Assembly: GCA_950097015.1 (NCBI GenBank) | Contig: CATNEN010000001.1 | Span: 8,494,001 to 8,558,000, forward strand | Length of the DNA: 64,000 nucleotides | Direction of reading: 5' to 3' | Source: Macrostomum hystrix | Taxonomy: Eukaryota > Animalia > Platyhelminthes | Shown here: positions 1 to 64,000 of the stretch, piece after piece | How positions within the stretch are numbered: the stretch's first letter is position 1 | Layout of the letters: every line of letters starts with the position of its first letter | Notes under the pieces: model-generated | The model's database searches: none | What the model saw: only the letters and a program-made list of their open reading frames with translations | Told to the model about the DNA's origin: nothing | Translations under genes and position numbers: made by a program

Positions 1-3000
1 TGCGTAGTGTCTGCCGCGGCAGGCACGGTAGCACTTGGCCAGGCTCATGGCTCCGGTGCTGGCTAGAACCGGCAGGTCGCGGCTGCCGTTGTCAACGTAG
101 CATCCGATGAAACGCAGGCCAGGGGCTAGGCAGAGAATTAAGATGAGTTATGACACTGGAGTTAAACTCGATCTGTTTAGCAGAAGACGTCTCGAAATAA
201 GAATAATTTCAGGAAAATTCACTTGGATCAACTGGTCTGGGCAGTCCAGTGGAGAAGACGATGTTTCTCCAGCCAGCGCCGCAGAAGGCGGAGCTGTCAC
301 CGCTGCATCGCATGTTGCACTCGCTGTTGGCCCTGGCACCATAGCGACCGTAGCTATTTCCGCACCAGCACTCGTTGCTGTACTGCAGACCAAAGTAGGC
401 ATAGCGGCGGCGCCTGCACTCGCGATAGCACTTGTAGACACTCATGGATCCGCTGGAGCCCAGTACTGGAAGGTCTCGACTTGCTGAGTCGACAAAGCAG
501 CCGATTCTGCGAAGACCAGGAGCTGGAAGAGAAGCAAGTACCCCCCGATTTTAACGGTAGAACTACCAAGAGGAGTAATTCCCTCCTGACAATGACAGTT
601 TTTGTGCTGCACCCGAACGGAACGGAATAATGCAGGCACACGAAAGTCATGAACACCGGCCAACTTTTCTTTGCGCATCTTCTGAAACAATAATCAAGTA
701 GCCAGCTCTTCAGACCGCTGAGTTATTCAATGCTTCTGGCCGAAAGTCAGATTTTTTCAATAAGCGCTAGTGTATTTTATCCACCCCTAAACACGAAATC
801 GAGCTACACCTCAGTGCGGACTTGCGGGGTTTTGAGAATTTACCAACATGTCACCCGAATGTGCCAGAATCATCTCCGTCTTCGGTGGTCAACGATCTAG
901 ACGGACTGCTGAACCTTTAAGGGCTACAACAGGTGGAACCTATGGACACCTAGGAACCTATGAACCTATGCAACTATGGATACCATTAACATTAATTTCT
1001 CCAATTTCCTTGATCAAGCCTAAATATTTGGCGCAGCTCAACCACAGGACACCCTCGCCAAGTCTGGCAACCAATCAGTCACAACCCTACGCTGTTAGCA
1101 TTCGGGCGCTGTCAAAAAAGTTTCAGGGGGGATTTCCACTCAAAAACTTGATATAAAAACGGGCGGCAAAATAGCTTGGTAGTCCTACGAGTACTATTAA
1201 GCAAGATTCTGTTAAAAACATGAAACTACGAGTAGAAATTAAGCTAACTTTCCATCGACTTCGATACTATAACATTCTCAGACAAAACTGATGCCCACTT
1301 ACTGAGCCTCTCAGCCACACAGATTCGTCGGTTGATTGTTCGGCATCCACAGTCTAAAAACAGAACGAAACATTGAAAATTAATAAAATACGAGTATTGA
1401 GTTCATCAGGTGTTTAAGTTACATATATTGATTAGAATACTTACGTCCTCGCAGAGTATTGTCCAGTGCGTGAGAGTTGGCTGGGAAAGCACTAAAACTC
1501 ATCTTGCCATTAACGGCTCGCTTCACGAACTCCATCAGCTGTTTATAAATGGTTGCAAGCAAAGTTTAATAAAATACGTTTAGCGAGAACTAATCGGCTA
1601 ATCGAAATAACTCAAGAACACACTAAGATCAAGGCTCGGCCCACCTTGTTAAATATTGACGAAGCCAGACGGCTAACTTGTCCATTTGAGTCCCTGGCGA
1701 GCTGGTCAAACTGCTTTGTGCCAACGCCGCACATGTTGCCACTGCCTACGAAGAACAAACGGATATGCTTTGCGTGCAGCTTAGAGGCCACTACGCTACG
1801 CAGGTGTGCGTCCTTCGCAGATGCGTCAGTAAAAAGCATCATGACGGAATTAGGATCTGCAACATCAGCAGCGTCGCGAGCTCCTGACATGGCGAACTCG
1901 GGACAGTCGCCACCGCCGCTGGCGACAAGACGGTCGAGGAATCGCCTGACCTCGGCAGCGTTGGTGGTCTTAAGCACATTTCTAACGTAGGGATCACCGA
2001 AAGTGGCAATCACGTAGTTTTTGAATCGGCGGTTGGACATCAGAATGTTGCGGATATTGTCCTTCACCGACTTAATAACGCGGCCCATGCTACCGGTGGT
2101 GTCGATGACGAAAATCAGAGAGCCGAGGCGCCTCTCCTCAGGGGCCGGCACACAGGAGCAGGTTCGACGACGGATGAACTTCGCCTTGGTTCCAGCCGGG
2201 CATTCTGTGAAAAAATGCGAATTGAAATTAGCCCATTGCACAACTTTGCGAAGACAAGGCGGGAGACAATACTTACTTGACAATGGCTTGCGCACTGGGA
2301 GACCAGTAGTGTAGATGCTGTTTCTCCAGCTCGATCCGCAGAATCTGGACTTGTTGCCGTCGCACCTCATTCTGCACTCGTTGTTCGACCTCCTTCCATA
2401 GCGACCGTAGCTGTTGCCGCACCAGCACTCTCTGCTGTACTGCAGACCAAAGTACGCGTAGCCCCTGGCTCTGCACAGTCGGTAGCACTTGCTGACCTTC
2501 ATGGAGCCAGATCCAGCAAGCACTGGCAGGTCGCGAGTGTTGTTGTCGACGAAGCAGCCGACGAACCTCAGTCCAGGAGCTGAAACGAAATTGGAATGCC
2601 CGACCATCTGTTCGTGAGCTTTTCTCCGTGCCATAATCTTTGCTTTTTCTGTGTCCAGAATGTAATTTAACAATACAATTTCGTAACGTACTGGCTGGCC
2701 TCGGTGTTGGTCTGACGTAGTGTCCGTTGACCTGCACTTCGCACAGAGTCAGTGGGACGTAGTTCCTCGTCTCGATGCGCACGGTTCGTCCGACCAGGTT
2801 GCAGGAGAATGTCCGCACGGAGAAGGCTGTGGATGACCTGTAGGAGGCGCACACACGACCGTCAACCTTGATGACAAAGTCGTTGAGTCGGTCAGCACAA
2901 CAGTCCTGTCGGTTGTGGATGGTGATCGATGTGATTCTGGCCCGTCTGCTGGTCTTTGCCTGCCACCAGGCACCTCTGGCAGTGTTTGTGTGAGTGCAGG

Positions 3001-6000
3001 AGTTGTGGAAGTAGCGCTGATCGGTGTTGCCGTCGATGGCTCTTGAGCAGGGTCCTCCCCAGGCGGTGGAGTGCTGAGAGCAGCCTGACAGAGGCAGCTT
3101 GGCTGGAATATCACAATTTGAGTGATAATCAGTTTTACCAAATACAGTTGCAACCCTTCGTCAGCAAAATGTTTTTAAATGAATGACGACTAGTAGAAAT
3201 GAGGAGAACAAAATACAAAAAAACACAAACTAAAGGTTCAGTAAATAATCAGTTTGTCATTAAGCAAGCACCACAAGGTTTCGTCCAGATTATACGCTCG
3301 TAAGCGAATATGAATCGAAGAATTTGGAAAGAATATTATTAGTAGAAAATGACAAAGGACATAAAAATTTAAACACTACTACATCACAACATTTAATGTA
3401 GGTAGAGACTCAGTGTCTCAAAATATCAACAGCGGCTCACCGTCGGCTGGCCTTCGAACGATAAGACCGGTGGCATAGATGCTGTTTCTCCAGCTCGATC
3501 CGCAGAATCTGGACTTGTTGCCGTCGCACCTCATTCTGCACTCGTTGTTCGACCTCCTTCCGTAGCGACCGTAGCTGTTGCCGCACCAGCACTCTCTGCT
3601 GTACTGCAGACCGAAGTACGCGTAGCCCCTGGCTCTGCACAGTCGGTAGCACTTGCTGACCTTCATGGAGCCAGATCCAGCAAGCACTGGCAGGTCGCGA
3701 GTGTTGTTGTCGACGAAGCAGCCGACGAACCTCAGTCCAGGAGCTGAAACGAAATTGGAATGCCCGACCATCTGTTCGTGAGCTTTTCTCCGTGCCATAA
3801 TCTTTGCTTTTTCTGTGTCCAGAATGTAATTTAACAATACAATTTCGTAACGTACTGGCTGGCCTCGGTGTTGGTCTGACGTAGTGTCCGTTGACCTGCA
3901 CTTCGCACAGAGTCAGTGGGACGTAGTTCCTCGTCTCGATGCGCACGGTTCGTCCGACCAGGTTGCAGGAGAATGTCCGCACGGAGAAGGCTGTGGATGA
4001 CCTGTAGGAGGCGCACACACGACCGTCAACCTTGATGACAAAGTCGTTGAGTCGGTCAGCACAACAGTCCTGTCGGTTGTGGATGGTGATCGATGTGATT
4101 CTGGCCCGTCGGCTGGTCTTTGCCTGCCACCAGGCACCTCTGGCAGTGTTTGTGTGAGTGCAGGAGTTGTGGAAGTAGCGCTGATCGGTGTTGCCGTCGA
4201 TGGCTCTTGAGCAGGGTCCTCCCCAAGCGGTGGAGTGCTGAGAGCAGCGCGACAGAGGCAACTTGGCTGGAATATTGAACAGTTTTTTGTTTTTTAGTCT
4301 TTGGTCTTCAACTTTTAAGTCTAGAGTTACCTTTAGTCGTCCTGCAAAAGAAAAACAGTGAATTGTGCTGACCTGATTCAACTCTGATGCAAGTGTTCCG
4401 GTTGATATATCGGCATCTACATTCTGTGGTATGTTCAACGGTGGTATTTTTGCGATTTACTGTGAAATTTTATTTAGGCTTTAAATAAAGCTTTGAAGCT
4501 CAAGAAGCTTACGTCCTTGCAAGACTCGCTTCAGTGCTGCTGCATCCACTGGGAAGGCGCTGAAGCTGAGTCGTCCATTGGCAGCCCGCTTTACGAATTC
4601 CATTAGCTGTATTGTTTAATTGGGAATATCGATATCAGTATTTCATTATTGTGCTGTATTTATTATATATAATCGAAACTGCAACGCCTGTTTTGATAAC
4701 AGCACTCTTTAAAGCATTCCTAAATATAAAACATTTTATTATTATTAGTTTTTTAAATAAATAATAAATATTTTGATTCGTACAATATAAGCTGCCCTAC
4801 CTTGTTGAAGTGAGCGGAACGCAGGCTAGCAACGTAGCCGCCTGAGCTGCGTGCCAGGGCATCGAACTGTCCAATGCCTCGGCCGCACAGGTTTCCGCTG
4901 GCCACAGCATAGAACCTGATGCCCTTCGCCTTCAGCTTGGCTTCAACTCGACTGCTCAGGTGAGCATCCTTGGCAGAAGCGTCAGTGAACAGCATCATCA
5001 CGGAGTTGGGATCAGCGATATCAGCGGCATCGAGTGCGCCCGACATGGCCATCTCCGGACAGTCGCCGCCTCCAGATGCTCGCAGGCGGTTGAGGAACGC
5101 GACCACCTCGTGGACGTTTGTGGTCTTTTTCAGGTTTCTTTCGTAGGGGTCCCCGAATGTGGCGACGACGTAGTTGTTGAAGCGCGTGTTGGCAGCCAGA
5201 ATCATGCGGATGTTATTCCTCACGGCGTTGATCACGCCGCCCATGCTGCCAGTAATGTCGATGACGAAGACGAGGGAGCCCAGTCTCCTCTCCTCGGGGG
5301 CAGGTGTGCAAGAGCAGGTCCGTCGAGAGATTTTTTTCGGCCGTGTGCCCGCGGGGCATCCTTGGTGTGAATGTGAGAGTTTTGAGCAATAGGATAGGAC
5401 AAAAACCAAAAACTTAAGGTATGCCTGTTTCTGTTAAGGTGAGTTTTTGGAAATACTGAAATTTTCCGATTATTAGGACCAAAGAAAACCTCATGGAAAT
5501 ATAATAATCTGCCAAATGCAGTGAATAAAATGGCTTCCTATTGACCAACAAGCGACGAGCGTATGTACTAACCATTCATCATAAAAGGACGAAAAACGCT
5601 ACACCATACTTCTAAATGAATAAGTCAGCGATAGTTATGAAATCTGTGTTATAAAGGTATACTTACTTAGAGGAGGTCGTCCACCACTGCCACCACTGGC
5701 ACCGCCGTTGCCGCCAACTCGAAGACCGGTGGCGTAGACGCTGTTTCTCCAGCTCGATCCGCAGAATCTGGACTTGTTGCCGTCGCACCTCATGTTGCAC
5801 TCGCCACTGCTTCTGCTGCCATAGCGACCGTAGCTGTTGCCGCACCAGCACTCTCTGCTGTACTGCAGACCGAAGTACGCGTAGCCCCTGGCTCTGCACA
5901 GCTGGTAGCACTTGCTGACCTTCATGGAGCCAGATCCAGCAAGCACTGGCAAGTCGCGAGTGTTGTTGTCAACGAAGCAGCCAATGAACCTCAGTCCTGG

Positions 6001-9000
6001 AGTTGCTGCATTTTTAGGGCTTAGCTAAAACGGTGCTTGTTCAAATTGCAAAAACGTGTAAAATAAAAATGGACTTACGTTTTCTAGCAGCAACACATGT
6101 GCGTCGATTGATGTTACGACACCCACAATCTGAAAAATTATAAAATAAATTTTCATGCGTTTTCTTTACTCAGCTATCAAGTAAGTTCCATTAGCAGGAA
6201 TAGCTATTAAAAACTCCAAGAAAACCAAATACCACTCACGTCCACGAAGAACACGATTCAAAGCGTGAGCGTTGGCGGGGAAAGCGCTGAAGGTCAGGCG
6301 GCCGTTTGCAGCGCGTTTCACGAACTCCATCAGCTGGGGAATAAGGAAGACCCATCGCTAAAGTGAGCAACTCAGCATGATTTAACATTATTATCTAGCT
6401 GCAACCCGTTAATATGCTTTCTTGGACAGTAGGAAACTAAATCTTAAACGGAAATTCACGACACTATTCAGATGTTTACGACAAAAACATGTAGCAATGC
6501 TTAGAGGTCCCTTCAGGTGGTACTTGACAGGGCGGTCAATTTGTTTGCCTCTCGCACCAAGGTTCCTGAGCTCGATTCCGGGCGAGGCCACATTTATTTG
6601 GGGCGCAGCCGCGGAGAGAAGGCTTGGGGGCTTGTCGTGCAATTTACGCCCTTAAAGGCCAACCTCTAAGGCACAGTGAGAGTGTACACTGCCTGACGAT
6701 GAGAAAGTCAGGGCAGCTGTACACACCTGTACGAGCGTTTGCCTGCGTACAGTATCTGTGTGCGTATCTGTGTGCTCAGAAGTCAGCGAAATGGGCCAAA
6801 TTGCCTCCTCGCTGGCTGCGGGTCTAGTCTCACAAAATGACGCGCCATTGCCCGAAGCCCTCCTGCAAATATTATTATAAGAGTTGCCCTACCTTGTTGA
6901 AGTGAGCGGAGCGCAGGCTAGCAACGTAGCCGCCTGAGCTGCGTGCCAGGACTCCGAACTGTCCAGTGCCTCGGCCGCACAAGTTTCCGCTGGCCACAGC
7001 ATAGAACCTGATGCCCTTCGCCTTCAGCTTGGCTTCAACTCGACTGCTCAGGTGAGCATCCTTGGCAGAAGCGTCAGTGAACAGCATCATCACGGAGTTG
7101 GGATCAGCGATATCAGCGGCATCGAGTGCGCCCGACATGGCCATCTCCGGACAGTCGCCGCCTCCAGATGCTCGCAGGCGGTTGAGGAACGCGACCACCT
7201 CGTGGACGTTTGTGGTCTTTTTCAGGTTTCTTTCGTAGGGGTCCCCGAATGTGGCGACGACGTAGTTGTTGAAGCGCGTGTTGGCAGCCAGAATCATGCG
7301 GATGTTGTTCCTCACGGCGTTGATCACGCTGCCCATGCTGCCAGTAATGTCGATGACGAAGACGAGGGAGCCCAGTCTCCTCTCCTCGGGGGCAGGTGTG
7401 CAAGAGCAGGTGTGCCGAGAGATCCATTTTGCTCTGGTGCCAGATGGACAAGACAACGAGCCGGCTGAATGGGAGAGAAGCGAAAACATGGGAATGTTTT
7501 GCAAATTAACTTATTATCCAATGTAGGTTCTGATTTCACGCAAACATGAAATTTTCGTGTTTTTGTGATTACTATCTTACACCTAAATCGAATAGGAACG
7601 AACTTAACAAAAATAAAATTACTTGGTGGACGAGGTGGCCTATATCCGCCGCCAACCCGCAGTCCGGTGGTGTAGATGCTGTTTCTCCAGCTCGATCCGC
7701 AGAATCGCGAGCGGTTGCCGTCGCATCTCATTCTGCACTCGCCGTTCGACCTGCTGCCATAGCGACCGTAGCTGTTGCCGCACCAGCACTCTCTGCTGTA
7801 CTGCAGACCGAAGTACGCGTAGCCCCTGGCTCTGCACAGCTGGTAGCACTTGCTGGCTCTCATGCCACCGGTTCCTGCCAACACTGGTAGGTCACGCGAG
7901 CTGTTGTCGATGAAGCAGCCAATGTATCTCATACCTGGGGCTGTTGTATTGAGAGGGAAGTCTTCAAGTCGCTGTCCAAGGACTATCAGGACCTTACTGA
8001 AGCGATTTTATCTTTATGATAATTACGCGACTATCTCAAACTAATTCGTATTTATACTAGTAGTGTCCCTAAGTAGTCATTAGTTCGTTTTTAGGTCGTT
8101 TTTTATCCGCAGTTCTTAATAAAAACCGATTTAGGAAGAGCATCTGAAAGTTAAAATCTTACTTCGAGGTCGTCGTCCGCCAACCCGCAGTCCGGTGGTG
8201 TAGATGCTGTTTCTCCAGCTCGATCCGCAGAATCGTGAGCGGTTGCCGTCGCATCTCATTCTGCACTCGCCGTTCGACCTGCTGCCATAGCGACCGTAGC
8301 TGTTGCCGCACCAGCACTCTCTGCTGTACTGCAGACCGAAGTACGCGTAGCCCCTGGCTCTGCACAGCTGGTAGCACTTGCTGGCTCTCATGCCACCGGT
8401 TCCTGCCAACACTGGCAGGTCACGCGAGCTGTTGTCGATGAAGCAGCCAATGTACCGCATACCTGGTGCTGTTTTTCGTCAGATACCATTGGAAAGTGCA
8501 GATTATTCATAGGGTTTGAATACTTCTTTCTTTGAAACATGGATCTCCTTAACTTACTCCTTTGCCTGCGGCTTGGGCTGGGTCTGGTCCAGACGCGCCT
8601 TCTGCGTCGGCCCCATCGTCGGATTGTCCTGTGAACCTTTCGAGCGGCTCGCCTAACCGGTCGTGACCACCGCCGGACATGACGTCGTACAGGTCTGGAC
8701 CAGCGACGAACATGCCGGACATGACGTCGTACAGGTCTGGACCAACGACGAACATGCCGGACATGACGTCGTACAGGTCTGGACCAGCGACGAACATGCC
8801 GGACATGACGTCGTACAGGTCTGGACCAACGACGAACATGTCGCCGAACAGGGCTGGTCCATCGCCTCCTGCCCCAACGGGCGTCAGCTAAAATGAATAA
8901 ATCAATAGAATAGACTATTTTAATCGCTGATGAAGGAATCGCCTTTGAGTATTTTATCGTCTTTAGTACTTTGTCTTTTCGTCTAATAACTTTGAATCTT

Positions 9001-9070
9001 TCGAAAGCTTACCCATCGTCAGAGCGCAGACGAAGCAGACCGCCAGAAGCAACCAGGCGATCTTGCCCAT
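1..9070 (-). CDS. Secreted mosaic lectin/adhesion-like protein (3' end outside window): SP - Arg/Trp/His repeat - WSC - WSC - vWA - Cys linker - WSC - vWA - FTP - WSC - FTP - WSC - vWA - Cys linker - WSC - WSC(partial)
   Basis: Phase-consistent GT-AG exons derived manually: 9070-9013, 8887-8558, 8468-8163, 7940-7623, 7464-6893, 6333-6240, 6129-6079, 6005-5667, 5360-4801, 4606-4513, 4266-3856, 3743-3441, 3102-2692, 2579-2277, 2204-1645, 1538-1445, 1353-1303, 522-223, 125-1. N-terminus MGKIAWLLLAVCFVCALTMADA is a typical signal peptide. WSC motif GCFxD...C..C...Y.YFGLQY..ECWCGN...C...C.G....CG. vWA with D[TI]TGSM, GGGDCPE and FTDA. F-type lectin with AIDGN and H-x26-R-x-D-x4-R. Confidence 0.9.
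2692..3102 (-). CDS. F-type (fucolectin/FTP) lectin domain exon, copy 2
   Basis: Near-identical copy of 3856-4266 at an offset of 1164 bp, with the same splice sites. Confidence 0.9.
3856..4266 (-). CDS. F-type (fucolectin/FTP) lectin domain exon, copy 1
   Basis: CSQHSTAWGGPCSRAIDGN...CTHT...WW...NRQDCCADRL...LTLCEVQV. Exactly 26 residues separate His and Arg of the fucose-binding motif. Confidence 0.9.
6508..6878 (+). mobile_element. tRNA-derived SINE, family A (intronic copy)
   Basis: Degenerate tRNA-like head with B-box-like gagctcgattcc (6568-6579). Body shared with 19438-19668 and 34340-34610. (ATT)n-like tail. Confidence 0.7.
6893..7464 (-). CDS. Hemicentin/VWA7-type vWA domain exon (further copies at 4801-5360 and 1645-2204)
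   Basis: LVFVIDITGSM, FGDP, GGGDCPEMAM, FTDASAKD and SSGG motifs match the hemicentin N-terminal vWA pattern. Each copy is completed by a 94-bp exon beginning LMEFVKRA. Confidence 0.85.
8558..8887 (-). CDS. Exon 2 of the mosaic gene: polycationic Arg/Trp/His-rich repeat segment
   Basis: Acceptor ttttag at 8889-8888, donor gtaagt at 8557. Phase 1-1, in frame with exon 1 and the WSC exon at 8468. Translation: ADARWGRRRWTSPVRR(HVRRWSRPVRRHVR)x4RWSRPVRRAARKVHRTIRRWGRRRRRVWTRPSPSRRQR. This frame has no start codon and is missing from the ORF track. Confidence 0.85.
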
Positions 9071-9204
9071 GACTGCAAGTCAGAAGTATACGCTAATCTG
9101 CTTCTAGAATAGATCTTGTAGCGTCAAGCAAATTCTCCTCAATCAACCGCAGCTGAATAAGGAGGATCCCGAGTTGGCCTCGGTAGCGCCGGAACACCGG
9201 TCCG

Positions 9205-9210
9205 TTTATA
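9205..9210 (-). promoter_or_regulatory. Candidate TATA box of the mosaic gene
   Basis: TATAAA on the minus strand about 135 bp upstream of the ATG at 9070, in a GC-richer proximal region. Confidence 0.4.
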
Positions 9211-11337
9211 TCGACATGCAGTCGGTTGGGATCTGCTGACAGAAGCGGAGGCCTGGGCGGGGGTTGCCAGGCTGTTGTCTTCTCGCATAGCATCGGTGCG
9301 CCGTGTCAGCTTTGAGGCTCCGTTTCGCATCTGGTGCTCAGCGACACACCGTCCTTCCCCCACCCCACCCTAGCTTGGGCGAGAGCAGGCAGGACCAAAG
9401 TGAGAAAAAACATTAAATCGATGGTTGGAATTTGCCAGTTTTTTTACTAAAAAAATTCTTTTTGTAAAATGTTGAAAGTATTCGACGCTCGACTAAACCA
9501 TGCGAGAAATTCAATAGGAGCTGTACTGCCTTTCAAGTAGGAGAAGTCGACGCTTAGTCGCCAAGTCCTGCTTTCGGTTGACTCGCTGCTTATCGGAGGG
9601 CGAGGAGCCGAGGTTGCTGGGCTGGGAGGTGAGGGTGTGGGCGACAAGGCTTCTTCCTTGTGCCTATAACAGGCATACAATAGCCCCAATAGAGAGGCTC
9701 CGAATGTCTCGCTAAACACATGGCAGCTCATTGCCCTCACAATATCCCATTATCCCAGCCAAAGCCTCGGAGCCAAGTTGAGATCGAAGATCTCAGTCAA
9801 TCCAGCGCACCTCTCCACCACTAAGAACCGGTTTGAACCAGTTCTTCTTGCTCTTTCCTCCTGCTAGCAAGCAAGCGCAGTATGCAGTCAGATTTGCTGT
9901 CTTCTCGGCCTGAGGTGAAGAGCTACAAAGCAAACAATAGATCTTTTCCCGTCGCATCATCTGCCATCTGTCGCAGGAACTGCTCTATCGAAACTGTTTG
10001 CCTCTGAAAGTTTTTTTGGCCTCTCCCAGTGAAAGCAGAAGGCTAATAACTACACTGTGTCATTGTGGTCTGACACGAAGCACTGAATTTCTGAGCAAAT
10101 TTTGGAAAATTAAAAAAGAAAAATAAGCTAAAAATAGAATGCTCATTCATTATTTGCAATCTCGATGCTGATATGTTAATAGCGTCTAGGAAAAGAGAAC
10201 GGCACTGTATTCTTTTTGTTTGTTTATTTTTAATCGAACGCAACAAGTTGTACAATTGTACAGGTCAGTGCTTACTTATCGATCCAAGGCAGATAATACT
10301 CAAAGCAGACAGCAAAAGGATGCTCAGAAAAGTAATCAATAGGAAAAAGTTTCAAATAAAAACAACGAATTCAAGAGAAAGAGGCGACATGTCTTAAGAA
10401 AAACAACTGGAAAAAAACTTGAAATTGTTGTGTCAAAATTAAGCTGGGTCTTGGTAGATCGGAAGATGCGAAAACTAATTATGTAACGAGTTAAAAAGAT
10501 GCAAGTCATAAATGATGACATGATGAATTGTTCTTGAAATTGCGTTTCCAAATTTGAACTCAACTTAACACGACAGAAGGACGGAAATGTATAATTAATT
10601 AGCTTTATTTGTAACTTTAATAAGTAAAATTGAGGAGTCAAAGACTATTTGGATAAAAAGTTTGTGTTTTTTAGTCATAATTAAAATGCACTTATAAAAT
10701 AAGTTCAACAGTCAAACTATTAAATAAAAGTTCAATGGCACAAATTATTTAAATAGATTTCGTTTGCATTCAAAACTGACAAAGACCTAACAACCTAGAA
10801 GTGCTTATAGTTAAACAAAAAATAAGCACTTAATAATTCATGTCTTTGTACTAAATTAATTGTTGTTCAAAAATACCGAAATAATTAAACTTAAAATAAG
10901 TTGGAATGCTTAAAAGAGTGTTTCTAATTCATGTAGAACAACACTTTATTAGCTACCATTGAAACAGTTTAAAAATATGTAAAAGCCAATAAAATGGTTA
11001 AACTGTGTAGAGAAATTTGAACTACATTAAAAGTTGATCATGATAGGAAAAATTAAGGGAATTAAATAATTAAAATGAGTTCAGTGAGTTAACATCTAAG
11101 TGCCCGGCACAAACAATAGATTGACTGAAAAGTTTTACAGATTATCTGCATTATGATACTACTCGTACATTAACAAGCATAAAAGCTGTTAGCATATAAA
11201 TAAATACCCGATGAAAACGATTCTACATGACTTTAAAAAGTCATTAGAGAAAGCGTGAGTCATTAGAAAAAAATTTGAGCCAATAGAATAGTTTTTGAGT
11301 CATTTTGAGTAGGATTTGAGTCATTAGAGAAGTGTTG

Positions 11338-12332
11338 GAGTCATTAGAGAAGTTTCTGAGTCATTAGAGAAGTTTCTGAGTCATTAGATAAGTTTCTGAG
11401 TCATTAGAGAAGTTTCTGAGTCATTAGATAAGTTTCTGAGTCATTAGATAAGTTTCTGAGTCATTAGAGAAGTTTCTGAGTCATTAGATAAGTTTCTGAG
11501 TCATTAGATAAGTTTCTGAGTCATTAGAGAAGTTTCTGAGTCATTAGAGAAGTTTCTGAGTCATTAGATAAGTTTCTGAGTCATTAGATAAGTTTCTGAG
11601 TCATTAGAGAAGTTTCTGAGTCATTAGATAAGTTTCTGAGTCATTAGATAAGTTTCTGAGTCATTAGAGAAGTTTCTGAGTCATTAGATAAGTTTCTGAG
11701 TCATTAGATAAGTTTCTGAGTCATTAGATAAGTTTCTGAGTCATTAGATAAGTTTCTGAGTCATTAGATAAGTTTCTGAGTCATTAGATAAGTTTCTGAG
11801 TCATTAGAGAAGTTTCTGAGTCATTAGATAAGTTTCTGAGTCATTAGAGAAGTTTCTGAGTCATTAGAGAAGTTTCTGAGTCATTAGAGAAGTTTCTGAG
11901 TCATTAGAGAAGTTTCTGAGTCATTAGAGAAGTTTCTGAGTCATTAGATAAGTTTCTGAGTCATTAGAGAAGTTTCTGAGTCATTAGATAAGTTTCTGAG
12001 TCATTAGAGAAGTTTCTGAGTCATTAGATAAGTTTCTGAGTCATTAGATAAGTTTCTGAGTCATTAGAGAAGTTTCTGAGTCATTAGAGAAGTTTCTGAG
12101 TCATTAGAGAAGTTTCTGAGTCATTAGATAAGTTTCTGAGTCATTAGATAAGTTTCTGAGTCATTAGATAAGTTTCTGAGTCATTAGATAAGTTTCTGAG
12201 TCATTAGAGAAGTTTCTGAGTCATTAGATAAGTTTCTGAGTCATTAGATAAGTTTCTGAGTCATTAGATAAGTTTCTGAGTCATTAGATAAGTTTCTGAG
12301 TCATTAGATAAGTTTCTGAGTCATTAGAGAAG
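11338..12332. repeat. 20-bp minisatellite (GAGTCATTAGA[G/T]AAGTTTCT), about 50 copies
   Basis: Directly visible perfect array with one binary G/T variant position. Degenerate units from about 11238. Confidence 0.97.
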
Positions 12333-12571
12333 TGCTTTAGCCGTTAGAGAGGGGAATATAACACCATCAGTTTGTCATGGTATCGTTTTAATCGGGATAA
12401 GTTTTATATTATTTTCTTCTGAGTTCAAGTAAAATTGCTTGGAAATTTATAAAGAATAAATAAATATAAATAAATAGATACACAAGCGGGTCAATAAAGC
12501 TAATAGAGAAAAATCTATACTTTACAAACATACTGTAAGCTATTAAGTCAGTATTAATAGTCCAATTAGTT

Positions 12572-15500
12572 TCAATGCACGCCCATCAGATTAATGCTGG
12601 AGCCGGATGACCGTCTGATAATGTCACGCTTCAAGTGTTTGTGCAGTCTAGAGGACAATTTGTGCAACGTCTTGGCAGCTTTGACAGCGTCTGTCAGATC
12701 TAGCTGCGATTGAGTCCGGCCGACGGGATAATAGTCCGGCTGTGGGAAAAGTTTTCAGGGTAAATCTGCTGTTAGGAATTAGGCATAAATTTAACACATT
12801 CCTTTTAGGATAAAATTAATAGAGGCTTATGACTTCTACGTAGATATCGATAATGACTTCAGGGTAGATCGTGACTTCAGGGTAGCTAATGACTTCAGGA
12901 TAGCTAATGACTTCAGGGTAGATAATGACTTCAGGGTAGATAATGACTTCAGGGTAGCTAATGACTTCAGGGTAGCTAATGACTTCAGGGTAGCTAATGA
13001 CTTCAGGGTAGCTAATGACTTTAGGGTAGCTAATGACTTCAGGGTAGCTAATGACTTTAGGGTAGCTAATGACTTCAGGGAAGATCGTGACTTCAGTGTG
13101 AAGAATAACTTCAGGGTAGATCGTGGCTTCATGGTAGATAATAACTTCAGATCGTGACTTCAGGGTAGCTAATGACTTCAGGGAGATAATGACTTCAGTG
13201 TAGACAATAACTTAAGGGTAGATCGTGACTTCAGGTAGATAGCGACTTCAGGGTTAGATAGTGACTTCAGGGTAAATAAAGATAATTAATACTGGGCAGA
13301 CTTCAGGACTTCAGGCCAGTGAGTTTAAACCAACCTGAAATCCACCGCTACTGGCATAACCAACGCCGCTGTCAGCTTCGTAGATGTAAAACTCCTGCGT
13401 AGGCTGCGGCGGCGGCGGCGGCTGAGGAGGAAGACCGTAACCAACTCTACCGTAGGCCCTCCTCCGACCATTGCTGGCTGCAAGAGAGCTGACGCTGGCA
13501 ACACGGCGAAGCGACGAAGCGTCAGCTGGACCAGTCTCGGTCACAATGTAGCGTCGGAGCGGCTGCGGCGGTTCTACGTTGTACACGCGCTCCCTAGGAG
13601 GAGCAAAGCTGTTAAAAAGGAATATGATTAAATAGTAGTAGACAAATCAGCTGAGCCCTGAGCTCACACTCACACTGGGGTGTAAAGCTGATCTGACTTT
13701 CTTATCATCAAGCTTGGGGATCAGAATCTGATGTACACAAGCTTTGGGATCAGAATCTGATGTACACAAGCTTTGAGATTACAATCTGATGTACACAAGC
13801 TTTGGGATCAGAATCTGATGTACACAAGCTTTGGGATCAGAATCTGATGTACACAAGCTTTGGGATCAGAATCTGATGTACACAAGCTTTGGGATCAGAA
13901 TCTGATGTACACAAGCTTTGGGATCAGAATCTGATGTACACAAGATTTGAGATTACAATCTGATGTACACAAGCTTTGGGATCAGAATCTGATGTACACA
14001 AGCTTTGGGATCAGAATCTGATGTACACAAGCTTTGGGATCAGAATCTGATGTACACAAGCTTTGGGATCACAATCTGATGTACACAAGCTTTGGGATCA
14101 GAATCTGATGTACACAAGCTTTGGGATCAGAATCTGATGTACACAAGCTTTGGGATCAGAATCTGATGTACACAAGCTTTGGGATCAGAATCTGATGTAC
14201 ACAAGCTTTGGGATCACATTCTGATGTACACAAGCTTTGGGATCAGAATCTGATGTACACAAGCTTGGGGATCAGAATCTGATGTACACAAGCTTTGGGA
14301 TCAGAATCTGATGTACACAAGCTTTGGGATCAGAATCTGATGTACACAAGCTTTGGGATCAGAATCTGATGTACACAAGCTTTGGGATCACATTCTGATG
14401 TACACAAGCTTTGGGATCAGAATCTGATGTACACAAGCTTGGGGATCAGAATCTGATGTACACAAGCTTTGGGATCAGAATCTGATGTACACAAGCTTTG
14501 GGATCACAATCTGATGTACACAAGCTTTGGGATCACAATCTGATGTACACAAGCTTTGGGATCACATTCTGATGTACACAAGCTTTGGGATCACAATCTG
14601 CAATTTGGGATCGAATTTGGCACCAAAAGAATGTGGCCTCGCCGCGGATTCGAGCTCGGGTGCACCTTTCGTGTCTGTTACCTACAACTGATTTAGAGAA
14701 AATAAATAAAAAGAACTCACCCAGCCACGTGAGTTCTAAGGCCGTGCACAGCACGCATTGGACCAACTTTGGGATATCTGCAAGTCAGCAGGATTAGGCA
14801 AGCGAAATACTGTTAGCTCGCTAAGTTAACTTTGTTACAGGCTACCAACAAGCAAAAGTCTAAATTAGAAGGTTAAATTGTAAAGTTTGATCTAGAAGCA
14901 TGGCTTAAAGCCTAGTGGTTTGAGAGTCGGACTCACGACTTGGAGGTCGGGGGTTCGATTCCCGACTCCACTGGAAACTCTTAACTCTGCATTGCTCCAG
15001 TTCAGCCAGTTGTTAAATGGGTACCAGCATTAGCTGGCGTAATTGAGGGTGGGTGTGGCTTCCCCCCAGTCCATGGACTGAACAGCCGTACGCAGCCTTC
15101 AGATGCGCCGCGCAATAGCTGCGGTTGTTGGGGCAGGTGTAATCAATCAATAATCTAATTATCTAAAAAATGTAACAAAGGCGTGTCAAAATGTATCGTT
15201 ACTTCTTAGAGCGTTAATTTAAAAGCTTCAACGCTAGTTAATCGTTACTTTTTCAACGAGTCTAATTAGGACGCCAAATGAATGTTAGCATTTGTTGTTA
15301 AAACAAGCGACATTTTTTGTGATCACCAGTCTAGGTCACTCACCTTCCGAAACCGCCACCGACATGCTGCTGCTGCCGCTGCTGATACGGATAAGCCGGC
15401 GGCGGCGGTCTTGCAGAGCCAGCTGCCAGACAGGCCGACCGTCTGTGCGGCGTGCCCGGCTCGGCGCCGCATCCGGCGCAGACTCGATTCTCGAAGCTCA

Positions 15501-18500
15501 CTGGCCGGCCGCGATTTCGCCTCTCCGGCACTTTGCGCCAAGCTCGAGACCGCCCACCGTCGCTGGGTTTATTAGCCGCATCCCCAGCTGCTCCGCCGCG
15601 GAAGCGCATACCGGCTGCGCGTGGACTGGCGTCTCTGGGATGACGCTTGGGATAGAATGAGTACTCGCTGTACTCAAACTCCGGCCAATTGTCGTCATCG
15701 TCAAAATCTTCGTCTTCGTCAATATCCAGATCGTCGTCATCCGACTGGTAATCGTCTTCGGAGTCGTCGCCAAATCGTCGACGTCCGCGACGAAGAATGC
15801 CGGCCGAAGGGCTGGCTGCGGACACTGGCGACGGTCTGGCGGCGTTCGGATTCAGCCGTCGACTATCTCGATGATTGGCGCCAGGTCTAGAACGCTGTTG
15901 ACGACCGTTTTCATAGAAAGCAGAGTCATCATTATCAGTATTGCTGTGGCCTCTCCTAGTAGCGGCTGTTCTGTCTGGACTCTGGTACTCTTCCTCGTCA
16001 GAATAATAGTAATCGTCTTCGAGTGGATAGCGCCGAACTAGGCGACCTTCGCGATCGTATTCCTCTGTGAATGGAGGCTGTCTTGGTCTAGACCTACGAT
16101 TCTGCTGCTGCTGCTGCTGCCGATCTTTCGAACGCGCCTGAGAATTCGGCTGCTCATCGCGCCTAGCTGTGCTGGGACGTCGTAAATTTTCGCTACTTAA
16201 AATCGACGCGGCGTCGTCCGGAGTGGCTCCGGCGGCGACCGCTGCGGCCGCGGCCGCTTCAGCTTCAATCTCGGTGTCCAACTGATCTCGCAGCCAACGA
16301 ATGTCCTGTTCAAGATCGTGATATTCGTGATCAGCTGCATCCTTCTTTGTGTGCTGCTGCTGAGAGGCGGCCGAAATGCCGCCATTCAGTGTTGAAGCCA
16401 CAGAAGCCACGCCGCCAACAGCCACACCAGAGCCAACATCCGTGTCCGTATTCCGACTCAATCGTCTGCCAGCAACCGTGGACGAAGCGGCGGACATCAT
16501 CTCGTCTAGCGGACTGCCTCGCTGGCGTCGCTGATGCTGTTGAAGCAGGAGCTGCGAGGAGTGCCTCCGACCTCCGCCAGCGCTGGTAGCGAATCCGCTG
16601 TCATTCTCAGAGAGTGCGCCGGCGCCCAAGCCAGCATTCTGATTTAACGAAGATGCAGATTTAGCAGGCGAATAATGAGCCTTGCCATCGCCTGCGCCCG
16701 ACACCGCAGCCGACTGCGCCGGATTCAGCGGCATTCGTCGGGTACCACCGGCGCTGGCTCCGGATCCTCTAGGCGAGCCGGCACTAGCCAGTGCGGCCAG
16801 TTCAGCTTCCAGCTGAGCCGCCGTGCCAATCAGTCGACTACGACCGGCACTTTCGGCAACAATTCGGCGAAGTTCGCCAACTAGACGATCCAGTTCGCGT
16901 CTGGATGTTCCGCCACCTAACGAAGAAGCCGCCGTTGTTGTGCCAGTTGACGTTGGCGAATCGATTAGATCGACGCCTCGTCCGCCTCCGCCACCAGTAA
17001 CGCTGCTATTGGACTGTTTCAAATGACGATACTGACCCATGAGGTCTAGATAGAGTTCCTCGAGCTGAGCGAGCCTGTGCTCCGAACTCAATGCGGATTC
17101 GCCAATGGAAGCCGGATCTGTTGCAGTGGCTGCTGTGGCTGTTGACAGCTGAGTACCAGCCGCTGCGCTTGATCGGCGACGATCAAATGACGGATCGCGA
17201 AACGGCGTACGACGCTTCTGGCCACTTTGGCGAGCGTTTTCCGTCACCTGGTTTTAGGATGAAAATGATGGGTGACAGGTTGTTGCCAAGCAGCTAGGAG
17301 CTAGCTGATTTTGGGATCAGAATCTCATTGTAGCTTTGGGATCAGAATCTCATTGTAGCTTTGGGATCAGAATCCCATTGTAGCTTTGGGATCAGAATCT
17401 CATTGTAGCTTTGGGATCAGAATCTCATTGTAGCTTTGGGATCAGAATCTCATTGTAGCTTTGGGATCAGAATCTCATTGTAGCTTTGGGATCAGAATCC
17501 CATTGTAGCTTTGGGATCAGAATCTCATTGTAGCTTTGGGATCAGAATCTCATTGTAGCTTTGGGATCAGAATCTCATTGTAGCTTTGGGATCAGAATCT
17601 CATTGTAGCTTTGGGATCAGAATCTCATTGTAGCTTTGGGATCAGAATCTCATTGTAGCTTTGGGATCAGAATCCCATTGTAGCTTTGGGATCAGAATCT
17701 CATTGTAGCTTTGGGATCAGAATCTCATTGTAGCTTTGGGATCAGAATCTGTTTAACAGAAGCTTTGGGAACAATGTCGATATAACTCTGGGATGAGAAT
17801 CTGATGCGGCTTTATAAACTCAAGTGCAAGACATTGTCACTGACCTGCTCGTCCAGCTCATCTAGTCGCATGCTCAACTGAAACAGCTCTCCCTCCAACT
17901 GCTCGACGTCAACGCCGCCGAATTCATCTTCGTCATCCTCGTCTTCGTCTCCCTCGCCGCCGCCAACAATCCGGTTAGCGAATTCTTTCTGCAATTGGTC
18001 GAATGCTTGACGCAGTTCCGCCCGGAGCTGCTCCTGCTCCTCCACTGGCAGAGTGGCCAGATTGGCGCTGTCCAGGCGTCTGGAAAAGCAAATTATAAGG
18101 AGTTTTATTCAAATTCCAACTAGCCTACTCACAGTAGGATAGTAAACAAATCACGATTGAACTAACTTATGCAAGGCTTGAATTTTGCGCAACAACTGGC
18201 CCTTCTTGCCGCCGATTAGGGCGCCACCGCCTAATAGGCGGGGATCGAACCCGCGACCTCCAACACCAGCGCCGCCGCGCCTAGCCAGTTTGTTGGCAAC
18301 AACGGAGGGCGAAGCCGGGAGAGACGAAGTCTGACGCATAGCTGCGGCCTGGGCTTGCTGCTGCTGCTGCTGCTGATGTTGTGCGTCAGTCATAGCAGAT
18401 CTGGCCCTCTGCTGCTGCTGCTGCTGTTGCTGGGTTAGGCCGAATTGCTGTTGCTGCTGATTGATAACGCGCTGATGGCGAGCGAGTCTTTGATGCTGCT

Positions 18501-21296
18501 GCGGAGACGGAGTGTTGTAAGCCTGAGTGCCGGCGCCAACGTAGCCGCCGCTAGCCGACCATCTTGAAGCTCTACCGACGCTGCTGTTCTCGCCGTGTTG
18601 CAAATTCACCCTGGCGCCAAGGCGCAACTGATCGATGGTGACCTCGGCCAGGGCGTGCTTGGTCAATAATCGGTCATAGTCGGATTGCAACTGCTGCAGA
18701 ACACTCTCCTGCTGCTGGCGAAGGGTCTCTTCACGCCTGAGCCGCTGCTTCAGCTGAATGTCATCCTGGGTGCCGGCCGCGGCCACGGAAGACACGCCGT
18801 CGCCGGATGCTGTTGAAGAAGACGAACGCGGGATTCGAACTCGCGACGACTGTTGCTGCTGCTGCTGCTGCTGAGTAGATTGAGGACGAGACGGCTGCTT
18901 TGGAGGTGTAGAGGAAACTGGGACGGCAGTTCCTGTAGTCGAAGATGAAGCTGTCGAGGCGGCTGCGGCCGTGACAGACGACGATTTTCGACTGCGTCGA
19001 TCTTTAGCAATGATTGGCTTCTGCTGGCGCTGCTGCTGCTGCTTCTGCTGAGGATATTGCGAATAGACTGATGTGCCAGAATAGACCGGGGCAGATTCTA
19101 GGGCGCTGTTTACCTGAAAGTTTAAAATTAAACATTTATTATTCACTTATCTACTTAAGTAAGTAGTGAGATTTGCTAGCAAAATGAAACTATTAGCGCC
19201 AAACTATTTATTGATTTATTCGATTCACGAGCTTCTAAAACTTACTAAGGAGGTCTGAAGTTCGAATCCTTGAGTAACATATTCGATCCCGCATTGATTT
19301 AGTTCAACCAGCTGTAAAACGGGAACCAGCAGAAAGATCATTTCAAATACCCGCTGCCTACTTCGCGACAGCTCCCAAACCGAACCCTTTCCGCCCTTCA
19401 CGATGAACTAACTTTCGAAGCCGTCCGAGAGGGTCAGCTGGGGGGTCAGTGGCAGAGCGGTCTAACGCGTTTGCCTCTCGTACCAAGGTCCCTGAGCTCA
19501 ATTCCGCAGCGAGGCGGAGATGAGAAAGTCAGGACAGATGTACACACCTGTGTGAGCGTGTGTGCTCAGGAGTCAGCGAAATGGGCAGAATTGCCTCCTC
19601 GCTGGCTGCGGGTCTAGTGTCATCAAATGATGTGCCATTGCCCGCAGCCCTCCTGCAATTATTATTATCAATACGCCTTCCGAGACAGCATTGTCGAGTT
19701 ATTCAGCAATTCTTGTCGGCGGCCCTGGTGACGAGGACAACTAGCATGGCCCTGAATAACCCTCTAAGGCGAATCCATATGAAAAAATTATTAATTTAAT
19801 TTATCTAAAACAGTCAACAATGTTAGCCGACATGGGCGCATGATGAAATTTTGCGAGACCTCGACAAGAATCGTTGAACAACTCGACGATGCCAATTGTT
19901 CTGGATTGTTTAAGTGGTTTCGCCGGAAAAAAGGTGGAAACTTTTAGCCCTGTCTTCTAGATTTTCATGGCGATTGGTTAATTATTTTAGGAGATGAAGA
20001 AAAAAGAGAAATGTGGGTATTTTTCGTGGAGTTTCTACTGTGTCACAAAATGTCTCACCTGATCATGCAGCTCAATAGGATCATAGTCAGCTTCGGGCGG
20101 ATCGTGCTTAGTATTGACATCGATTAGTTCACCCTCCTCTTCGGCTCTGGCGATGGCTTCGGCTCTGGCGGCGGCTTCGGCCAGAGCGGCAGCCGGATCG
20201 TCGACATATTCAATGAGCATGTCGCCAGTTTCAAAGTCCATCAGGGCGGTCACCTGGGAGACTTCGTAGTCGGCGCTATCCCTGCGATGAGCGAGCTGGT
20301 TAAGCTGCTGCTGCTGCTGCGGCGATGGCAGCGCTCTAGTCAGCTCGTTCATGGTGCCCTGCTGAGTATGATTGGCCCCAGAGGCGGACGATGAAGCAAC
20401 AGGCGGCGGCAACATTCGACTATAATCGGCCTGAGATTTTTGAGCCTCCTGCAGATAGTCGTCTAGAAGGGCGGCTTCCGCATCATCGTCTAGATCGACG
20501 TCTTGAAGAAATGACCGACTACTACTGGCCGCACCGACCGAAGATGGCGCTGATGTCCACGGATGCTGCTGACTGTCAGCTGACTCATGCTGCTGCTGCT
20601 GCTGATTTCTGTGATGTCTGCGACCTCTGCGCAGTTGCTGCCTACCTTCGCTGTTTGGCTCTGCGTCGTCGTCATAATTTTCTTCGAAATCACCTTCGTA
20701 ATAATAGTTACTATTATTATTCGTTTGATTTCCAGCCTGTTGATTGGAATTACGACCGTTTCCATTCCGTGATTGATTCCAGAGTTCGCCGGCGCTAACA
20801 GAATGTTCTAGCCTATTGCTGCCACTGCTGGCTCGATGCTGTTGTTGTTGTTGCACAATTTCTGGCTCCTCGTCTGTGGTAAACGGATGGAGTTACATAA
20901 ATATATTTGCTCTGCACAACTCATTAAGTACAAACTCCTACTAGCCTGCCGTTGTTATCGGGTGTCACTCCTGTGGCTTATCATGTGTCACTCCTGTGGC
21001 TTATCAGGTGTCACTCCTGTGGCTTATCAGGTGTCACTCCTGTGGCTTATCTGGTGTCACTCCTGTGGCTTATCTGGTGTCACTCCTGTGGCTAATCTGG
21101 TGTCACTCCTGTGGCTTATCTGGTGTCACTCCTGTGGCTTATCTGGTGTCACTCCTATGGCTTATCAGGTGTCACTCGCTGTTTATAGTTGTAACCAATC
21201 ATCACAACACTCACCATGAACTATCTGGTGTCCATGCTCATCGATTTCAAAGTCCAAATCGAATTCATAGGTTGGACTTGATTGACTCTGCATCAT
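12572..21296 (-). CDS. AKNA: AKNA-domain protein (AKNA/AKNAD1 family), low-complexity Q/A/G-rich
   Basis: Exons 21296-21215, 20873-20059, 19113-18167, 18079-17845, 17247-15344, 14777-14721, 13608-13335, 12739-12572, all phase-consistent. YDRLLTKHALAEVTIDQLRLGARVNL matches the AKNA domain. Also LEGELFQLSMRLDEL, a CAGCG CxxC motif and a C-terminal helix LTDAVKAAKTLHKLSSRL. Confidence 0.75.
12850..13275. repeat. 18-bp minisatellite (AGGGTAGCTAATGACTTC) in the last AKNA intron
   Basis: Visible tandem array; explains the spurious LKSLAT ORF. Confidence 0.93.
13708..14600. repeat. 29-bp minisatellite (TCTGATGTACACAAGCTTTGGGATCAGAA), about 30 copies
   Basis: Visible tandem array filling intron 13609-14720. 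Confidence 0.96.
14900..15150 (+). mobile_element. tRNA-derived SINE, family B (CORE-SINE-like)
   Basis: B box GGTTCGATTCCC at 14952-14963. CORE-like segment cttaactctgcattgctccagttcagccagttgttaaatgggtacc. (AATC)n tail. Related fragments at 19245-19331 (+) and 35029-35061 (-). Confidence 0.65.
17310..17750. repeat. 25-bp minisatellite (TTTGGGATCAGAATCTCATTGTAGC), about 17 copies
   Basis: Visible tandem array in intron 17248-17844. Confidence 0.95.
19245..19331 (+). mobile_element. Degenerate SINE family B fragment
   Basis: gttcgaatcc B box plus gcattgatttagttcaaccagctgtaaaacgggaaccagc, similar to 14985-15029. Confidence 0.5.
19438..19668 (+). mobile_element. tRNA-derived SINE, family A (internally shorter copy)
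   Basis: A box TGGCAGAGCGG at 19450-19460, B-box-like gagctcaattcc at 19494-19505, body shared with the 6508 copy, attattattat tail. Confidence 0.72.
20962..21177. repeat. 23-bp minisatellite (GTGTCACTCCTGTGGCTTATCTG)
   Basis: About 9 copies in the first AKNA coding intron. Confidence 0.92.
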
Positions 21297-24276
21297 GCAT
21301 GCTTTCCAGGTGGAGGCTGTAGCTGAAGGTAATAATGTGGTATAAAAGTTTATTGGATTCTTTGCTTCATATCATATTCATTCAATTAATTTTTTACTAG
21401 ATTAATTTAAACACACTTGAAAAAAACTATTATATGTACTAGCTTTCTCAAAAAATACATATGACCAAGTGTTCACAATTTACTATGCTATGATAATCAG
21501 TAACAATAAATGCACATAAGTGTTGCTATCAGCCCTACATACAAGTAACTAATGAGAATTGCTAGGTAATTCTCAATGTCATCATTGTGCACTAATTAGC
21601 TAATTATATTTCAACATTTATAAAGCTGTGTCTATGGGATCATATCTAGGAAAAAGACTGTTTTATAAACCAGACTATATGAATAATAATATAAAGTTAT
21701 ATAAATTTTCTATAACTTTCTCCCTTAAAATATCTTCTGGAACACAAATTAAAGAAAATTTTCATGTCATTGATTTCAGGATAAATCAAATGCTAAAGAT
21801 TTTAGATAAACATTTTTAAACTCAGGCTGACTTTAAAGGCTTTTGGGGGAGTTAAAAACTTTTTATGTTACCATTTATCAACTTGGATACACAAACACTT
21901 GAACATTTTATAAAAAATCCTTCTCTTCTAAATCATAAAAAAACTTTTGATAATTTTATTTCCTTTGCTACAAGTACAAAAAATCAAATAAGTTTTTTAG
22001 TATAGTAATAAGCTGCTTATTACTCAAAAGGGTCAGTTATCAGTCATAACTAAGAACAACTTCCCTAACCTTTAGGCCCTAGAAGCTAGGAAAAGGTAAA
22101 TTAAAATAGTTAAAAAGCTAATAGCATTAAATCAGTTAGGGAGAAGAGTGAACAGGAAAATAGAAAATTATTTGTATTTGAACTAATTTATAGTCATAGT
22201 GTCTCTATCATAACTATATTAATTAATCAATAAAGATTATTATTACGCAAAAAACAATAGCTAACCAATGTGAATCAGAGCACTTTGCTAGGCCAAGCCA
22301 GGGGCATGGTGGATAGGCTTGTGCCATAAGCAAAAGGAAAATTAAATGTCAGTTTTGGGATTAAAAACTAAATTTTCCTTTAATTATTTTTAAGTCACTA
22401 ATTTTTTCTATTGTGAGCCAAAATAATTATCAAAAGCCGAAATTATAAAAAGTTTTGCCATATGATATGACCTTTAATTCTTATAATAAAGTGAGTAGCT
22501 TTCCACTGAATCCTGATAATGATTTATTGATAATACAATACAATGTCTACAGTCAGTGAATATTTTGTTTTTAGAAAATAAGATAAATGTGTTCTTTAAC
22601 TAGCCATGCTAGGCAACACTTAGATATTACAGTGTTGAAATTAAATGGTCATATAATGTTAAATGAAATGTATTTTTAGTAGCTCAGACTAGCTAAGGCT
22701 TAGTCTAATAAATAATGCATAGATAATAGTATGCAGTATACTTAAACTGTTATATTTAATATTAGCTATAAATAGACGTAGACTGATGGATTTCACCATT
22801 AAACTACTGTCTTCAGAATATGTAATAAATTATATTTCAACAATGGTCTGACAAGACAAAGACACGATAATTAAATAATAGTTGCTAAGTAAACATTTGA
22901 ATAAGTCTTTCGGAGGTGGTTTAGTCATCAGAGCTATTGTGGTGATTGTATTTACAGGAAACATGCTTGACAGAATACATCAATAGGGGCTAGAAAGAAG
23001 TATTTTTTAGCTTTAAAGTAGCTTATTAGTGCAAAAAATAATGGCGTTTGTTATAGCTTACTGACTCCGGCTTTACCACTTTAATCTGCCAAGTGTACCC
23101 ATTGCGATTATCTCGACGCATTGAAGAATTCAGATTTCGCATTATTTGTTTACCACTCAAAGTTCCGTTTCTACGATGGATAAGCAGTTGAAAAAATGAG
23201 ATGATAAGAGTAGGATATTTAGGATATTAGTAAAAGAATGCAAAAGCTATGTATTTCGCCTCCACGAAAGAACAGCAGAACGACATAACGACTCAACCAT
23301 ATTTATTTATGTATTATAAAGTGAGTCAGGAATTTTAATCAGGCCGCTTTATGAGCCGATAGAAATTTGTCTAGACTGGTGTAACGAGATAAAGTTCTTG
23401 TTTGAAGGACTATTTGATTTAGTAGTTTATCTATTTTTTAAGTAAATCTTATGCTACGCAAATAAACAAAACAATAACATTTCGAAACATTTTACTTTTA
23501 CTAAGTTTAACATCCGAAATAATTTGACAATAGGATTTTAACTAAATCCAGAAAAGCGCAATCGCTTTTTATTAGTCTTCATTTATAAATTAAGCTGTAC
23601 TTAAAAATAAGTGATTAAATTTTAGAAAACTTTGTGGCGATCTAAAGAATGCTACAAATATACATTTTAATTTTTATTCTAAACACCAATTGCCTAGAAA
23701 AATATATACAATTTATAACTTGCTTACATATAGTATAGTGTCCAGATTATAGAAATACGATGCATCTAGATGCTAGAATAACATTTATACGCATAAATAA
23801 GCAATTAGATGAAAAGTAAATAAAAACAGCCATCACCAGTTCTTACCAAGAGACAATGCAAGCAACTACAGATAATGATAACTGCACCCTTTCTTTAGCG
23901 ACCTTGATAGAACCCTAATGCGCACAGTATAATTAGATTAAAGTAAAATCAGCCGAATTATCAAGAAATCTTTTTTAAAAGCAAAGACAAAACAGTGCCC
24001 ATGTATATATAACGTTTCATAGACACGCAAGAAAACAATCAGGAAACAAACTCAAATGGATCCTCAATCAATGGTAGATGTGCACCAGTGAGTACTGGCA
24101 GTGAGATTTAACAAACAAAATCCACAAATCTAGAATTTAGAAATAAGATGGCAGAGGAAACTGACAGAAAGAGAAGTAAAAAATAGTTCAAATGAAACAA
24201 ATCAACAATAGGAGCAGAAATTTAGGATTCGTAGCAGTAGGTAAACTGTTCTGTTTTCAAGCAAACATCACATGTT

Positions 24277-25567
24277 TTAAGAGGCCTTGGGCAGAATTGG
24301 GGCAGCCCCGATGGCTGAGGCGACAGATTTGCCAGCGGCGACCGCAGGATTATTACGACCATCGGCTCCCAGCTGAGCAATGGGCTGCGGCAGGCCAATC
24401 TTCTGTTCCAGGACTTCGTTTAGGTCTGCGGACAAAATATTGTGAGCTTCTTTTAGGAGCGAGATGGACTGGAGAACTGACAGGATAGAAAAGAGAACTG
24501 ACAGGATGGACTGTAAAGAACTGACAGGATGGACTGTAAAGAACTGACAGGATGGACTGTAAAGAACTGACAGGATGGACTGTAAAGAACTGACAGGATG
24601 GACTGTAAAGAACTGACAGGATGGACTGTAAAGAACTGACAGGATGGACTGTAAGGAACTGACAGGATGGACTGTAAAGAACTGACAGGATGGACTGTAA
24701 AGAACTGACAGGATGGACTGTAAGGAACTGACAAGATAAAACTGAAATAACAGCAATAACAAAGTTAAGCTTACCAGACACAATCTTGTGATAAGCGAAG
24801 TGCAGGTAAAGCAGGAACAGCATGTGCAGAATGGCAACTAGAGCGCACAGCACAATCCGTTCAGTGTGGCCAGGAGTTCGAATCACAAAAGTGCTCACTA
24901 GTTTCAGAGTTGTCAGGCCGCCAAGCACAGCCCACAGTAGATAGAATAGTTTGTGCGAATGAGTGGAATGGAATAGGGTTGTCAGCAGGACAACAGCCAC
25001 GTGACTGGTCAAAGCGTAGCCAATCAGAGTGGCCACCTGCATTGGCTTGACCTGGGCATTGCAAATGTAGGCAACTAGCCAGACTAAGGCTGAGACGCCA
25101 AGCCAATAGCCAAACACTGTCACCATAGCAGAGCCCATGAGTGTGCCCTCCTGGACTCGATGATCGGACGATTTCATCTCGTACAATAGTACAGCAACTA
25201 GGGTGAAGCAAGTCATCACTGGGCCGTATAATTCCGAATGAATCTTATTGGCGTCATTGGCAACCCTAGCCGGTACAAATGAGAATAATAAACGATTGGC
25301 CACTTCCATTGGTTGGACGTCGAAGTAAGGACGCAATAGGTCAACATTGGCATAGGAGGAGAAGGCTGTCTTGGCCTTGCGTGTACCCTCCTGCCACACA
25401 ATGGATGACATATTGTCTCTGATGGCTTTGTAAAGATCTGGGCTTTCCTGTTGCTGCTGCTGCTGCTGCTTTGGCTGCTGGCCACGACCGACATCTGACT
25501 CTGTTGTCATTTCAATGTCGTCCATATCGATCACAGCTGAGTCGTGCGCTCCAGTTGATGGTTTCAT
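24277..25567 (-). CDS. YIPF3: Yip1-domain family member 3 (Golgi membrane protein)
   Basis: SAVIDM, AFSSYANVDLLRPYFDVQP, ELYGP, EGTLMG, LHMLFLLYLHFAYHK motifs. Exons 25567-24775 and 24425-24277; the phase-1 join gives HKIVSDLNEVLEQ. Confidence 0.93.
24476..24735. repeat. 23-bp minisatellite (ACTGACAGGATGGACTGTAAAGA) in the YIPF3 intron
   Basis: About 11 visible copies. Confidence 0.94.
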
Positions 25568-26753
25568 TGTTAGCTGGGTGTTGGTTTTTTGTTTATATTG
25601 GCGACGAGTTTTAAACGTTAACGAGCTGCTTCAGATTCTGAAAAAAGTACAGACCGCCCTGAGATCTTCACAATAAGGAAATATAATAATGATTCCAGCC
25701 ACAGACCAGTTTTGCCAGTCATTTTTCGTATCAAATTTATCTGTCTACGACAAAAAACTGTCAAATCAAAGCGAATTCAAAGTTCAACGATTAGCAAATT
25801 GTATAGCAAAAATCGATTACTTAATTTATTGACAATTTTTGTTTAAATAGACAATTTAATTACAAGAGAAATCTAGTAGACACCTTGAATGCAAGACACA
25901 AATATTAAATTTGCAGACGCAAAGAGAAAAACTACAACTACTACTGTTCAGTAGGATAGTAGAATCATCTATTAGGATAGCAGCATAGAATTTTTAAGCA
26001 AAAAATGAAGACTCTACTATGTCAGTTTAATACTAATTAGTAGTATAAACCAGTTTACTTTTTACATACGTTTATTATGCCAGTTAAAATGTCAATATAG
26101 TTAAGAGACAAAACAGTTAATTTAATAGAAGCAAAACGTAGGAAAAAAAATTTTTGTTTTGTTTTTTTTCTTACTTATAAACATGGTACACAATCATTTG
26201 CTGTTACATTTTTTATCAAAATTAAAGTACACTAAAGTAGTGTATTAAAGTAAAGGCTAGAATTTTCCGCTCTATCTGATTAAACAACTTCCTTAACTAA
26301 AATTTCATCATTTAATCATGCAGGCTATTATTGGTGATTACATTTTGTTGATTATAACATTATTGAACCAATGTGGCTTTGCCAAAGAGGTTTATACGCA
26401 GCAAGGTTAGAACTTGTCCTTTTCACCAGGGTCTTTGACAAGAATCGCAGAAATACCTCGCCGATGTTGACGTCTGACTGCTTTGAAAGTTAGTTCATCG
26501 TAAAAAGCGGAAAAGTTTGATCCATATGGTGGACTTTCACGAAAGCCGATCATTCGGTTTGGGAGCTATGGTGAATTAGGCAGTGGGTATTTGAATTATC
26601 CCCTTGGTCTTTTCCCATGGGGGAATCTTTCTACTGTTATGAAAGATGAGTCAAACGTATTTTAATCTGTTAACTTTGAGGCATTGCAGAAAAATTGGCA
26701 GTTCGATTACGCAAACTTAATTTTCAGAAAATCACTGGCTAAAGAAATTCAGA

Positions 26754-27407
26754 TCAGCCAGACCGCATCGTCTGTTCCATCATGGCCAACAATCTGGCAG
26801 TTTCATGTTTCAATAAGCGCAGCCTCTGCTCGCTGGCCTCAAATTCCACCAGCTCAACTGGAGGGGCAGTTTTGTCAGGCTCAACTAACCCGGAAGCAAC
26901 GCCCAGTTTTAGGCGAACCTGAGCAGTCGATCGCTGACCAGTCTGCTGCGGCAGCATCAATCGCAAACTCCAAGCTAAAGAAGCCAGTCGAGATAATCTC
27001 AACTCTTTGGCATTGGCGTACTCAACTAGAGCAGTACCAGCATCTGTATAGACCCGGACAATCTGTCCCGCGTGCTCCTTTGGCAGGCCCAATTGTTGCA
27101 GCTCATCGCCTAGTGTTTCTGGGCTAGCTGAATATTTACTAGCCGATGTAAATAGATGCGTCAGGGCCGATATTAATGCCTGGTTATCGCGTTCGGTGAA
27201 TTTAGCATCAGCTGTGTGCTTAGCAACCGCTGCTAATAGAGCGGCGTCGCTGTCTGGACTGTTGCTAGGCGCGGTGGAACTAGGCAAAGCTTTGACTAGA
27301 GCTGAACAGACCAGGCGCAGTTTAACAACTGACAGTTTTGACATGGCAAACACTTCAGCTAGTAACCAGTCTGGACAGTCCAGATCGCCGAAGATGCGAA
27401 ACTTCAT
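26754..27407 (-). CDS. COMMD4: COMM domain-containing protein 4 (no intron in CDS)
   Basis: Diagnostic N-terminus MKFRIFGDLDCPDWLLAEV...SVVKLR, ELQQLGLPKEH, and C-terminal COMM domain (LRLSRLASLAW). Confidence 0.93.
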   Translation of the reverse strand: MKFRIFGDLDCPDWLLAEVFAMSKLSVVKLRLVCSALVKALPSSTAPSNSPDSDAALLAAVAKHTADAKFTERDNQALISALTHLFTSASKYSASPETLGDELQQLGLPKEHAGQIVRVYTDAGTALVEYANAKELRLSRLASLAWSLRLMLPQQTGQRSTAQVRLKLGVASGLVEPDKTAPPVELVEFEASEQRLRLLKHETARLLAMMEQTMRSG

Positions 27408-30400
27408 GTCTAGGACAGTGTGATGTTAGCTAGCTGCAAGTTGGCAATAAAATGCTTAGATTTTTAGCAAGTTTATACCTATTATAAGAACTACTGCTTG
27501 TAGAGTTAGTGAAATGAATAGTTCATTCTACTTAGTACACAAAACAAAAACAGTATTTAGAATCATCTAGGCTTTGTAATGTTTACACAGATATAGTGTT
27601 ATCAAGTACTTAATCATAGCGACCTAGACTAGGTCCAATATATGACTTAGTATTACTAGTTACAGCTCTAGAGTAATGTCAAATTGCCATTCATTTAAAT
27701 GCACTGTAGGCCTATGAGAAAATTACTTGAGCAATTTTTTTTGTTATAATTAGTATAAAAGGAATGTATTTTTTACATTTAAAAGCCAAGTCTTACTAAA
27801 TATTATTATACATTATGGATAAAAATAAAATAAAATAATGAAATATCTCTAGTAGCAACCATATGGGCAACAGTTTTGAACTTTCTGTTTTTTCTCTGTA
27901 TGGGTAACCCTTTAGTATTATTTCTAATTCATCTAATCACAAGTTATCTGCCTGTTTTAACAAAAATATAAACAGCAATGAACATGAATTCAATCATAAA
28001 CACATGAGCCAACTGTAAGGCAAGGTACAGTGTTACTGGTTTATATATTGAAAAGCAGATGTCTGTTCAAAAGCTAGCCTAGTTTAAAAAAAATTTGGTA
28101 CTCTCTTTGTCTAAATCAGTTCAGTTTGAGTAAGTTTGGCTATGGCAAAATTCTGTACAATTTTGGCTTTATTTGGATTCATCCAAGTTATTTACTACCC
28201 ATGCAAATTTCACTTATACTATAAATGTTTTAATGCTGTTTGTTTTAAAGCTTAATTGCCTCTAATAAGTTAAATATTTAATAGCAGTAAATATTTAGAT
28301 AGCTTTACTAGCCTTCAAAATTTGATGTTCAAGGTAGTAAATTCTTTAAAAAAAATAATATATAGAAAGCCTAAATACCTTACTTTTAACTAAATACTTA
28401 TTTAATACTTTTATCTATTGCACTTGAAATTGGACATGAAAATGAAAACTTTATTTTACTGATAAAATAAAAAATCGTTGCAAAACTATACAAATTGTAT
28501 ATGAATGTTGCATAGGCCCTAGCTACTTGCCACTATTTTTAGACCAAAAAACATTAAAACTAGACCAGCTAATGTTTTTAATGTCTAGAAGTTAATATCA
28601 GGTTAATGTTTAGAGTTATAGTTAAACAAGAGCTAGCTAGGCTACATAGTCTAGTCTCTAAATCATGTTAGGTGCATTCTAGAAATTAATGTGAAGCTAC
28701 AATGCCCTATAACAATGAATGAAGGCGCCACAGGATGACCCCCATGCCCAGGCTGCAGCAGCTTGAAAATATGTGACCCTTGATTTCTATTTGATTCCTT
28801 CATGTCAAGTATCAATCCCTTTTCATATATTCAAATGACTAGGGCCCACTACAAGTGGAGTAAGAAAACAACATTTTTACTTTATTAGGGCCTACTATTA
28901 GTCACTAGTGCTACAACTACATTAGTCAAAAGTAAAGCACACACTCCATGTACGCTAAATCGGGCAGGCGACACCATTGTGCGCCCAAATTTTTTAGCAT
29001 ATATGAAATGTTTACAAGAAGTATACAAGAACATAATCAAGATAACCAATAAGAATTTAAAATTATTAAGATAGGTAAAATAAACAGAACGAAATGTAAA
29101 TATCGAATTAAACTGACTTCAAGACCAATTCGATGAGCCGGTATCCCTCCCACAAAACATATTCTGAAGTATATAACTAATTAAATATTTAAAAAAAATT
29201 TGACAGCTATGTTAAATTATGATCCAGAATCGAACAACATTAAAAAACACGACGAGTATATATAACTATTCGGACTTAGAATGTATTGTTTTTTCTTAAA
29301 CAGTAAGAATAACTAATTTACAGCTTTATTGCTGCTGCTGGTGATGATTTATAGCAATATGGCGCGTCGGCAATAAATTTTGTTTTAATATCAAACATAA
29401 AATATTTATACTTGACGGTCACTTGACGAAAACATAAAACTTTGTACTTTTATGGTTGTCCTTCTACTTTTCCAGGAATCTAGGCACACCAAAACCGTTC
29501 CGAGTGTAGACTTTAAAGCGAAAATTTATAAGGACTAAAAGCTATGCTGCACAATTTGCCCCGTGAAATGCTGTAAAAAAACTGATGTAAATAGCGTCTT
29601 TATAGTTAGTAAGAATGTTTAAGAACAAGACTTTAGAACTAGCCATTAAGCAAGTAATCCTATTTTCTTGTGACTTCCCCATCCCATCCCCAGTGACCTT
29701 AAGATGTCAGTTTTTCCTTTTAAGTCATTAGTAAGGCGTACTTTTCCAGTCGAATTTCACCCCTCTCCCTCCCTAAATTTTTGGTAATTTATGGTTTCCT
29801 AAACTTGTCAATCGTGTACCCTTCTCCCTTTTTCTTCCATTGCACGTTAGCAATAAATCATACTAATATTTTTTGCATATTAACCAAAATTCTCTTGTTC
29901 TCCCCACCATAAACGATAATACACGAACATTGCCTCTCCCCTCCTCCTTTCCTTTTTTCGTCCGAACCAATCGCCGTACGGCAATCCAAACCACGTGATT
30001 CGGCTGTCTGCTAAGCAGGTCAAGGTCGGGCGAATCATGCGACCACGGTGTGTGCGCATGACCATGGCTCTGTAAAAAGGAAGCGGCGCGCGGTGCTCTT
30101 TTTATAAAAATTCGATCCCGGATGACCTCTCGTCATCTCTTCGTGGATTTTCTTGAGCCTTCTGGGAACCTTGGTATACCTTTGAACACCTTTGGGAAAC
30201 CTTGTGAGACCTGTTGTGCTTCAGTTAAAATTCGTCTGTTCGTGAGAGCTGCGCATGACATGTTCTCTCTGTCTGAGTCGGCATTCCATGATGGCTTCCC
30301 ATGAATCCACGATGGCTTGACTACAATTGTAGTCATCCTATACTAGAATAAATTCAGAAAAAATCCACAAAAATGCGAAATAAAGTCTGAAACTTGAAGC

Positions 30401-30951
30401 CACCCTTTTTAATTTGACAGGTACGTTAAATTTAAATGCAAGAAAAAAATCATTTATTTCATTACATTCCTAATTTTAAAAATTACCGTCAATCAATTCA
30501 ATCTCGCAGAAAAAATTATCGTCAAAAGCTTAACAATGTAATATACTCCCATAAAAGTCTTAAGTAATAAGCGGAATATTTACAGCATAAATTCATACTT
30601 TTAGTATTATTGGTGAATTTTAGGTATTAATACTAAATATACTACTTCCAGAGTAATAACCAAAGTATTATACTGTTACTATACAACTATAATAGAATTA
30701 TAAAAAACGACATGATTATTTTTTTTCCGACGAGAATGTAATTTCCCAATTATTTAGGAAAATAAAAATCTATATAACATATCCTTCGATACATCGCGGC
30801 TAATGTACGTTATTCAGAAAGACAACTGATAGAGAAACTATATTTTCGCGTAGTATTTTCATTAATGAGTAGAATAAATTTGATCTAAATTCTGCCCCGA
30901 CTTTTTTATTTATTTTATTTAACATTTAAAGTTAATGTTTGTTGTTTTCGT

Positions 30952-31440
30952 TTATCCCCAAGCCTGGGATTTGGAATAGTGCAGCACCAGTTTACCATCA
31001 GTGCCAAAGCAGTCGTACAGGCCGCCAAAGTCCCGATCGGGCGCCGGCACAAACGCCTGATTTACGTAAAGAAACAAAGACTCATCCGGCTGGCAACGGA
31101 GAGCCTTCTTAACGAATTCGCTAACCCAGCCAACTCGCTGGGACCGATTTACGACCCATTTTTTCTTATTCATTATTGGAGCATTGCCAGTGGGCCGCAG
31201 AAGGATTGTGATCTTGTCTGTTGCCTGAGCTGCTGCCGATGCTACAGCTGCGGAATGAGCAGTAGTGGCAGTGGCATCAGCACCAGCTGGTTCAGTCGGT
31301 GCAGCAGTTGTTTCCGGCTTTGCTTCAGTTACAGAATCAGGTTTGGTTGCAGCATCATCTGGACGCTCTTCATCAGTCTGCTGCTGTAGCTGTTCCGCTT
31401 CCTGCAGCGAACCCACTCGATTTTCTTCTTGATCGGACGA
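30952..31440 (-). CDS. ATG12: Ubiquitin-like autophagy protein ATG12 (start codon not in this exon)
   Basis: KITILLRPTGNAPIMNKKKW...SLFLYVNQAFVPAPD...LYDCFGTDGKLVLHYSKSQAWG-stop. Acceptor tttcag at 31442-31441 opens the exon in phase 0. Confidence 0.95.
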   Translation of the reverse strand, partial: SSDQEENRVGSLQEAEQLQQQTDEERPDDAATKPDSVTEAKPETTAAPTEPAGADATATTAHSAAVASAAAQATDKITILLRPTGNAPIMNKKKWVVNRSQRVGWVSEFVKKALRCQPDESLFLYVNQAFVPAPDRDFGGLYDCFGTDGKLVLHYSKSQAWG

Positions 31441-33884
31441 CTGAAATAATTTGAGTGCATCAGTATATCGTTTTCATTCTACATTTTCTATTTGATGCGA
31501 GATTGTAAGCAAATTGGAAAGCTTTAACTTCAGATTCTTAAAGTCGAAGCGTGATAAATAAAAGGGATTGCTTTTGCTAGTCTATTTGATAAATGAAGAT
31601 AATAACTTTTCTAATATTTCATATAGTTTCAAATCTGTAGATGAAAAACGAATTCAAAGAAGCAGTTATAAAATTAACGGTGGAAAACAACTAACGTGTA
31701 AAAAGAAAGGGGGTAGTTCTTGTCTAATATACTACTTTTCTTATTGCCCTAAAATAATTTTGTGAATTAAGTTTTTAAATTTTTAATAAATATGATAAAT
31801 ACTTTCAGATCTGTTGAACAATTTACAAATTCAAAGATACAAACTCAATAAATTTATGATGGCAAACCACCTTAGTGTTAAGCGAAGCGTCAGGTGCACA
31901 CCTTGAAACAAAATGTATTTTTGGTTCATTGTTTCGTATCAGGTTCAAAAGATAGGAGCGTATTGCCAGTACAAATCAGCAGTTACTTGTGTACAGATTC
32001 TTCAAAACAAGTAACTATGTTATTACACATTCGCACAGCTTGCAACGTAAAGTCCATTGTGCGCCGCTACCGCTAAACAATTGTGAAACGATCGATTTGC
32101 CAAAATGGGACGATACAGAAAGTTAAAAAACGAATATTAAAGAACAGAAAATTGCTTGAACCACTTGGTGTTATAATAGCTACAAAAACTGTAATCGTTG
32201 CATAGGCTGATAGTAACAAAAAGCAAAAACTAAGAAATAAACAGATAAGTACTTAGTGATTTTATTTTTATAGGAACATTGATTAAGGGAAAATGTGAGA
32301 CACAACACCTAAAATTTTAAAAAGTATTCGAAGCCTGAAGATCACAATGAATGAAGAACATAAACACTAATTAGCTTGTTACTTAAATAAATACAAGCTT
32401 TTCGATATTCTATGTGAAAAAATTGCGAATAAAAGGTTTTACTGGGAGATATTAATAATGAAATAAACTGATCTAACTGATACAGTGAAGCAGAATTTAA
32501 GTTTATAAAACTTTTAAACAATGTACAACATCTAAAGAAGTAAAATAAACGAATGCTAGTCAGCTTGCAGTTTCCATTTCTATTACTACGTCACCAGTTA
32601 CAGTCTATTAAAACAAAAGTAAACTGGTAATTTGCGCTTTCAAAATAGAACAATAAATATAATTTTCGTGGAATTCATTTTATGGCGAGGTGACTTTATT
32701 CACGTAGATACGAGAGATTATTAAACAAAAAGAAATGTGGTGCAAGAAAAAGCACACTTAAACAAATCAAAGCTGTTTTATTTATCATTAGATTTTGTCA
32801 GAAGTATTTTGCAACCACGCCACTGAATATCAAATGTTTGTAAGTAAGCCTAATGTTTGCAGCTATTTTTAACTACAAATTTGTACATAAAGGACAAAAA
32901 CGAAAACTAAAATGTCAATAAAATATGAAAAAATCTAAAGTAAAACTTTTAATTCTAATTTTCGATTGCTTGAATTTATTATATTTAATGGAAATTAAGG
33001 AAACTACAATTAATTTCTTTCTTTTTATTTTAAAGAAATAAACTTAACGAATGGGCGTGGTAGCAAAACGAAAGATGTAACTAAAACAAAAAAGCGTTGA
33101 AAATAGCGGACAAAGCTGCATTGAAGTTTAATAAACTGCTGACAAGAACTATTAAAAAGCAGCTGCAGTTATATTATACTAAAAAACAGAAAGTGATTTT
33201 ATAGGGTTGGAAAACGAAAACCGTCATGCAAACTCCAAAATCACCTCTGCTGTGGTCACGGTTGACAAAAATATATATATAGAGCGGTAAATATTGTACA
33301 CATTCTAAGCGAGGAATTAAAAAAACTTTTTTAGCTAATGACATGGTCAATGACGAAACATTTAACTTTAACTGCCGTAAAAACAGAACAATTAAAATAA
33401 GATAATTAGCTTGTAAGCAACTACAAAACATAGACAATTTCAATATGCAAATTCAAACAAAATAAAAAACAAATAAACAAAGTGAACTGATTTTGTTTTA
33501 ATCGTCGGATAATCACGATATCAAAACTGTTTTGAATCTGTCGATAGAAAAGTCGATAAAAACCGTTGTAACACAGGATTTCTAATCACTAATTGATAAA
33601 TATATCACAATTAAAATTAGGATATTAGTTAGTTCAATTTTTTCTAATCGAGCTCGAGGTAAGGTTCAATGTTATAATAAAAATATACATATTTTTGTTA
33701 GAAATAACCAAATAACCAAATACTTGTGAGTTTCGTTAGAAAAAAGCGTTGTTAACAACGAACAAGAAAAAATTCGTTGTTAAAATCGATGAATCAATAT
33801 TAAATTTGTTATACCTTCGTTTCGAAAGTTATTTTGTTAATAAATTATTATTGTTTCGTTACCATGGATACCCATTGACGCCTT

Positions 33885-36800
33885 TTAAATGCCCGGACGG
33901 GCAATGGGCGGCCGACGAGAAATATCAGGCAGGCTGGAATCATCCCACTCCAGCTGCTGCTTCAACTGCGGCGGCGGCGCCGGCTGCTGCTGCTGAATCT
34001 GCTGTCCGTATCTTATCGCTTCAGTTCCGGTGACCATCTGAACAACGGCATTGTCATCGTCGAGTTCGTCCTCGGAGCTGGCAATCTGAGCCGAGCGTTG
34101 CATCAGCAGTCCCGAGGCTGTCATACCGTCGATGTCCTCTTCCTCGTCAGAGCAGCTGGAGCCGCCATCTAAGTTGAGCTCGTCTTCAACGTAGTCGTCA
34201 TCCTGAGCGTCGTCTTCGCTCCCAGAATCGGTCATGTTCTCCTTTGATGTTTTGTGTGAGGCGTTAGTTTTTGGTGTTATGGCCGGGGTGTTAGATCCGC
34301 TGGTTAATATTGATTGTGTGATTATAGACAGTTAGCCAGTTATCTGGATGAAGGCCTGTCTCTCGCACAAAATCGTCCCCGAGCTCGAATCTGCTGAGAA
34401 ATGTCTTTAAGGGTCCTCTCGTGAAATCTACACTCACGAGGTACAGTGAGAGTGTACACTGCCTGACGATGAGAAAGTCAGGGCAGATGTACACACCTGT
34501 GTGCTCAGGAGTCAGTGGAATGGGCAGAATTGGCTCCTCTCTGGCTGTGGGTCTAGTGTCACCAAATGATGTGTCATTGCCCACAGCCCTCCAACAATGA
34601 AATCATTATCTACTAGAAGTTTTGTTCAATTTACTCATCATAAATTTCATTATTATAAATAACAGTTCAAGCCAATCTAAACGAAAGTTTTTTTTAACTA
34701 AAACATGCAAATTGAAATAGTTATTTTTTGTTAAAATCAAATCTATTAGAGTGGGCACAGAAATTGATAATAATCGATCGTAAACCGTTATTTTATTAGC
34801 TGTAGTTTTTGAAGATTTTTAGAGTTTTCGAAAAACGTGTTTTTTATCCTCATTAGTTTGAGTAAGTTAATTAGGTAAATTTTCTGCTCTTTGTTGATGC
34901 ATCAGCCGCTGTTTCTTCGTCAGATTTGAAATCGTCCTGTTCAAACAAATAAAAATAAATTTAAAATTGAAATAAATTTGAATAAAAAGAAAATACACCT
35001 AGTACAGGTGGACCATACGAACAGCCAATGGACTGTGTACGGCTGTTCAGTCCATGGACTGATGCTTATTTGAAATCTTATTTGAATCTTATTTGAAATA
35101 CCTCCGTGTTTTTTCTACTGTTACGGGCCACTGTTTACACTGCCTGACGATTATAAATAATATTAACAGCCGACTCACCTCATTGTCCAGGGGATTGACA
35201 GTGATATTTAGCGCCGAATTATCCCATTCCATTTCGGCCTGAGATTCGGCATCAACTGGCAAAACTTTGGCACCATTCGGTCCGGATGCTCTGCCGGCGC
35301 CGGCGCCGCTGAGGAAGCTGTCAGATCGCAGAGACCGCCTGTAGCGCAGGTACATGAGACCCAGTGCTACTAACAGTAGTGCTGCAGTAGCCAAACCAAT
35401 TATAATGGGTGCAATTGGCGCGGCATCGACTGACAGGCGCCGGTCTGCAACAGCCTGTTCTACCAGTCTATCGCTACTAGCACCAGCTCGGTGACTCTCG
35501 GCCATGTGCCCATGCGGCGAACTGGCCGGGTTGCGATCTAGACCGACACCAGGATGTAGCCGACTATATGATGGCAGTTTAACAATATCGGATGCCGCAG
35601 ACGAATCCATAGCAGGCTTGGAGTCTGGTAGCTGCTTCTTAACGGTGTGCTTAGCAACTGCTGGATGCAGAACTGATAACTGGAGAAAATTTGGGCAGGA
35701 TAGGATATTGTGAGTCAGAGGATTTCAATATAGCCGAGCTAGCGAGCGATCGAACAATTTTCTCCCATTCCTCGGGTCTAGCTCATTGGACACCGACACA
35801 CTGTACAGTGTACAGTGGACCATTTAGCATTCTCTACCCCCAATGCCTGCCTTATCGAGATTTCTGACTAACCCGCAGTCGACCAGCGGCCATAGATCGA
35901 CCTTCTTTTCTAAAAAGAAAGACACAGATTTGAAGGCTTGAATTGTGAAAGACAAATTTGGCTTCAAGCTAAAGGGCGAAAGCCTGTTTAGACAAGCTTC
36001 GTTTTTTCCTCTCTGTGCCTCTACAGTTGTTTCACCTGAACTGCACTTCACCTATGAACTTGCTCCCACTCGAAATACCTGCGTCTCTCTCATGCCGTTC
36101 CCTCCCTGCCTCTCAGTCTCCCTCCCTGCCTCCCACTGTCTCCCTCCCTGCCTCTATCAGTCTCCCTTCCTGTCTCTATCAATCTCTCTTCCTGCCTCTC
36201 ACTGTCTCCCTCCCTGCCTCTATCAGTCTCCCTTCCTGCCTCTCACTGTCTCCCTCCCAGCCTCTCACTGTCTCCCTCCCTGCCTCCCACTGTCTCCCTC
36301 CCTGCCTCCCACTGTCTCCCTCCCTGCCTCCCACTGTCTCCCTCCCTGCCTCTCACTGTCTCCCTCCCTGCCTCTCACTGTCTCCCTCATTGCCTCTCAC
36401 TGTCTCCCTCCCTGCCTCTCACTGTCTCCCTCCCTGCCTCTCACTGTCTCCCTCCCTGCCTCCCACAATCTACCTCCCTACCTCCCACTGTCTCCCTCCC
36501 TGCCTCTCACTGTCTCCCTCCCTGCCTCTCACTGTCTCCCTCCCTGCCTCGCACAATCTCCCTCCCTACCTCCCACTGTCTCCATCCCTGCCTCTATCAG
36601 TCTCCCTCCCTGCCTCTCACTGTCTCCCTCCCTGCCTCTCACTGTCTCCCTCCCTGCCTCTCACTGTCTCCCTCCCTGCCTCTCACGGTCTCCCTCCCTG
36701 CCTCTCACGGTCTCCCTCCCTGCCTCCCACTGTCTCCCTCCCTGCATCTCACTGTCTCCCTCCCTGCCTCTCACTGTCTCCCTCACTGCCTCTCACTGTC

Positions 36801-39800
36801 TCCCTCCCTGCCTCTCACTGTCTCCCTCCCTGCCTCTCACTGTCTCCCTCCCTGCCTCCCACAATCTACCTCCCTACCTCCCACTGTCTCCCTCCCTGCC
36901 TCTCACTGTCTCCCTCCCTGCCTCTCACTGTCTCCCTCCCTGCCTCTCACTGTCTCCCTCCCTGCCTCGCACAATCTCCCTCCCTACCTCCCACTGTCTC
37001 CATCCCTGCCTCTATCAGTCTCCCTCCCTGCCTCTCACTGTCTCCCTCCCTGCCTCTCACTGTCTCCCTCCCTGCCTCTCACGGTCTCCCTCCCTGCCTC
37101 TCACGGTCTCCCTCCCTGCCTCCCACTGTCTCCCTCCCTGCATCTCACTGTCTCCCTCCCTGCCTCTCACTGTCTCCCTCCCTGACTCTCACTGTCTCCC
37201 TCCCTGCCTCTCACTGTCTCCCTCCCTGCCTCTCACTGTCTCCCTCCCTGCCTCTCACTGTCTCCCTCCCTGCCTCCCACTGTCTCCCTCCCTGCCTCTA
37301 TCAGTCTCCCTCCCAGCCTCTCACTGTCTCCCTCCCTGCCTCTCACTGTCTCCCTCCCTGCCTCTCACTGTCTCCCTCCCTGCCTCTCACTGTCTCCCTC
37401 CCTGCCTCCCACTGTCTCCCTCCCTGCCTCTCACGGTCTCCCTCCCTGCCTCCCACTGTCTCCCTCCCTGCCTCTCACTGTCTCCCTCCCTGCCTCTCAC
37501 TGTCTCCCTCCCTGCCTCTCACTGTCTCCCTCCCTGCCTCTCACTGTCTCCCTCCCTGCCTCTCACTGTCTCCCTCCCTGCCTCTCACTGTCTCCCTCCC
37601 TGCCTCTCACTGTCTCCCTCCCTGCCTCCCACTGTCTCCCTCCCTGCCTCTCACTGTCTCCCTCCCTGCCTCCCACAATCTACCTCCCTACCTCCCACTG
37701 TCTCCCTCCCTGCTTCTCACTGTCTCCCTCCCTACCTCTCACTGTCTCCCTCCCTGCCTCCCACAATCTCCCTCCCTGCCTCTCACTGTCTCCCTCCCTG
37801 CCTCTCACGGTCTCCCTCCCTGCCTCCCACTGTCTCCCTCCCTGTCTCTCACTGTCTCCCTCCCTGCCTCCCACAATCTACCTCCCTACCTCCCACAATT
37901 TCCCTCCCTACCTCCCACTGTCTCCCTCCCTGCCTCTCACTGTCTCCCTCCCTGCCTCCCACAATCTCCCTCACTGCCTCTCACTGTCTCCCTCCCTGCC
38001 TCCCACAATCTCCCTCCCTGCCTCTATCAGTCTCCCTCCCTGCCTCTCACGGTCTCCCTCCCTGCCTCCCACAATCTCCCTCCCTACCTTCCACTGTCTC
38101 CCTCCCTGTCTCAATCAGTCTCCCTCCCTGTCTCAATCAGTCTCCCTCCCTGCCTCAATCAGTCTCCCTCCCTGCCTCAATCAGTCTCCCTCCCTGCCTC
38201 TCACTGTCTCTCTCCCTGGCTTCTGTGCCTGGAAGCCTTCCAGCTAATCTACAAAAGTACAATCAGTCAGGAACCATGCATTTAGTATATAGAGCTGTTC
38301 TATGATTGACGCTTCCGCTATCGATTTTTCTGTTCGGCCCAACTACAGCATGAGTCGTATAGACTCCACTCCCTGCCTGCCTGTCTATCTGTCTGTCTGT
38401 CCGTGCGCTTTCTAAGCTAAAGACCGAAAAAAAGTTGTATCACACAGATAGTGTTCTGTTGGTGGGATTAGGGATAGATTGGGTCGGGCAAGAGTTGCTG
38501 GGCGAAGCTAGTTTTATTTTTCTGCCGCAGGGAGTATGAAATGCTCCAACTCATATAGAGTTGGAAACTATAAAATTCGATTTCGTGTTCCACTTTAGGC
38601 TTGAAGCACTTATTTTAGTAGTTTATACTATAAGAGATAGATAGATTGCAAAGATACAAAATCTACTTTGGATTTCGATTCTTTCAGCGATAAATAAAAC
38701 TGAGACGGATATTTCTTTTTGGTCTTCTTTTAGTTAGGAGGACGAAGGAGTCAATTAAGCTTAGGTCTAGACCACTTTCGCTTAGCCACTGCATTTTTTT
38801 GTTGCAGTCCGAAAAGGCACTTAAAAATGGCTGTTCTATACTCTAAAAAACTTCATAGTCCAGGCAAAGAAAATTTAGGCCTTTAGCGAGAAATATTTAG
38901 AAGGCTCGGGAGAAGATAAAGAGGCAGGGAGGGAGATGCAGGGAGGGAGAGGCAGGGAGGGAGGCAGGGAGGGAGAGGCAGGGAGGGAGAGGCAGGGAGG
39001 GAGAGGCAGGGAGGGAGAGGCAGGGAGGGAGAGGCAGGGAGGGAGAGGCAGGGAGGGAGAGGCAGGGAGGGAGACAGAGATGCAGGGGAAGGACGCAGAG
39101 GCAGGGAGGGAGAGGCAGGGAGGGAGACAGATGCAGGGGAAGGACACAGGCAGGGAGGGAGGCAGGTAGAACTAGAGCAAACTCACCTTGATAGAGAACT
39201 CATTGCTAACAATGCGGCCGCCGGGAACGCTGCAGGTGAGCACAAAGACTCTGTAGCGAATAATGGGATTGCTATTGGTGTAGGTGACTCGAGACAGCAG
39301 ACGCTGGAAGACCTGAGTCGTTGCATAGCCTTCTAGCAGCAGTTCTCGCTGACTGACTCGGCCTTCGATGCCAAAGTCGCTAGCATCACCGGCTGGCCAG
39401 GAGATAGATTCGACAGCGGTGAAGTCTGGGCTAGTCCTGAGAACGCAGGCGTCGAGCTTGTTGATGTCGGTGGCGTTGGCATTGTCCGGGCCAGGAATCA
39501 GGGCAATCTCCAACTGGCTCATGAAAGCCACCCCTCCAGGACTGGCCAGCTCATCCGGCTGGAGGCGAATCAGATCCGGCCCGCTGATGCACAGCCGATC
39601 AGAAAGCAGCACAGACAGCGGCTGCGGCGGCTCCGTCAGCTCCACATTGATGGTGACAGGGCTGATGGCCACTGTTGTCTTGGGGTCGGTGCAGCTGTTC
39701 GGATGATTGAACAGATTTTAATATATTAGTCAATTTTCAAACTATAGTGCCATTTTTTTTAGATTCGATAAAAGCGTTAAGCACTATGGCCAAGAGATAG

Positions 39801-42800
39801 TTTTAACGATAAAGCGTTATTTCCTACGATACAATGCGATACGCCGTTTTACGATAAAGCTCTACAATAAGTGTCATCGCTTACAGTTAAGTGCTATTCT
39901 TGAAGATGAAGAATATTTTCCGACAAAAATCTGTCATTTTCTACGATAAAGTGCCATTTTCTACAAAAAGTGCTATTTTCTCCGATAAAGTGCCATTTCC
40001 TAGAATAAAATGTCATTTTCTACGATAACGTGCCATTTTCTTGACTAAAGTGCCATTTCCTACGATTAAGTGTCACTTCCAACGAAAAGTGTCATTTCTT
40101 ATGATAAAGTGCAATTTTCTTTAATAAAGTGCAATTTTCTTTAATAAAGTGCCATTTTCTTGGATAAAGTTGCAATTTCTACGATAAAGTGTCATTTTCT
40201 ATGATAAAGTGGTATTTTCTACGATAAAGTGCCATTTTCTGGGATAAAGTGCCATTTTCTTGAATAAAGTGCTATTTTCTGGGATAAAGAGCCATTTCCT
40301 AGAATAAAATGTCATTTTCGACGATAACGTGCCATTTTCTTGACTAAAGTGCCATTTCTAACGAAAAAGTGTCATTTCTTATGATAAAGTGCAATTTTCT
40401 TTAATAAAGTGCCATTTTCTTGGATAAAGTGCCAATTTCTACGATAGAGTTCCATTTCCTATGATATAGTGGTATTTTCTACGATAAAGTGGTATTTTCT
40501 ACGATAAAGTGCCATTTCCTACGATAAAGTGCCATTTCCTACGATAAAGTGCCATTTCCTACGATAAAGTGCCATTTTCTGGGATAAAGTGCCATTTTCT
40601 TGAATTAAGTACTATTTTATGGGATAAAGGGACATTTTCTTGAATAAAGTGCTATCTGGGATAAATTGCCATTTCCTACGACAAATTGCCATTTCCTACG
40701 ATAAAGTGCCATTTTCTGGGATAAAGTGCCATTTTCTTGAATTAAGTCCTATTTTCTGGGATAAAGGGACATTTTCTTGAATTAAGTGCTATTTTCTGGG
40801 ATAAAGTGCTATTTTCTACGACAAATTGCCATTTCCTACGATAAAGTGTCGTTTCCAACGAATGTGTCATTTTATACGAATAGGTGCCATTTCTAAGTAG
40901 AATGCAAACACGGCACAAGCAGGCACTCACGTGACAGTTGTGTCCAATCGAATGCTGCGCTTAACCGAGTCATCCAATCCAGCAGTTTTGCGCACAATCG
41001 TATAGCCGATGCTGTGCAACAATTTGGCCACCTCGCTGGCATTTCTACCCTTGACTTCAATCATGGTGTAGTCGGCATTTAGCGACACACTCATGCCTGG
41101 CTCCAGTTGGGTCATGGTTCTAAAGTCTAATTTCTCGTGGCAATGATTCAGACAGTGGATGACATTGTCGGATTCTAGATTGTTGCGCAGTAGGACCAGG
41201 CCGGCTAGCGAGCCCTTCAGGAATTGGCGATAGGCGCCGCTGGAACCGTGCCAGCAGGCTCCGATTGTCAGTCTGGTGGCAGCGTCAGGCGTGCGGTGCA
41301 TAGGATAGTCTTCTAGGATCTGCGCGTTGTTGAATAGACGAGATGCATGTGCCGATTATCACATCCTTATCCTTCTCTATCTAGTCTTATCTTTGGTTAT
41401 CCACTCCTTACCTTGACCTTTTATTAATTTTTAAAAGATTTTTAAAAGATTATAATAATTATCCACTCTTAATATTTAATTGTCCCTTCATTACGTCAAT
41501 TTATCCCAGTGTTCTGTTTAATTATCCCTTCCGAATGAATGCTAAATTATCCCATAATTTATTACTTATCCCCTTTTTGTTAACTTATCCCATCATTATA
41601 TTCAATTATCCCTTATTTGTTTTATTAATTCTTTTTGATTATCTTTCCCTCCCTAGTATGCCATAGCATCAGAAATTTCCCAATCCATGCCAGCTTAAGT
41701 CACTCACCTGGGGATTATTAGAGGTCGGAGTGAAAATCCTGCCGTCAATGTCAAGCTTGACCAGGCCGGCACTGTAAATGATAGCATAGTGATGCCAGTT
41801 TGAGTCGCAAATCTCAGCTAGACGGAACCGCCACTCGGCTGCGCTCAAACGACTGTCCGAGTCCTTCGAGTCGGCTGAAGCATCGGCTGGATGACCATAT
41901 TCCTGCCTGAGCAATAGGATCAGCTTGCAATTGTGCAGAAACACCGAATAGTGATGCCGATTGTGGCCTCGTTCATCGGCGCTGCACAGAATCTGTTCCT
42001 TAGCTGAATCCTTGGCCATTGGCCCGTGCCTGAGCCAGAAGTGCAGAGTGAATTGTTGGCCAAGCCGATGCGAACTCGGTACCACATCAGAGGGCACGTC
42101 CATGTAGTATTGAACGCCGTCAAAGCTGCGATGCTCCATCAGCTTCTGCTGCTGCTGCTGCTGTTGCTGTTTTTTTAGTTTGGCAGCGGCAATATCAGCG
42201 GCTTTGCAGCATTTGCAATCGGGTAGGACAGTGCTGCCGGATTTGGAGGCATAGTGAGGATTCAGCAGATCTACTGAGTCTGGTTGAACCTCTGGAATAT
42301 ATTAATTAAAGCATTTTCAGATTTTCTCACAAAAAATATACGAATATACCTACTCATAAGCTACTTACTTCGTTTATTTCAAGTCATTTTTAATTCTTAA
42401 CTAATTTTATTTCTGTCGCCTAGGGGGACAATTAACAAGTTTTAAGGAATTTGTCAACCTATAGGGAGATAATTTGCCACTTCAGCTGGGTAATTGATTT
42501 ACCACCCAAAAGGGGAATACTGTTCACCAAAGGGATATTGTAAAAGTGTTTGGGGAATTCGCTAACTTATTGGGAATAATTTTCCACCTGAGGAGAGATC
42601 ACTTGTTAAATCTGAGGAAGAAGTTAATTAGTGTAAGATAATTTATCTATCAGCTTAGGCCAACGGAATAAATGACAATTTTAAATCAAGAACCTGATTT
42701 TACACTCACGGCAAATGGCGCGCTGCTCGTACAGGCTCTCGATGCTGCGCTCGCAAACCTGATCCCAGGCCGACGACTGGACGGTGATTTTGACAACGGC

Positions 42801-45800
42801 CGAATTTTGTACGCACTGTCCGTTTGGCGCAGAAAGGACAGCCTTCGGAGCAAACATTTGCACACCGCTGGTAGCCGGGTAGACCAGCTTCTCGGGAACG
42901 TCTGTTGGACAATTTTACGGCGGGAAATAAATTAAAACATAATTTTTCATACAGACTACTGAAAAGGTCACATGACAGTAGTGTAGAGCGAAAGTTGACG
43001 AATTTAAATGATAATGGGGGCATTTTCTTGTCGACAGTTTTTTCAGAGACCGTCTACAGAAAGATGAGACAGGAGAGGGGTGAGATAAGTGAGAGATGAG
43101 GAATTAGAGAGGAGAGATGAGACAGGGGAGAGATTAGATAGGGGAGAGACGAGACAGGGGAGAGATAATACAGGGAAGAGATGATACAGGAGAGGGATGA
43201 GACAGGAGAGATGAGATGGGACTGGATTAATGGAGTCTGTGTGTCGACCGAACTCCACCAAAGGTTTTAAACCAGCTGCTGTAGTTAAAAAAATAAGATG
43301 AAAGGATTATGCCGAGCGAATCAAACAAAGTAAGGCACGAATAGTTTAGCACAAAATCATATAAACCTGATGGAACCTAATATATTCTAGACTAAATAAA
43401 AGACTAGGAACTTTCTTTGGGATGTACCTAAAAGTACATCCTGATAGACTCGTGACGCCTTTTGTATATACAACCGATTTGTTAGAATTAATCAGAATCC
43501 GACAAATGATTGACTGAATTTGTCTTGTCTATTTAGGAGAAGCTTTCAGAAAATCTACGAATCTGAATGATACCGATAAGTTTTCTGTCTGCGAGACAGC
43601 TGATGCACTTCATAGATTTTTCCATTTCCAGTACTGCTACTGCTGTGCGTGTGAGCTTGTAAACCAGAAAAGTTATCATAAAAATCAGGATTAAATTCCT
43701 GTTTTCCTAGAAAACATCGCGCCGCCTGAAGACGATGATGAAGGGAAGAGGGAAAAACGGTGCAGATGTTATTCCCATCATCAATTAATCTATATTTAAT
43801 CTTGTTTTAATTACCGTTTGTGCATTAACGCTTTTAAGAGAGGACGGACTAAGAAACGGACTTTCAAATCTATGCAAACATATCCTAATTATCATCAAAT
43901 TAACTTCTCAGATCCCAATTTTGAGGATAAACTTATATTTATTTTCAGGTTTCTGAATCCCAAGCAGGAATGCTTCCCAGATCCCAAACTTTCGCTAATC
44001 CCTGTGAAACAGACTTCCCAGATCCCAAAACTGTCGCTAATCCCTGAGAAACAGATTTCCCAGATTCCAAACTGTCGCTAATCCCTGAGAAACAGACTTC
44101 CCAGATCCCAAAACTGTCGCTAAATCCCAGTGACACAGACTTCCCAGATCCCAAAACTGTCGCTAATCCCTGAGAAACAGACTTCCCAGATCCCAAAACT
44201 GTCGCTAATCCCTGAGAAACAGATTTCCCAGATCCCAAAACTGTCGCTAATCCCTGAGAAACAGACTTCCCAGATCCCAAAACTGTCGCTAATCCCTGAG
44301 AAACAGACTTCCCAGATCCCAAAACTGTCGCTAAATCCCAGTGACACAGACTTCCCAGATCCCAAAACTGTCGCTAATCCCTGAGAAACAGACTTCCCAG
44401 ATCCCAAAACTGTCGCTAATCCCTGAGAAACAGATTTCCCAGATCCCAAAACTGTCGCTAATCCCTGAGAAACAGACTTCCCAGATCCCAAAACTGTCGC
44501 TAAATCCCTGAGAAACAGACTTCCCAGATCCCAAAACTGTCGCTAATCCCTGAGAAACAGACTTCCCAGATCCCAAAACTGTCGCTAATCCCTGAGAAAC
44601 AGATTTCCCAGATCCCAAAACTGTCGCTAATCCCTGAGAAACAGACTTCCCAGATCCCAAAACTGTCGCTAAATCCCAGTGACACAGACTTCCCAGATCC
44701 CAAAACTGTCGCTAATCCCTGAGAAACAGACTTCCCAGATCCCAAAACTGTCGCTAATCCCTGTGAAACAGACTTCCCAGATCCCAAAACTGTCGCTAAT
44801 CCCTGAGAAACAGACTTCCCAGATCCCAGAACTGTCGCTAATCCCTAAAAAAATACTTCCCAGATACCAAGACAAAAAATCAAAGAGCATATGCGTTAGA
44901 TGTACAGGTCCTAGTAGGATTTATCTATAAATAAAATCCAGTCATTTATGCATTAATTTCCGATTTATTTTAATTAAACTAGCTCCACCGACTGAATAAT
45001 CGCAGTCTGTGTGACTTGGAATTAAATGAAGATTGTACGACTAGATTAGAAATAAGTCACCCACTCAGGCCTGCAATGCCAGTGTCGGAGTAGGGAACAG
45101 GGATGGGATGAAATGGGATTGCAGTGCAATAAACATTTCTGTCTCCACTCTATGCGCTATCCAATGTCCTACCAACACGGGAGAAGTGAGTATATTTAGC
45201 CTATCTTATTATAGCTATACTAAGGCGAGTGATATATTGGTTGCTAGACAGGACGATGTTGAATATATCAACTACATCAATGTACGTTTGGAAAAGAAAT
45301 TTGAGTCCAATATGAGTCAGTACATGATTCATGCAAGGCTTAAAATAAATTATGACGAGATCTACGTAGAATTATGACTGCGCGTTGAAGTGAGCAAAGT
45401 ACGATTAAGGTCTAGTCGGCCTTATCTTATCGCCAAAAACCAGCTAAAATAGCTTTTAGGCATAGCATAATAATTTTTTCAACTTAAAGAATCCGAATGA
45501 CTACAATGCTAATTCTAAAATAGATGGAGGTAAAATAATAGATGGGTATAAAAATGACATAAAGATAAGAATTGAAACAGGGAAGAGATGAGACACTGGA
45601 AAGATAAGACACAGGAGAGATGAGACACGGGACAGATGAGACTGGGAGAGATGAGACAAAGGGGAGATGCGACACTGGAGAGAGATGAGACACTGGAGAG
45701 AGATGAGACAGGGAGAGATGATACTCGGAGAGATGAGAGATGAGACTGGGAGAGATGAGAGATGAGACTGGGAGAGATGAGATGAGACTGGGAGAGAGGA

Positions 45801-48800
45801 GATGAGACTGGGAGAGATGAGAAAGGGAGAAGATGAGATATAGGAGAGATGAGATATACTGGTAGGAGAGATGAGACATGGAGAGAGATAAGACAGGGGA
45901 CAGATGACACAGGGGAGAGATAAGACAGAGGAGAGATGAGACAGTGCAGAGATGAGACAGTGGAGAGATGAGACAGAGGAGAGATGAGACACTGGAAAGA
46001 TAAGACACAGGAGAGATGAGAAAGGGGAGAGAAGAGAGATGAGAAAGGGGAGAGATGAGATATAGGAGAGAAGAGACAGGGAGTAAATGAGTTGTTTAGA
46101 TGAGGCAGGGGGAGACAAACCGGTGGGTGAGAAACGGCCAATATTACAAAAAAGCTTTCACTTTAATTGCTTTCTAGCCGCACTTTCAAGACACATTAAG
46201 CTAGAAACACAGACTAGAAGCGAACCAAAACAGAACGCGCAGTCGTGGATGTTGGCAAAATTATTGGGAAAGTAAGAAATTAAACCTAGAAAGAAACTGC
46301 ATGTTTTCCCAACAGGCCAAGTAGAAATTAATTGGTTTAGCTAGATTGGGGAGGCAACTGGGAGTGGGATAAATCGAAAAATCGGCCAGCCCAGTGAGGG
46401 TTCTTCCTAACGCCCCACCAACTCGGAAAAATCCCTATTTTCTGCTAAGATGAGGCAAAAGTGACGGCAGAGAGTTGAAGGGCTTGGCTGGATGCTGCAG
46501 TTTGGGAAACTGGAATAGAAAGTAGGTGTACTGTACGCGGGTAGGAATTAGAAAAGTAAAGATTAAACCGAAAATTCCAAAAAAAATCCCAGATTCAAAA
46601 TAAGAAAGTGACAATTGATTATAATGACATTTCTCAGATCTGAAAGTGTTTTCTCAATCTGCAGAAATAAAAAGATTATTAAAAAATCGAGATTGTAGCA
46701 AAAAGTTATGAAAACAAATATCTTCTTATATTAATGGGATCTTTGGCAATGGGAAACTGGCCAGAACGGAAGGGACTTATCTAAGAGCTCTAATTTCTTA
46801 TTCGAAGGGATTTTAGAGTGACAAGACAGTCAAGGAGAGATCCAAAGGATTAGTCATTCTAGGAAATGTATAACATAATAAAGACATATACGTAGGCATC
46901 GCCTAGGCAAAACAGTGTTACATAGGCTGATCGCTAATCGAATTTCCCCCCGACGATTACAAAACTAGGACAGAAAATACATGCCACCGGCTATTTACCA
47001 TTTGGTCTCAGGATGACTCAGAAAGTGAAATTGTGCTTGTGCTATCCGAGATCATAGAAACTATATTGGATCGGAAACAGTACTGTCTTTAGATTGAGTC
47101 TGAGGATCTGAAACAGCACTGTCTTTAGATTGAGTCTGAGGATCTGACACAGCACTGTCTTTAGATTGAGTCGGAGGATCTGAAACAGCACTGTCTTTAG
47201 ATTGAGTCGGAGGATCTGACACAGCAGTCTTTAGATTGAGTCTGGGGATCTGAAACAGCAGTCTTTAGATTGAGTCTGAGGATCTGACACAGCACTGTCT
47301 TTAGATTGAGTCTGAGGATCTGACACAGCACTGTCTTTAGATTGAGTCTGAGGATCTGACACAGCACTGTCTTTAGATTGAGTCGGAGGATCTGACACAG
47401 CAGTCTTTAGATTGAGTCTGGGGATCTGAAACAGCAGTCTTTAGATTGAGTCGGAGGATCTGATCGGACAAGCAAGCTTTGGACCTAAAAGCATGCTTCA
47501 CAGTGCTACTATGTAAAAACATAAGCGAGAGTAAAACAGAAAATAATCCTTTAGCACAACCAGATCCCACGACAGAGAAAACTGATTGACGAATTTTTAG
47601 GCGCCCAAAAACCTCTGTGACATTTTCAAGTTACAAAATCTAGTAACAGAATTCAAGCATTTGAAGCTTTGCTGCAGTTGTCAAATTTAACACCAACACG
47701 GAGGATACAGACAGGAGACAGCTTCAAGCAGTCACTGTCCGTTCATACGACTATAAAGAACTTTTAATTAGTCAACTGAACATGCTGCTAGTCACAAATG
47801 AACAGTCAAAAGTAGTGAAAAGAGAAGAAAAGAGACAAAGACGAAAAAAAAATTAAGGAAATTTAACTTCAAAGATCTTTTTCGGAAAGAAAATGAAATG
47901 GACAGAACCCGACCTAATCAATCTAACTAGTAGTTAAAGTAACGGTTCTTTTCCTAGTTTTCAGACTAATCAATACTAGAACACGAACAGCACACACAAG
48001 GGTTTTCCATCATTCATTTTAGCATTAATTTAAAAGAATATAATTATTCCGCTTTTTAGTTAGTTAAATTTTAATGCCGAGCGCAAGCAAGTCCCTTTTC
48101 ATTCTTTTAACAGAGGATTATTTAGGCTCATGTATGCACATATGACAGGGAATTCGTTGAAAACATTTTTAAATGAGAATGCGCGAGGGAGATTAGCGGA
48201 GAGAGAGGAGAGGGGCGGAGAGAGAAGAGGGGGCAGAGAGAGGGGAGGGGCAGAGAGAGAGGAGGGGCAGAGAGAGAGGAGGGGCAGAGAGAAAGGAGGG
48301 GCAGAGAGAGGAGAGGGGCAGAGAGAGAGGAGGAGCGGAGAGAGAGGAGAGGGGCAGAGAGAGGAGAGGGGCGGAGAGGGAAGGGGGACGGAGAGGAGAG
48401 GGGCGGAGAGGAGAGGGGCGGAGAGGAGAGGGGCGGAGAGGAGAGGGGCGGAGAGGAGAGGGGCGGAGAGGAGAGGGGCGGAGAGGAGAGGGGCGGAGAG
48501 GAGAGGGGCGGAGACGAGAGGGGCGGAGAGGAGAGGGGCGGAGAGGAGAGGGGCGGAGAGGAGAGGGGCGGAGAGGAGAGGGGCGGAGAGGAGAGGGGCG
48601 GAGAGGAGAGGGGCGGAGAGGAGAGGGGCGGAGAGGAGAGGGGCGGAGAGGAGAGGGGCGGAGAGGAGAGGGGCGGAGAGGAGAAGGGCGGAGAGGAGAG
48701 GGGCGGAGACGAGAGGGGCGGAGAGGAGAGGGGCGGAGAGGAGAGGGGCGGAGAGGAGAGGGGCGGAGAGGAGAGGGGCGGAGAGGAGAGGGGCGGAGAG

Positions 48801-51800
48801 GAGAGGGGCGGAGAGGAGAGGGGCGGAGAGGAGAGGGGCGGAGAGGAGAGGGGTGGAGAGGAGAGGGGCGGAGAGGAGAGGGGCGGAGAGGAGAGGGGCG
48901 GAGAGGAGAGGGGCGGAGACGAGAGGGGCGGAGAGGAGAGGGGCGGAGAGGAGAGGGGCGGAGAGGAGAGGGGCGGAGAGGAGAGGGGCGGAGACGAGAG
49001 GGGCGGAGAGGAGAGGGGCGGAGAGGAGAGGGGCGGAGAGGAGAGGGGCGGAGAGGAGAGGGGCGGAGAGGAGAGGGGCGGAGAGGAGAAGGGCGGAGAG
49101 GAGAGGGGCGGAGACGAGAGGGGCGGAGAGGAGAGGGGCGGAGAGGAGAGGGGCGGAGAGGAGAGGGGCGGAGAGGAGAGGGGCGGAGACGAGAGGGGCG
49201 GAGAGGAGAGGGGCGGAGAGGAGAGGGGCGGAGAGGAGAGGGGCGGAGAGGAGAGGGGCGGAGAGGAGAGGGGCGGAGAGGAGAAGGGCGGAGAGGAGAG
49301 GGGCGGAGAGGAGAGGGGCGGAGACGAGAGGGGCGGAGAGGAGAGGGGCGGAGAGGAGAAGGGCGGAGAGGAGAGGGGCGGAGAGGAGAGGGGCGGAGAG
49401 GAGAGGGGCGGAGAGGAGAAGGGCGGAGAGGAGAGGGGCGGAGAGGAGACGGGCGGAGAGGAGAGGGGCGGAGAGGGAAGGGGGACGGAGAGGAGAGGGG
49501 CGGAGAGGAGACGGGCGGAGAGGAGACGGGCGGAGAGGAGAGGGGCGGAGGGGCAATAGAATGGCATAATGCGAAATGAAATGAATGATCATGAAATGCA
49601 TGATCAAATAACAAAGGCAAAAATTCTAAATGCAAACAGAAAAGTGAAAGTGGATTCACAGAAACGCGGCTAGCACGCAAATAGGAATAAATTTTCAGCC
49701 CAAACCAGCCAGCTAGTCGTACAGCTCTGCATTGGCTATATTATTATAGCCTATAACTGGTAAAATGAGACTCAAGTCACGCATCTGCATAGGCAGGCAA
49801 GCTGCGTCACAGCTCAATCAGCCGTGTATAATAGACCGCTTTCTCACTCTTACTACGCTGTGTATGTGTCAGACTCAGTGGAGCGTATAGGAGAGTGAGA
49901 GAGAGAGTCTAGGAAAGAGAATGGGAGATTAGCTAAGCGGACAAGCTGAGGAAGATGAATTCTCCCGACAATATATATACATAATCAAATAAATGTGTCC
50001 TACCTTTGTGATTTTATATACTCGTATTTGTTGAAGTGGCCCTGAAGGATGTTTGTTGAAGAGGACCTGAAGGATGTTTGTTGAAGAGGACCTGAAGGAT
50101 GTTTGTTGAAGAGGACCTGAAGGATGTTTGTTGAAGAGGACCTGAAGGATGTTTGTTGAAGAGGACCTGAAGGATGTTTGTTGAAGAGGACCTGAAGGAT
50201 GTTTGTTGAAGAGGACCTGAAGGATGTTTGTTGAAGAGGACCTGAAGGATGTTTGTTGAAGAGGACCTGAAGGATGTTTGTTGAAGAGGACCTGAAGGAT
50301 GTTTGTTGAAGAGGACCTGAAGGATGTTTGTTGAAGAGGACCTGAAGGATGTTTGTTGAAGAGGACCTGAAGGATGTTTGTTGAAGAGGACCTGAAGGAT
50401 GTTTGTTGAAGAGGACCTGAAGGATGTTTGTTGAAGAGGACCTGAAGGATGTTTGTTGAAGAGGACCTGAAGGATGTTTGTTGAAGAGGACCTGAAGGAT
50501 GTTTGTTGAAGAGGACCTGAAGGATGTTTGTTGAAGAGGACCTGAAGGATGTTTGTTGAAGAGGACCTGAAGGATGTTTGTTGAAGAGGACCTGAAGGAT
50601 GTTTGTTGAAGAGGACCTGAAGGATGTTTGTTGAAGAGGACCTGAAGGATGTTTGTTGAAGAGGACCTGAAGGATGTTTGTTGAAGAGGACCTGAAGGAT
50701 GTTTGTTGAAGAGGACCTGAAGGATGTTTGTTGAAGAGGACCTGAAGGATGTTTGTTGAAGAGGACCTGAAGGATGTTTGTTGAAGAGGACCTGAAGGAT
50801 GTTTGTTGAAGAGGACCTGAAGGATGTTTGTTGAAGAGGACCTGAAGGATGTTTGTTGAAGAGGACCTGAAGGATGTTTGTTGAAGAGGACCTGAAGGAT
50901 GTTTGTTGAAGAGGACCTGAAGGATGTTTGTTGAAGAGGACCTGAAGGATGTTTGTTGAAGAGGACCTGAAGGATGGTTGTTGAAGAGGACCTGAAGGAT
51001 GTTAGTTGAAGAGGCCCTGAAGGATGGTTTTTTGTTGACTGAGGGCCAATGGATGTACTTTAATGCTTAGAGTTAGGCAGTAAAGAAATTCAAATACTAA
51101 TATCCCATTGTACTAAATGGTAACTGTATATCGCTTAACAATCTCAGGATTTGATTTCCCAAAGCGGCGGGCTTGAGTCAGTCTAGAGTCAACTCGGGTC
51201 AGTACGCGGGATAGGAAGAGAATGAAAAGGAAAATGACAGAGTGCAATGGATTGAATCCAGTGTGAAAAGAGGACGCACGGACTAGGAGACAGACTGGAA
51301 GCAAACAAGCTCGCTATCCTTCTATATCTCCCCCTATATCAATTTGAATTTTGTATCGATTCCTAGAGAATACAAAACCCTCGTCTCCCACGCAAGGCTC
51401 AGAGAGACTTTGGTATAGAAAGTGAGGGAAGAGAAAAACTAGCAACTGCACATATATCCCCTTCGCACTATACTTTATTATCCCAAATCCCTAGGCGAAT
51501 AAACAGATGGAAAAATCCCAGATATCAGGGATGCCTTAGCAACTGCAGCACTATATGCTCAGGCCACCTTAACGAATGGGGCTTGTATATTCAACTCCGC
51601 TATTTGGGATACTATAGCGGCATTTTATCCTCTAAACACAAATTCTAAAAAAGTCCCTAGCAGTAGGATTAATTTCGTTATGTTTTTTTTGTAAAAGCCG
51701 ACAAAAAAATTCATTTATGCATGCAAATATCTGATTCACTTTTAGCTAAAACGTGGAATGAAAACAACGATTTCCTAAGTAGCGGATTATTTGCGAAATG

Positions 51801-54800
51801 TTGGGGATATAATGTAGGGGATAATGTCTCTATTTTACGGGATAATGTAATTACTCTAGAGGATAATGTGTCTACTGTACGGGAAAATGTGTCCACTCTC
51901 GGGGATAATTTACCTCCTGTAGGGATAATTTGCGTACTTTGGGGATAAATTAACTACTGTAGGGGATGTTTCTACTGTAGGGAATAATGTGTCTACTGTA
52001 GGGGATAATGTCTCTACTGTAGGGGATAATGTCTCTACTGTAGGGGATAATGTCTCTACTGTAGGGGATAATTTCTCTGCTGTAGGGGATAATGTCTTTA
52101 CTGTAGGGGATAATGTGTCTACTGTAGGGGATAATGTCTTTACTGTTGGGGATAATGTCTCTACTGTAGGGGATAATGTGTCTACTGTAAGGGATAATGT
52201 GTCTACTGTAGGGGAGATTGTGTCTACTGTAGGGGATAATGTGTCTACTGTAGGGGATAATGTGTTTACTGTTGGGGATAATGTCTCTACTGTAGGGGAT
52301 AATGTGTTTACTGTTGGGGATAATGTCTCTACTGTAGGGGATAATGTGTCTACTGTAAGGGATAATGTGTCTACTGTAGGGGATAATGTCTCTACTGTAG
52401 GGGATAATGTCTCTACTGTAGGGGATAATGTCTCTACTGTAGGGGATAATGTGTCTACTGTAAGGGATAATGTGTCTACTGTAGGGGATAATGTGTCTTC
52501 TATAGAAGATCATTTAATTACTGAAGGCGATAATTTGCGTACATAACCGGATACGAGCGTAACTTGACAATTGCAAGGGGAAGTAAGTTATAATTTGACA
52601 AACTAAGAAAATATATTCAGCTTAAAACGAAGTTTAAAAATGGGTTTACTGGGCTTTGTGGGTTAACTGCTGCGTTCGCTGCAGAATTATATATATATAT
52701 CGTTAGCAAATGATTGGATGAAACTATTTTAATAAATGGTTAGTTGCGATTTATATTAAGGTGTGTAATAATGCAGTCAAACTTGCGCTAAAAGTACGTC
52801 TGCAAGCTTTGTTAAATTCACAAAGGCTGTAAGACAGCATATGAAATAACCATTTCTAAACATTTTCAAAGCACACACTGAAAGTTTTAGTACCAACAAC
52901 AATAATCGTAAATTTCATTTTCTGACTATTTTAACGTCAAACAAAACGTTATTTTCTATATTCTACCGGTCCAGTCTAGAAGATAAAGGTCACATAAGGG
53001 TAGAAACTGGCGAAATATTATCATACACTAATTATGATAGGAAAACTGCTAGAAAAACAGCAACACATGCAAGAAAGTGTTATTGTATTTTCTACTTTCA
53101 TAGAAACTCCACATAGCCACAGTTATGATAAAATCAGGAAGGTTAGTCTGACACCAATACAAGAAGAAAATTTTAATGTAGCACGGATGCTTTTATCACT
53201 ATTTTTTTAAAATCAAATTCGTGCCAATGCTCTTTGTTTAAATCCGCTAAATATTCTGTCGAATTTGTTCACTTCAACAAACTTATGCGTAAATAAACGA
53301 TTGCAATTTCTGTGAGACTAATTTCTGATGATAATCGCAGGGTATGAGGAGTTGAAACGGCCCTTTTCAGGGCCACCAGCTTAAATAACTTTGGGAATTA
53401 AATTTGAAAACGAATAATTTTTTAAACGAAAATAATATTCTAATTTATAATTTTTCGTTACTTTTCAAGCGTTACTTGCAGTTAAATTACAAAAGAAGCT
53501 TACCTAGCCACTTAGCCATCAGAACCTTGTCGTCCTGTGTCTTTTGAGTTCCACTAGGAGCAGCAGCAGCAACAGGTTCCTCAGCAGGAGTGGCAATGAT
53601 GATTACTCGAATAAATGACTTTCTAGATTCTGGCACACTACAGTCGCTAGCTGTAACTCGAAGCAGAAATTTCTGCTCGGCCTCAGTTGGTACCAGTGGC
53701 ATTTTTAGCCGAATAACACCTGAAAAATTATAAACCATTATTTTGCTTTAGACGAAAGAATTAACGAAGAATGAAGCCACTATCATTTCAGAAGATAATG
53801 ATTTTATTCCGCGTCACATTTAATTATAACAGGGATTGGAGCACAGAACCCTTAATGGAAACTATACTCGTAGTTAATCTAATTACCTAATTAGCAATGT
53901 CATGTCTTTCAGAAAGTTGCTAACCTTATTTGAAATCTCGAAGCTCATAAAGGATTTCATAACAACCCTAAATCATGTTAATTAAATACACATATAAGAT
54001 ATAATAAGATCCTAGAAATCCATCTAATCTCTTTAATAATCCTACGCGAAACTAGACTAGCAATCCATCTAATCTCATTGAGAATCCCCACACGAGACTG
54101 GACTAGCAATCCATCTAATCTCATTGAGAATCCCCACACGAGACTAGACTAGCAATCCATCTAATCTCTTCGAGAATCCCCACACGAGACTAGACTAGCA
54201 ATCCATCTAATCTCTTCGAGAATCCCCACACGAGACTGGACTAGCAATCCATCCAATCTCATTGAGAATCCCCACACGAGACTGGACTAGCAATCCATCC
54301 AATCTCATTGAGAATCGCCACACGAGACTAGACTAGCAATCCATCCAATCTCATTGAGAATCCCCACACGAGACTGGATTAGCAATCCATCCAATCTCAT
54401 TGAGAATCCCCACACGAGACTAGACTAGCAATCCATCCAATCTCATTGAGAATCCCCACACGAGACTGGACTAGCAATCCATCTAATCTCTTCGAGAATC
54501 CCCACACGAGACTAGACTAACAATCCATCTAATCTCTTTAAGAATCCTACGCGAAACTAGACTAGCAATCCATCTAATCTCTTCGAGAATCCCCACACGA
54601 GACTAGACTAGCAATCCATCCAATCTCATTGAGAATCCCCACACGAGACTAGACTAGCAATCCATCCAATCTCATTGAGAATCCCCACACGAGACTGGAC
54701 TAGCAATCCATCTAATCTCTTCGAGAATCCCCACACGAGACTAGACTAGCAATCCATCTAATCTCATTCAGAATCCCCAAACGAGACTAGACTAACAATC

Positions 54801-57759
54801 CATCTAATCTCTTTAAGAATCCTACGCGAAACTAGACTAGCAATCCATCTAATCTCTTCGAGAATCCCCACACGAGACTGGACTAGCAATCCATCCAATC
54901 TCATTGAGAATCCCCACACGAGACTAGACTAGCAATCCATCCAATCTCATTGAGAATCCCCACACGAGACTGGACTAGCAATCCATCTAATCTCTTCGAG
55001 AATCCCCACACGAGACTAGACTAACAATCCATCTAATCTCTTTAAGAATCCTACGCGAAACTAGACTAGCAATCCATCTAATCTCTTCGAGAATCCCCAC
55101 ACGAGACTGGACTAGCAATCCATCCAATCTCATTGAGAATCCCCACACGAGACTAGACTAGCAATCCATCCAATCTCATTGAGAATCCCCACACGAGACT
55201 GGACTAGCAATCCATCCAATCTCTTCGAGAATCCCCACACGAGACTAGACTAGCAATCCATCTAATCTCTTCGAGAATCCCCACACGAGACTGGACTAGC
55301 AATCCATCTAATCTCTTCGAGAATCCCCACACGAGACTAGACTAGCAATCCATCTAATCTCTTCAAGAATCCCCACACGAGACTAGACTAGCAATCCATC
55401 TAATCTCATTGAGAATCCCCACGCGAGACTAGACTAGAAATCCATCTAATCTCATTGAGAATCCCCACACGAGACTAGACTAGCAATCCAATCCAGAGAC
55501 AACTCACCAGCGCCGTCAATGTCGAATGGCACCACAGTTCCTTTACCATCGAAGGCTACAGGATCTTTTTCGATTTCATAGCGACAAACATCTGCAGATT
55601 TGTGCAATTCAATGGCTTGCAGACGCATCACAATGGAACCAATCGAGGTGGACTGGGCAATCCTAGCTGTGTACCGATCGGGCTGAGAGAATACTGGGAC
55701 TTCCCATTCAGCGACGCGAAGCATAACTGGCACACGACTGGAGTGCAGCATGGGATTGTCGCAGTTAAATGCCGAGATGTCGAAGTCAAAAAATGTTTCA
55801 GCGGCCGTGGCAGAGGCATTGATCTTGTTGCCTGAGATAATATGTAAAATTTATAATGTGTTAAATTTGTCAATATAAAATGCAACTGTAAAGATATCAG
55901 TTAATATTTCGGATCTCATTGACTGGTATCGACCGAGAGCTCTAGTTTTCCGGAATCGACCGAAACTTCTGGCAAAGTGGAATCAACCGAAATTTATGGT
56001 CAAGTGGAATCGACCGAATCTTCTGGTGAATTGAAATCGACCGAATCTTCTAGTGAATTTGAATCGACCGAAACTGCTGGCAAAGTGGAATCAACCGAAA
56101 TTTATGGTCAAGTGGAATCGACCGAAACTTCTGGCCAAGTGGAATCGACCGAAACTCCGGGCTTAATGGAATCAACCGAAATTTGTGGTCAAGTGGAATC
56201 GACCGAAACTCCTGGCTTAATGGAATAAATCGAAATTTGTGGTCAAGTGGAATCGACCGAAACTCCTGGCTTAATGGAATAAATCGAAATTTGTGGTCAA
56301 GTGGAATCGACAGAAACTACTGGCTTAATGGAATAAATCGAAATTTTTGGTCAAGCGGATTGACCGAAACTTCTGCTCTAAGTGGAATCGACCAAAACTT
56401 CTTGGCAAGTGGAATCCACCGAAACTTCTGGTCTACTAAAATCAATAGACACTTCGCTTAGACTAGATAAGAACAATGCTGAAGAAGCAAATAAATCTCA
56501 GAACTCACCATAGACAGATAGGTCAACGCCATCCTTTGCAAAAATCTGGCCAGTACCCTGAATCGGATCACGCAGCCTGATCTCTACTGGAGGTGCAGTG
56601 CTGCCGCGCTGATGTAGTTTAAAGCCACACACCAGTTTAGCAAAGTTGGCATCGTCACTTTGAATGACAGCTCTAATTGGTGGCTCAACAACCACTACGC
56701 GAGTGTTCCAGTAAAGTGCAGCCTTGTAACTAGCTACTTCTTTGCCATTTGGTGCTTGAAGTTCAATTTTGCCAGTTGAAGTAGCAACAGCCATATAGAA
56801 CAGCTCTGATCCAAGTGCCAATACAAGGCACAGTTGAATGATGGCAACTAAAAAATGTTTATTTACATATTATAGTTTATACAGTTTATATATCAGTCAC
56901 ATAAAATTTATATTTTAAAGCATATATTGTATATTTAACTAGCAACCAAGACCCATTTTGGGGCTAAAAAATTGTATTTTAAGGCCCTGAGAAAAAAGTA
57001 AAGTGATTTAACATAAAAAGTATTTAAATACATAAAAACATAAGCATAAACACCTTAACAAATCATTCTAGCCATTTGATAGACTTGTTATCCAACAATA
57101 ATTATTATTGTAGAGACGGCATATTTCTATTACACATTTAATGTAATAATTAATGGACTAGTTTCAATGCTATTTTAAAAGCTATAGTTTTTGTTGCACA
57201 AATTAATTTACAATGGCTATATTAAAAAACAGCATATAGATACCTTAATATGGCCTTTAGAATTTGTAAATAAAAATAACATAAAATGCATGTTTAAAAA
57301 TTTGCTTCTAAAAAATAACATTTATACTTATAGTCATTATAGCCTATCAAGTTAAAAATTATAAAAATTATAAAAAACTGTAGCTTTGATGTACACATAC
57401 ATTTAGAAATAGGTCAAGATTATAAGCAACATCTTGAATTAATTTATACAAATATTAAGCAAATAAAATAAGAAATTGAACTTTTAAGTTAGGAAAACAA
57501 AAAATGTGGCCCAATATTACATAGTTTATACATGTAAAGATATTAAAAAAGTACATTTGTATTATATTACTACCATAATTATTTTGTATTCAATAAATGC
57601 AATTTTCACCCTTTGTGTATTACAATAAGCCCACGACTTGTTTTCTGCTCTTTAGTAAGAATTGTCCATTACAAATAATGTCGAAGCTGTGTAGCAAACA
57701 AAATTTACAATACCAACAAAAAAATTAAGATATTTACCTGTTCGAAGAGAGTCGCCCAT
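33885..57759 (-). CDS. CLSTN: Calsyntenin/alcadein (cadherin repeats, LamG/LNS domain, TM helix, acidic tail with two W-acidic motifs)
   Basis: Exons 57759-57738, 56847-56509, 55831-55508, 53719-53504, 42901-42710, 42291-41708, 41319-40931, 39694-39187, 35679-35179, 34241-33885; the last acceptor is less certain. Motifs: signal peptide, [32 protein letters not shown]...[46 protein letters not shown] and QLEWDDS. Confidence 0.9.
34340..34610 (+). mobile_element. tRNA-derived SINE, family A (diverged copy)
   Basis: gagctcgaatc B-box-like motif, and body acagtgagagtgtacactgcctgacgatgagaaagtcagggcag...cattgcccacagccctcc shared with the 6508 and 19438 copies. Confidence 0.65.
36100..38218. repeat. 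22-bp pyrimidine-rich minisatellite (TCTCCCTCCCTGCCTCTCACTG), about 2.1 kb
   Basis: Visible array; explains the 786-aa and 756-aa low-complexity ORFs. Confidence 0.96.
38921..39165. repeat. About 14-bp purine-rich repeat (GAGGCAGGGAGGGA), reverse complement of the 22-bp array core
   Basis: Visible array ending about 20 bp from the donor at 39186. Confidence 0.9.
39865..40860. repeat. Diverged 20-bp minisatellite (ACGATAAAGTGCCATTTTCT)
   Basis: About 50 degenerate units in intron 39695-40930. Confidence 0.9.
43404..43441 (-). mobile_element. Candidate Helitron 3' terminus
   Basis: Minus strand: hairpin GGATGTAC-ttttag-GTACATCC, 12-nt spacer, CTAG, then T. 5' TC end not identified. Confidence 0.4.
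43974..44862. repeat. 42-bp minisatellite (TCCCAGATCCCAAAACTGTCGCTAATCCCTGAGAAACAGACT) with 169-bp higher-order period
   Basis: About 21 units. A 43-bp variant recurs about every fourth unit; ORF starts 44322, 44491 and 44660 are 169 bp apart. Confidence 0.93.
45582..46110. repeat. Degenerate purine-rich GAGAGATGAGAC-type repeat (related tract at 43060-43222)
   Basis: Visible low-complexity tandem units. Confidence 0.85.
47074..47462. repeat. 34-36-bp minisatellite (GATCTGAAACAGCACTGTCTTTAGATTGAGTCTGAG)
   Basis: About 11 visible units. Confidence 0.92.
48197..49553. repeat. 15-bp purine-rich minisatellite (GAGAGGAGAGGGGCG)
   Basis: Visible array of about 1.35 kb; explains the AERRG, SAPLL and SSPPL ORFs. 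Confidence 0.96.
50027..51027. repeat. 25-bp near-perfect minisatellite (GAAGGATGTTTGTTGAAGAGGACCT), about 39 copies
   Basis: Visible, essentially invariant array. Confidence 0.97.
51805..52498. repeat. 21-bp minisatellite (CTACTGTAGGGGATAATGTCT)
   Basis: Visible array; explains the STVGDNV and IIPYSRD ORFs. Confidence 0.94.
54018..55495. repeat. 46-bp minisatellite (AATCCATCTAATCTCATTGAGAATCCCCACACGAGACTAGACTAGC), about 32 copies
   Basis: Visible array ending about 12 bp from the donor at 55507. Confidence 0.96.
55930..56431. repeat. Diverged minisatellite with GTGGAATCGACCGAAA core (unit about 27 bp)
   Basis: Visible degenerate array in intron 55832-56508. Confidence 0.88.
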
Positions 57760-58029
57760 AATTAAATGTTGAAAAAACAGATTAGCTGGAAAATATTTCG
57801 CTGAGGCTGCAATCGTTTGCAAATCTTGTAAGTCAGGACACCTTGCCTAAAAAATCTTTTGATTACAGAACTTAAAAAACTCGCAAATAACATATAAAAA
57901 TATTGAATTGCAAAGTTTTAATACATAAACATTATAAATTTGAACTTGCTGTTCTAAAAGCTAAAACTGTGTGTTTTTTATAATAAATCTTAAGAATGCA
58001 GTTATGTTTTGATAAACTACGCATAAATA

Positions 58030-58040
58030 AAAATGGCGGC
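58030..58040 (+). promoter_or_regulatory. YY1-like motif in the candidate bidirectional promoter between calsyntenin and LBR-like
   Basis: AAAATGGCGGC matches the YY1/Pho consensus. It lies about 270 bp from the calsyntenin ATG and upstream of a possible LBR 5' UTR donor near 58205. Confidence 0.45.
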
Positions 58041-59741
58041 CATGGAATTTCAAAGTCAACTTTTTGTCGCCGTTTCATCCGAACGTAGTTTTTGTTTTCG
58101 TACTTAGCGCGCCGCGTGGAATATTAGAGTTCATTTGTTAGTATTTTTTATCGTCGCTATTTTTGTGTTCTCTTAACGTTTTAACCACTATACGCATTCT
58201 GTAGGTAGTATCAGTTGCTGTCAATATACATATCTTCTGTTTTGCTTATGTCTAGTGCTACGCCAAAATGTGCTATAGCCTGCAGCCCTCCTGTAGTTTT
58301 TTGCCACCAATATCATTTACTATTCCTTCATTTAACTGTTTTTGTTGGGCCTAATATAAGTTTTTGTAAAATAACTTTTTAGGATTGCTTATAAAGATCA
58401 AAAAGACTACAAGCAGTTAGAAGCTTGTCAATAGGCCCTTATTTTATTCCATGTTTTTATTCCACCCTTAAATTAAAACATGTTATATGTTTAAAAGTTA
58501 TTAAGCAAGAAAGAGATTAAATCCAGTAGGCCTAATGTGCATTCATTCTGTCTGCCACCCTTTTGTCTGCTGGCAAACAAAATGACCATTTTTAAAAAAA
58601 GTATGAGAGTTATTAAGAACATTTTTTCTAAAACATTTCTTTAATGCCTTTTACAAAAAGTTTATTTATAGTGATAAATATTGTTATTGTTAGCAAAACA
58701 AAAAATATAAACTTTATTTAATTGCATTATTCATAGAAAAATTATCTGAATTTTGAAACTGTCTTTCAAGAAGAATATTTCAGTTTTTTATGGCTTTAGC
58801 TTTAGCTTTCATGGATAATTATTATTTGCTATGCTGTTGTTACATCTAGGCAGCATGCCCTTCAGTGTGACAGATGTGACTATTGGCAACATTGAAAGTG
58901 CAATTGGGTGATGTGTATATATTTGCTTTTTAGTTTTTTGTATTTATAGGTTATTTAGTAGGCCTTCCTTGGAACTTTCAGAAAATAACTTTATAAAATG
59001 ATAAATTACAAGACATAATTAGTTATTCTGACAAATTCCTATGATAGTAGATATATGGATCATATCATATATTGGCAGATAAAATGACTATGTTGTATAT
59101 TGGCAGACAAATAGATGGCAGATAAAATGGCTATCAGCCAATCTTGTCTAGACATAGGCCTAGAGCTAGTGGTTGCATCAAGTACAAACATGATGCTTCC
59201 AAAAACAAAGCCATCAGCAAGACAATAAATTGTATAATTATTAGCTTTAAGAAAATATAACCCTGGCTTTCTAGTCTCTAAAGTGATGGCAGTGATGGCA
59301 AAAAGAAAAATATATGTTAGAAGGAAATGCCTTCAGGCTGTACTCCAGACCCAAATGTATGGCTCTGTTATATTAACTACATTAACATTATCTTTCACAA
59401 AGACTTGTTTACAATATAAATTGATAAGCTGAGTTATCCTTTAGAAAGAGTTGCTTATATATAAATCACTGTTCAAAAATACAAAATTTACAAGATCCTA
59501 TAAAAAGCCACTTAATTTTTCTAAATCTTATTTACATAGCTAACTAAGAACTTTATGGTTTTTATGTATTGTAAGCAGAATTAATATTAAAAAGCTTACT
59601 GTTTTCATCAAGACAAATATTTAACATTATTTTTTTAACTGTTCCAGCTATTTCAGACAGATAAACATTGAATTGCCTTTGCTAGCCAAGCTCAACACAA
59701 AGACAAAGCTTTAGACAAGACCGAATCAAGAAGCATCCACA

Positions 59742-62571
59742 ATGCCAGCTGCAGCTCCTAAGCGCGCAGGACGAAAGTCCGGCCCAGCTGGTGGAAAGCA
59801 GCCAGCTCGCTCAAGAAGTTCGAGCAAGTCCAGGTCGAAGTCGGCCAGCCCAACTGCCAAGCCACGCGGTCGCAGCAGTTCAAAGTCGCGCGCTGTTGAA
59901 AAGAAAAACGCAACACCGCAGCAGCAGCAGAAGCCGCGCTCTCGTAACAACTCGCGTTCTCGTGTTAAGCCGGCAGCTTCACCTTCTTCCTCGACGCCAC
60001 CGCAGCAGCAGCCAGCTAAGAAGGCGCCGCGTCAGGCTACGCCAACGGTTGCTAAGCAACGCCGTTCTAACGCCGGCGTCAATCACAGCGAATCGCCAAC
60101 TAGATCCAAGGCTACAACCGCAACTGCCACCACAGTTGTGACAACAACTGCCGCTAATGCTGTCTCTTCTAGTTCAGCATCGCCGTCTGGTCGCGCTGCA
60201 GCTTCTGGTCGAGAATTTGGCGGCTCAATCGGAGCAGCTCTGATGATTGTTGGCCTACCAATATCGCTAGTTTGGCTTAGCCTACTATCCGACGGCAAGG
60301 TGACATTTAGCCGTTCCAATCGTTGGCTATTCGGCTATCCTGCTGCCATCGGATTTGCGGATTTATTTAGCCTTCGCGCCGCGCTTATCTACGTCGGGTG
60401 GATTCTTGGCCAGTTGGTGCTCTATTGCCTGCCGATTGGTGGAAAGTAAGTTGGGAATTGTTCATAAATTGTTTTTAAAGATTATCTAGTAAGATTAGTA
60501 TGAAGCGAGAAGTACGAGTATAAGTTAATGAACAAGATTACGATTAGCAATTTGGCCATTGTCTAGTATTTTTAATTTAATGATCATTGTTTGTAGTTTT
60601 TATGCAAGACAACTAGCTTTGCCTTTGCCTACTATAGACCATGTAATATTCTTAAATGATTTATCTTTAGCTCTGTTTGCCTGGTTTTTTCCGCTTGAAA
60701 TTTATTGCATCACCGGCCATTAATCAGAGGTTATTACTATTAAGCGACGTTACGATAGATATATTTTCAATTAATACTTTCATTTAAAGTCTAAAGTGTT
60801 TCTTTAATTTCGTTTTATAGATGGGTTCAACACGAAGGCGGTCGTTATCATTGCAACGGCCTATTCGCCATGATAGTATCTATTGGCGGCTTCGCTTTAG
60901 CCAATTGGTGGGGCCTGCCCACCGGTAAGATCATCTGCTCCGAACTAACCAGACTAGCTGCCACCGCGTGCGCCTTCTCTGCCCTGTTGTCAATCGGCCT
61001 TTATATTCGTTCGATCCGTTTGCCAGCATCGGCTCTGACTGCTGACGCCGCTTCAGCTAAGCGCAGTTCAACTGGCAATAGCGGCTGCTGCGGCGCTGCC
61101 AGCGGCTGTTGCGACGCCGTCTATAATTTCTTCATGGGTCGCGAACTACATCCGCGCCTATTTGGCGGCTATATTGATCTGAAATTTTTCCTAGAAATGA
61201 GGCCTGGTCTGATTGGTTGGATATTGCTAGACATGGCCTATATGTACCAGAGCAAGGCTAGCGGTCATCCAGTTGGCCTACCATTCGCCCTGCTGACCTT
61301 CATGCATCTGGTGTACGTTGGAGATGCGCTGCTATTCGAGCGTTCAATTTTAACCACAACGGATATTAAGCGCGAGGGTCTCGGCTATATGCTCACGTTT
61401 GGCAATCTAGCCTGGGTGCCATTCTTTTATAGTCTAAGTGCTAGGCAGCTGATTAGTGGATCGCCAATTATGCCTGCCTACTGTCTAGCCGGTGTTATTA
61501 TCATTAACCTGTTTGGTAAGTACTGCTTATCATGTTTTGTATTATCCGGAATTCATGACTTTTTTTACTCTCATTCAAGACTTTGTTTACTCTCATTCAA
61601 GACTTTGTTACTCTCATTCAAGACTTTGTTTACTCTCATTCAAGACTTTGTTACTCTCATTCAAGACTTTGTTACTCTCATTCAAGACTTTGTTTACTCT
61701 CATTCAAGACTTTGTTACTCTCATTCAAGACTTTGTTACTCTCATTCAAGACTTTGTTACTCTCATTCAAGACTTTGTTACTCTCATTCAAGACTTTGTT
61801 TACTCTCATTCAAGACTTTGTTTACTCTCATTCAAGACTTTGTTACTCTCATTCAAGACTTTGTTACTCTCATTCAAGACTTTGTTTACTCTCATTCAAG
61901 ACTTTGTTACTCTCATTCAAGACTTTGTTACTCTCATTCAAGACTTTGTTACTCTCATTCAAGACTTTGTTACTCTCATTCAAGACTTTGTTACTCTCAT
62001 TCAAGACTTCATTCAAGTTTACTCATCTGCGACTTTCCGTGTCAGTATTTTTCTCTCATACTCTCGCCCAGACTTACTCACAGAGAGGTCGCGCGAGTTC
62101 GATTCAAAGCTCAGGGACAGCAGTTTCTCTTTTAGTTTGGCACTTCAGTTCGGTTTCAGTTTTAATTAGCCATAACTCACCAATCCAGTGCTTCTAACAA
62201 TGCTTTCAGGCTACTGGCTATTCCGCATCTCCAACTACCAGAAGGATCTATTCCGTTGCGATCCGCATCATTTAACATTCAATAATTGGCCAACTGTGCC
62301 AACCGGAATCCGGGGTCGTCAACTACTGGCTGGCGGTCTGTGGGGTCGCCTGCGTCATCCGAATTTTGTTGGCGACATTGTCATGGCCGTAGCCTGGTCC
62401 CTAGCCGCCGGATTCCATGCTCCTCTGGCCTGGCTATACCCTGCCTATCTCCTAGTGCTGCTAGTGCATCGAGCTAGGCGCGACGAAATTCACTGCTCCG
62501 CTAAGTATGGCTTGGCCTGGCGACGCTATTGCGAACTGGTGCCGTGGCGGTTTGTGCCCAAAATCTATTGA
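59742..62571 (+). CDS. LBR: Lamin B receptor-like / ERG4-ERG24 family sterol reductase with basic RS-rich N-terminus
   Basis: Exons 59742-60445, 60821-61515, 62210-62571, phase-consistent. Motifs EFGGSIGA, YNFFMGRELHPR, DLKFFLEMRPGLIGW, LGYMLTFGNLAWVPF, RHPNFVGD, LLVHRARRDE..C..KYG.AW..YC..VP....P.IY. N-terminal RSRSSSKSRSKSASP. Confidence 0.88.
61565..62016. repeat. 21/22-bp minisatellite (TTACTCTCATTCAAGACTTTG) in LBR intron 2
   Basis: About 21 visible copies starting about 50 bp after the donor at 61516. Confidence 0.95.
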
Positions 62572-64000
62572 GATTTTCATTTCTGGTTTTTTTGCCACGG
62601 TTAATTAACAACAATAAAAATGAATTTCTTTATTCCGATAGAATTTTGTTTCGGCGTCTGATTTCGACGTAGACTATTAATTTTTTAAGTAGGCTTGCAA
62701 GCTCTACTAACAAGTAGGTAGTTAAGAATTTTTTTAAATAAAAGATAAAAATGACGCCTCAAAATTTAGCCCAACAAACGTTTTCTTTTTTTTTCTATAT
62801 AAAAAATAAAAAATAATTTAGCCACTGAATATTATACTCCTCGTGTAATTGAATCGTTACAATTACAAATTAATGTTACCGCTTAACACACCTGTAAAAA
62901 AGCGATATGTAAACCAAACTGACTGTTGTCTATTGTTTTTTTAATATCCTGCTTTTCTACTCCTTTGTATGGCTTGATTTGTATAATGTTTCTCATTTAA
63001 ACAACTATTTGCAGCTTTTGTATAAACAAGGCAGTCATCTTTTGTAAAAAAACACTGGAAGTCCATTATTTAATTTTTTGTACTTTCTTAAAAACCTTTG
63101 TTTTGCTGATAGTAGTTAAAATGTATTCGATTAGTCACCTTTTTAGTTAGTTTGTTATACCTGGCTCATTTAACCATCCAATAATTGTTTTGTGCTCGCT
63201 GTATACATGTTCAAAGTAATTGCAGCATTGTGGCAGCTATGTGCTAGTTCTATTTTCTTAACATTATTTTATGAAAGCTTCTTTTGGTATTTTTGGTTTG
63301 TTTTCTTTTAGTGGCCAATAACTATTCTTTTTTGGTCCGATATGAATTGCTTTTTTCTTTATTTTATATTCATTTTTTTACTCGTTCTGACTCCGTTTTT
63401 TACATCGGCTAAGTCACTTGAAAGGTAGCTAACCCTGCGTGACTGTCCCTATGCACTTGCTGACATGCTAAAATATTTAATTAGGTATTGCATGCTCTGT
63501 GTACATAAATTAACCATTGTCATATCAAACTTAATCTGCTGTGTATTTGTTATAACTTTCTTGGTTGCTATGCTTATTTTCTTTTTTTTAAATCACATTT
63601 GATTTCTCAATTCATTGTCAATCCTAAAACCTTACGTGGTGAATGGTAGCGTGTTTTTAGATAATGTAAGTGTCAAAAACATTATTATTGACTGAACCAT
63701 TTTGCTGCAGTTTTTTCCAACAATTTGCTAGCTTTTTAGTTACGAATTTGTAGACACGAATCGCTGTTTTGCAGTTACTGTTATTTACATAATTTTGTTT
63801 GTCCCTTTGCGATTGTAAATAAGTAATTTAACTTATTCCCACTTGCAAAGCATTAGTTATGTCAATTAAAACAAACTAATTTACAATTTAACAATGATAA
63901 TATAACAAGTAGGACAAAAATTAACATGTCAAAGGCCATGTTTTCAGCATTTCTTTTTATTTTTCTGTATCTTTGTAAAATATTCGCTATTCAATAGTAT

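Follow-up and report, generated by a model that had tools for sequence, protein, structure and literature searches.

A 49-exon gene model in Macrostomum hystrix predicts a giant, secreted, polycationic mosaic of WSC, vWA and F-type lectin modules

Gene structure and RNA support

The window analysed here comprises 64,000 nucleotides of Macrostomum hystrix contig CATNEN010000001.1 (assembly GCA_950097015.1, positions 8,494,001 to 8,558,000, forward strand). Its first 9,164 positions hold, on the minus strand, the 5′ part of a single spliced and transcribed gene (Table 1). An earlier note, made from the letters of the window, had read here a signal peptide, an Arg-rich head, at least seven WSC, three vWA and two F-type lectin domains, encoded by a gene that runs off the window. 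Exactly these domain counts were found by Pfam, and the gene continues for ~15.5 kb past the window edge to a modelled stop at about window coordinate −15560 (contig position ~8478440). The full model comprises 49 exons and encodes 4,686 aa (about 518 kDa, pI 9.4) with 32 WSC, four vWA, and three F-type lectin domains in addition to the head. The window covers the 5′ third of the gene, with 29 more exons lying beyond exon 20. All introns of the model are GT-AG, nearly all exons are phase 1-1, and a frame of 14 kb without internal stops runs across the 49 exons, the last of which ends exactly at the end of M. lignano BOX15_Mlig032017g1. The TATAAA box ahead of exon 1 would act as the promoter.

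Table 1. Gene features in window coordinates. Joints give the two positions connected in RNA contigs.
Feature	Position	Strand	Evidence and remarks
TATAAA box	9205..9210	-	read from sequence; ~40 nt upstream of first transcribed base seen (9164)
Exon 1	9013..9164	-	covered by RNA contigs, joint 9013 to 8887; 5′ UTR 9164-9071 without upstream ATG; ATG at 9070, then signal peptide of 19 hydrophobic residues; ends in phase 1
Exon 2, Arg/Trp/His-rich head	8558..8887	-	330 nt, phase 1-1; RNA joints 9013 to 8887, 8558 to 8468
42-bp tandem repeat within exon 2	8672..8840		Tandem Repeats Finder; 4.0 copies, 97% matches
Exon 3, WSC 1	8163..8468	-	8 Cys, 17 Arg; Pfam WSC E 8e-20; RNA joints 8558 to 8468, 8163 to 7940
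Exon 4, WSC 2	7623..7940	-	Pfam and RNA joints; protein 98% identical to WSC 1
Exon 5, vWA module 1, main part	6893..7464	-	Pfam VWA_4 E 6e-33; RNA joints 7623 to 7464, 6893 to 6333
Interspersed ~355-bp repeat in intron 5, outside gene product	6525..6880		RNA depth, genome copies
Exon 6, vWA module 1, C-terminal 31 residues	6240..6333	-	RNA joints; colinear with M. lignano A0A1I8JEL7 residues 461-491
Exon 7, 17-residue Cys linker (CGCRNINRRTC)	6079..6129	-	RNA joints 6240 to 6129, 6079 to 6005
Exon 8, WSC 3	5667..6005	-	Pfam E 3e-21; RNA joint 5666/5667 to 5359/5360
Exon 9, vWA module 2, main part	4801..5360	-	Pfam; RNA joint 4801 to 4606; protein 96% identical to module 1
Exon 10, vWA module 2, C-terminal part	4513..4606	-	acceptor from RNA; donor predicted (GT, likeness to exon 6)
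Exon 11, Cys linker, 51 nt	4373..4423	-	predicted from AG/GT sites and likeness to exon 7
Exon 12, F-type lectin 1	3856..4266	-	Pfam F5_F8_type_C_2; FBP32 E 2e-23; RNA joint 3856 to 3743; start 4266 from AG
Exon 13, WSC 4	3441..3743	-	Pfam; acceptor from RNA; donor predicted
Exon 14, F-type lectin 2	2692..3102	-	predicted from Pfam, repeats, boundaries; 99% identical to lectin domain 1
Exon 15, WSC 5	2277..2579	-	predicted from Pfam, boundaries
Exon 16, vWA module 3, main part	1645..2204	-	predicted from Pfam VWA_4 (E 1e-35), boundaries
Exon 17, vWA module 3, C-terminal part	1445..1538	-	predicted
Exon 18, Cys linker	1303..1353	-	predicted
Exon 19, WSC 6	223..522	-	predicted from Pfam (E 1e-20), boundaries
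Exon 20, WSC 7, cut by window edge (continues to −174)	1..125	-	Pfam, neighbouring DNA

Spliced RNA contigs with GT..AG introns from two studies join exons 1-10 (9164 to 4606) and exons 12-13, matching at 99-100% identity across true introns. In the spliced sequence, exons 1-9 form one open frame. That the modules belong to one gene, as the earlier note had it, and that this gene is transcribed is supported for these exons, and the downstream 36 exons are a model: RNA supports the exons from 9164 to 3743, those below 3441 were modelled without RNA, and the downstream two thirds of the gene were built solely on homology and GT-AG sites. Because the RNA evidence is a set of assembled contigs, it is uninformative on levels, on full-length molecules and on the absence of isoforms. 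Exons were searched singly, and the spliced sequence was used only for the frame check and for composition. A loose RNA contig end at 4264 was rejected as an extra exon. This contig derives from the paralogue at about −31336/−33388, and the true acceptor is therefore 4266.

Could the locus be something other than one functional gene, namely an assembly that is collapsed or chimeric, a pseudogene, or a run of several separate genes? Highly repeated exons do confuse assemblers, and some RNA contigs are chimeric between paralogous WSC exons (joints 3493 to 8293 and 3594 to 5965, without GT-AG ends). Against this stand the long open frame, the near-perfect RNA matches across introns and the exactly eight Cys in every one of the 32 WSC exons of the model. 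Moreover, introns between near-identical exons are unrelated, and the near-identical copies are therefore distinct loci. For the first 13 exons, a pseudogene or assembly artefact is rejected, being largely refuted; for the locus as a whole, we regard such an explanation as extremely unlikely.

Identity of the repeated modules

The seven WSC domains in the window (PF01822; Pfam, minus strand, 1-8478) were found at E-values of 1e-19 to 1e-21, the seventh being cut by the window edge; the six complete ones score 69-76 bits against a Pfam gathering cut-off of 27.8. Exon 3 aligns to the WSC domain of Kremen1 (5fww, E 2e-7). As the earlier note had observed, these modules are themselves Arg-rich: the WSC exons in the window have 12-17 Arg per ~100 aa (8 in the last, which the window edge truncates), and the lectin exons 16-17 Arg per 136 aa. 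The 8-Cys WSC domain is shared with Kremen1 and with multi-WSC proteins of fungi, protists, and molluscs, and long WSC arrays occur elsewhere too, as in a Diplonema protein with 23 WSC domains. However, Kremen1 and the fungal, protist, and molluscan proteins have neither the combination with vWA and F-type lectin domains nor the head. We know of no uniform, proven ligand of WSC domains in animals. WSC exons also occur in many unrelated genes of the M. hystrix genome.

Two F5/8-C/F-lectin-type domains lie in the window (Pfam, minus strand). Among solved F-type lectins, the lectin exon matches striped bass FBP32 (3cqo, E 2e-23), Sm-hPAF (2e-16), and the eel agglutinin AAA (1k12, E 6e-16). The F-type lectin motif is described as His ... 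Arg-x-Asp-x4-Arg/Lys, with a calcium motif h2DGx (PMC5712786). In the alignment to FBP32, both the His/Arg/Arg positions of the fucose motif and the calcium motif (AIDGN) are kept, which bears out the earlier assignment to this lectin type. H...RQDCCADR (RQDCCAGR in the third domain) aligns column by column with H...RGDCCPER of FBP32 at the same spacing, 26 residues by our count in both, where PMC5712786 writes X24. A lectin unit of 1,164 bp is duplicated together with its intron, and the M. hystrix genome contains at least 134 F-lectin exons. Known F-type lectins carry one to five lectin domains, alone or with pentraxin, C-lectin, or CCP domains (PMC5712786); arrays of WSC or vWA domains, as in the product of this gene, have been described for none of them.

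The three vWA modules in the window belong to the VWA_4 type (PF25106; E 6e-33 to 1e-35, Pfam, minus strand), which scores best among the vWA models (114-123 bits versus 38 for VWA_2 and 29 for VWA). Their nearest relatives outside Macrostomum are 34-40% identical, are annotated as hemicentin or VWA7, and carry PF25106. Neither the vWA exon itself nor a profile of it had a significant match among PDB sequences, and the fold was therefore checked with an AF2 model of module 1 (exon 5) and Foldseek. The model (pLDDT 80) displays alternating strands and helices in a Rossmann-like vWA fold, and Foldseek aligns it with ITIH1, integrin beta I-like, CMG2/TEM8, and alpha2delta domains (probability 1.0, TM 0.6-0.66). 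The MIDAS-like site announced by the earlier note is present in a non-canonical form. In module 1, D38-I-T40-G-S42 is found where strand 1 ends, GGGD103 lies in the loop leading into helix 108-118, and T129-D130 falls where strand 124-129 ends. Compared with the canonical DxSxS/Thr/Asp set, Thr replaces the first Ser and Asp occupies the usual Thr position, and metal-dependent binding by the vWA modules is uncertain for this reason.

Hemicentin and VWA7 share this vWA subtype but carry one N-terminal vWA, whereas the present protein has four in the model, with a MIDAS of D-x-T-x-S and GGGD. Hemicentin (fibulin-6) continues after the vWA with a long array of Ig domains, with EGF repeats, and with a C-terminal module of the fibulin type. 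When the open frames in window positions 1-9749 were scanned with Pfam, WSC, vWA, and lectin families were the only ones found and Ig, EGF, or fibulin modules did not appear, and membership in the hemicentins was rejected on this ground. The common vWA subtype and the very large, modular build would suit a structural protein of the extracellular matrix or basement membrane, hemicentin- or VWA7-like, in place of a gland secretion. We consider this very unlikely: apart from the missing modules, signal-peptide, head, WSC, vWA, linker, or lectin sequence explains each of the 49 exons of the model; a protein so strongly positive and so rich in WSC and lectin domains suits a glycan binder better; and the family lies in expanded tandem clusters and evolves fast, unlike conserved matrix genes.

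Relatives, gene growth and the Arg-rich head

The closest proteins are uncharacterised M. lignano fragments at 53-77% identity. Every module type has its best database match among A0A1I8J1D5, A0A1I8J2B5, A0A1I8JEL7, A0A1I8JE00, and BOX15_Mlig032017g1 (77% for lectin exons, 70-75% for WSC, 58-70% for vWA, 61% for the last exon). These fragments share the alternating WSC/F-lectin units and the cationic character, but are Lys-rich where the M. hystrix protein is Arg-rich. As fragments of 212-1,155 aa, none combines WSC and vWA in one model and none has the Arg-rich head. No retrieved database protein combines WSC, vWA, and F-type lectin domains, and literature searches for WSC with flatworms, or with F-type lectin and von Willebrand, found no paper. 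The earlier suspicion that the architecture is not a named family agrees with these searches, in which neither a family nor a paper describing it was found; the domains themselves are all known. An uncharacterised giant mosaic of Branchiostoma, LOC144864360 (XP_078580859.1, 5,602 aa), has 36 WSC-like and five F-lectin-like domains in local HMM searches, which detected no vWA; it is only about 31% identical, and the likeness may be due to descent or convergence.

A tandem paralogue, gene B, lies 30 kb downstream. It has phase 1-1 WSC exons and VWA_4, its product is cationic and predicted to be secreted, and its F-lectin exons are 90% identical to those of the present gene. Gene B is transcribed, as one RNA contig joins its WSC and lectin exons. 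Judged by sequence, the gene is a member of a family and not a one-off, because sister genes exist in the genome and related fragments in M. lignano. Most modules are encoded by a single exon, each vWA by three. The gene shows in compact form how a gene grows module by module, with an orphan head exon that the adjacent paralogue lacks, and its layout makes exon shuffling, gene conversion, and exon birth testable across Macrostomum genomes.

The head comprises about 110 residues with 47 Arg, 9 Trp, and 9 His (43% Arg, net charge +47) and contains four near-identical 14-residue Arg/Trp/His units (RRWSRPVRRHVRHV). Since the 42-bp repeat is open in all three frames, the reading frame of the head rests on splice phase and not on ORF length: only the Arg-rich frame of exon 2 keeps the signal peptide and WSC 1 in one open frame, and the Arg-rich head read earlier is thus part of the spliced product. 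By DNA search, the head exon is single-copy in the genome. A protein-level genome search returned simple repeats only, the ESM Atlas held no usable neighbour, and no relative was found among 5.8 billion proteins of 60-190 aa. In gene B, the signal-peptide exon is followed by a 70-nt intron and then directly by WSC, and the head exon is absent. As the head exon is phase 1-1, an isoform that skips it in frame is possible, and the head, lying in a young minisatellite, could be functionally neutral. On a speculative and on balance doubtful reading, the head exon would be a young, lineage-specific coding exon, born in intron 1 after the gene B duplication and grown by the 42-bp minisatellite, that gives the lectin polymer a polycationic “warhead”, which would anchor the protein to polyanions or be released as peptides of the antimicrobial type. 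If this is true, the head would cleanly illustrate how de novo exon birth can add a functional module to a secreted protein.

Another alternative is an innate-defence agglutinin with a head that serves as the precursor of tandem antimicrobial peptides: microbial glycans would be bound by the lectin array, and proprotein convertases would free the Arg/Trp-rich 14-mers. The near-identical units with their 25 R-x-x-R sites and 19 RR pairs point in this direction, as do the at least 134 F-lectin exons of the genome and the standing of F-type lectins as classical immune recognition molecules (PMC5712786). At 43% Arg, however, R-x-x-R is expected by chance, and only two sites meet the stricter R-x-[KR]-R. 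Further, no spacer or processing architecture is visible in the head, which has no similarity to any known peptide family and is present in one gene only. We therefore rate a defence agglutinin of this kind as unlikely.

A candidate glycan-binding gland secretion

Bioadhesion, regeneration, and sexual conflict are studied in the laboratory with Macrostomum as a model genus. We consider it probable that the product is a giant, Cys-rich, polycationic secreted protein that serves as a multivalent glycan-binding gland secretion. The signal peptide is the sole hydrophobic stretch of the whole model, which has no membrane segment and a net charge of about +320; charge per 500 residues drops from +78 to +15 from the N- to the C-terminus. 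As a predicted product, the secreted, strongly cationic, multivalent mosaic of the earlier note is consistent with these features. The layout would start with a cleavable signal peptide and the orphan head, followed by independently folding, mostly one-exon modules without a membrane anchor. A gland cell would release the protein as a multivalent cross-linker. Dozens of weak glycan sites (WSC, F-lectin) together with metal-dependent vWA contacts would give avidity. The positive charge, steepest at the N-terminus with its peak in the head, would bind polyanions, for example glycans that are sulfated or acidic, mucins, and the surfaces of microbes or sperm, and the bound protein would gel, glue, or coat the carriers of these ligands. 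The agglutinating, mucus, glue, or defence roles put forward in the earlier note are candidate roles.

The same protein and chemistry might instead serve reproduction, as a secretion of the prostate (seminal fluid), shell gland, or cement gland that coats sperm, eggs, or the partner's antrum and evolves fast under sexual selection. Many prostate-limited, putative seminal-fluid transcripts of M. lignano are WSC proteins (Table S1, PMC5977470), and further WSC examples are Mlig-pro46 (PMC6953679) and transcript RNA815_80.4 (PMC4490696). F-type lectins also act in fertilisation (PMC12221842). Additionally, the very recent internal duplications, near-identical exons, and lineage-specific head are features common in reproductive proteins. 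Yet the prostate WSC transcripts are short (0.7-1.4 kb) and not reported with vWA or lectin domains (PMC5977470), WSC exons serve many unrelated genes, and nothing ties this gene to any one gland. A reproductive secretion is possible but on balance doubtful. An assignment of tissue from the prostate WSC literature was rejected and serves as a lead only, the transcripts being short and not shown to be orthologues.

For a gland secretion in the broader sense, the adhesive proteins of M. lignano offer a working analogy only. Mlig-ap1, the cohesive protein, joins lectin domains and further interaction domains to regions extremely rich in Lys/Arg, and heparin-type polyanions block attachment in this adhesion system (PMC6410801). 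Like the present protein, Mlig-ap1 and Mlig-ap2 are very large, Cys-rich, and secreted, and combine polycationic regions with carbohydrate- and protein-binding domains. In contrast, their domain sets are entirely different (vWD-C8-TIL, C-type lectin, and EGF in Mlig-ap1; vWD/TIL/LDLa/TSP1 and 46 long repeats in Mlig-ap2; PMC6410801), their KR regions exceed 3,600 residues, and there is no homology to this gene. Pfam detected none of vWD, C8, TIL, C-type lectin, EGF, LDLa, or TSP1 in the open frames from window positions 1-9749; membership in the Mlig-ap1/ap2 group was rejected accordingly, in line with the earlier note, which had set the gene apart from flatworm adhesives of the vWD/C8/TIL type. 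If the proposed role holds, Macrostomum has a family of very large polycationic multi-lectin secretions of which this protein is a member, and the protein would represent a second chemistry beside the Mlig-ap1/ap2 glue, with WSC, F-lectin, and vWA for vWD/C8/TIL. Its modules are natural material for testing how charge and lectin avidity make reversible underwater gels.

A spike in RNA depth between 6401 and 7000 (up to 4,700), which matched no Rfam family and no tRNA, is due to the interspersed repeat in intron 5, which has more than 2,000 candidate copies at 87-91%.

Domain composition and transcription of gene A

Gene A, the gene under study, occupies the minus strand between 1 and 9164 as a series of open exons, in which Pfam recognizes seven WSC, three vWA, and two F5/8-C/F-lectin-type domains, the same numbers as had been claimed from the sequence; the seventh WSC domain is interrupted by the window edge. 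Among solved F-type lectins, the lectin exon matches FBP32 (E 2e-23) and eel agglutinin (E 6e-16) and, aligned column by column to FBP32, carries an AIDGN calcium motif and His/Arg/Arg at the predicted fucose-binding positions (motif as defined in PMC5712786). The WSC exon resembles the WSC domain of Kremen1 by sequence match. The vWA domains are best described by VWA_4 (PF25106), and the vWA exon finds no relatives by sequence among PDB entries. Its structural model (10-sequence alignment, pLDDT 80) displays a vWA fold, matched structurally by ITIH1, integrin beta I-like domains, CMG2/TEM8, and alpha2delta. The residues of the putative MIDAS-like site are D38-x-T40-x-S42, GGGD103, and T129-D130, a non-canonical set.

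Transcription was followed in contigs of public RNA runs (two studies, three coded organisms) aligned to 3401-9400. Between 9013 and 3743 they show ten joints, each flanked by GT..AG when read on the minus strand; the spliced contigs are RNA of gene A, from which neither expression level nor full-length molecules can be read. Exon 1 follows a TATAAA box located ~40 nt upstream of its start, contains no ATG ahead of the start codon at 9070, and yields the product MGKIAWLLLAVCFVCALTM. Exon 2, which encodes the head between signal peptide and WSC1, is overlapped by a fourfold 42-bp tandem repeat open in all three frames. As the splice phase lets only the Arg-rich frame connect the signal peptide with WSC1, the exon is read in this frame, giving a head of 111 residues (47 Arg, 9 Trp, 9 His) that includes four RRWSRPVRRHVRHV units. 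The signal peptide and polycationic head described in the earlier note are real so far as the RNA structure shows, by joints and splice phase. The head exon is of phase 1-1, and an in-frame isoform skipping the head may exist.

Coordinates of features in window positions (negative values, DNA beyond the window start)
Feature	Position	Strand	Remark
Exon 1	start at or before 9164	-	RNA contig
Exon 2 (head)	8887-8558	-	330 nt; RNA joints on both sides
Joints with GT..AG ends	9013|8887, 8558|8468, 8163|7940, 7623|7464, 6893|6333	-	RNA contigs
Further joints with GT..AG ends	6240|6129, 6079|6005, 5667|5360, 4801|4606, 3856|3743	-	RNA contigs
Near-identical exon pairs	8468-8163/7940-7623; 7464-6893/5360-4801; outside the window, -6930 to -10823		94-98% DNA identity; flanking introns unalignable
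Gene B	about -29500 to -45000 (G000:C1:8449000-8464400)	-	nearest F-lectin/VWA_4 cluster, 30 kb downstream
~355-bp interspersed repeat	6525-6880 (intron 5)		>2,000 candidate copies, 87-91% identity
~640-bp second interspersed repeat	551-1188 (intron between exons 18 and 19)		1,745 candidate copies, 73-82% identity
COMMD-type gene	26754-27407		
Minisatellite	36099-38218		22 bp x 96, strongly C-rich
Minisatellite	48203-49550		15 bp x 88, G-rich
ERG4/ERG24 sterol-reductase-type exon	60870-62135		

The full-length model and its paralogue

Gene A had been thought to extend beyond the window (G000:C1:8494001-8558000), and its exon series indeed goes on past the edge, where it was traced in the 220-Mb genome to an end at about 8478440. 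The resulting model comprises 49 exons, nearly all of phase 1-1, with GT-AG ends at every intron, no internal stops, and a coding sequence of 14,061 nt; exons below 3441, and with them the junctions of 35 introns in all (two between exons 10 and 12, the others below 3441), are placed by splice sites and homology only. The predicted protein of 4,686 aa (~518 kDa, pI 9.4, 314 Cys) comprises 32 WSC domains with 8 Cys in each, four vWA modules of three exons apiece (560-572, 94, and 51 nt), and three F-lectin exons of 411 nt. The model is backed by two uncharacterized Macrostomum lignano proteins: A0A1I8JEL7 (P0006), to which the 94-nt vWA exon is colinear, and BOX15_Mlig032017g1 (P0030), which stops at the same point as the last exon. 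Searches were made exon by exon, and the joined protein sequence entered only the frame check and composition scripts. Since the signal peptide is the only hydrophobic stretch, the protein is predicted to be devoid of a membrane anchor. Counted per 500 residues, its net charge drops from an N-terminal +78 to +15 close to the C-terminus; the last exon encodes an acidic sequence.

Gene B, a tandem paralogue of gene A, possesses its own, similar signal-peptide exon (MANRAWLVLATCLFYAVLQ); only a 70-nt intron separates this exon from the WSC exon that comes next. Gene B further contains two vWA modules and three lectin exons, equal in score and match coordinates, at 2,052 bp spacing. An RNA contig joining WSC and lectin exons originates from gene B, demonstrating that this gene is transcribed too. 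As the head exon is missing from gene B, it was either gained in gene A or lost in gene B. Its DNA occurs once in the genome, and protein-level matches of the head in the genome are simple repeats only. The head has no neighbours in the ESM Atlas and no relatives among proteins of 60-190 aa, and the Arg-rich stretch is absent from all retrieved M. lignano proteins. Within the family of giant cationic WSC-based proteins, gene A is distinguished by its added F-lectin modules and by the orphan Arg/Trp/His head. Between genes A and B, at about -19400 to -21900 (G000:C1 about 8472000-8474600), lies antisense WSC-like exon sequence, whose open frames read as WSC exons in reverse.

Within gene A, DNA identity reaches 94-99% for WSC1/WSC2, vWA1/vWA2, lectin1/lectin2, and WSC4/WSC5. 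Only the lectin-WSC unit is duplicated along with its intron (1,164-bp spacing); introns flanking the other near-identical exon pairs reach 53-72% at best in a forced global alignment. A four-WSC super-repeat farther downstream occurs about three times, its identity likewise restricted to exons. This exon-only pattern suggests either that gene conversion has been limited to exons or that selection is strong and includes silent sites.

Relatives and candidate function

Searched against 1.8 billion representative sequences, the WSC5-vWA3 frame returns 9,345 matches, the closest being uncharacterized M. lignano proteins (identity per exon: lectin 77%, WSC 70-75%, vWA 58-70%). Such values point to a Macrostomum-type flatworm distinct from M. 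lignano. None of 165 retrieved proteins combines WSC with vWA. WSC and F-lectin occur together in four of them, namely two fragments from M. lignano, one protein from Amoebophrya, and one from amphioxus. The latter (5,602 aa), which shares this combination with gene A, has 36 WSC and five lectin domains. In a second search, covering proteins of 171-544 aa, none joined WSC to VWA_4, and distant relatives of the gene A vWA are annotated as hemicentin or VWA7. Membership of gene A in the hemicentin family was rejected. F-lectin exons number at least 134 in the genome and VWA_4 exons ~49, in several clusters; for an animal with this genome size, the F-lectin count represents a large expansion. The F-type lectin exons mostly form tandem clusters, on contigs C1, C2, C3, C7, and C39.

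Pfam, RNA joints, and charge bear out the cationic WSC/vWA/F-lectin mosaic of the earlier note, and by its sequence the gene A protein is a member of a family of giant cationic WSC-based proteins, predicted to be secretions. Signal peptide, lack of anchors, 39 Cys-rich binding modules, and extreme N-terminal positive charge argue for an extracellular, multivalent glycan binder to which the charge would add polyanion binding, and which may act as a gelling, gluing, or coating secretion. In Mlig-ap1, a cohesive glue protein of the same genus, regions rich in Lys/Arg occur alongside lectin and other domains; adhesion in this system is blocked by polyanions (PMC6410801). The likeness, polycationic regions together with lectin domains, would be an analogy of mechanism; the domain sets differ entirely, and gene A was rejected as a member of the Mlig-ap1 family.

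A secretion of the reproductive glands is a serious rival to this reading: among M. lignano transcripts limited to the prostate, short WSC proteins predominate, a lead drawn from the shared domain type. Another possible reading, with weak support, is a defence agglutinin whose head releases peptides: a sequence with 43% Arg should contain many R-x-x-R sites, as the head does, and just two sites of the stricter processing type occur in it.

Repeats and other features of the window

The ~355-bp repeat of intron 5 has similar pieces at about -4930, -6330, -14900, and -21900 and is very abundant in RNA contigs, where it reaches depths of up to 4,700. As it matches neither Rfam nor tRNA, it appears to be an unclassified SINE-like element. 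Pfam finds no match for three long open frames of 635, 331, and 273 aa on the minus strand at 15340-20856. The region 11256-62009 is unusually rich in minisatellites, with at least 18 arrays of 14-46-bp units in up to 96 copies, which account for the extreme GC-skew values of the composition profile.

Follow-up and report, generated by a model that had tools for sequence, protein, structure and literature searches.

The segment at positions 8558-8887 of the window, the 64,000-nucleotide stretch of Macrostomum hystrix DNA analyzed here, belongs to a Macrostomum (hystrix-type) gene, in which it is a true coding exon that is spliced into the mRNA. It encodes an extremely Arg-rich segment (hereafter the head), which most likely adheres to material of negative charge, and on balance the head is probably a polycation that anchors the protein to polyanions or condenses with them. 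The temporary adhesion of Macrostomum is the best-understood reversible glue, in which a polycation is fused to glycan-binding domains and is switched off by a secreted polyanion. The same design principle is found in this gene, but the parts are unrelated, with a head of Arg/Val/Trp/His heptads joined to an array of WSC, VWA, and discoidin domains.

The presence of a hidden exon at this position had been proposed by the sequence-only reading, and its frame, its phases, its 110 amino acid residues with 47 Arg and 9 Trp, and its RRQR end were all confirmed from the sequence. The translation starts with ADA/RWGRRRW (the slash marks the predicted cleavage site of the signal peptide), needs a G carried over from exon 1, and contains in addition 16 Val, 9 His, 8 Ser, 8 Pro, and a single Lys. 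Its sole acidic residue is the Asp of ADA, and the claim that acidic residues are absent after the predicted cleavage was borne out by residue count. The mature head, counted after this cleavage, consists of 107 residues with 44% Arg, and carries a net charge of about +49 at pH 7. The exon is bounded by the acceptor TTTTAG/CT and the donor GGA/GTAAGT, and its GC content is 62%, as compared with 30-35% of the flanking introns. The mechanical ORF list of the window gives only two other frames at this exon, in agreement with the earlier remark that just wrong frames are listed, because the Arg frame contains no ATG, GTG, or TTG start; start-less Arg-rich exons of phase 1-1 can escape both automatic ORF lists and gene predictors.

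The two junctions singled out for checking, 9013/8887 and 8558/8468, are both present in contigs of public runs. The joint from 8887 to 9013 was found with zero mismatches in record 20 of run X5 (RNA, a sediment metatranscriptome), and the joint 8468/8558 in contigs of runs X1 and X6, where it reads CT..AC on the plus strand, corresponding to GT..AG on the minus strand. These junction contigs come from three studies, one of which is a true RNA library. Exon 1 is covered by X5 record 20 over 9013-9138 and by X6 record 28 over 9013-9164, and the transcript contigs break inside the head repeat. Positional RNA-seq tables have been published for M. hystrix (PMC10468722).

Features of the head exon and the neighboring gene parts. 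Positions are those of the window, and the slash indicates a splice joint.
Feature	Position	Strand	Description
Exon 1	9013..9164	minus	5' UTR (at least to 9164) and signal-peptide coding part
Start codon ATG	9070	minus	MGKIAWLLLAVCFVCALTM, then G into next exon; exon 1 ends in phase 1
Intron 1	8888..9012	minus	125 nt, GT..AG, 30% GC; joint in X5 record 20
Head exon	8558..8887	minus	330 nt, phase 1-1, 110 codons
Older diverged copy, N-terminal side	8832..8864	minus	RWTSPVRRHVR; 6 synonymous and 2 non-synonymous differences from core
Core tandem repeat, 4 x 42 bp	8672..8840	minus	eight heptads [H/P]-V-R-R-[W/H]-[S/V]-R
Older diverged copy, C-terminal side	8649..8672	minus	RWSRPVRR; 8 synonymous and 0 non-synonymous differences from core
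Intron 2	8469..8557	minus	89 nt, GT..AG, 35% GC; joint in X1 and X6
First WSC-domain exon	8163..8468	minus	phase 1-1; Pfam PF01822, E = 5e-20; joints 8468/8558, 7940/8163
Second WSC-domain exon	7623..7940	minus	phase 1-1; Pfam PF01822, E = 6e-20; joints 7940/8163, 7464/7623
VWA-domain exon	6893..7464	minus	Pfam PF25106 (VWA_4), E = 4e-33; joints 7464/7623, 6333/6893
Linker exon	6243..6333	minus	LMEFVKRAANGRL...; joint 6333/6893

An in-frame TGA is located at 9082-9080, just upstream of the start codon, and no upstream ATG is present up to 9164. As stated in the sequence-only reading, the head follows the signal peptide and immediately precedes the first WSC domain. Domain searches were performed exon by exon, and the WSC matches at 8164-8466 and 7624-7938 gave 71.9 and 71.7 bits, respectively, against the Pfam gathering cut-off of 27.8; with these exons spliced to the head exon, the product is a WSC-domain protein (PF01822). 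On the same strand, the next exon after the linker is small and rich in Cys, and further WSC, VWA, and F5/8C exons continue past the window start, for which the continuity beyond the transcript-backed joints was read from splice sites and phase. This same-strand array with phase 1-1 borders extends for at least 24 kb, and the whole probably represents a single gene for one giant secreted protein, with the head at its N-terminus, about 35-40 WSC domains, and roughly 5,000 residues. The head, the only Arg-rich piece within the 32 kb examined, appears to account for about 2% of this lectin-like protein.

The four 42-bp units proposed for the head exon were detected by TRF as a repeat of period 42 at 8672-8840 with 4.0 copies and 97% matches, inside which an 84-bp unit occurs twice with 100% identity. 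At the peptide level, the core consists of the heptad pattern x-V-R-R-[W/H]-[S/V]-R repeated eight times. When the two older copies were compared with the core in the Arg frame, 14 synonymous and 2 non-synonymous differences were counted (pS 0.82, pN 0.05; Fisher p = 9e-9), the synonymous sites being saturated while the peptide motif was kept; the protein register of this alignment is also the best nucleotide register. The pN/pS ratio is 0.06 in the Arg frame, as compared with about 2.5 in the other frames, and therefore the peptide motif RW[S/T][S/R]PVRR is under selection. The central four units, being 97-100% identical, were expanded or homogenized recently, and the number of units may escape selection.

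The order of residues within the unit was analyzed with respect to the folding of the head. The mean hydropathy of 0.29, against the charge-hydropathy boundary of 0.57, lies far into the disordered side, and the head free in solution should be disordered. The hydrophobic moment is maximal at 102.9 degrees, and only 0.055% of permuted units attain such a value (p = 0.0006); significance was taken from this permuted-unit test, since the plain shuffle (z = 8.5) destroys periodicity and is too generous. AlphaFold run on the single sequence gave a long helix with modest confidence (pLDDT 69, pTM 0.33), which is weak evidence. In a helical conformation, the Arg residues would all line up on one side and Val/Trp on the other, and such a helix might form on a polyanion or an interface, but the proline in each second heptad argues against a long unbroken helix.

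The two results on residue conservation and residue order bear on the reading that the head is a tolerated low-complexity insert, that is, a coding minisatellite which grew after the signal peptide, where the linker tolerates it, and which does nothing specific other than leave secretion unharmed. The near-identity of the four core units, very young or homogenized, fits such an origin, as does the phase 1-1 structure of the exon, which could be skipped without loss of the reading frame. The DNA of neither the head exon nor exon 1 has a second copy in the M. hystrix genome, which is full of minisatellites with weakly head-like translations, and no homolog of the head was detected by HMMER among 1.84 billion representative proteins. 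The exact motif kept by the old copies despite saturated synonymous sites is, however, unexpected for a neutral sequence, and the near-optimal amphipathic order of the unit also argues against it. We regard a tolerated insert as distinctly improbable.

In the HMMER search, a total of 28 matches were obtained, all of which are unrelated periodic repeats of S-R-x-V-x-R type, such as phage-like FSRQVTRT arrays. Pfam identified no family on the head, including no AMP-family or cathelin domain, ESM Atlas gave no usable match, PDB gave only noise (E > 0.1), and no relatives of the head were found among proteins of 60-190 amino acids. The protein search against the own genome gave 143 weak matches as candidate paralogs, and seven of these loci were translated, all of which turned out to be minisatellites. 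A tRNA origin considered for the intronic repeat was rejected, as ARAGORN found no tRNA.

The experimental precedent for a secreted polycation in this genus is the glue protein Mlig-ap1, of which the Lys/Arg regions bind negatively charged carbohydrates, have a pI above 14, and flank lectin, vWD, and EGF domains (Wunderer et al. 2019, PMC6410801). In M. lignano, attachment is blocked by heparin, and release is blocked by added cations (PMC6410801). The head shares with Mlig-ap1 the genus, the signal peptide, and the fusion of an extremely cationic low-complexity repeat to carbohydrate- or protein-binding domains, and in being a secreted low-complexity repeat of such high charge behind a signal-peptide-like exon 1, it resembles the flatworm adhesive polycations. 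The attached domains are WSC, VWA, and F5/8C in this gene, but C-type lectin, vWD, and EGF in Mlig-ap1. The Mlig-ap1 regions are composed of Gly/Lys/Arg, exceed 3,600 amino acids in total, and are located on both sides of the core, whereas the present gene carries a single 107-residue head with heptad-ordered Arg/Val/Trp/His. A second type of polycation, ap3, is represented in other flatworms by Mile-ap3 and Tmed-ap3, stand-alone proteins rich in G/R/K/H/S, for which masking of the polycation by a negatively charged releasing substance and binding of its Lys by kringle domains were proposed (PMC9229212). The head is similar to ap3 as a secreted, signal-peptide-led polycation including His, but ap3 is purely of low complexity, about 3,700 amino acids in length, Lys-rich, and without lectin domains, while the head contains one Lys and forms a small part of a domain-rich protein. 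With the head as query, neither the 1.84 billion representatives nor the proteins of 60-190 amino acids yielded a related protein, and the composition, R/V/W/H versus G/R/K, sets the head apart from ap1 and ap3.

The signal peptide would be removed at ADA/R, and the 107-residue head would become the N-terminus of the secreted protein. The head would then most likely anchor or condense by electrostatic, cation-pi, and hydrophobic contacts, with sulfated or carboxylated glycans or other negatively charged surfaces as its presumptive targets. In this way it may pack the giant protein in secretory granules, tether the multivalent lectin array after secretion, or both, in a manner comparable to the Lys/Arg regions of Mlig-ap1. 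Several points stand against an anchor: the Arg/Val/Trp/His composition is unlike the Gly/Lys/Arg of the known glue regions, the head of 107 amino acids is short relative to the 3,600 of the Mlig-ap1 KR regions, and the regular RR pairs would equally suit proteolytic processing. Glue, mucus, rhabdite, shell-gland, prostate, and immune secretions are all possible contexts for the head; a literature search for a link to rhabdites or basic proteins found nothing relevant.

A neighboring possibility is that the head serves as a pro-region for granule sorting or assembly, which would act only inside the cell, using an acidic partner to condense the giant protein within secretory vesicles, and would be removed or neutralized at release. 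Other secretory proteins that are densely packed have comparable pro-pieces and pair their charges. The position directly behind the signal peptide, the extreme charge, and the possible RRQR cleavage site at the end of the head are in line with such a role, and the dense core of Macrostomum adhesive vesicles depends on the cationic ap1 (PMC6410801). Neither an acidic partner nor a sign of cleavage was found, however, and the pro-region overlaps with the anchor, from which it is inseparable on sequence data. We consider a pro-region to be improbable.

Of the two functions offered by the sequence-only reading, a polycation for glue or mucus and a tandem antimicrobial precursor, the former matches the only experimental precedent in the genus (PMC6410801), while nothing specific was found in support of the latter. 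In its general form, the latter supposes a cleavable cassette, in which proprotein convertases cut at RRQR and/or at the RR pairs, and the cationic, amphipathic Arg/Trp peptides thus freed act on microbes by killing them or gain entry into cells; trimming by carboxypeptidase might shorten them to fragments as small as WSRPV and HVRHV. The lectin array would only serve for delivery, or would become active once the cassette is cut off. The head contains 20 dibasic pairs in regular spacing, the conserved WSRPV core has an RR pair at either end in the old copies as well as the young ones, and RRQR closes the exon where it adjoins the first WSC domain. The near-maximal helical amphipathicity is typical of helical AMPs and cell-penetrating peptides, and Arg/Trp peptides and protamine are known to be antimicrobial. 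The argument from RRQR as a furin site is, however, weak, because the 25 RxxR motifs present are explained by composition alone, and just two canonical RX[KR]R sites exist, both within one run of five Arg. The head does have the repeated units of a tandem AMP precursor, four of 14 residues plus diverged copies, but it lacks the acidic pro-pieces or spacers usual in multi-peptide precursors and also defined processing sites, its RR pairs being embedded in uniformly cationic sequence. No AMP-family domain or homolog was found in Pfam, the 1.84 billion representatives, ESM Atlas, or PDB, the hydrophobic content of about 29% and the Trp content of 8% are low for Arg/Trp AMPs, charge-driven killing is weakened in saline water, and it would be strange for a protein of about 5,000 residues to serve as the vehicle of a 100-residue peptide part. 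A cleavable cassette is thus judged to be unlikely, although it deserves some weight.

Indolicidin and tritrpticin are 13-residue peptides with 23-39% Trp, freed from cathelin-domain precursors. The head resembles them, and also the Arg/Trp cell-penetrating peptides, in the combination of Arg and Trp and in a possible amphipathic structure induced at interfaces. It differs in that Trp makes up 9 of its 110 residues rather than a quarter or more, and in that the signal peptide directly precedes the cationic segment, with neither cathelin pro-domain nor spacer, the segment being contiguous with a giant lectin-like protein. Fish protamines of the salmine type contain very high Arg broken by Ser, Pro, or Val, and bind strongly to DNA and heparin. 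The head is reminiscent of them in Arg content with Ser/Pro/Val interruptions, but protamines are small nuclear sperm proteins lacking signal peptide, Trp, His, heptad order, and extracellular domains, whereas this gene encodes a hydrophobic signal-type N-terminus and WSC/VWA domains; no match was obtained from PDB or in the profile searches.

M. hystrix is a hypodermically inseminating species. A lectin-guided weapon or entry device can be envisaged, in which the WSC/F5-8C array binds target glycans on microbes, prey, or partner tissue, as the targets could be, and the Arg/Trp head, which may act as an amphipathic helix whether it stays on the protein or has been cut off at RRQR or at RR pairs, folds on the membrane and permeabilizes or crosses it. 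This is a long shot, but if true, it would introduce a new kind of polycation, one that acts on membranes under the guidance of lectin domains.

In Macrostomum, proteins with WSC domains are secreted by glands, as shown by the prostate-gland transcript RNA815_80.4 of M. lignano, whose product begins with a signal peptide and continues with two WSC domains (Arbore et al. 2015, PMC4490696). This secreted protein shares with the present gene the signal peptide and WSC domains, but by eye the start of its printed sequence has no cationic head, and it was rejected as an ortholog, being a small, AT-rich, different WSC protein. The 14-residue unit of the head is compact and can be synthesized for assays of polyanion binding, coacervation, and induced helicity.

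The Arg-rich exon (termed here the head) is located on the minus strand between the signal-peptide exon 1 and the first WSC exon. The WSC exon starting at 8468 requires, as does the head, one base carried over from the preceding exon, and the flanking splice phases thus have the head read as 110 residues, from ADA/RWGRRRW to RRQR (slash, predicted signal cleavage). A total of 47 Arg, 16 Val, 9 Trp, 9 His, 8 Ser, and 8 Pro are included, and the sole Asp precedes the cleavage site. By Tandem Repeats Finder, a 42-bp unit was detected in 4.0 copies at 97% identity, the underlying repeat consisting of two copies of an 84-bp unit, 100% identical to each other. The GC content is 62% for the head exon and 60% for the WSC exon, and 30% and 35% for the two flanking introns. 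Since the Arg frame includes no ATG, GTG, or TTG, the mechanical ORF list gives just the two other frames. The length, frame, composition, and repeat claimed in the sequence-only reading, together with its remark that the ORF track displays wrong frames only, were all confirmed. A second frame, shifted by one base in the 3' direction relative to the Arg frame, is also open throughout the exon and encodes an acidic repeat, MFVVGPDLYDVMSG, four times; its use is backed by neither splice phase nor selection (pN/pS ~2.5). A short distance upstream of the start codon of exon 1 is an in-frame TGA, and no further ATG was found up to 9164.

Coordinates of the head, the preceding exon, and the minisatellites near the gene
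Feature	Position	Strand	Description
Head exon	8558-8887	-	330 nt, bounded by TTTTAG (5') and GTAAGT (3')
Exon 1	start codon ATG at 9070	-	encodes MGKIAWLLLAVCFVCALTM, stops one base into codon
Minisatellite	11164 to ~12300		period 20 bp, 52 copies
Minisatellite	12779-13192		period 18 bp, 16 copies
Minisatellite	13661-13979		period 29 bp, 7 copies

Splicing was examined by aligning four public sequencing runs from three studies, all used as contigs, to positions 3500-9400. Both junctions that the sequence-only reading had proposed for checking were present in transcript contigs. The junction 8468/8558 was found in two runs, X1 and X6 (CT..AC on the plus strand, corresponding to GT..AG on the minus), and in a contig of a third, X5, the segment 9013-9138 continues onto 8840-8887 with no mismatch, giving the junction 9013/8887. 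Contigs of X6 additionally cover 9013-9164 and 8558-8701, and the downstream junctions 7940/8163, 7464/7623, and 6333/6893 were also present. These contigs indicate the existence of junctions and not the frequency of skipping, and skipping of the head exon would preserve the frame; as the contigs break within the repeat, the number of four copies is that of the genome. X5 is a sediment metatranscriptome, recorded as RNA, and the exact match therein fits the brackish-water habitat of M. hystrix (PMC8621496). The X5 contig carries a 3-base CTC insertion in the 5' UTR at 9114 relative to the assembly, which is a natural polymorphism in a wild population.

The four central units (the core) are too similar to be informative for selection; the older, diverged copies on both sides were compared with the core. 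The copy at 8864-8832 (RWTSPVRRHVR) differs by six synonymous and two non-synonymous changes, and that at 8672-8649 (RWSRPVRR) by eight synonymous and none non-synonymous. When both were pooled in the Arg frame, pS was 0.82, pN 0.05, and pN/pS 0.06 (Fisher's exact test on synonymous versus non-synonymous sites, p = 9e-9), while the same differences in the other two frames gave pN/pS of ~2.5 or a stop codon. The alignment is not forced by the protein: without gaps, the nucleotides align best in the protein register. From these ratios, the motif RW[S/T][S/R]PVRR has been kept while silent sites became saturated, which argues for the head as a selected protein sequence and not merely a tolerated minisatellite. 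The pattern also settles the Arg frame as the coding frame, independently of splicing. An insert without function is weakened by this selection signal in the older copies, and is considered quite improbable.

After cleavage at ADA/R, the computed net charge of the head is about +49 at pH 7 and +56 at pH 5, and on the charge-hydropathy plot it is located far on the disordered side. The core consists of eight heptads, [H/P]-V-R-R-[W/H]-[S/V]-R, with the hydrophobic moment concentrated at 102.9 degrees (3.5 residues per turn); when the 14 residues of a unit were reordered at random, just 0.055% of the orderings reached its value of 1.0. On a helix, all six Arg per unit would fall within one 100-degree arc, with Val/Trp/Val/Val opposite. 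Single-sequence AlphaFold modelled the head with long helices, the confidence being modest (pLDDT 69, pTM 0.33). Given the charge density and a Pro recurring at every other heptad, the head is unlikely to be helical when free; contact with a polyanion or an interface could plausibly induce a helix.

No Pfam family was detected for the head, and no relative among proteins of 60-190 aa. HMMER against 1.84 billion representative proteins of any length yielded unrelated periodic repeats only, and ESM Atlas and PDB gave no usable match. In its own genome, the head exon and exon 1 are each without a second copy at the DNA level, and the loci translated at the protein level were translated minisatellites only. 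As far as these databases extend, searched exon by exon, the head is related to no known protein; by sequence it appears to be outside the families of the M. lignano glue protein Mlig-ap1 and the flatworm adhesion polycation ap3, and it belongs to no antimicrobial peptide family. In the literature searched, no paper connected Macrostomum with this type of WSC protein. The sole WSC mention for the genus, the small prostate-gland protein RNA815_80.4, is clearly different, as judged by eye from the start of its sequence.

In Mlig-ap1, the cohesive glue protein, lectin, vWD, and EGF domains lie between Lys/Arg regions of pI above 14 (PMC6410801); attachment is blocked by heparin, and release by added Lys, Arg, or cationic peptide (PMC6410801). 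Other flatworms carry the cationic part on a protein of its own, ap3, composed of G/R/K/H/S (PMC9229212). The gene described here, like that of Mlig-ap1, would fuse a polycation to domains of glycan-binding type behind a signal peptide, with different parts. The encoded protein is classified as the flatworm secreted polycation-plus-lectin type, a kind already known; the new and testable features of the head are its signature of selection and its ordering into heptads. By analogy, we somewhat favour the head as a module that would remain attached to the protein and bind polyanions as an anchor or for condensation. An intracellular packing pro-region, overlapping with this anchor reading, is rather improbable. 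The head contains 20 dibasic pairs and 25 RxxR motifs, and just two RX[KR]R, both within one run of five Arg; its release as a peptide cassette, antimicrobial or otherwise bioactive, is unlikely. The structural part of the sequence-only reading is right and its functional part half right, with the polycation for glue or mucus favoured and the antimicrobial precursor unlikely.

Exons 3' of the head encode WSC, WSC, and VWA_4 (Pfam), followed by a linker exon and a small Cys-rich exon, the splice phases running into the next WSC exon. By tblastn with the modules, a single same-strand array was detected in the order signal, head, WSC, WSC, VWA, linker, WSC, VWA, linker, F5/8C, WSC, F5/8C, WSC, VWA, linker, then about 30 more WSC exons together with a further F5/8C and a further VWA. 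It extends at least 15.5 kb past the window start, and about 35 WSC exons are aligned head to tail on one strand (window 1-9070 plus 8,474,001-8,494,000 of contig 1). Most array exons are 288-303 nt with phase 1-1 borders, and nothing in these 32 kb other than the head is Arg-rich. For the neighbouring modules, every closest database protein comes from M. lignano (57-68% identity), whose predicted proteins are fragments that share the module order. From the common strand and this shared order, array and head are regarded as a single giant gene for a secreted protein, with about 24.6 kb between its start codon and the end of the mapped exons; transcript joints link the first six exons, and its extent beyond these is inferred. 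If one gene, its WSC array ranks, to our knowledge, among the largest known.

At window 1612-2673 (minus strand), WSC and VWA form one uninterrupted ORF of 353 aa. In the first two modules, WSC (7623-7940) and VWA (6893-7464) are separate exons, and the intron between them appears to have been lost in module 1612-2673. The F5/8C plus WSC pairs at 2273-3153 and 3437-4438 (minus strand) are near-identical, with 96% DNA identity in the WSC parts and largely identical protein text, the mark of a recent tandem duplication or gene conversion within the array.

The intron 6334-6892 harbours a ~305-bp interspersed repeat at 6540-6850. A first look across the genome gave at least 1,809 candidates, and 39 other scored copies share 89-92% identity. 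Contigs of the RNA runs cover the repeat at great depth and leave many loose ends; ARAGORN detected no tRNA in it, and it looks SINE-like. The three minisatellite arrays are located 2-5 kb upstream of the gene start.
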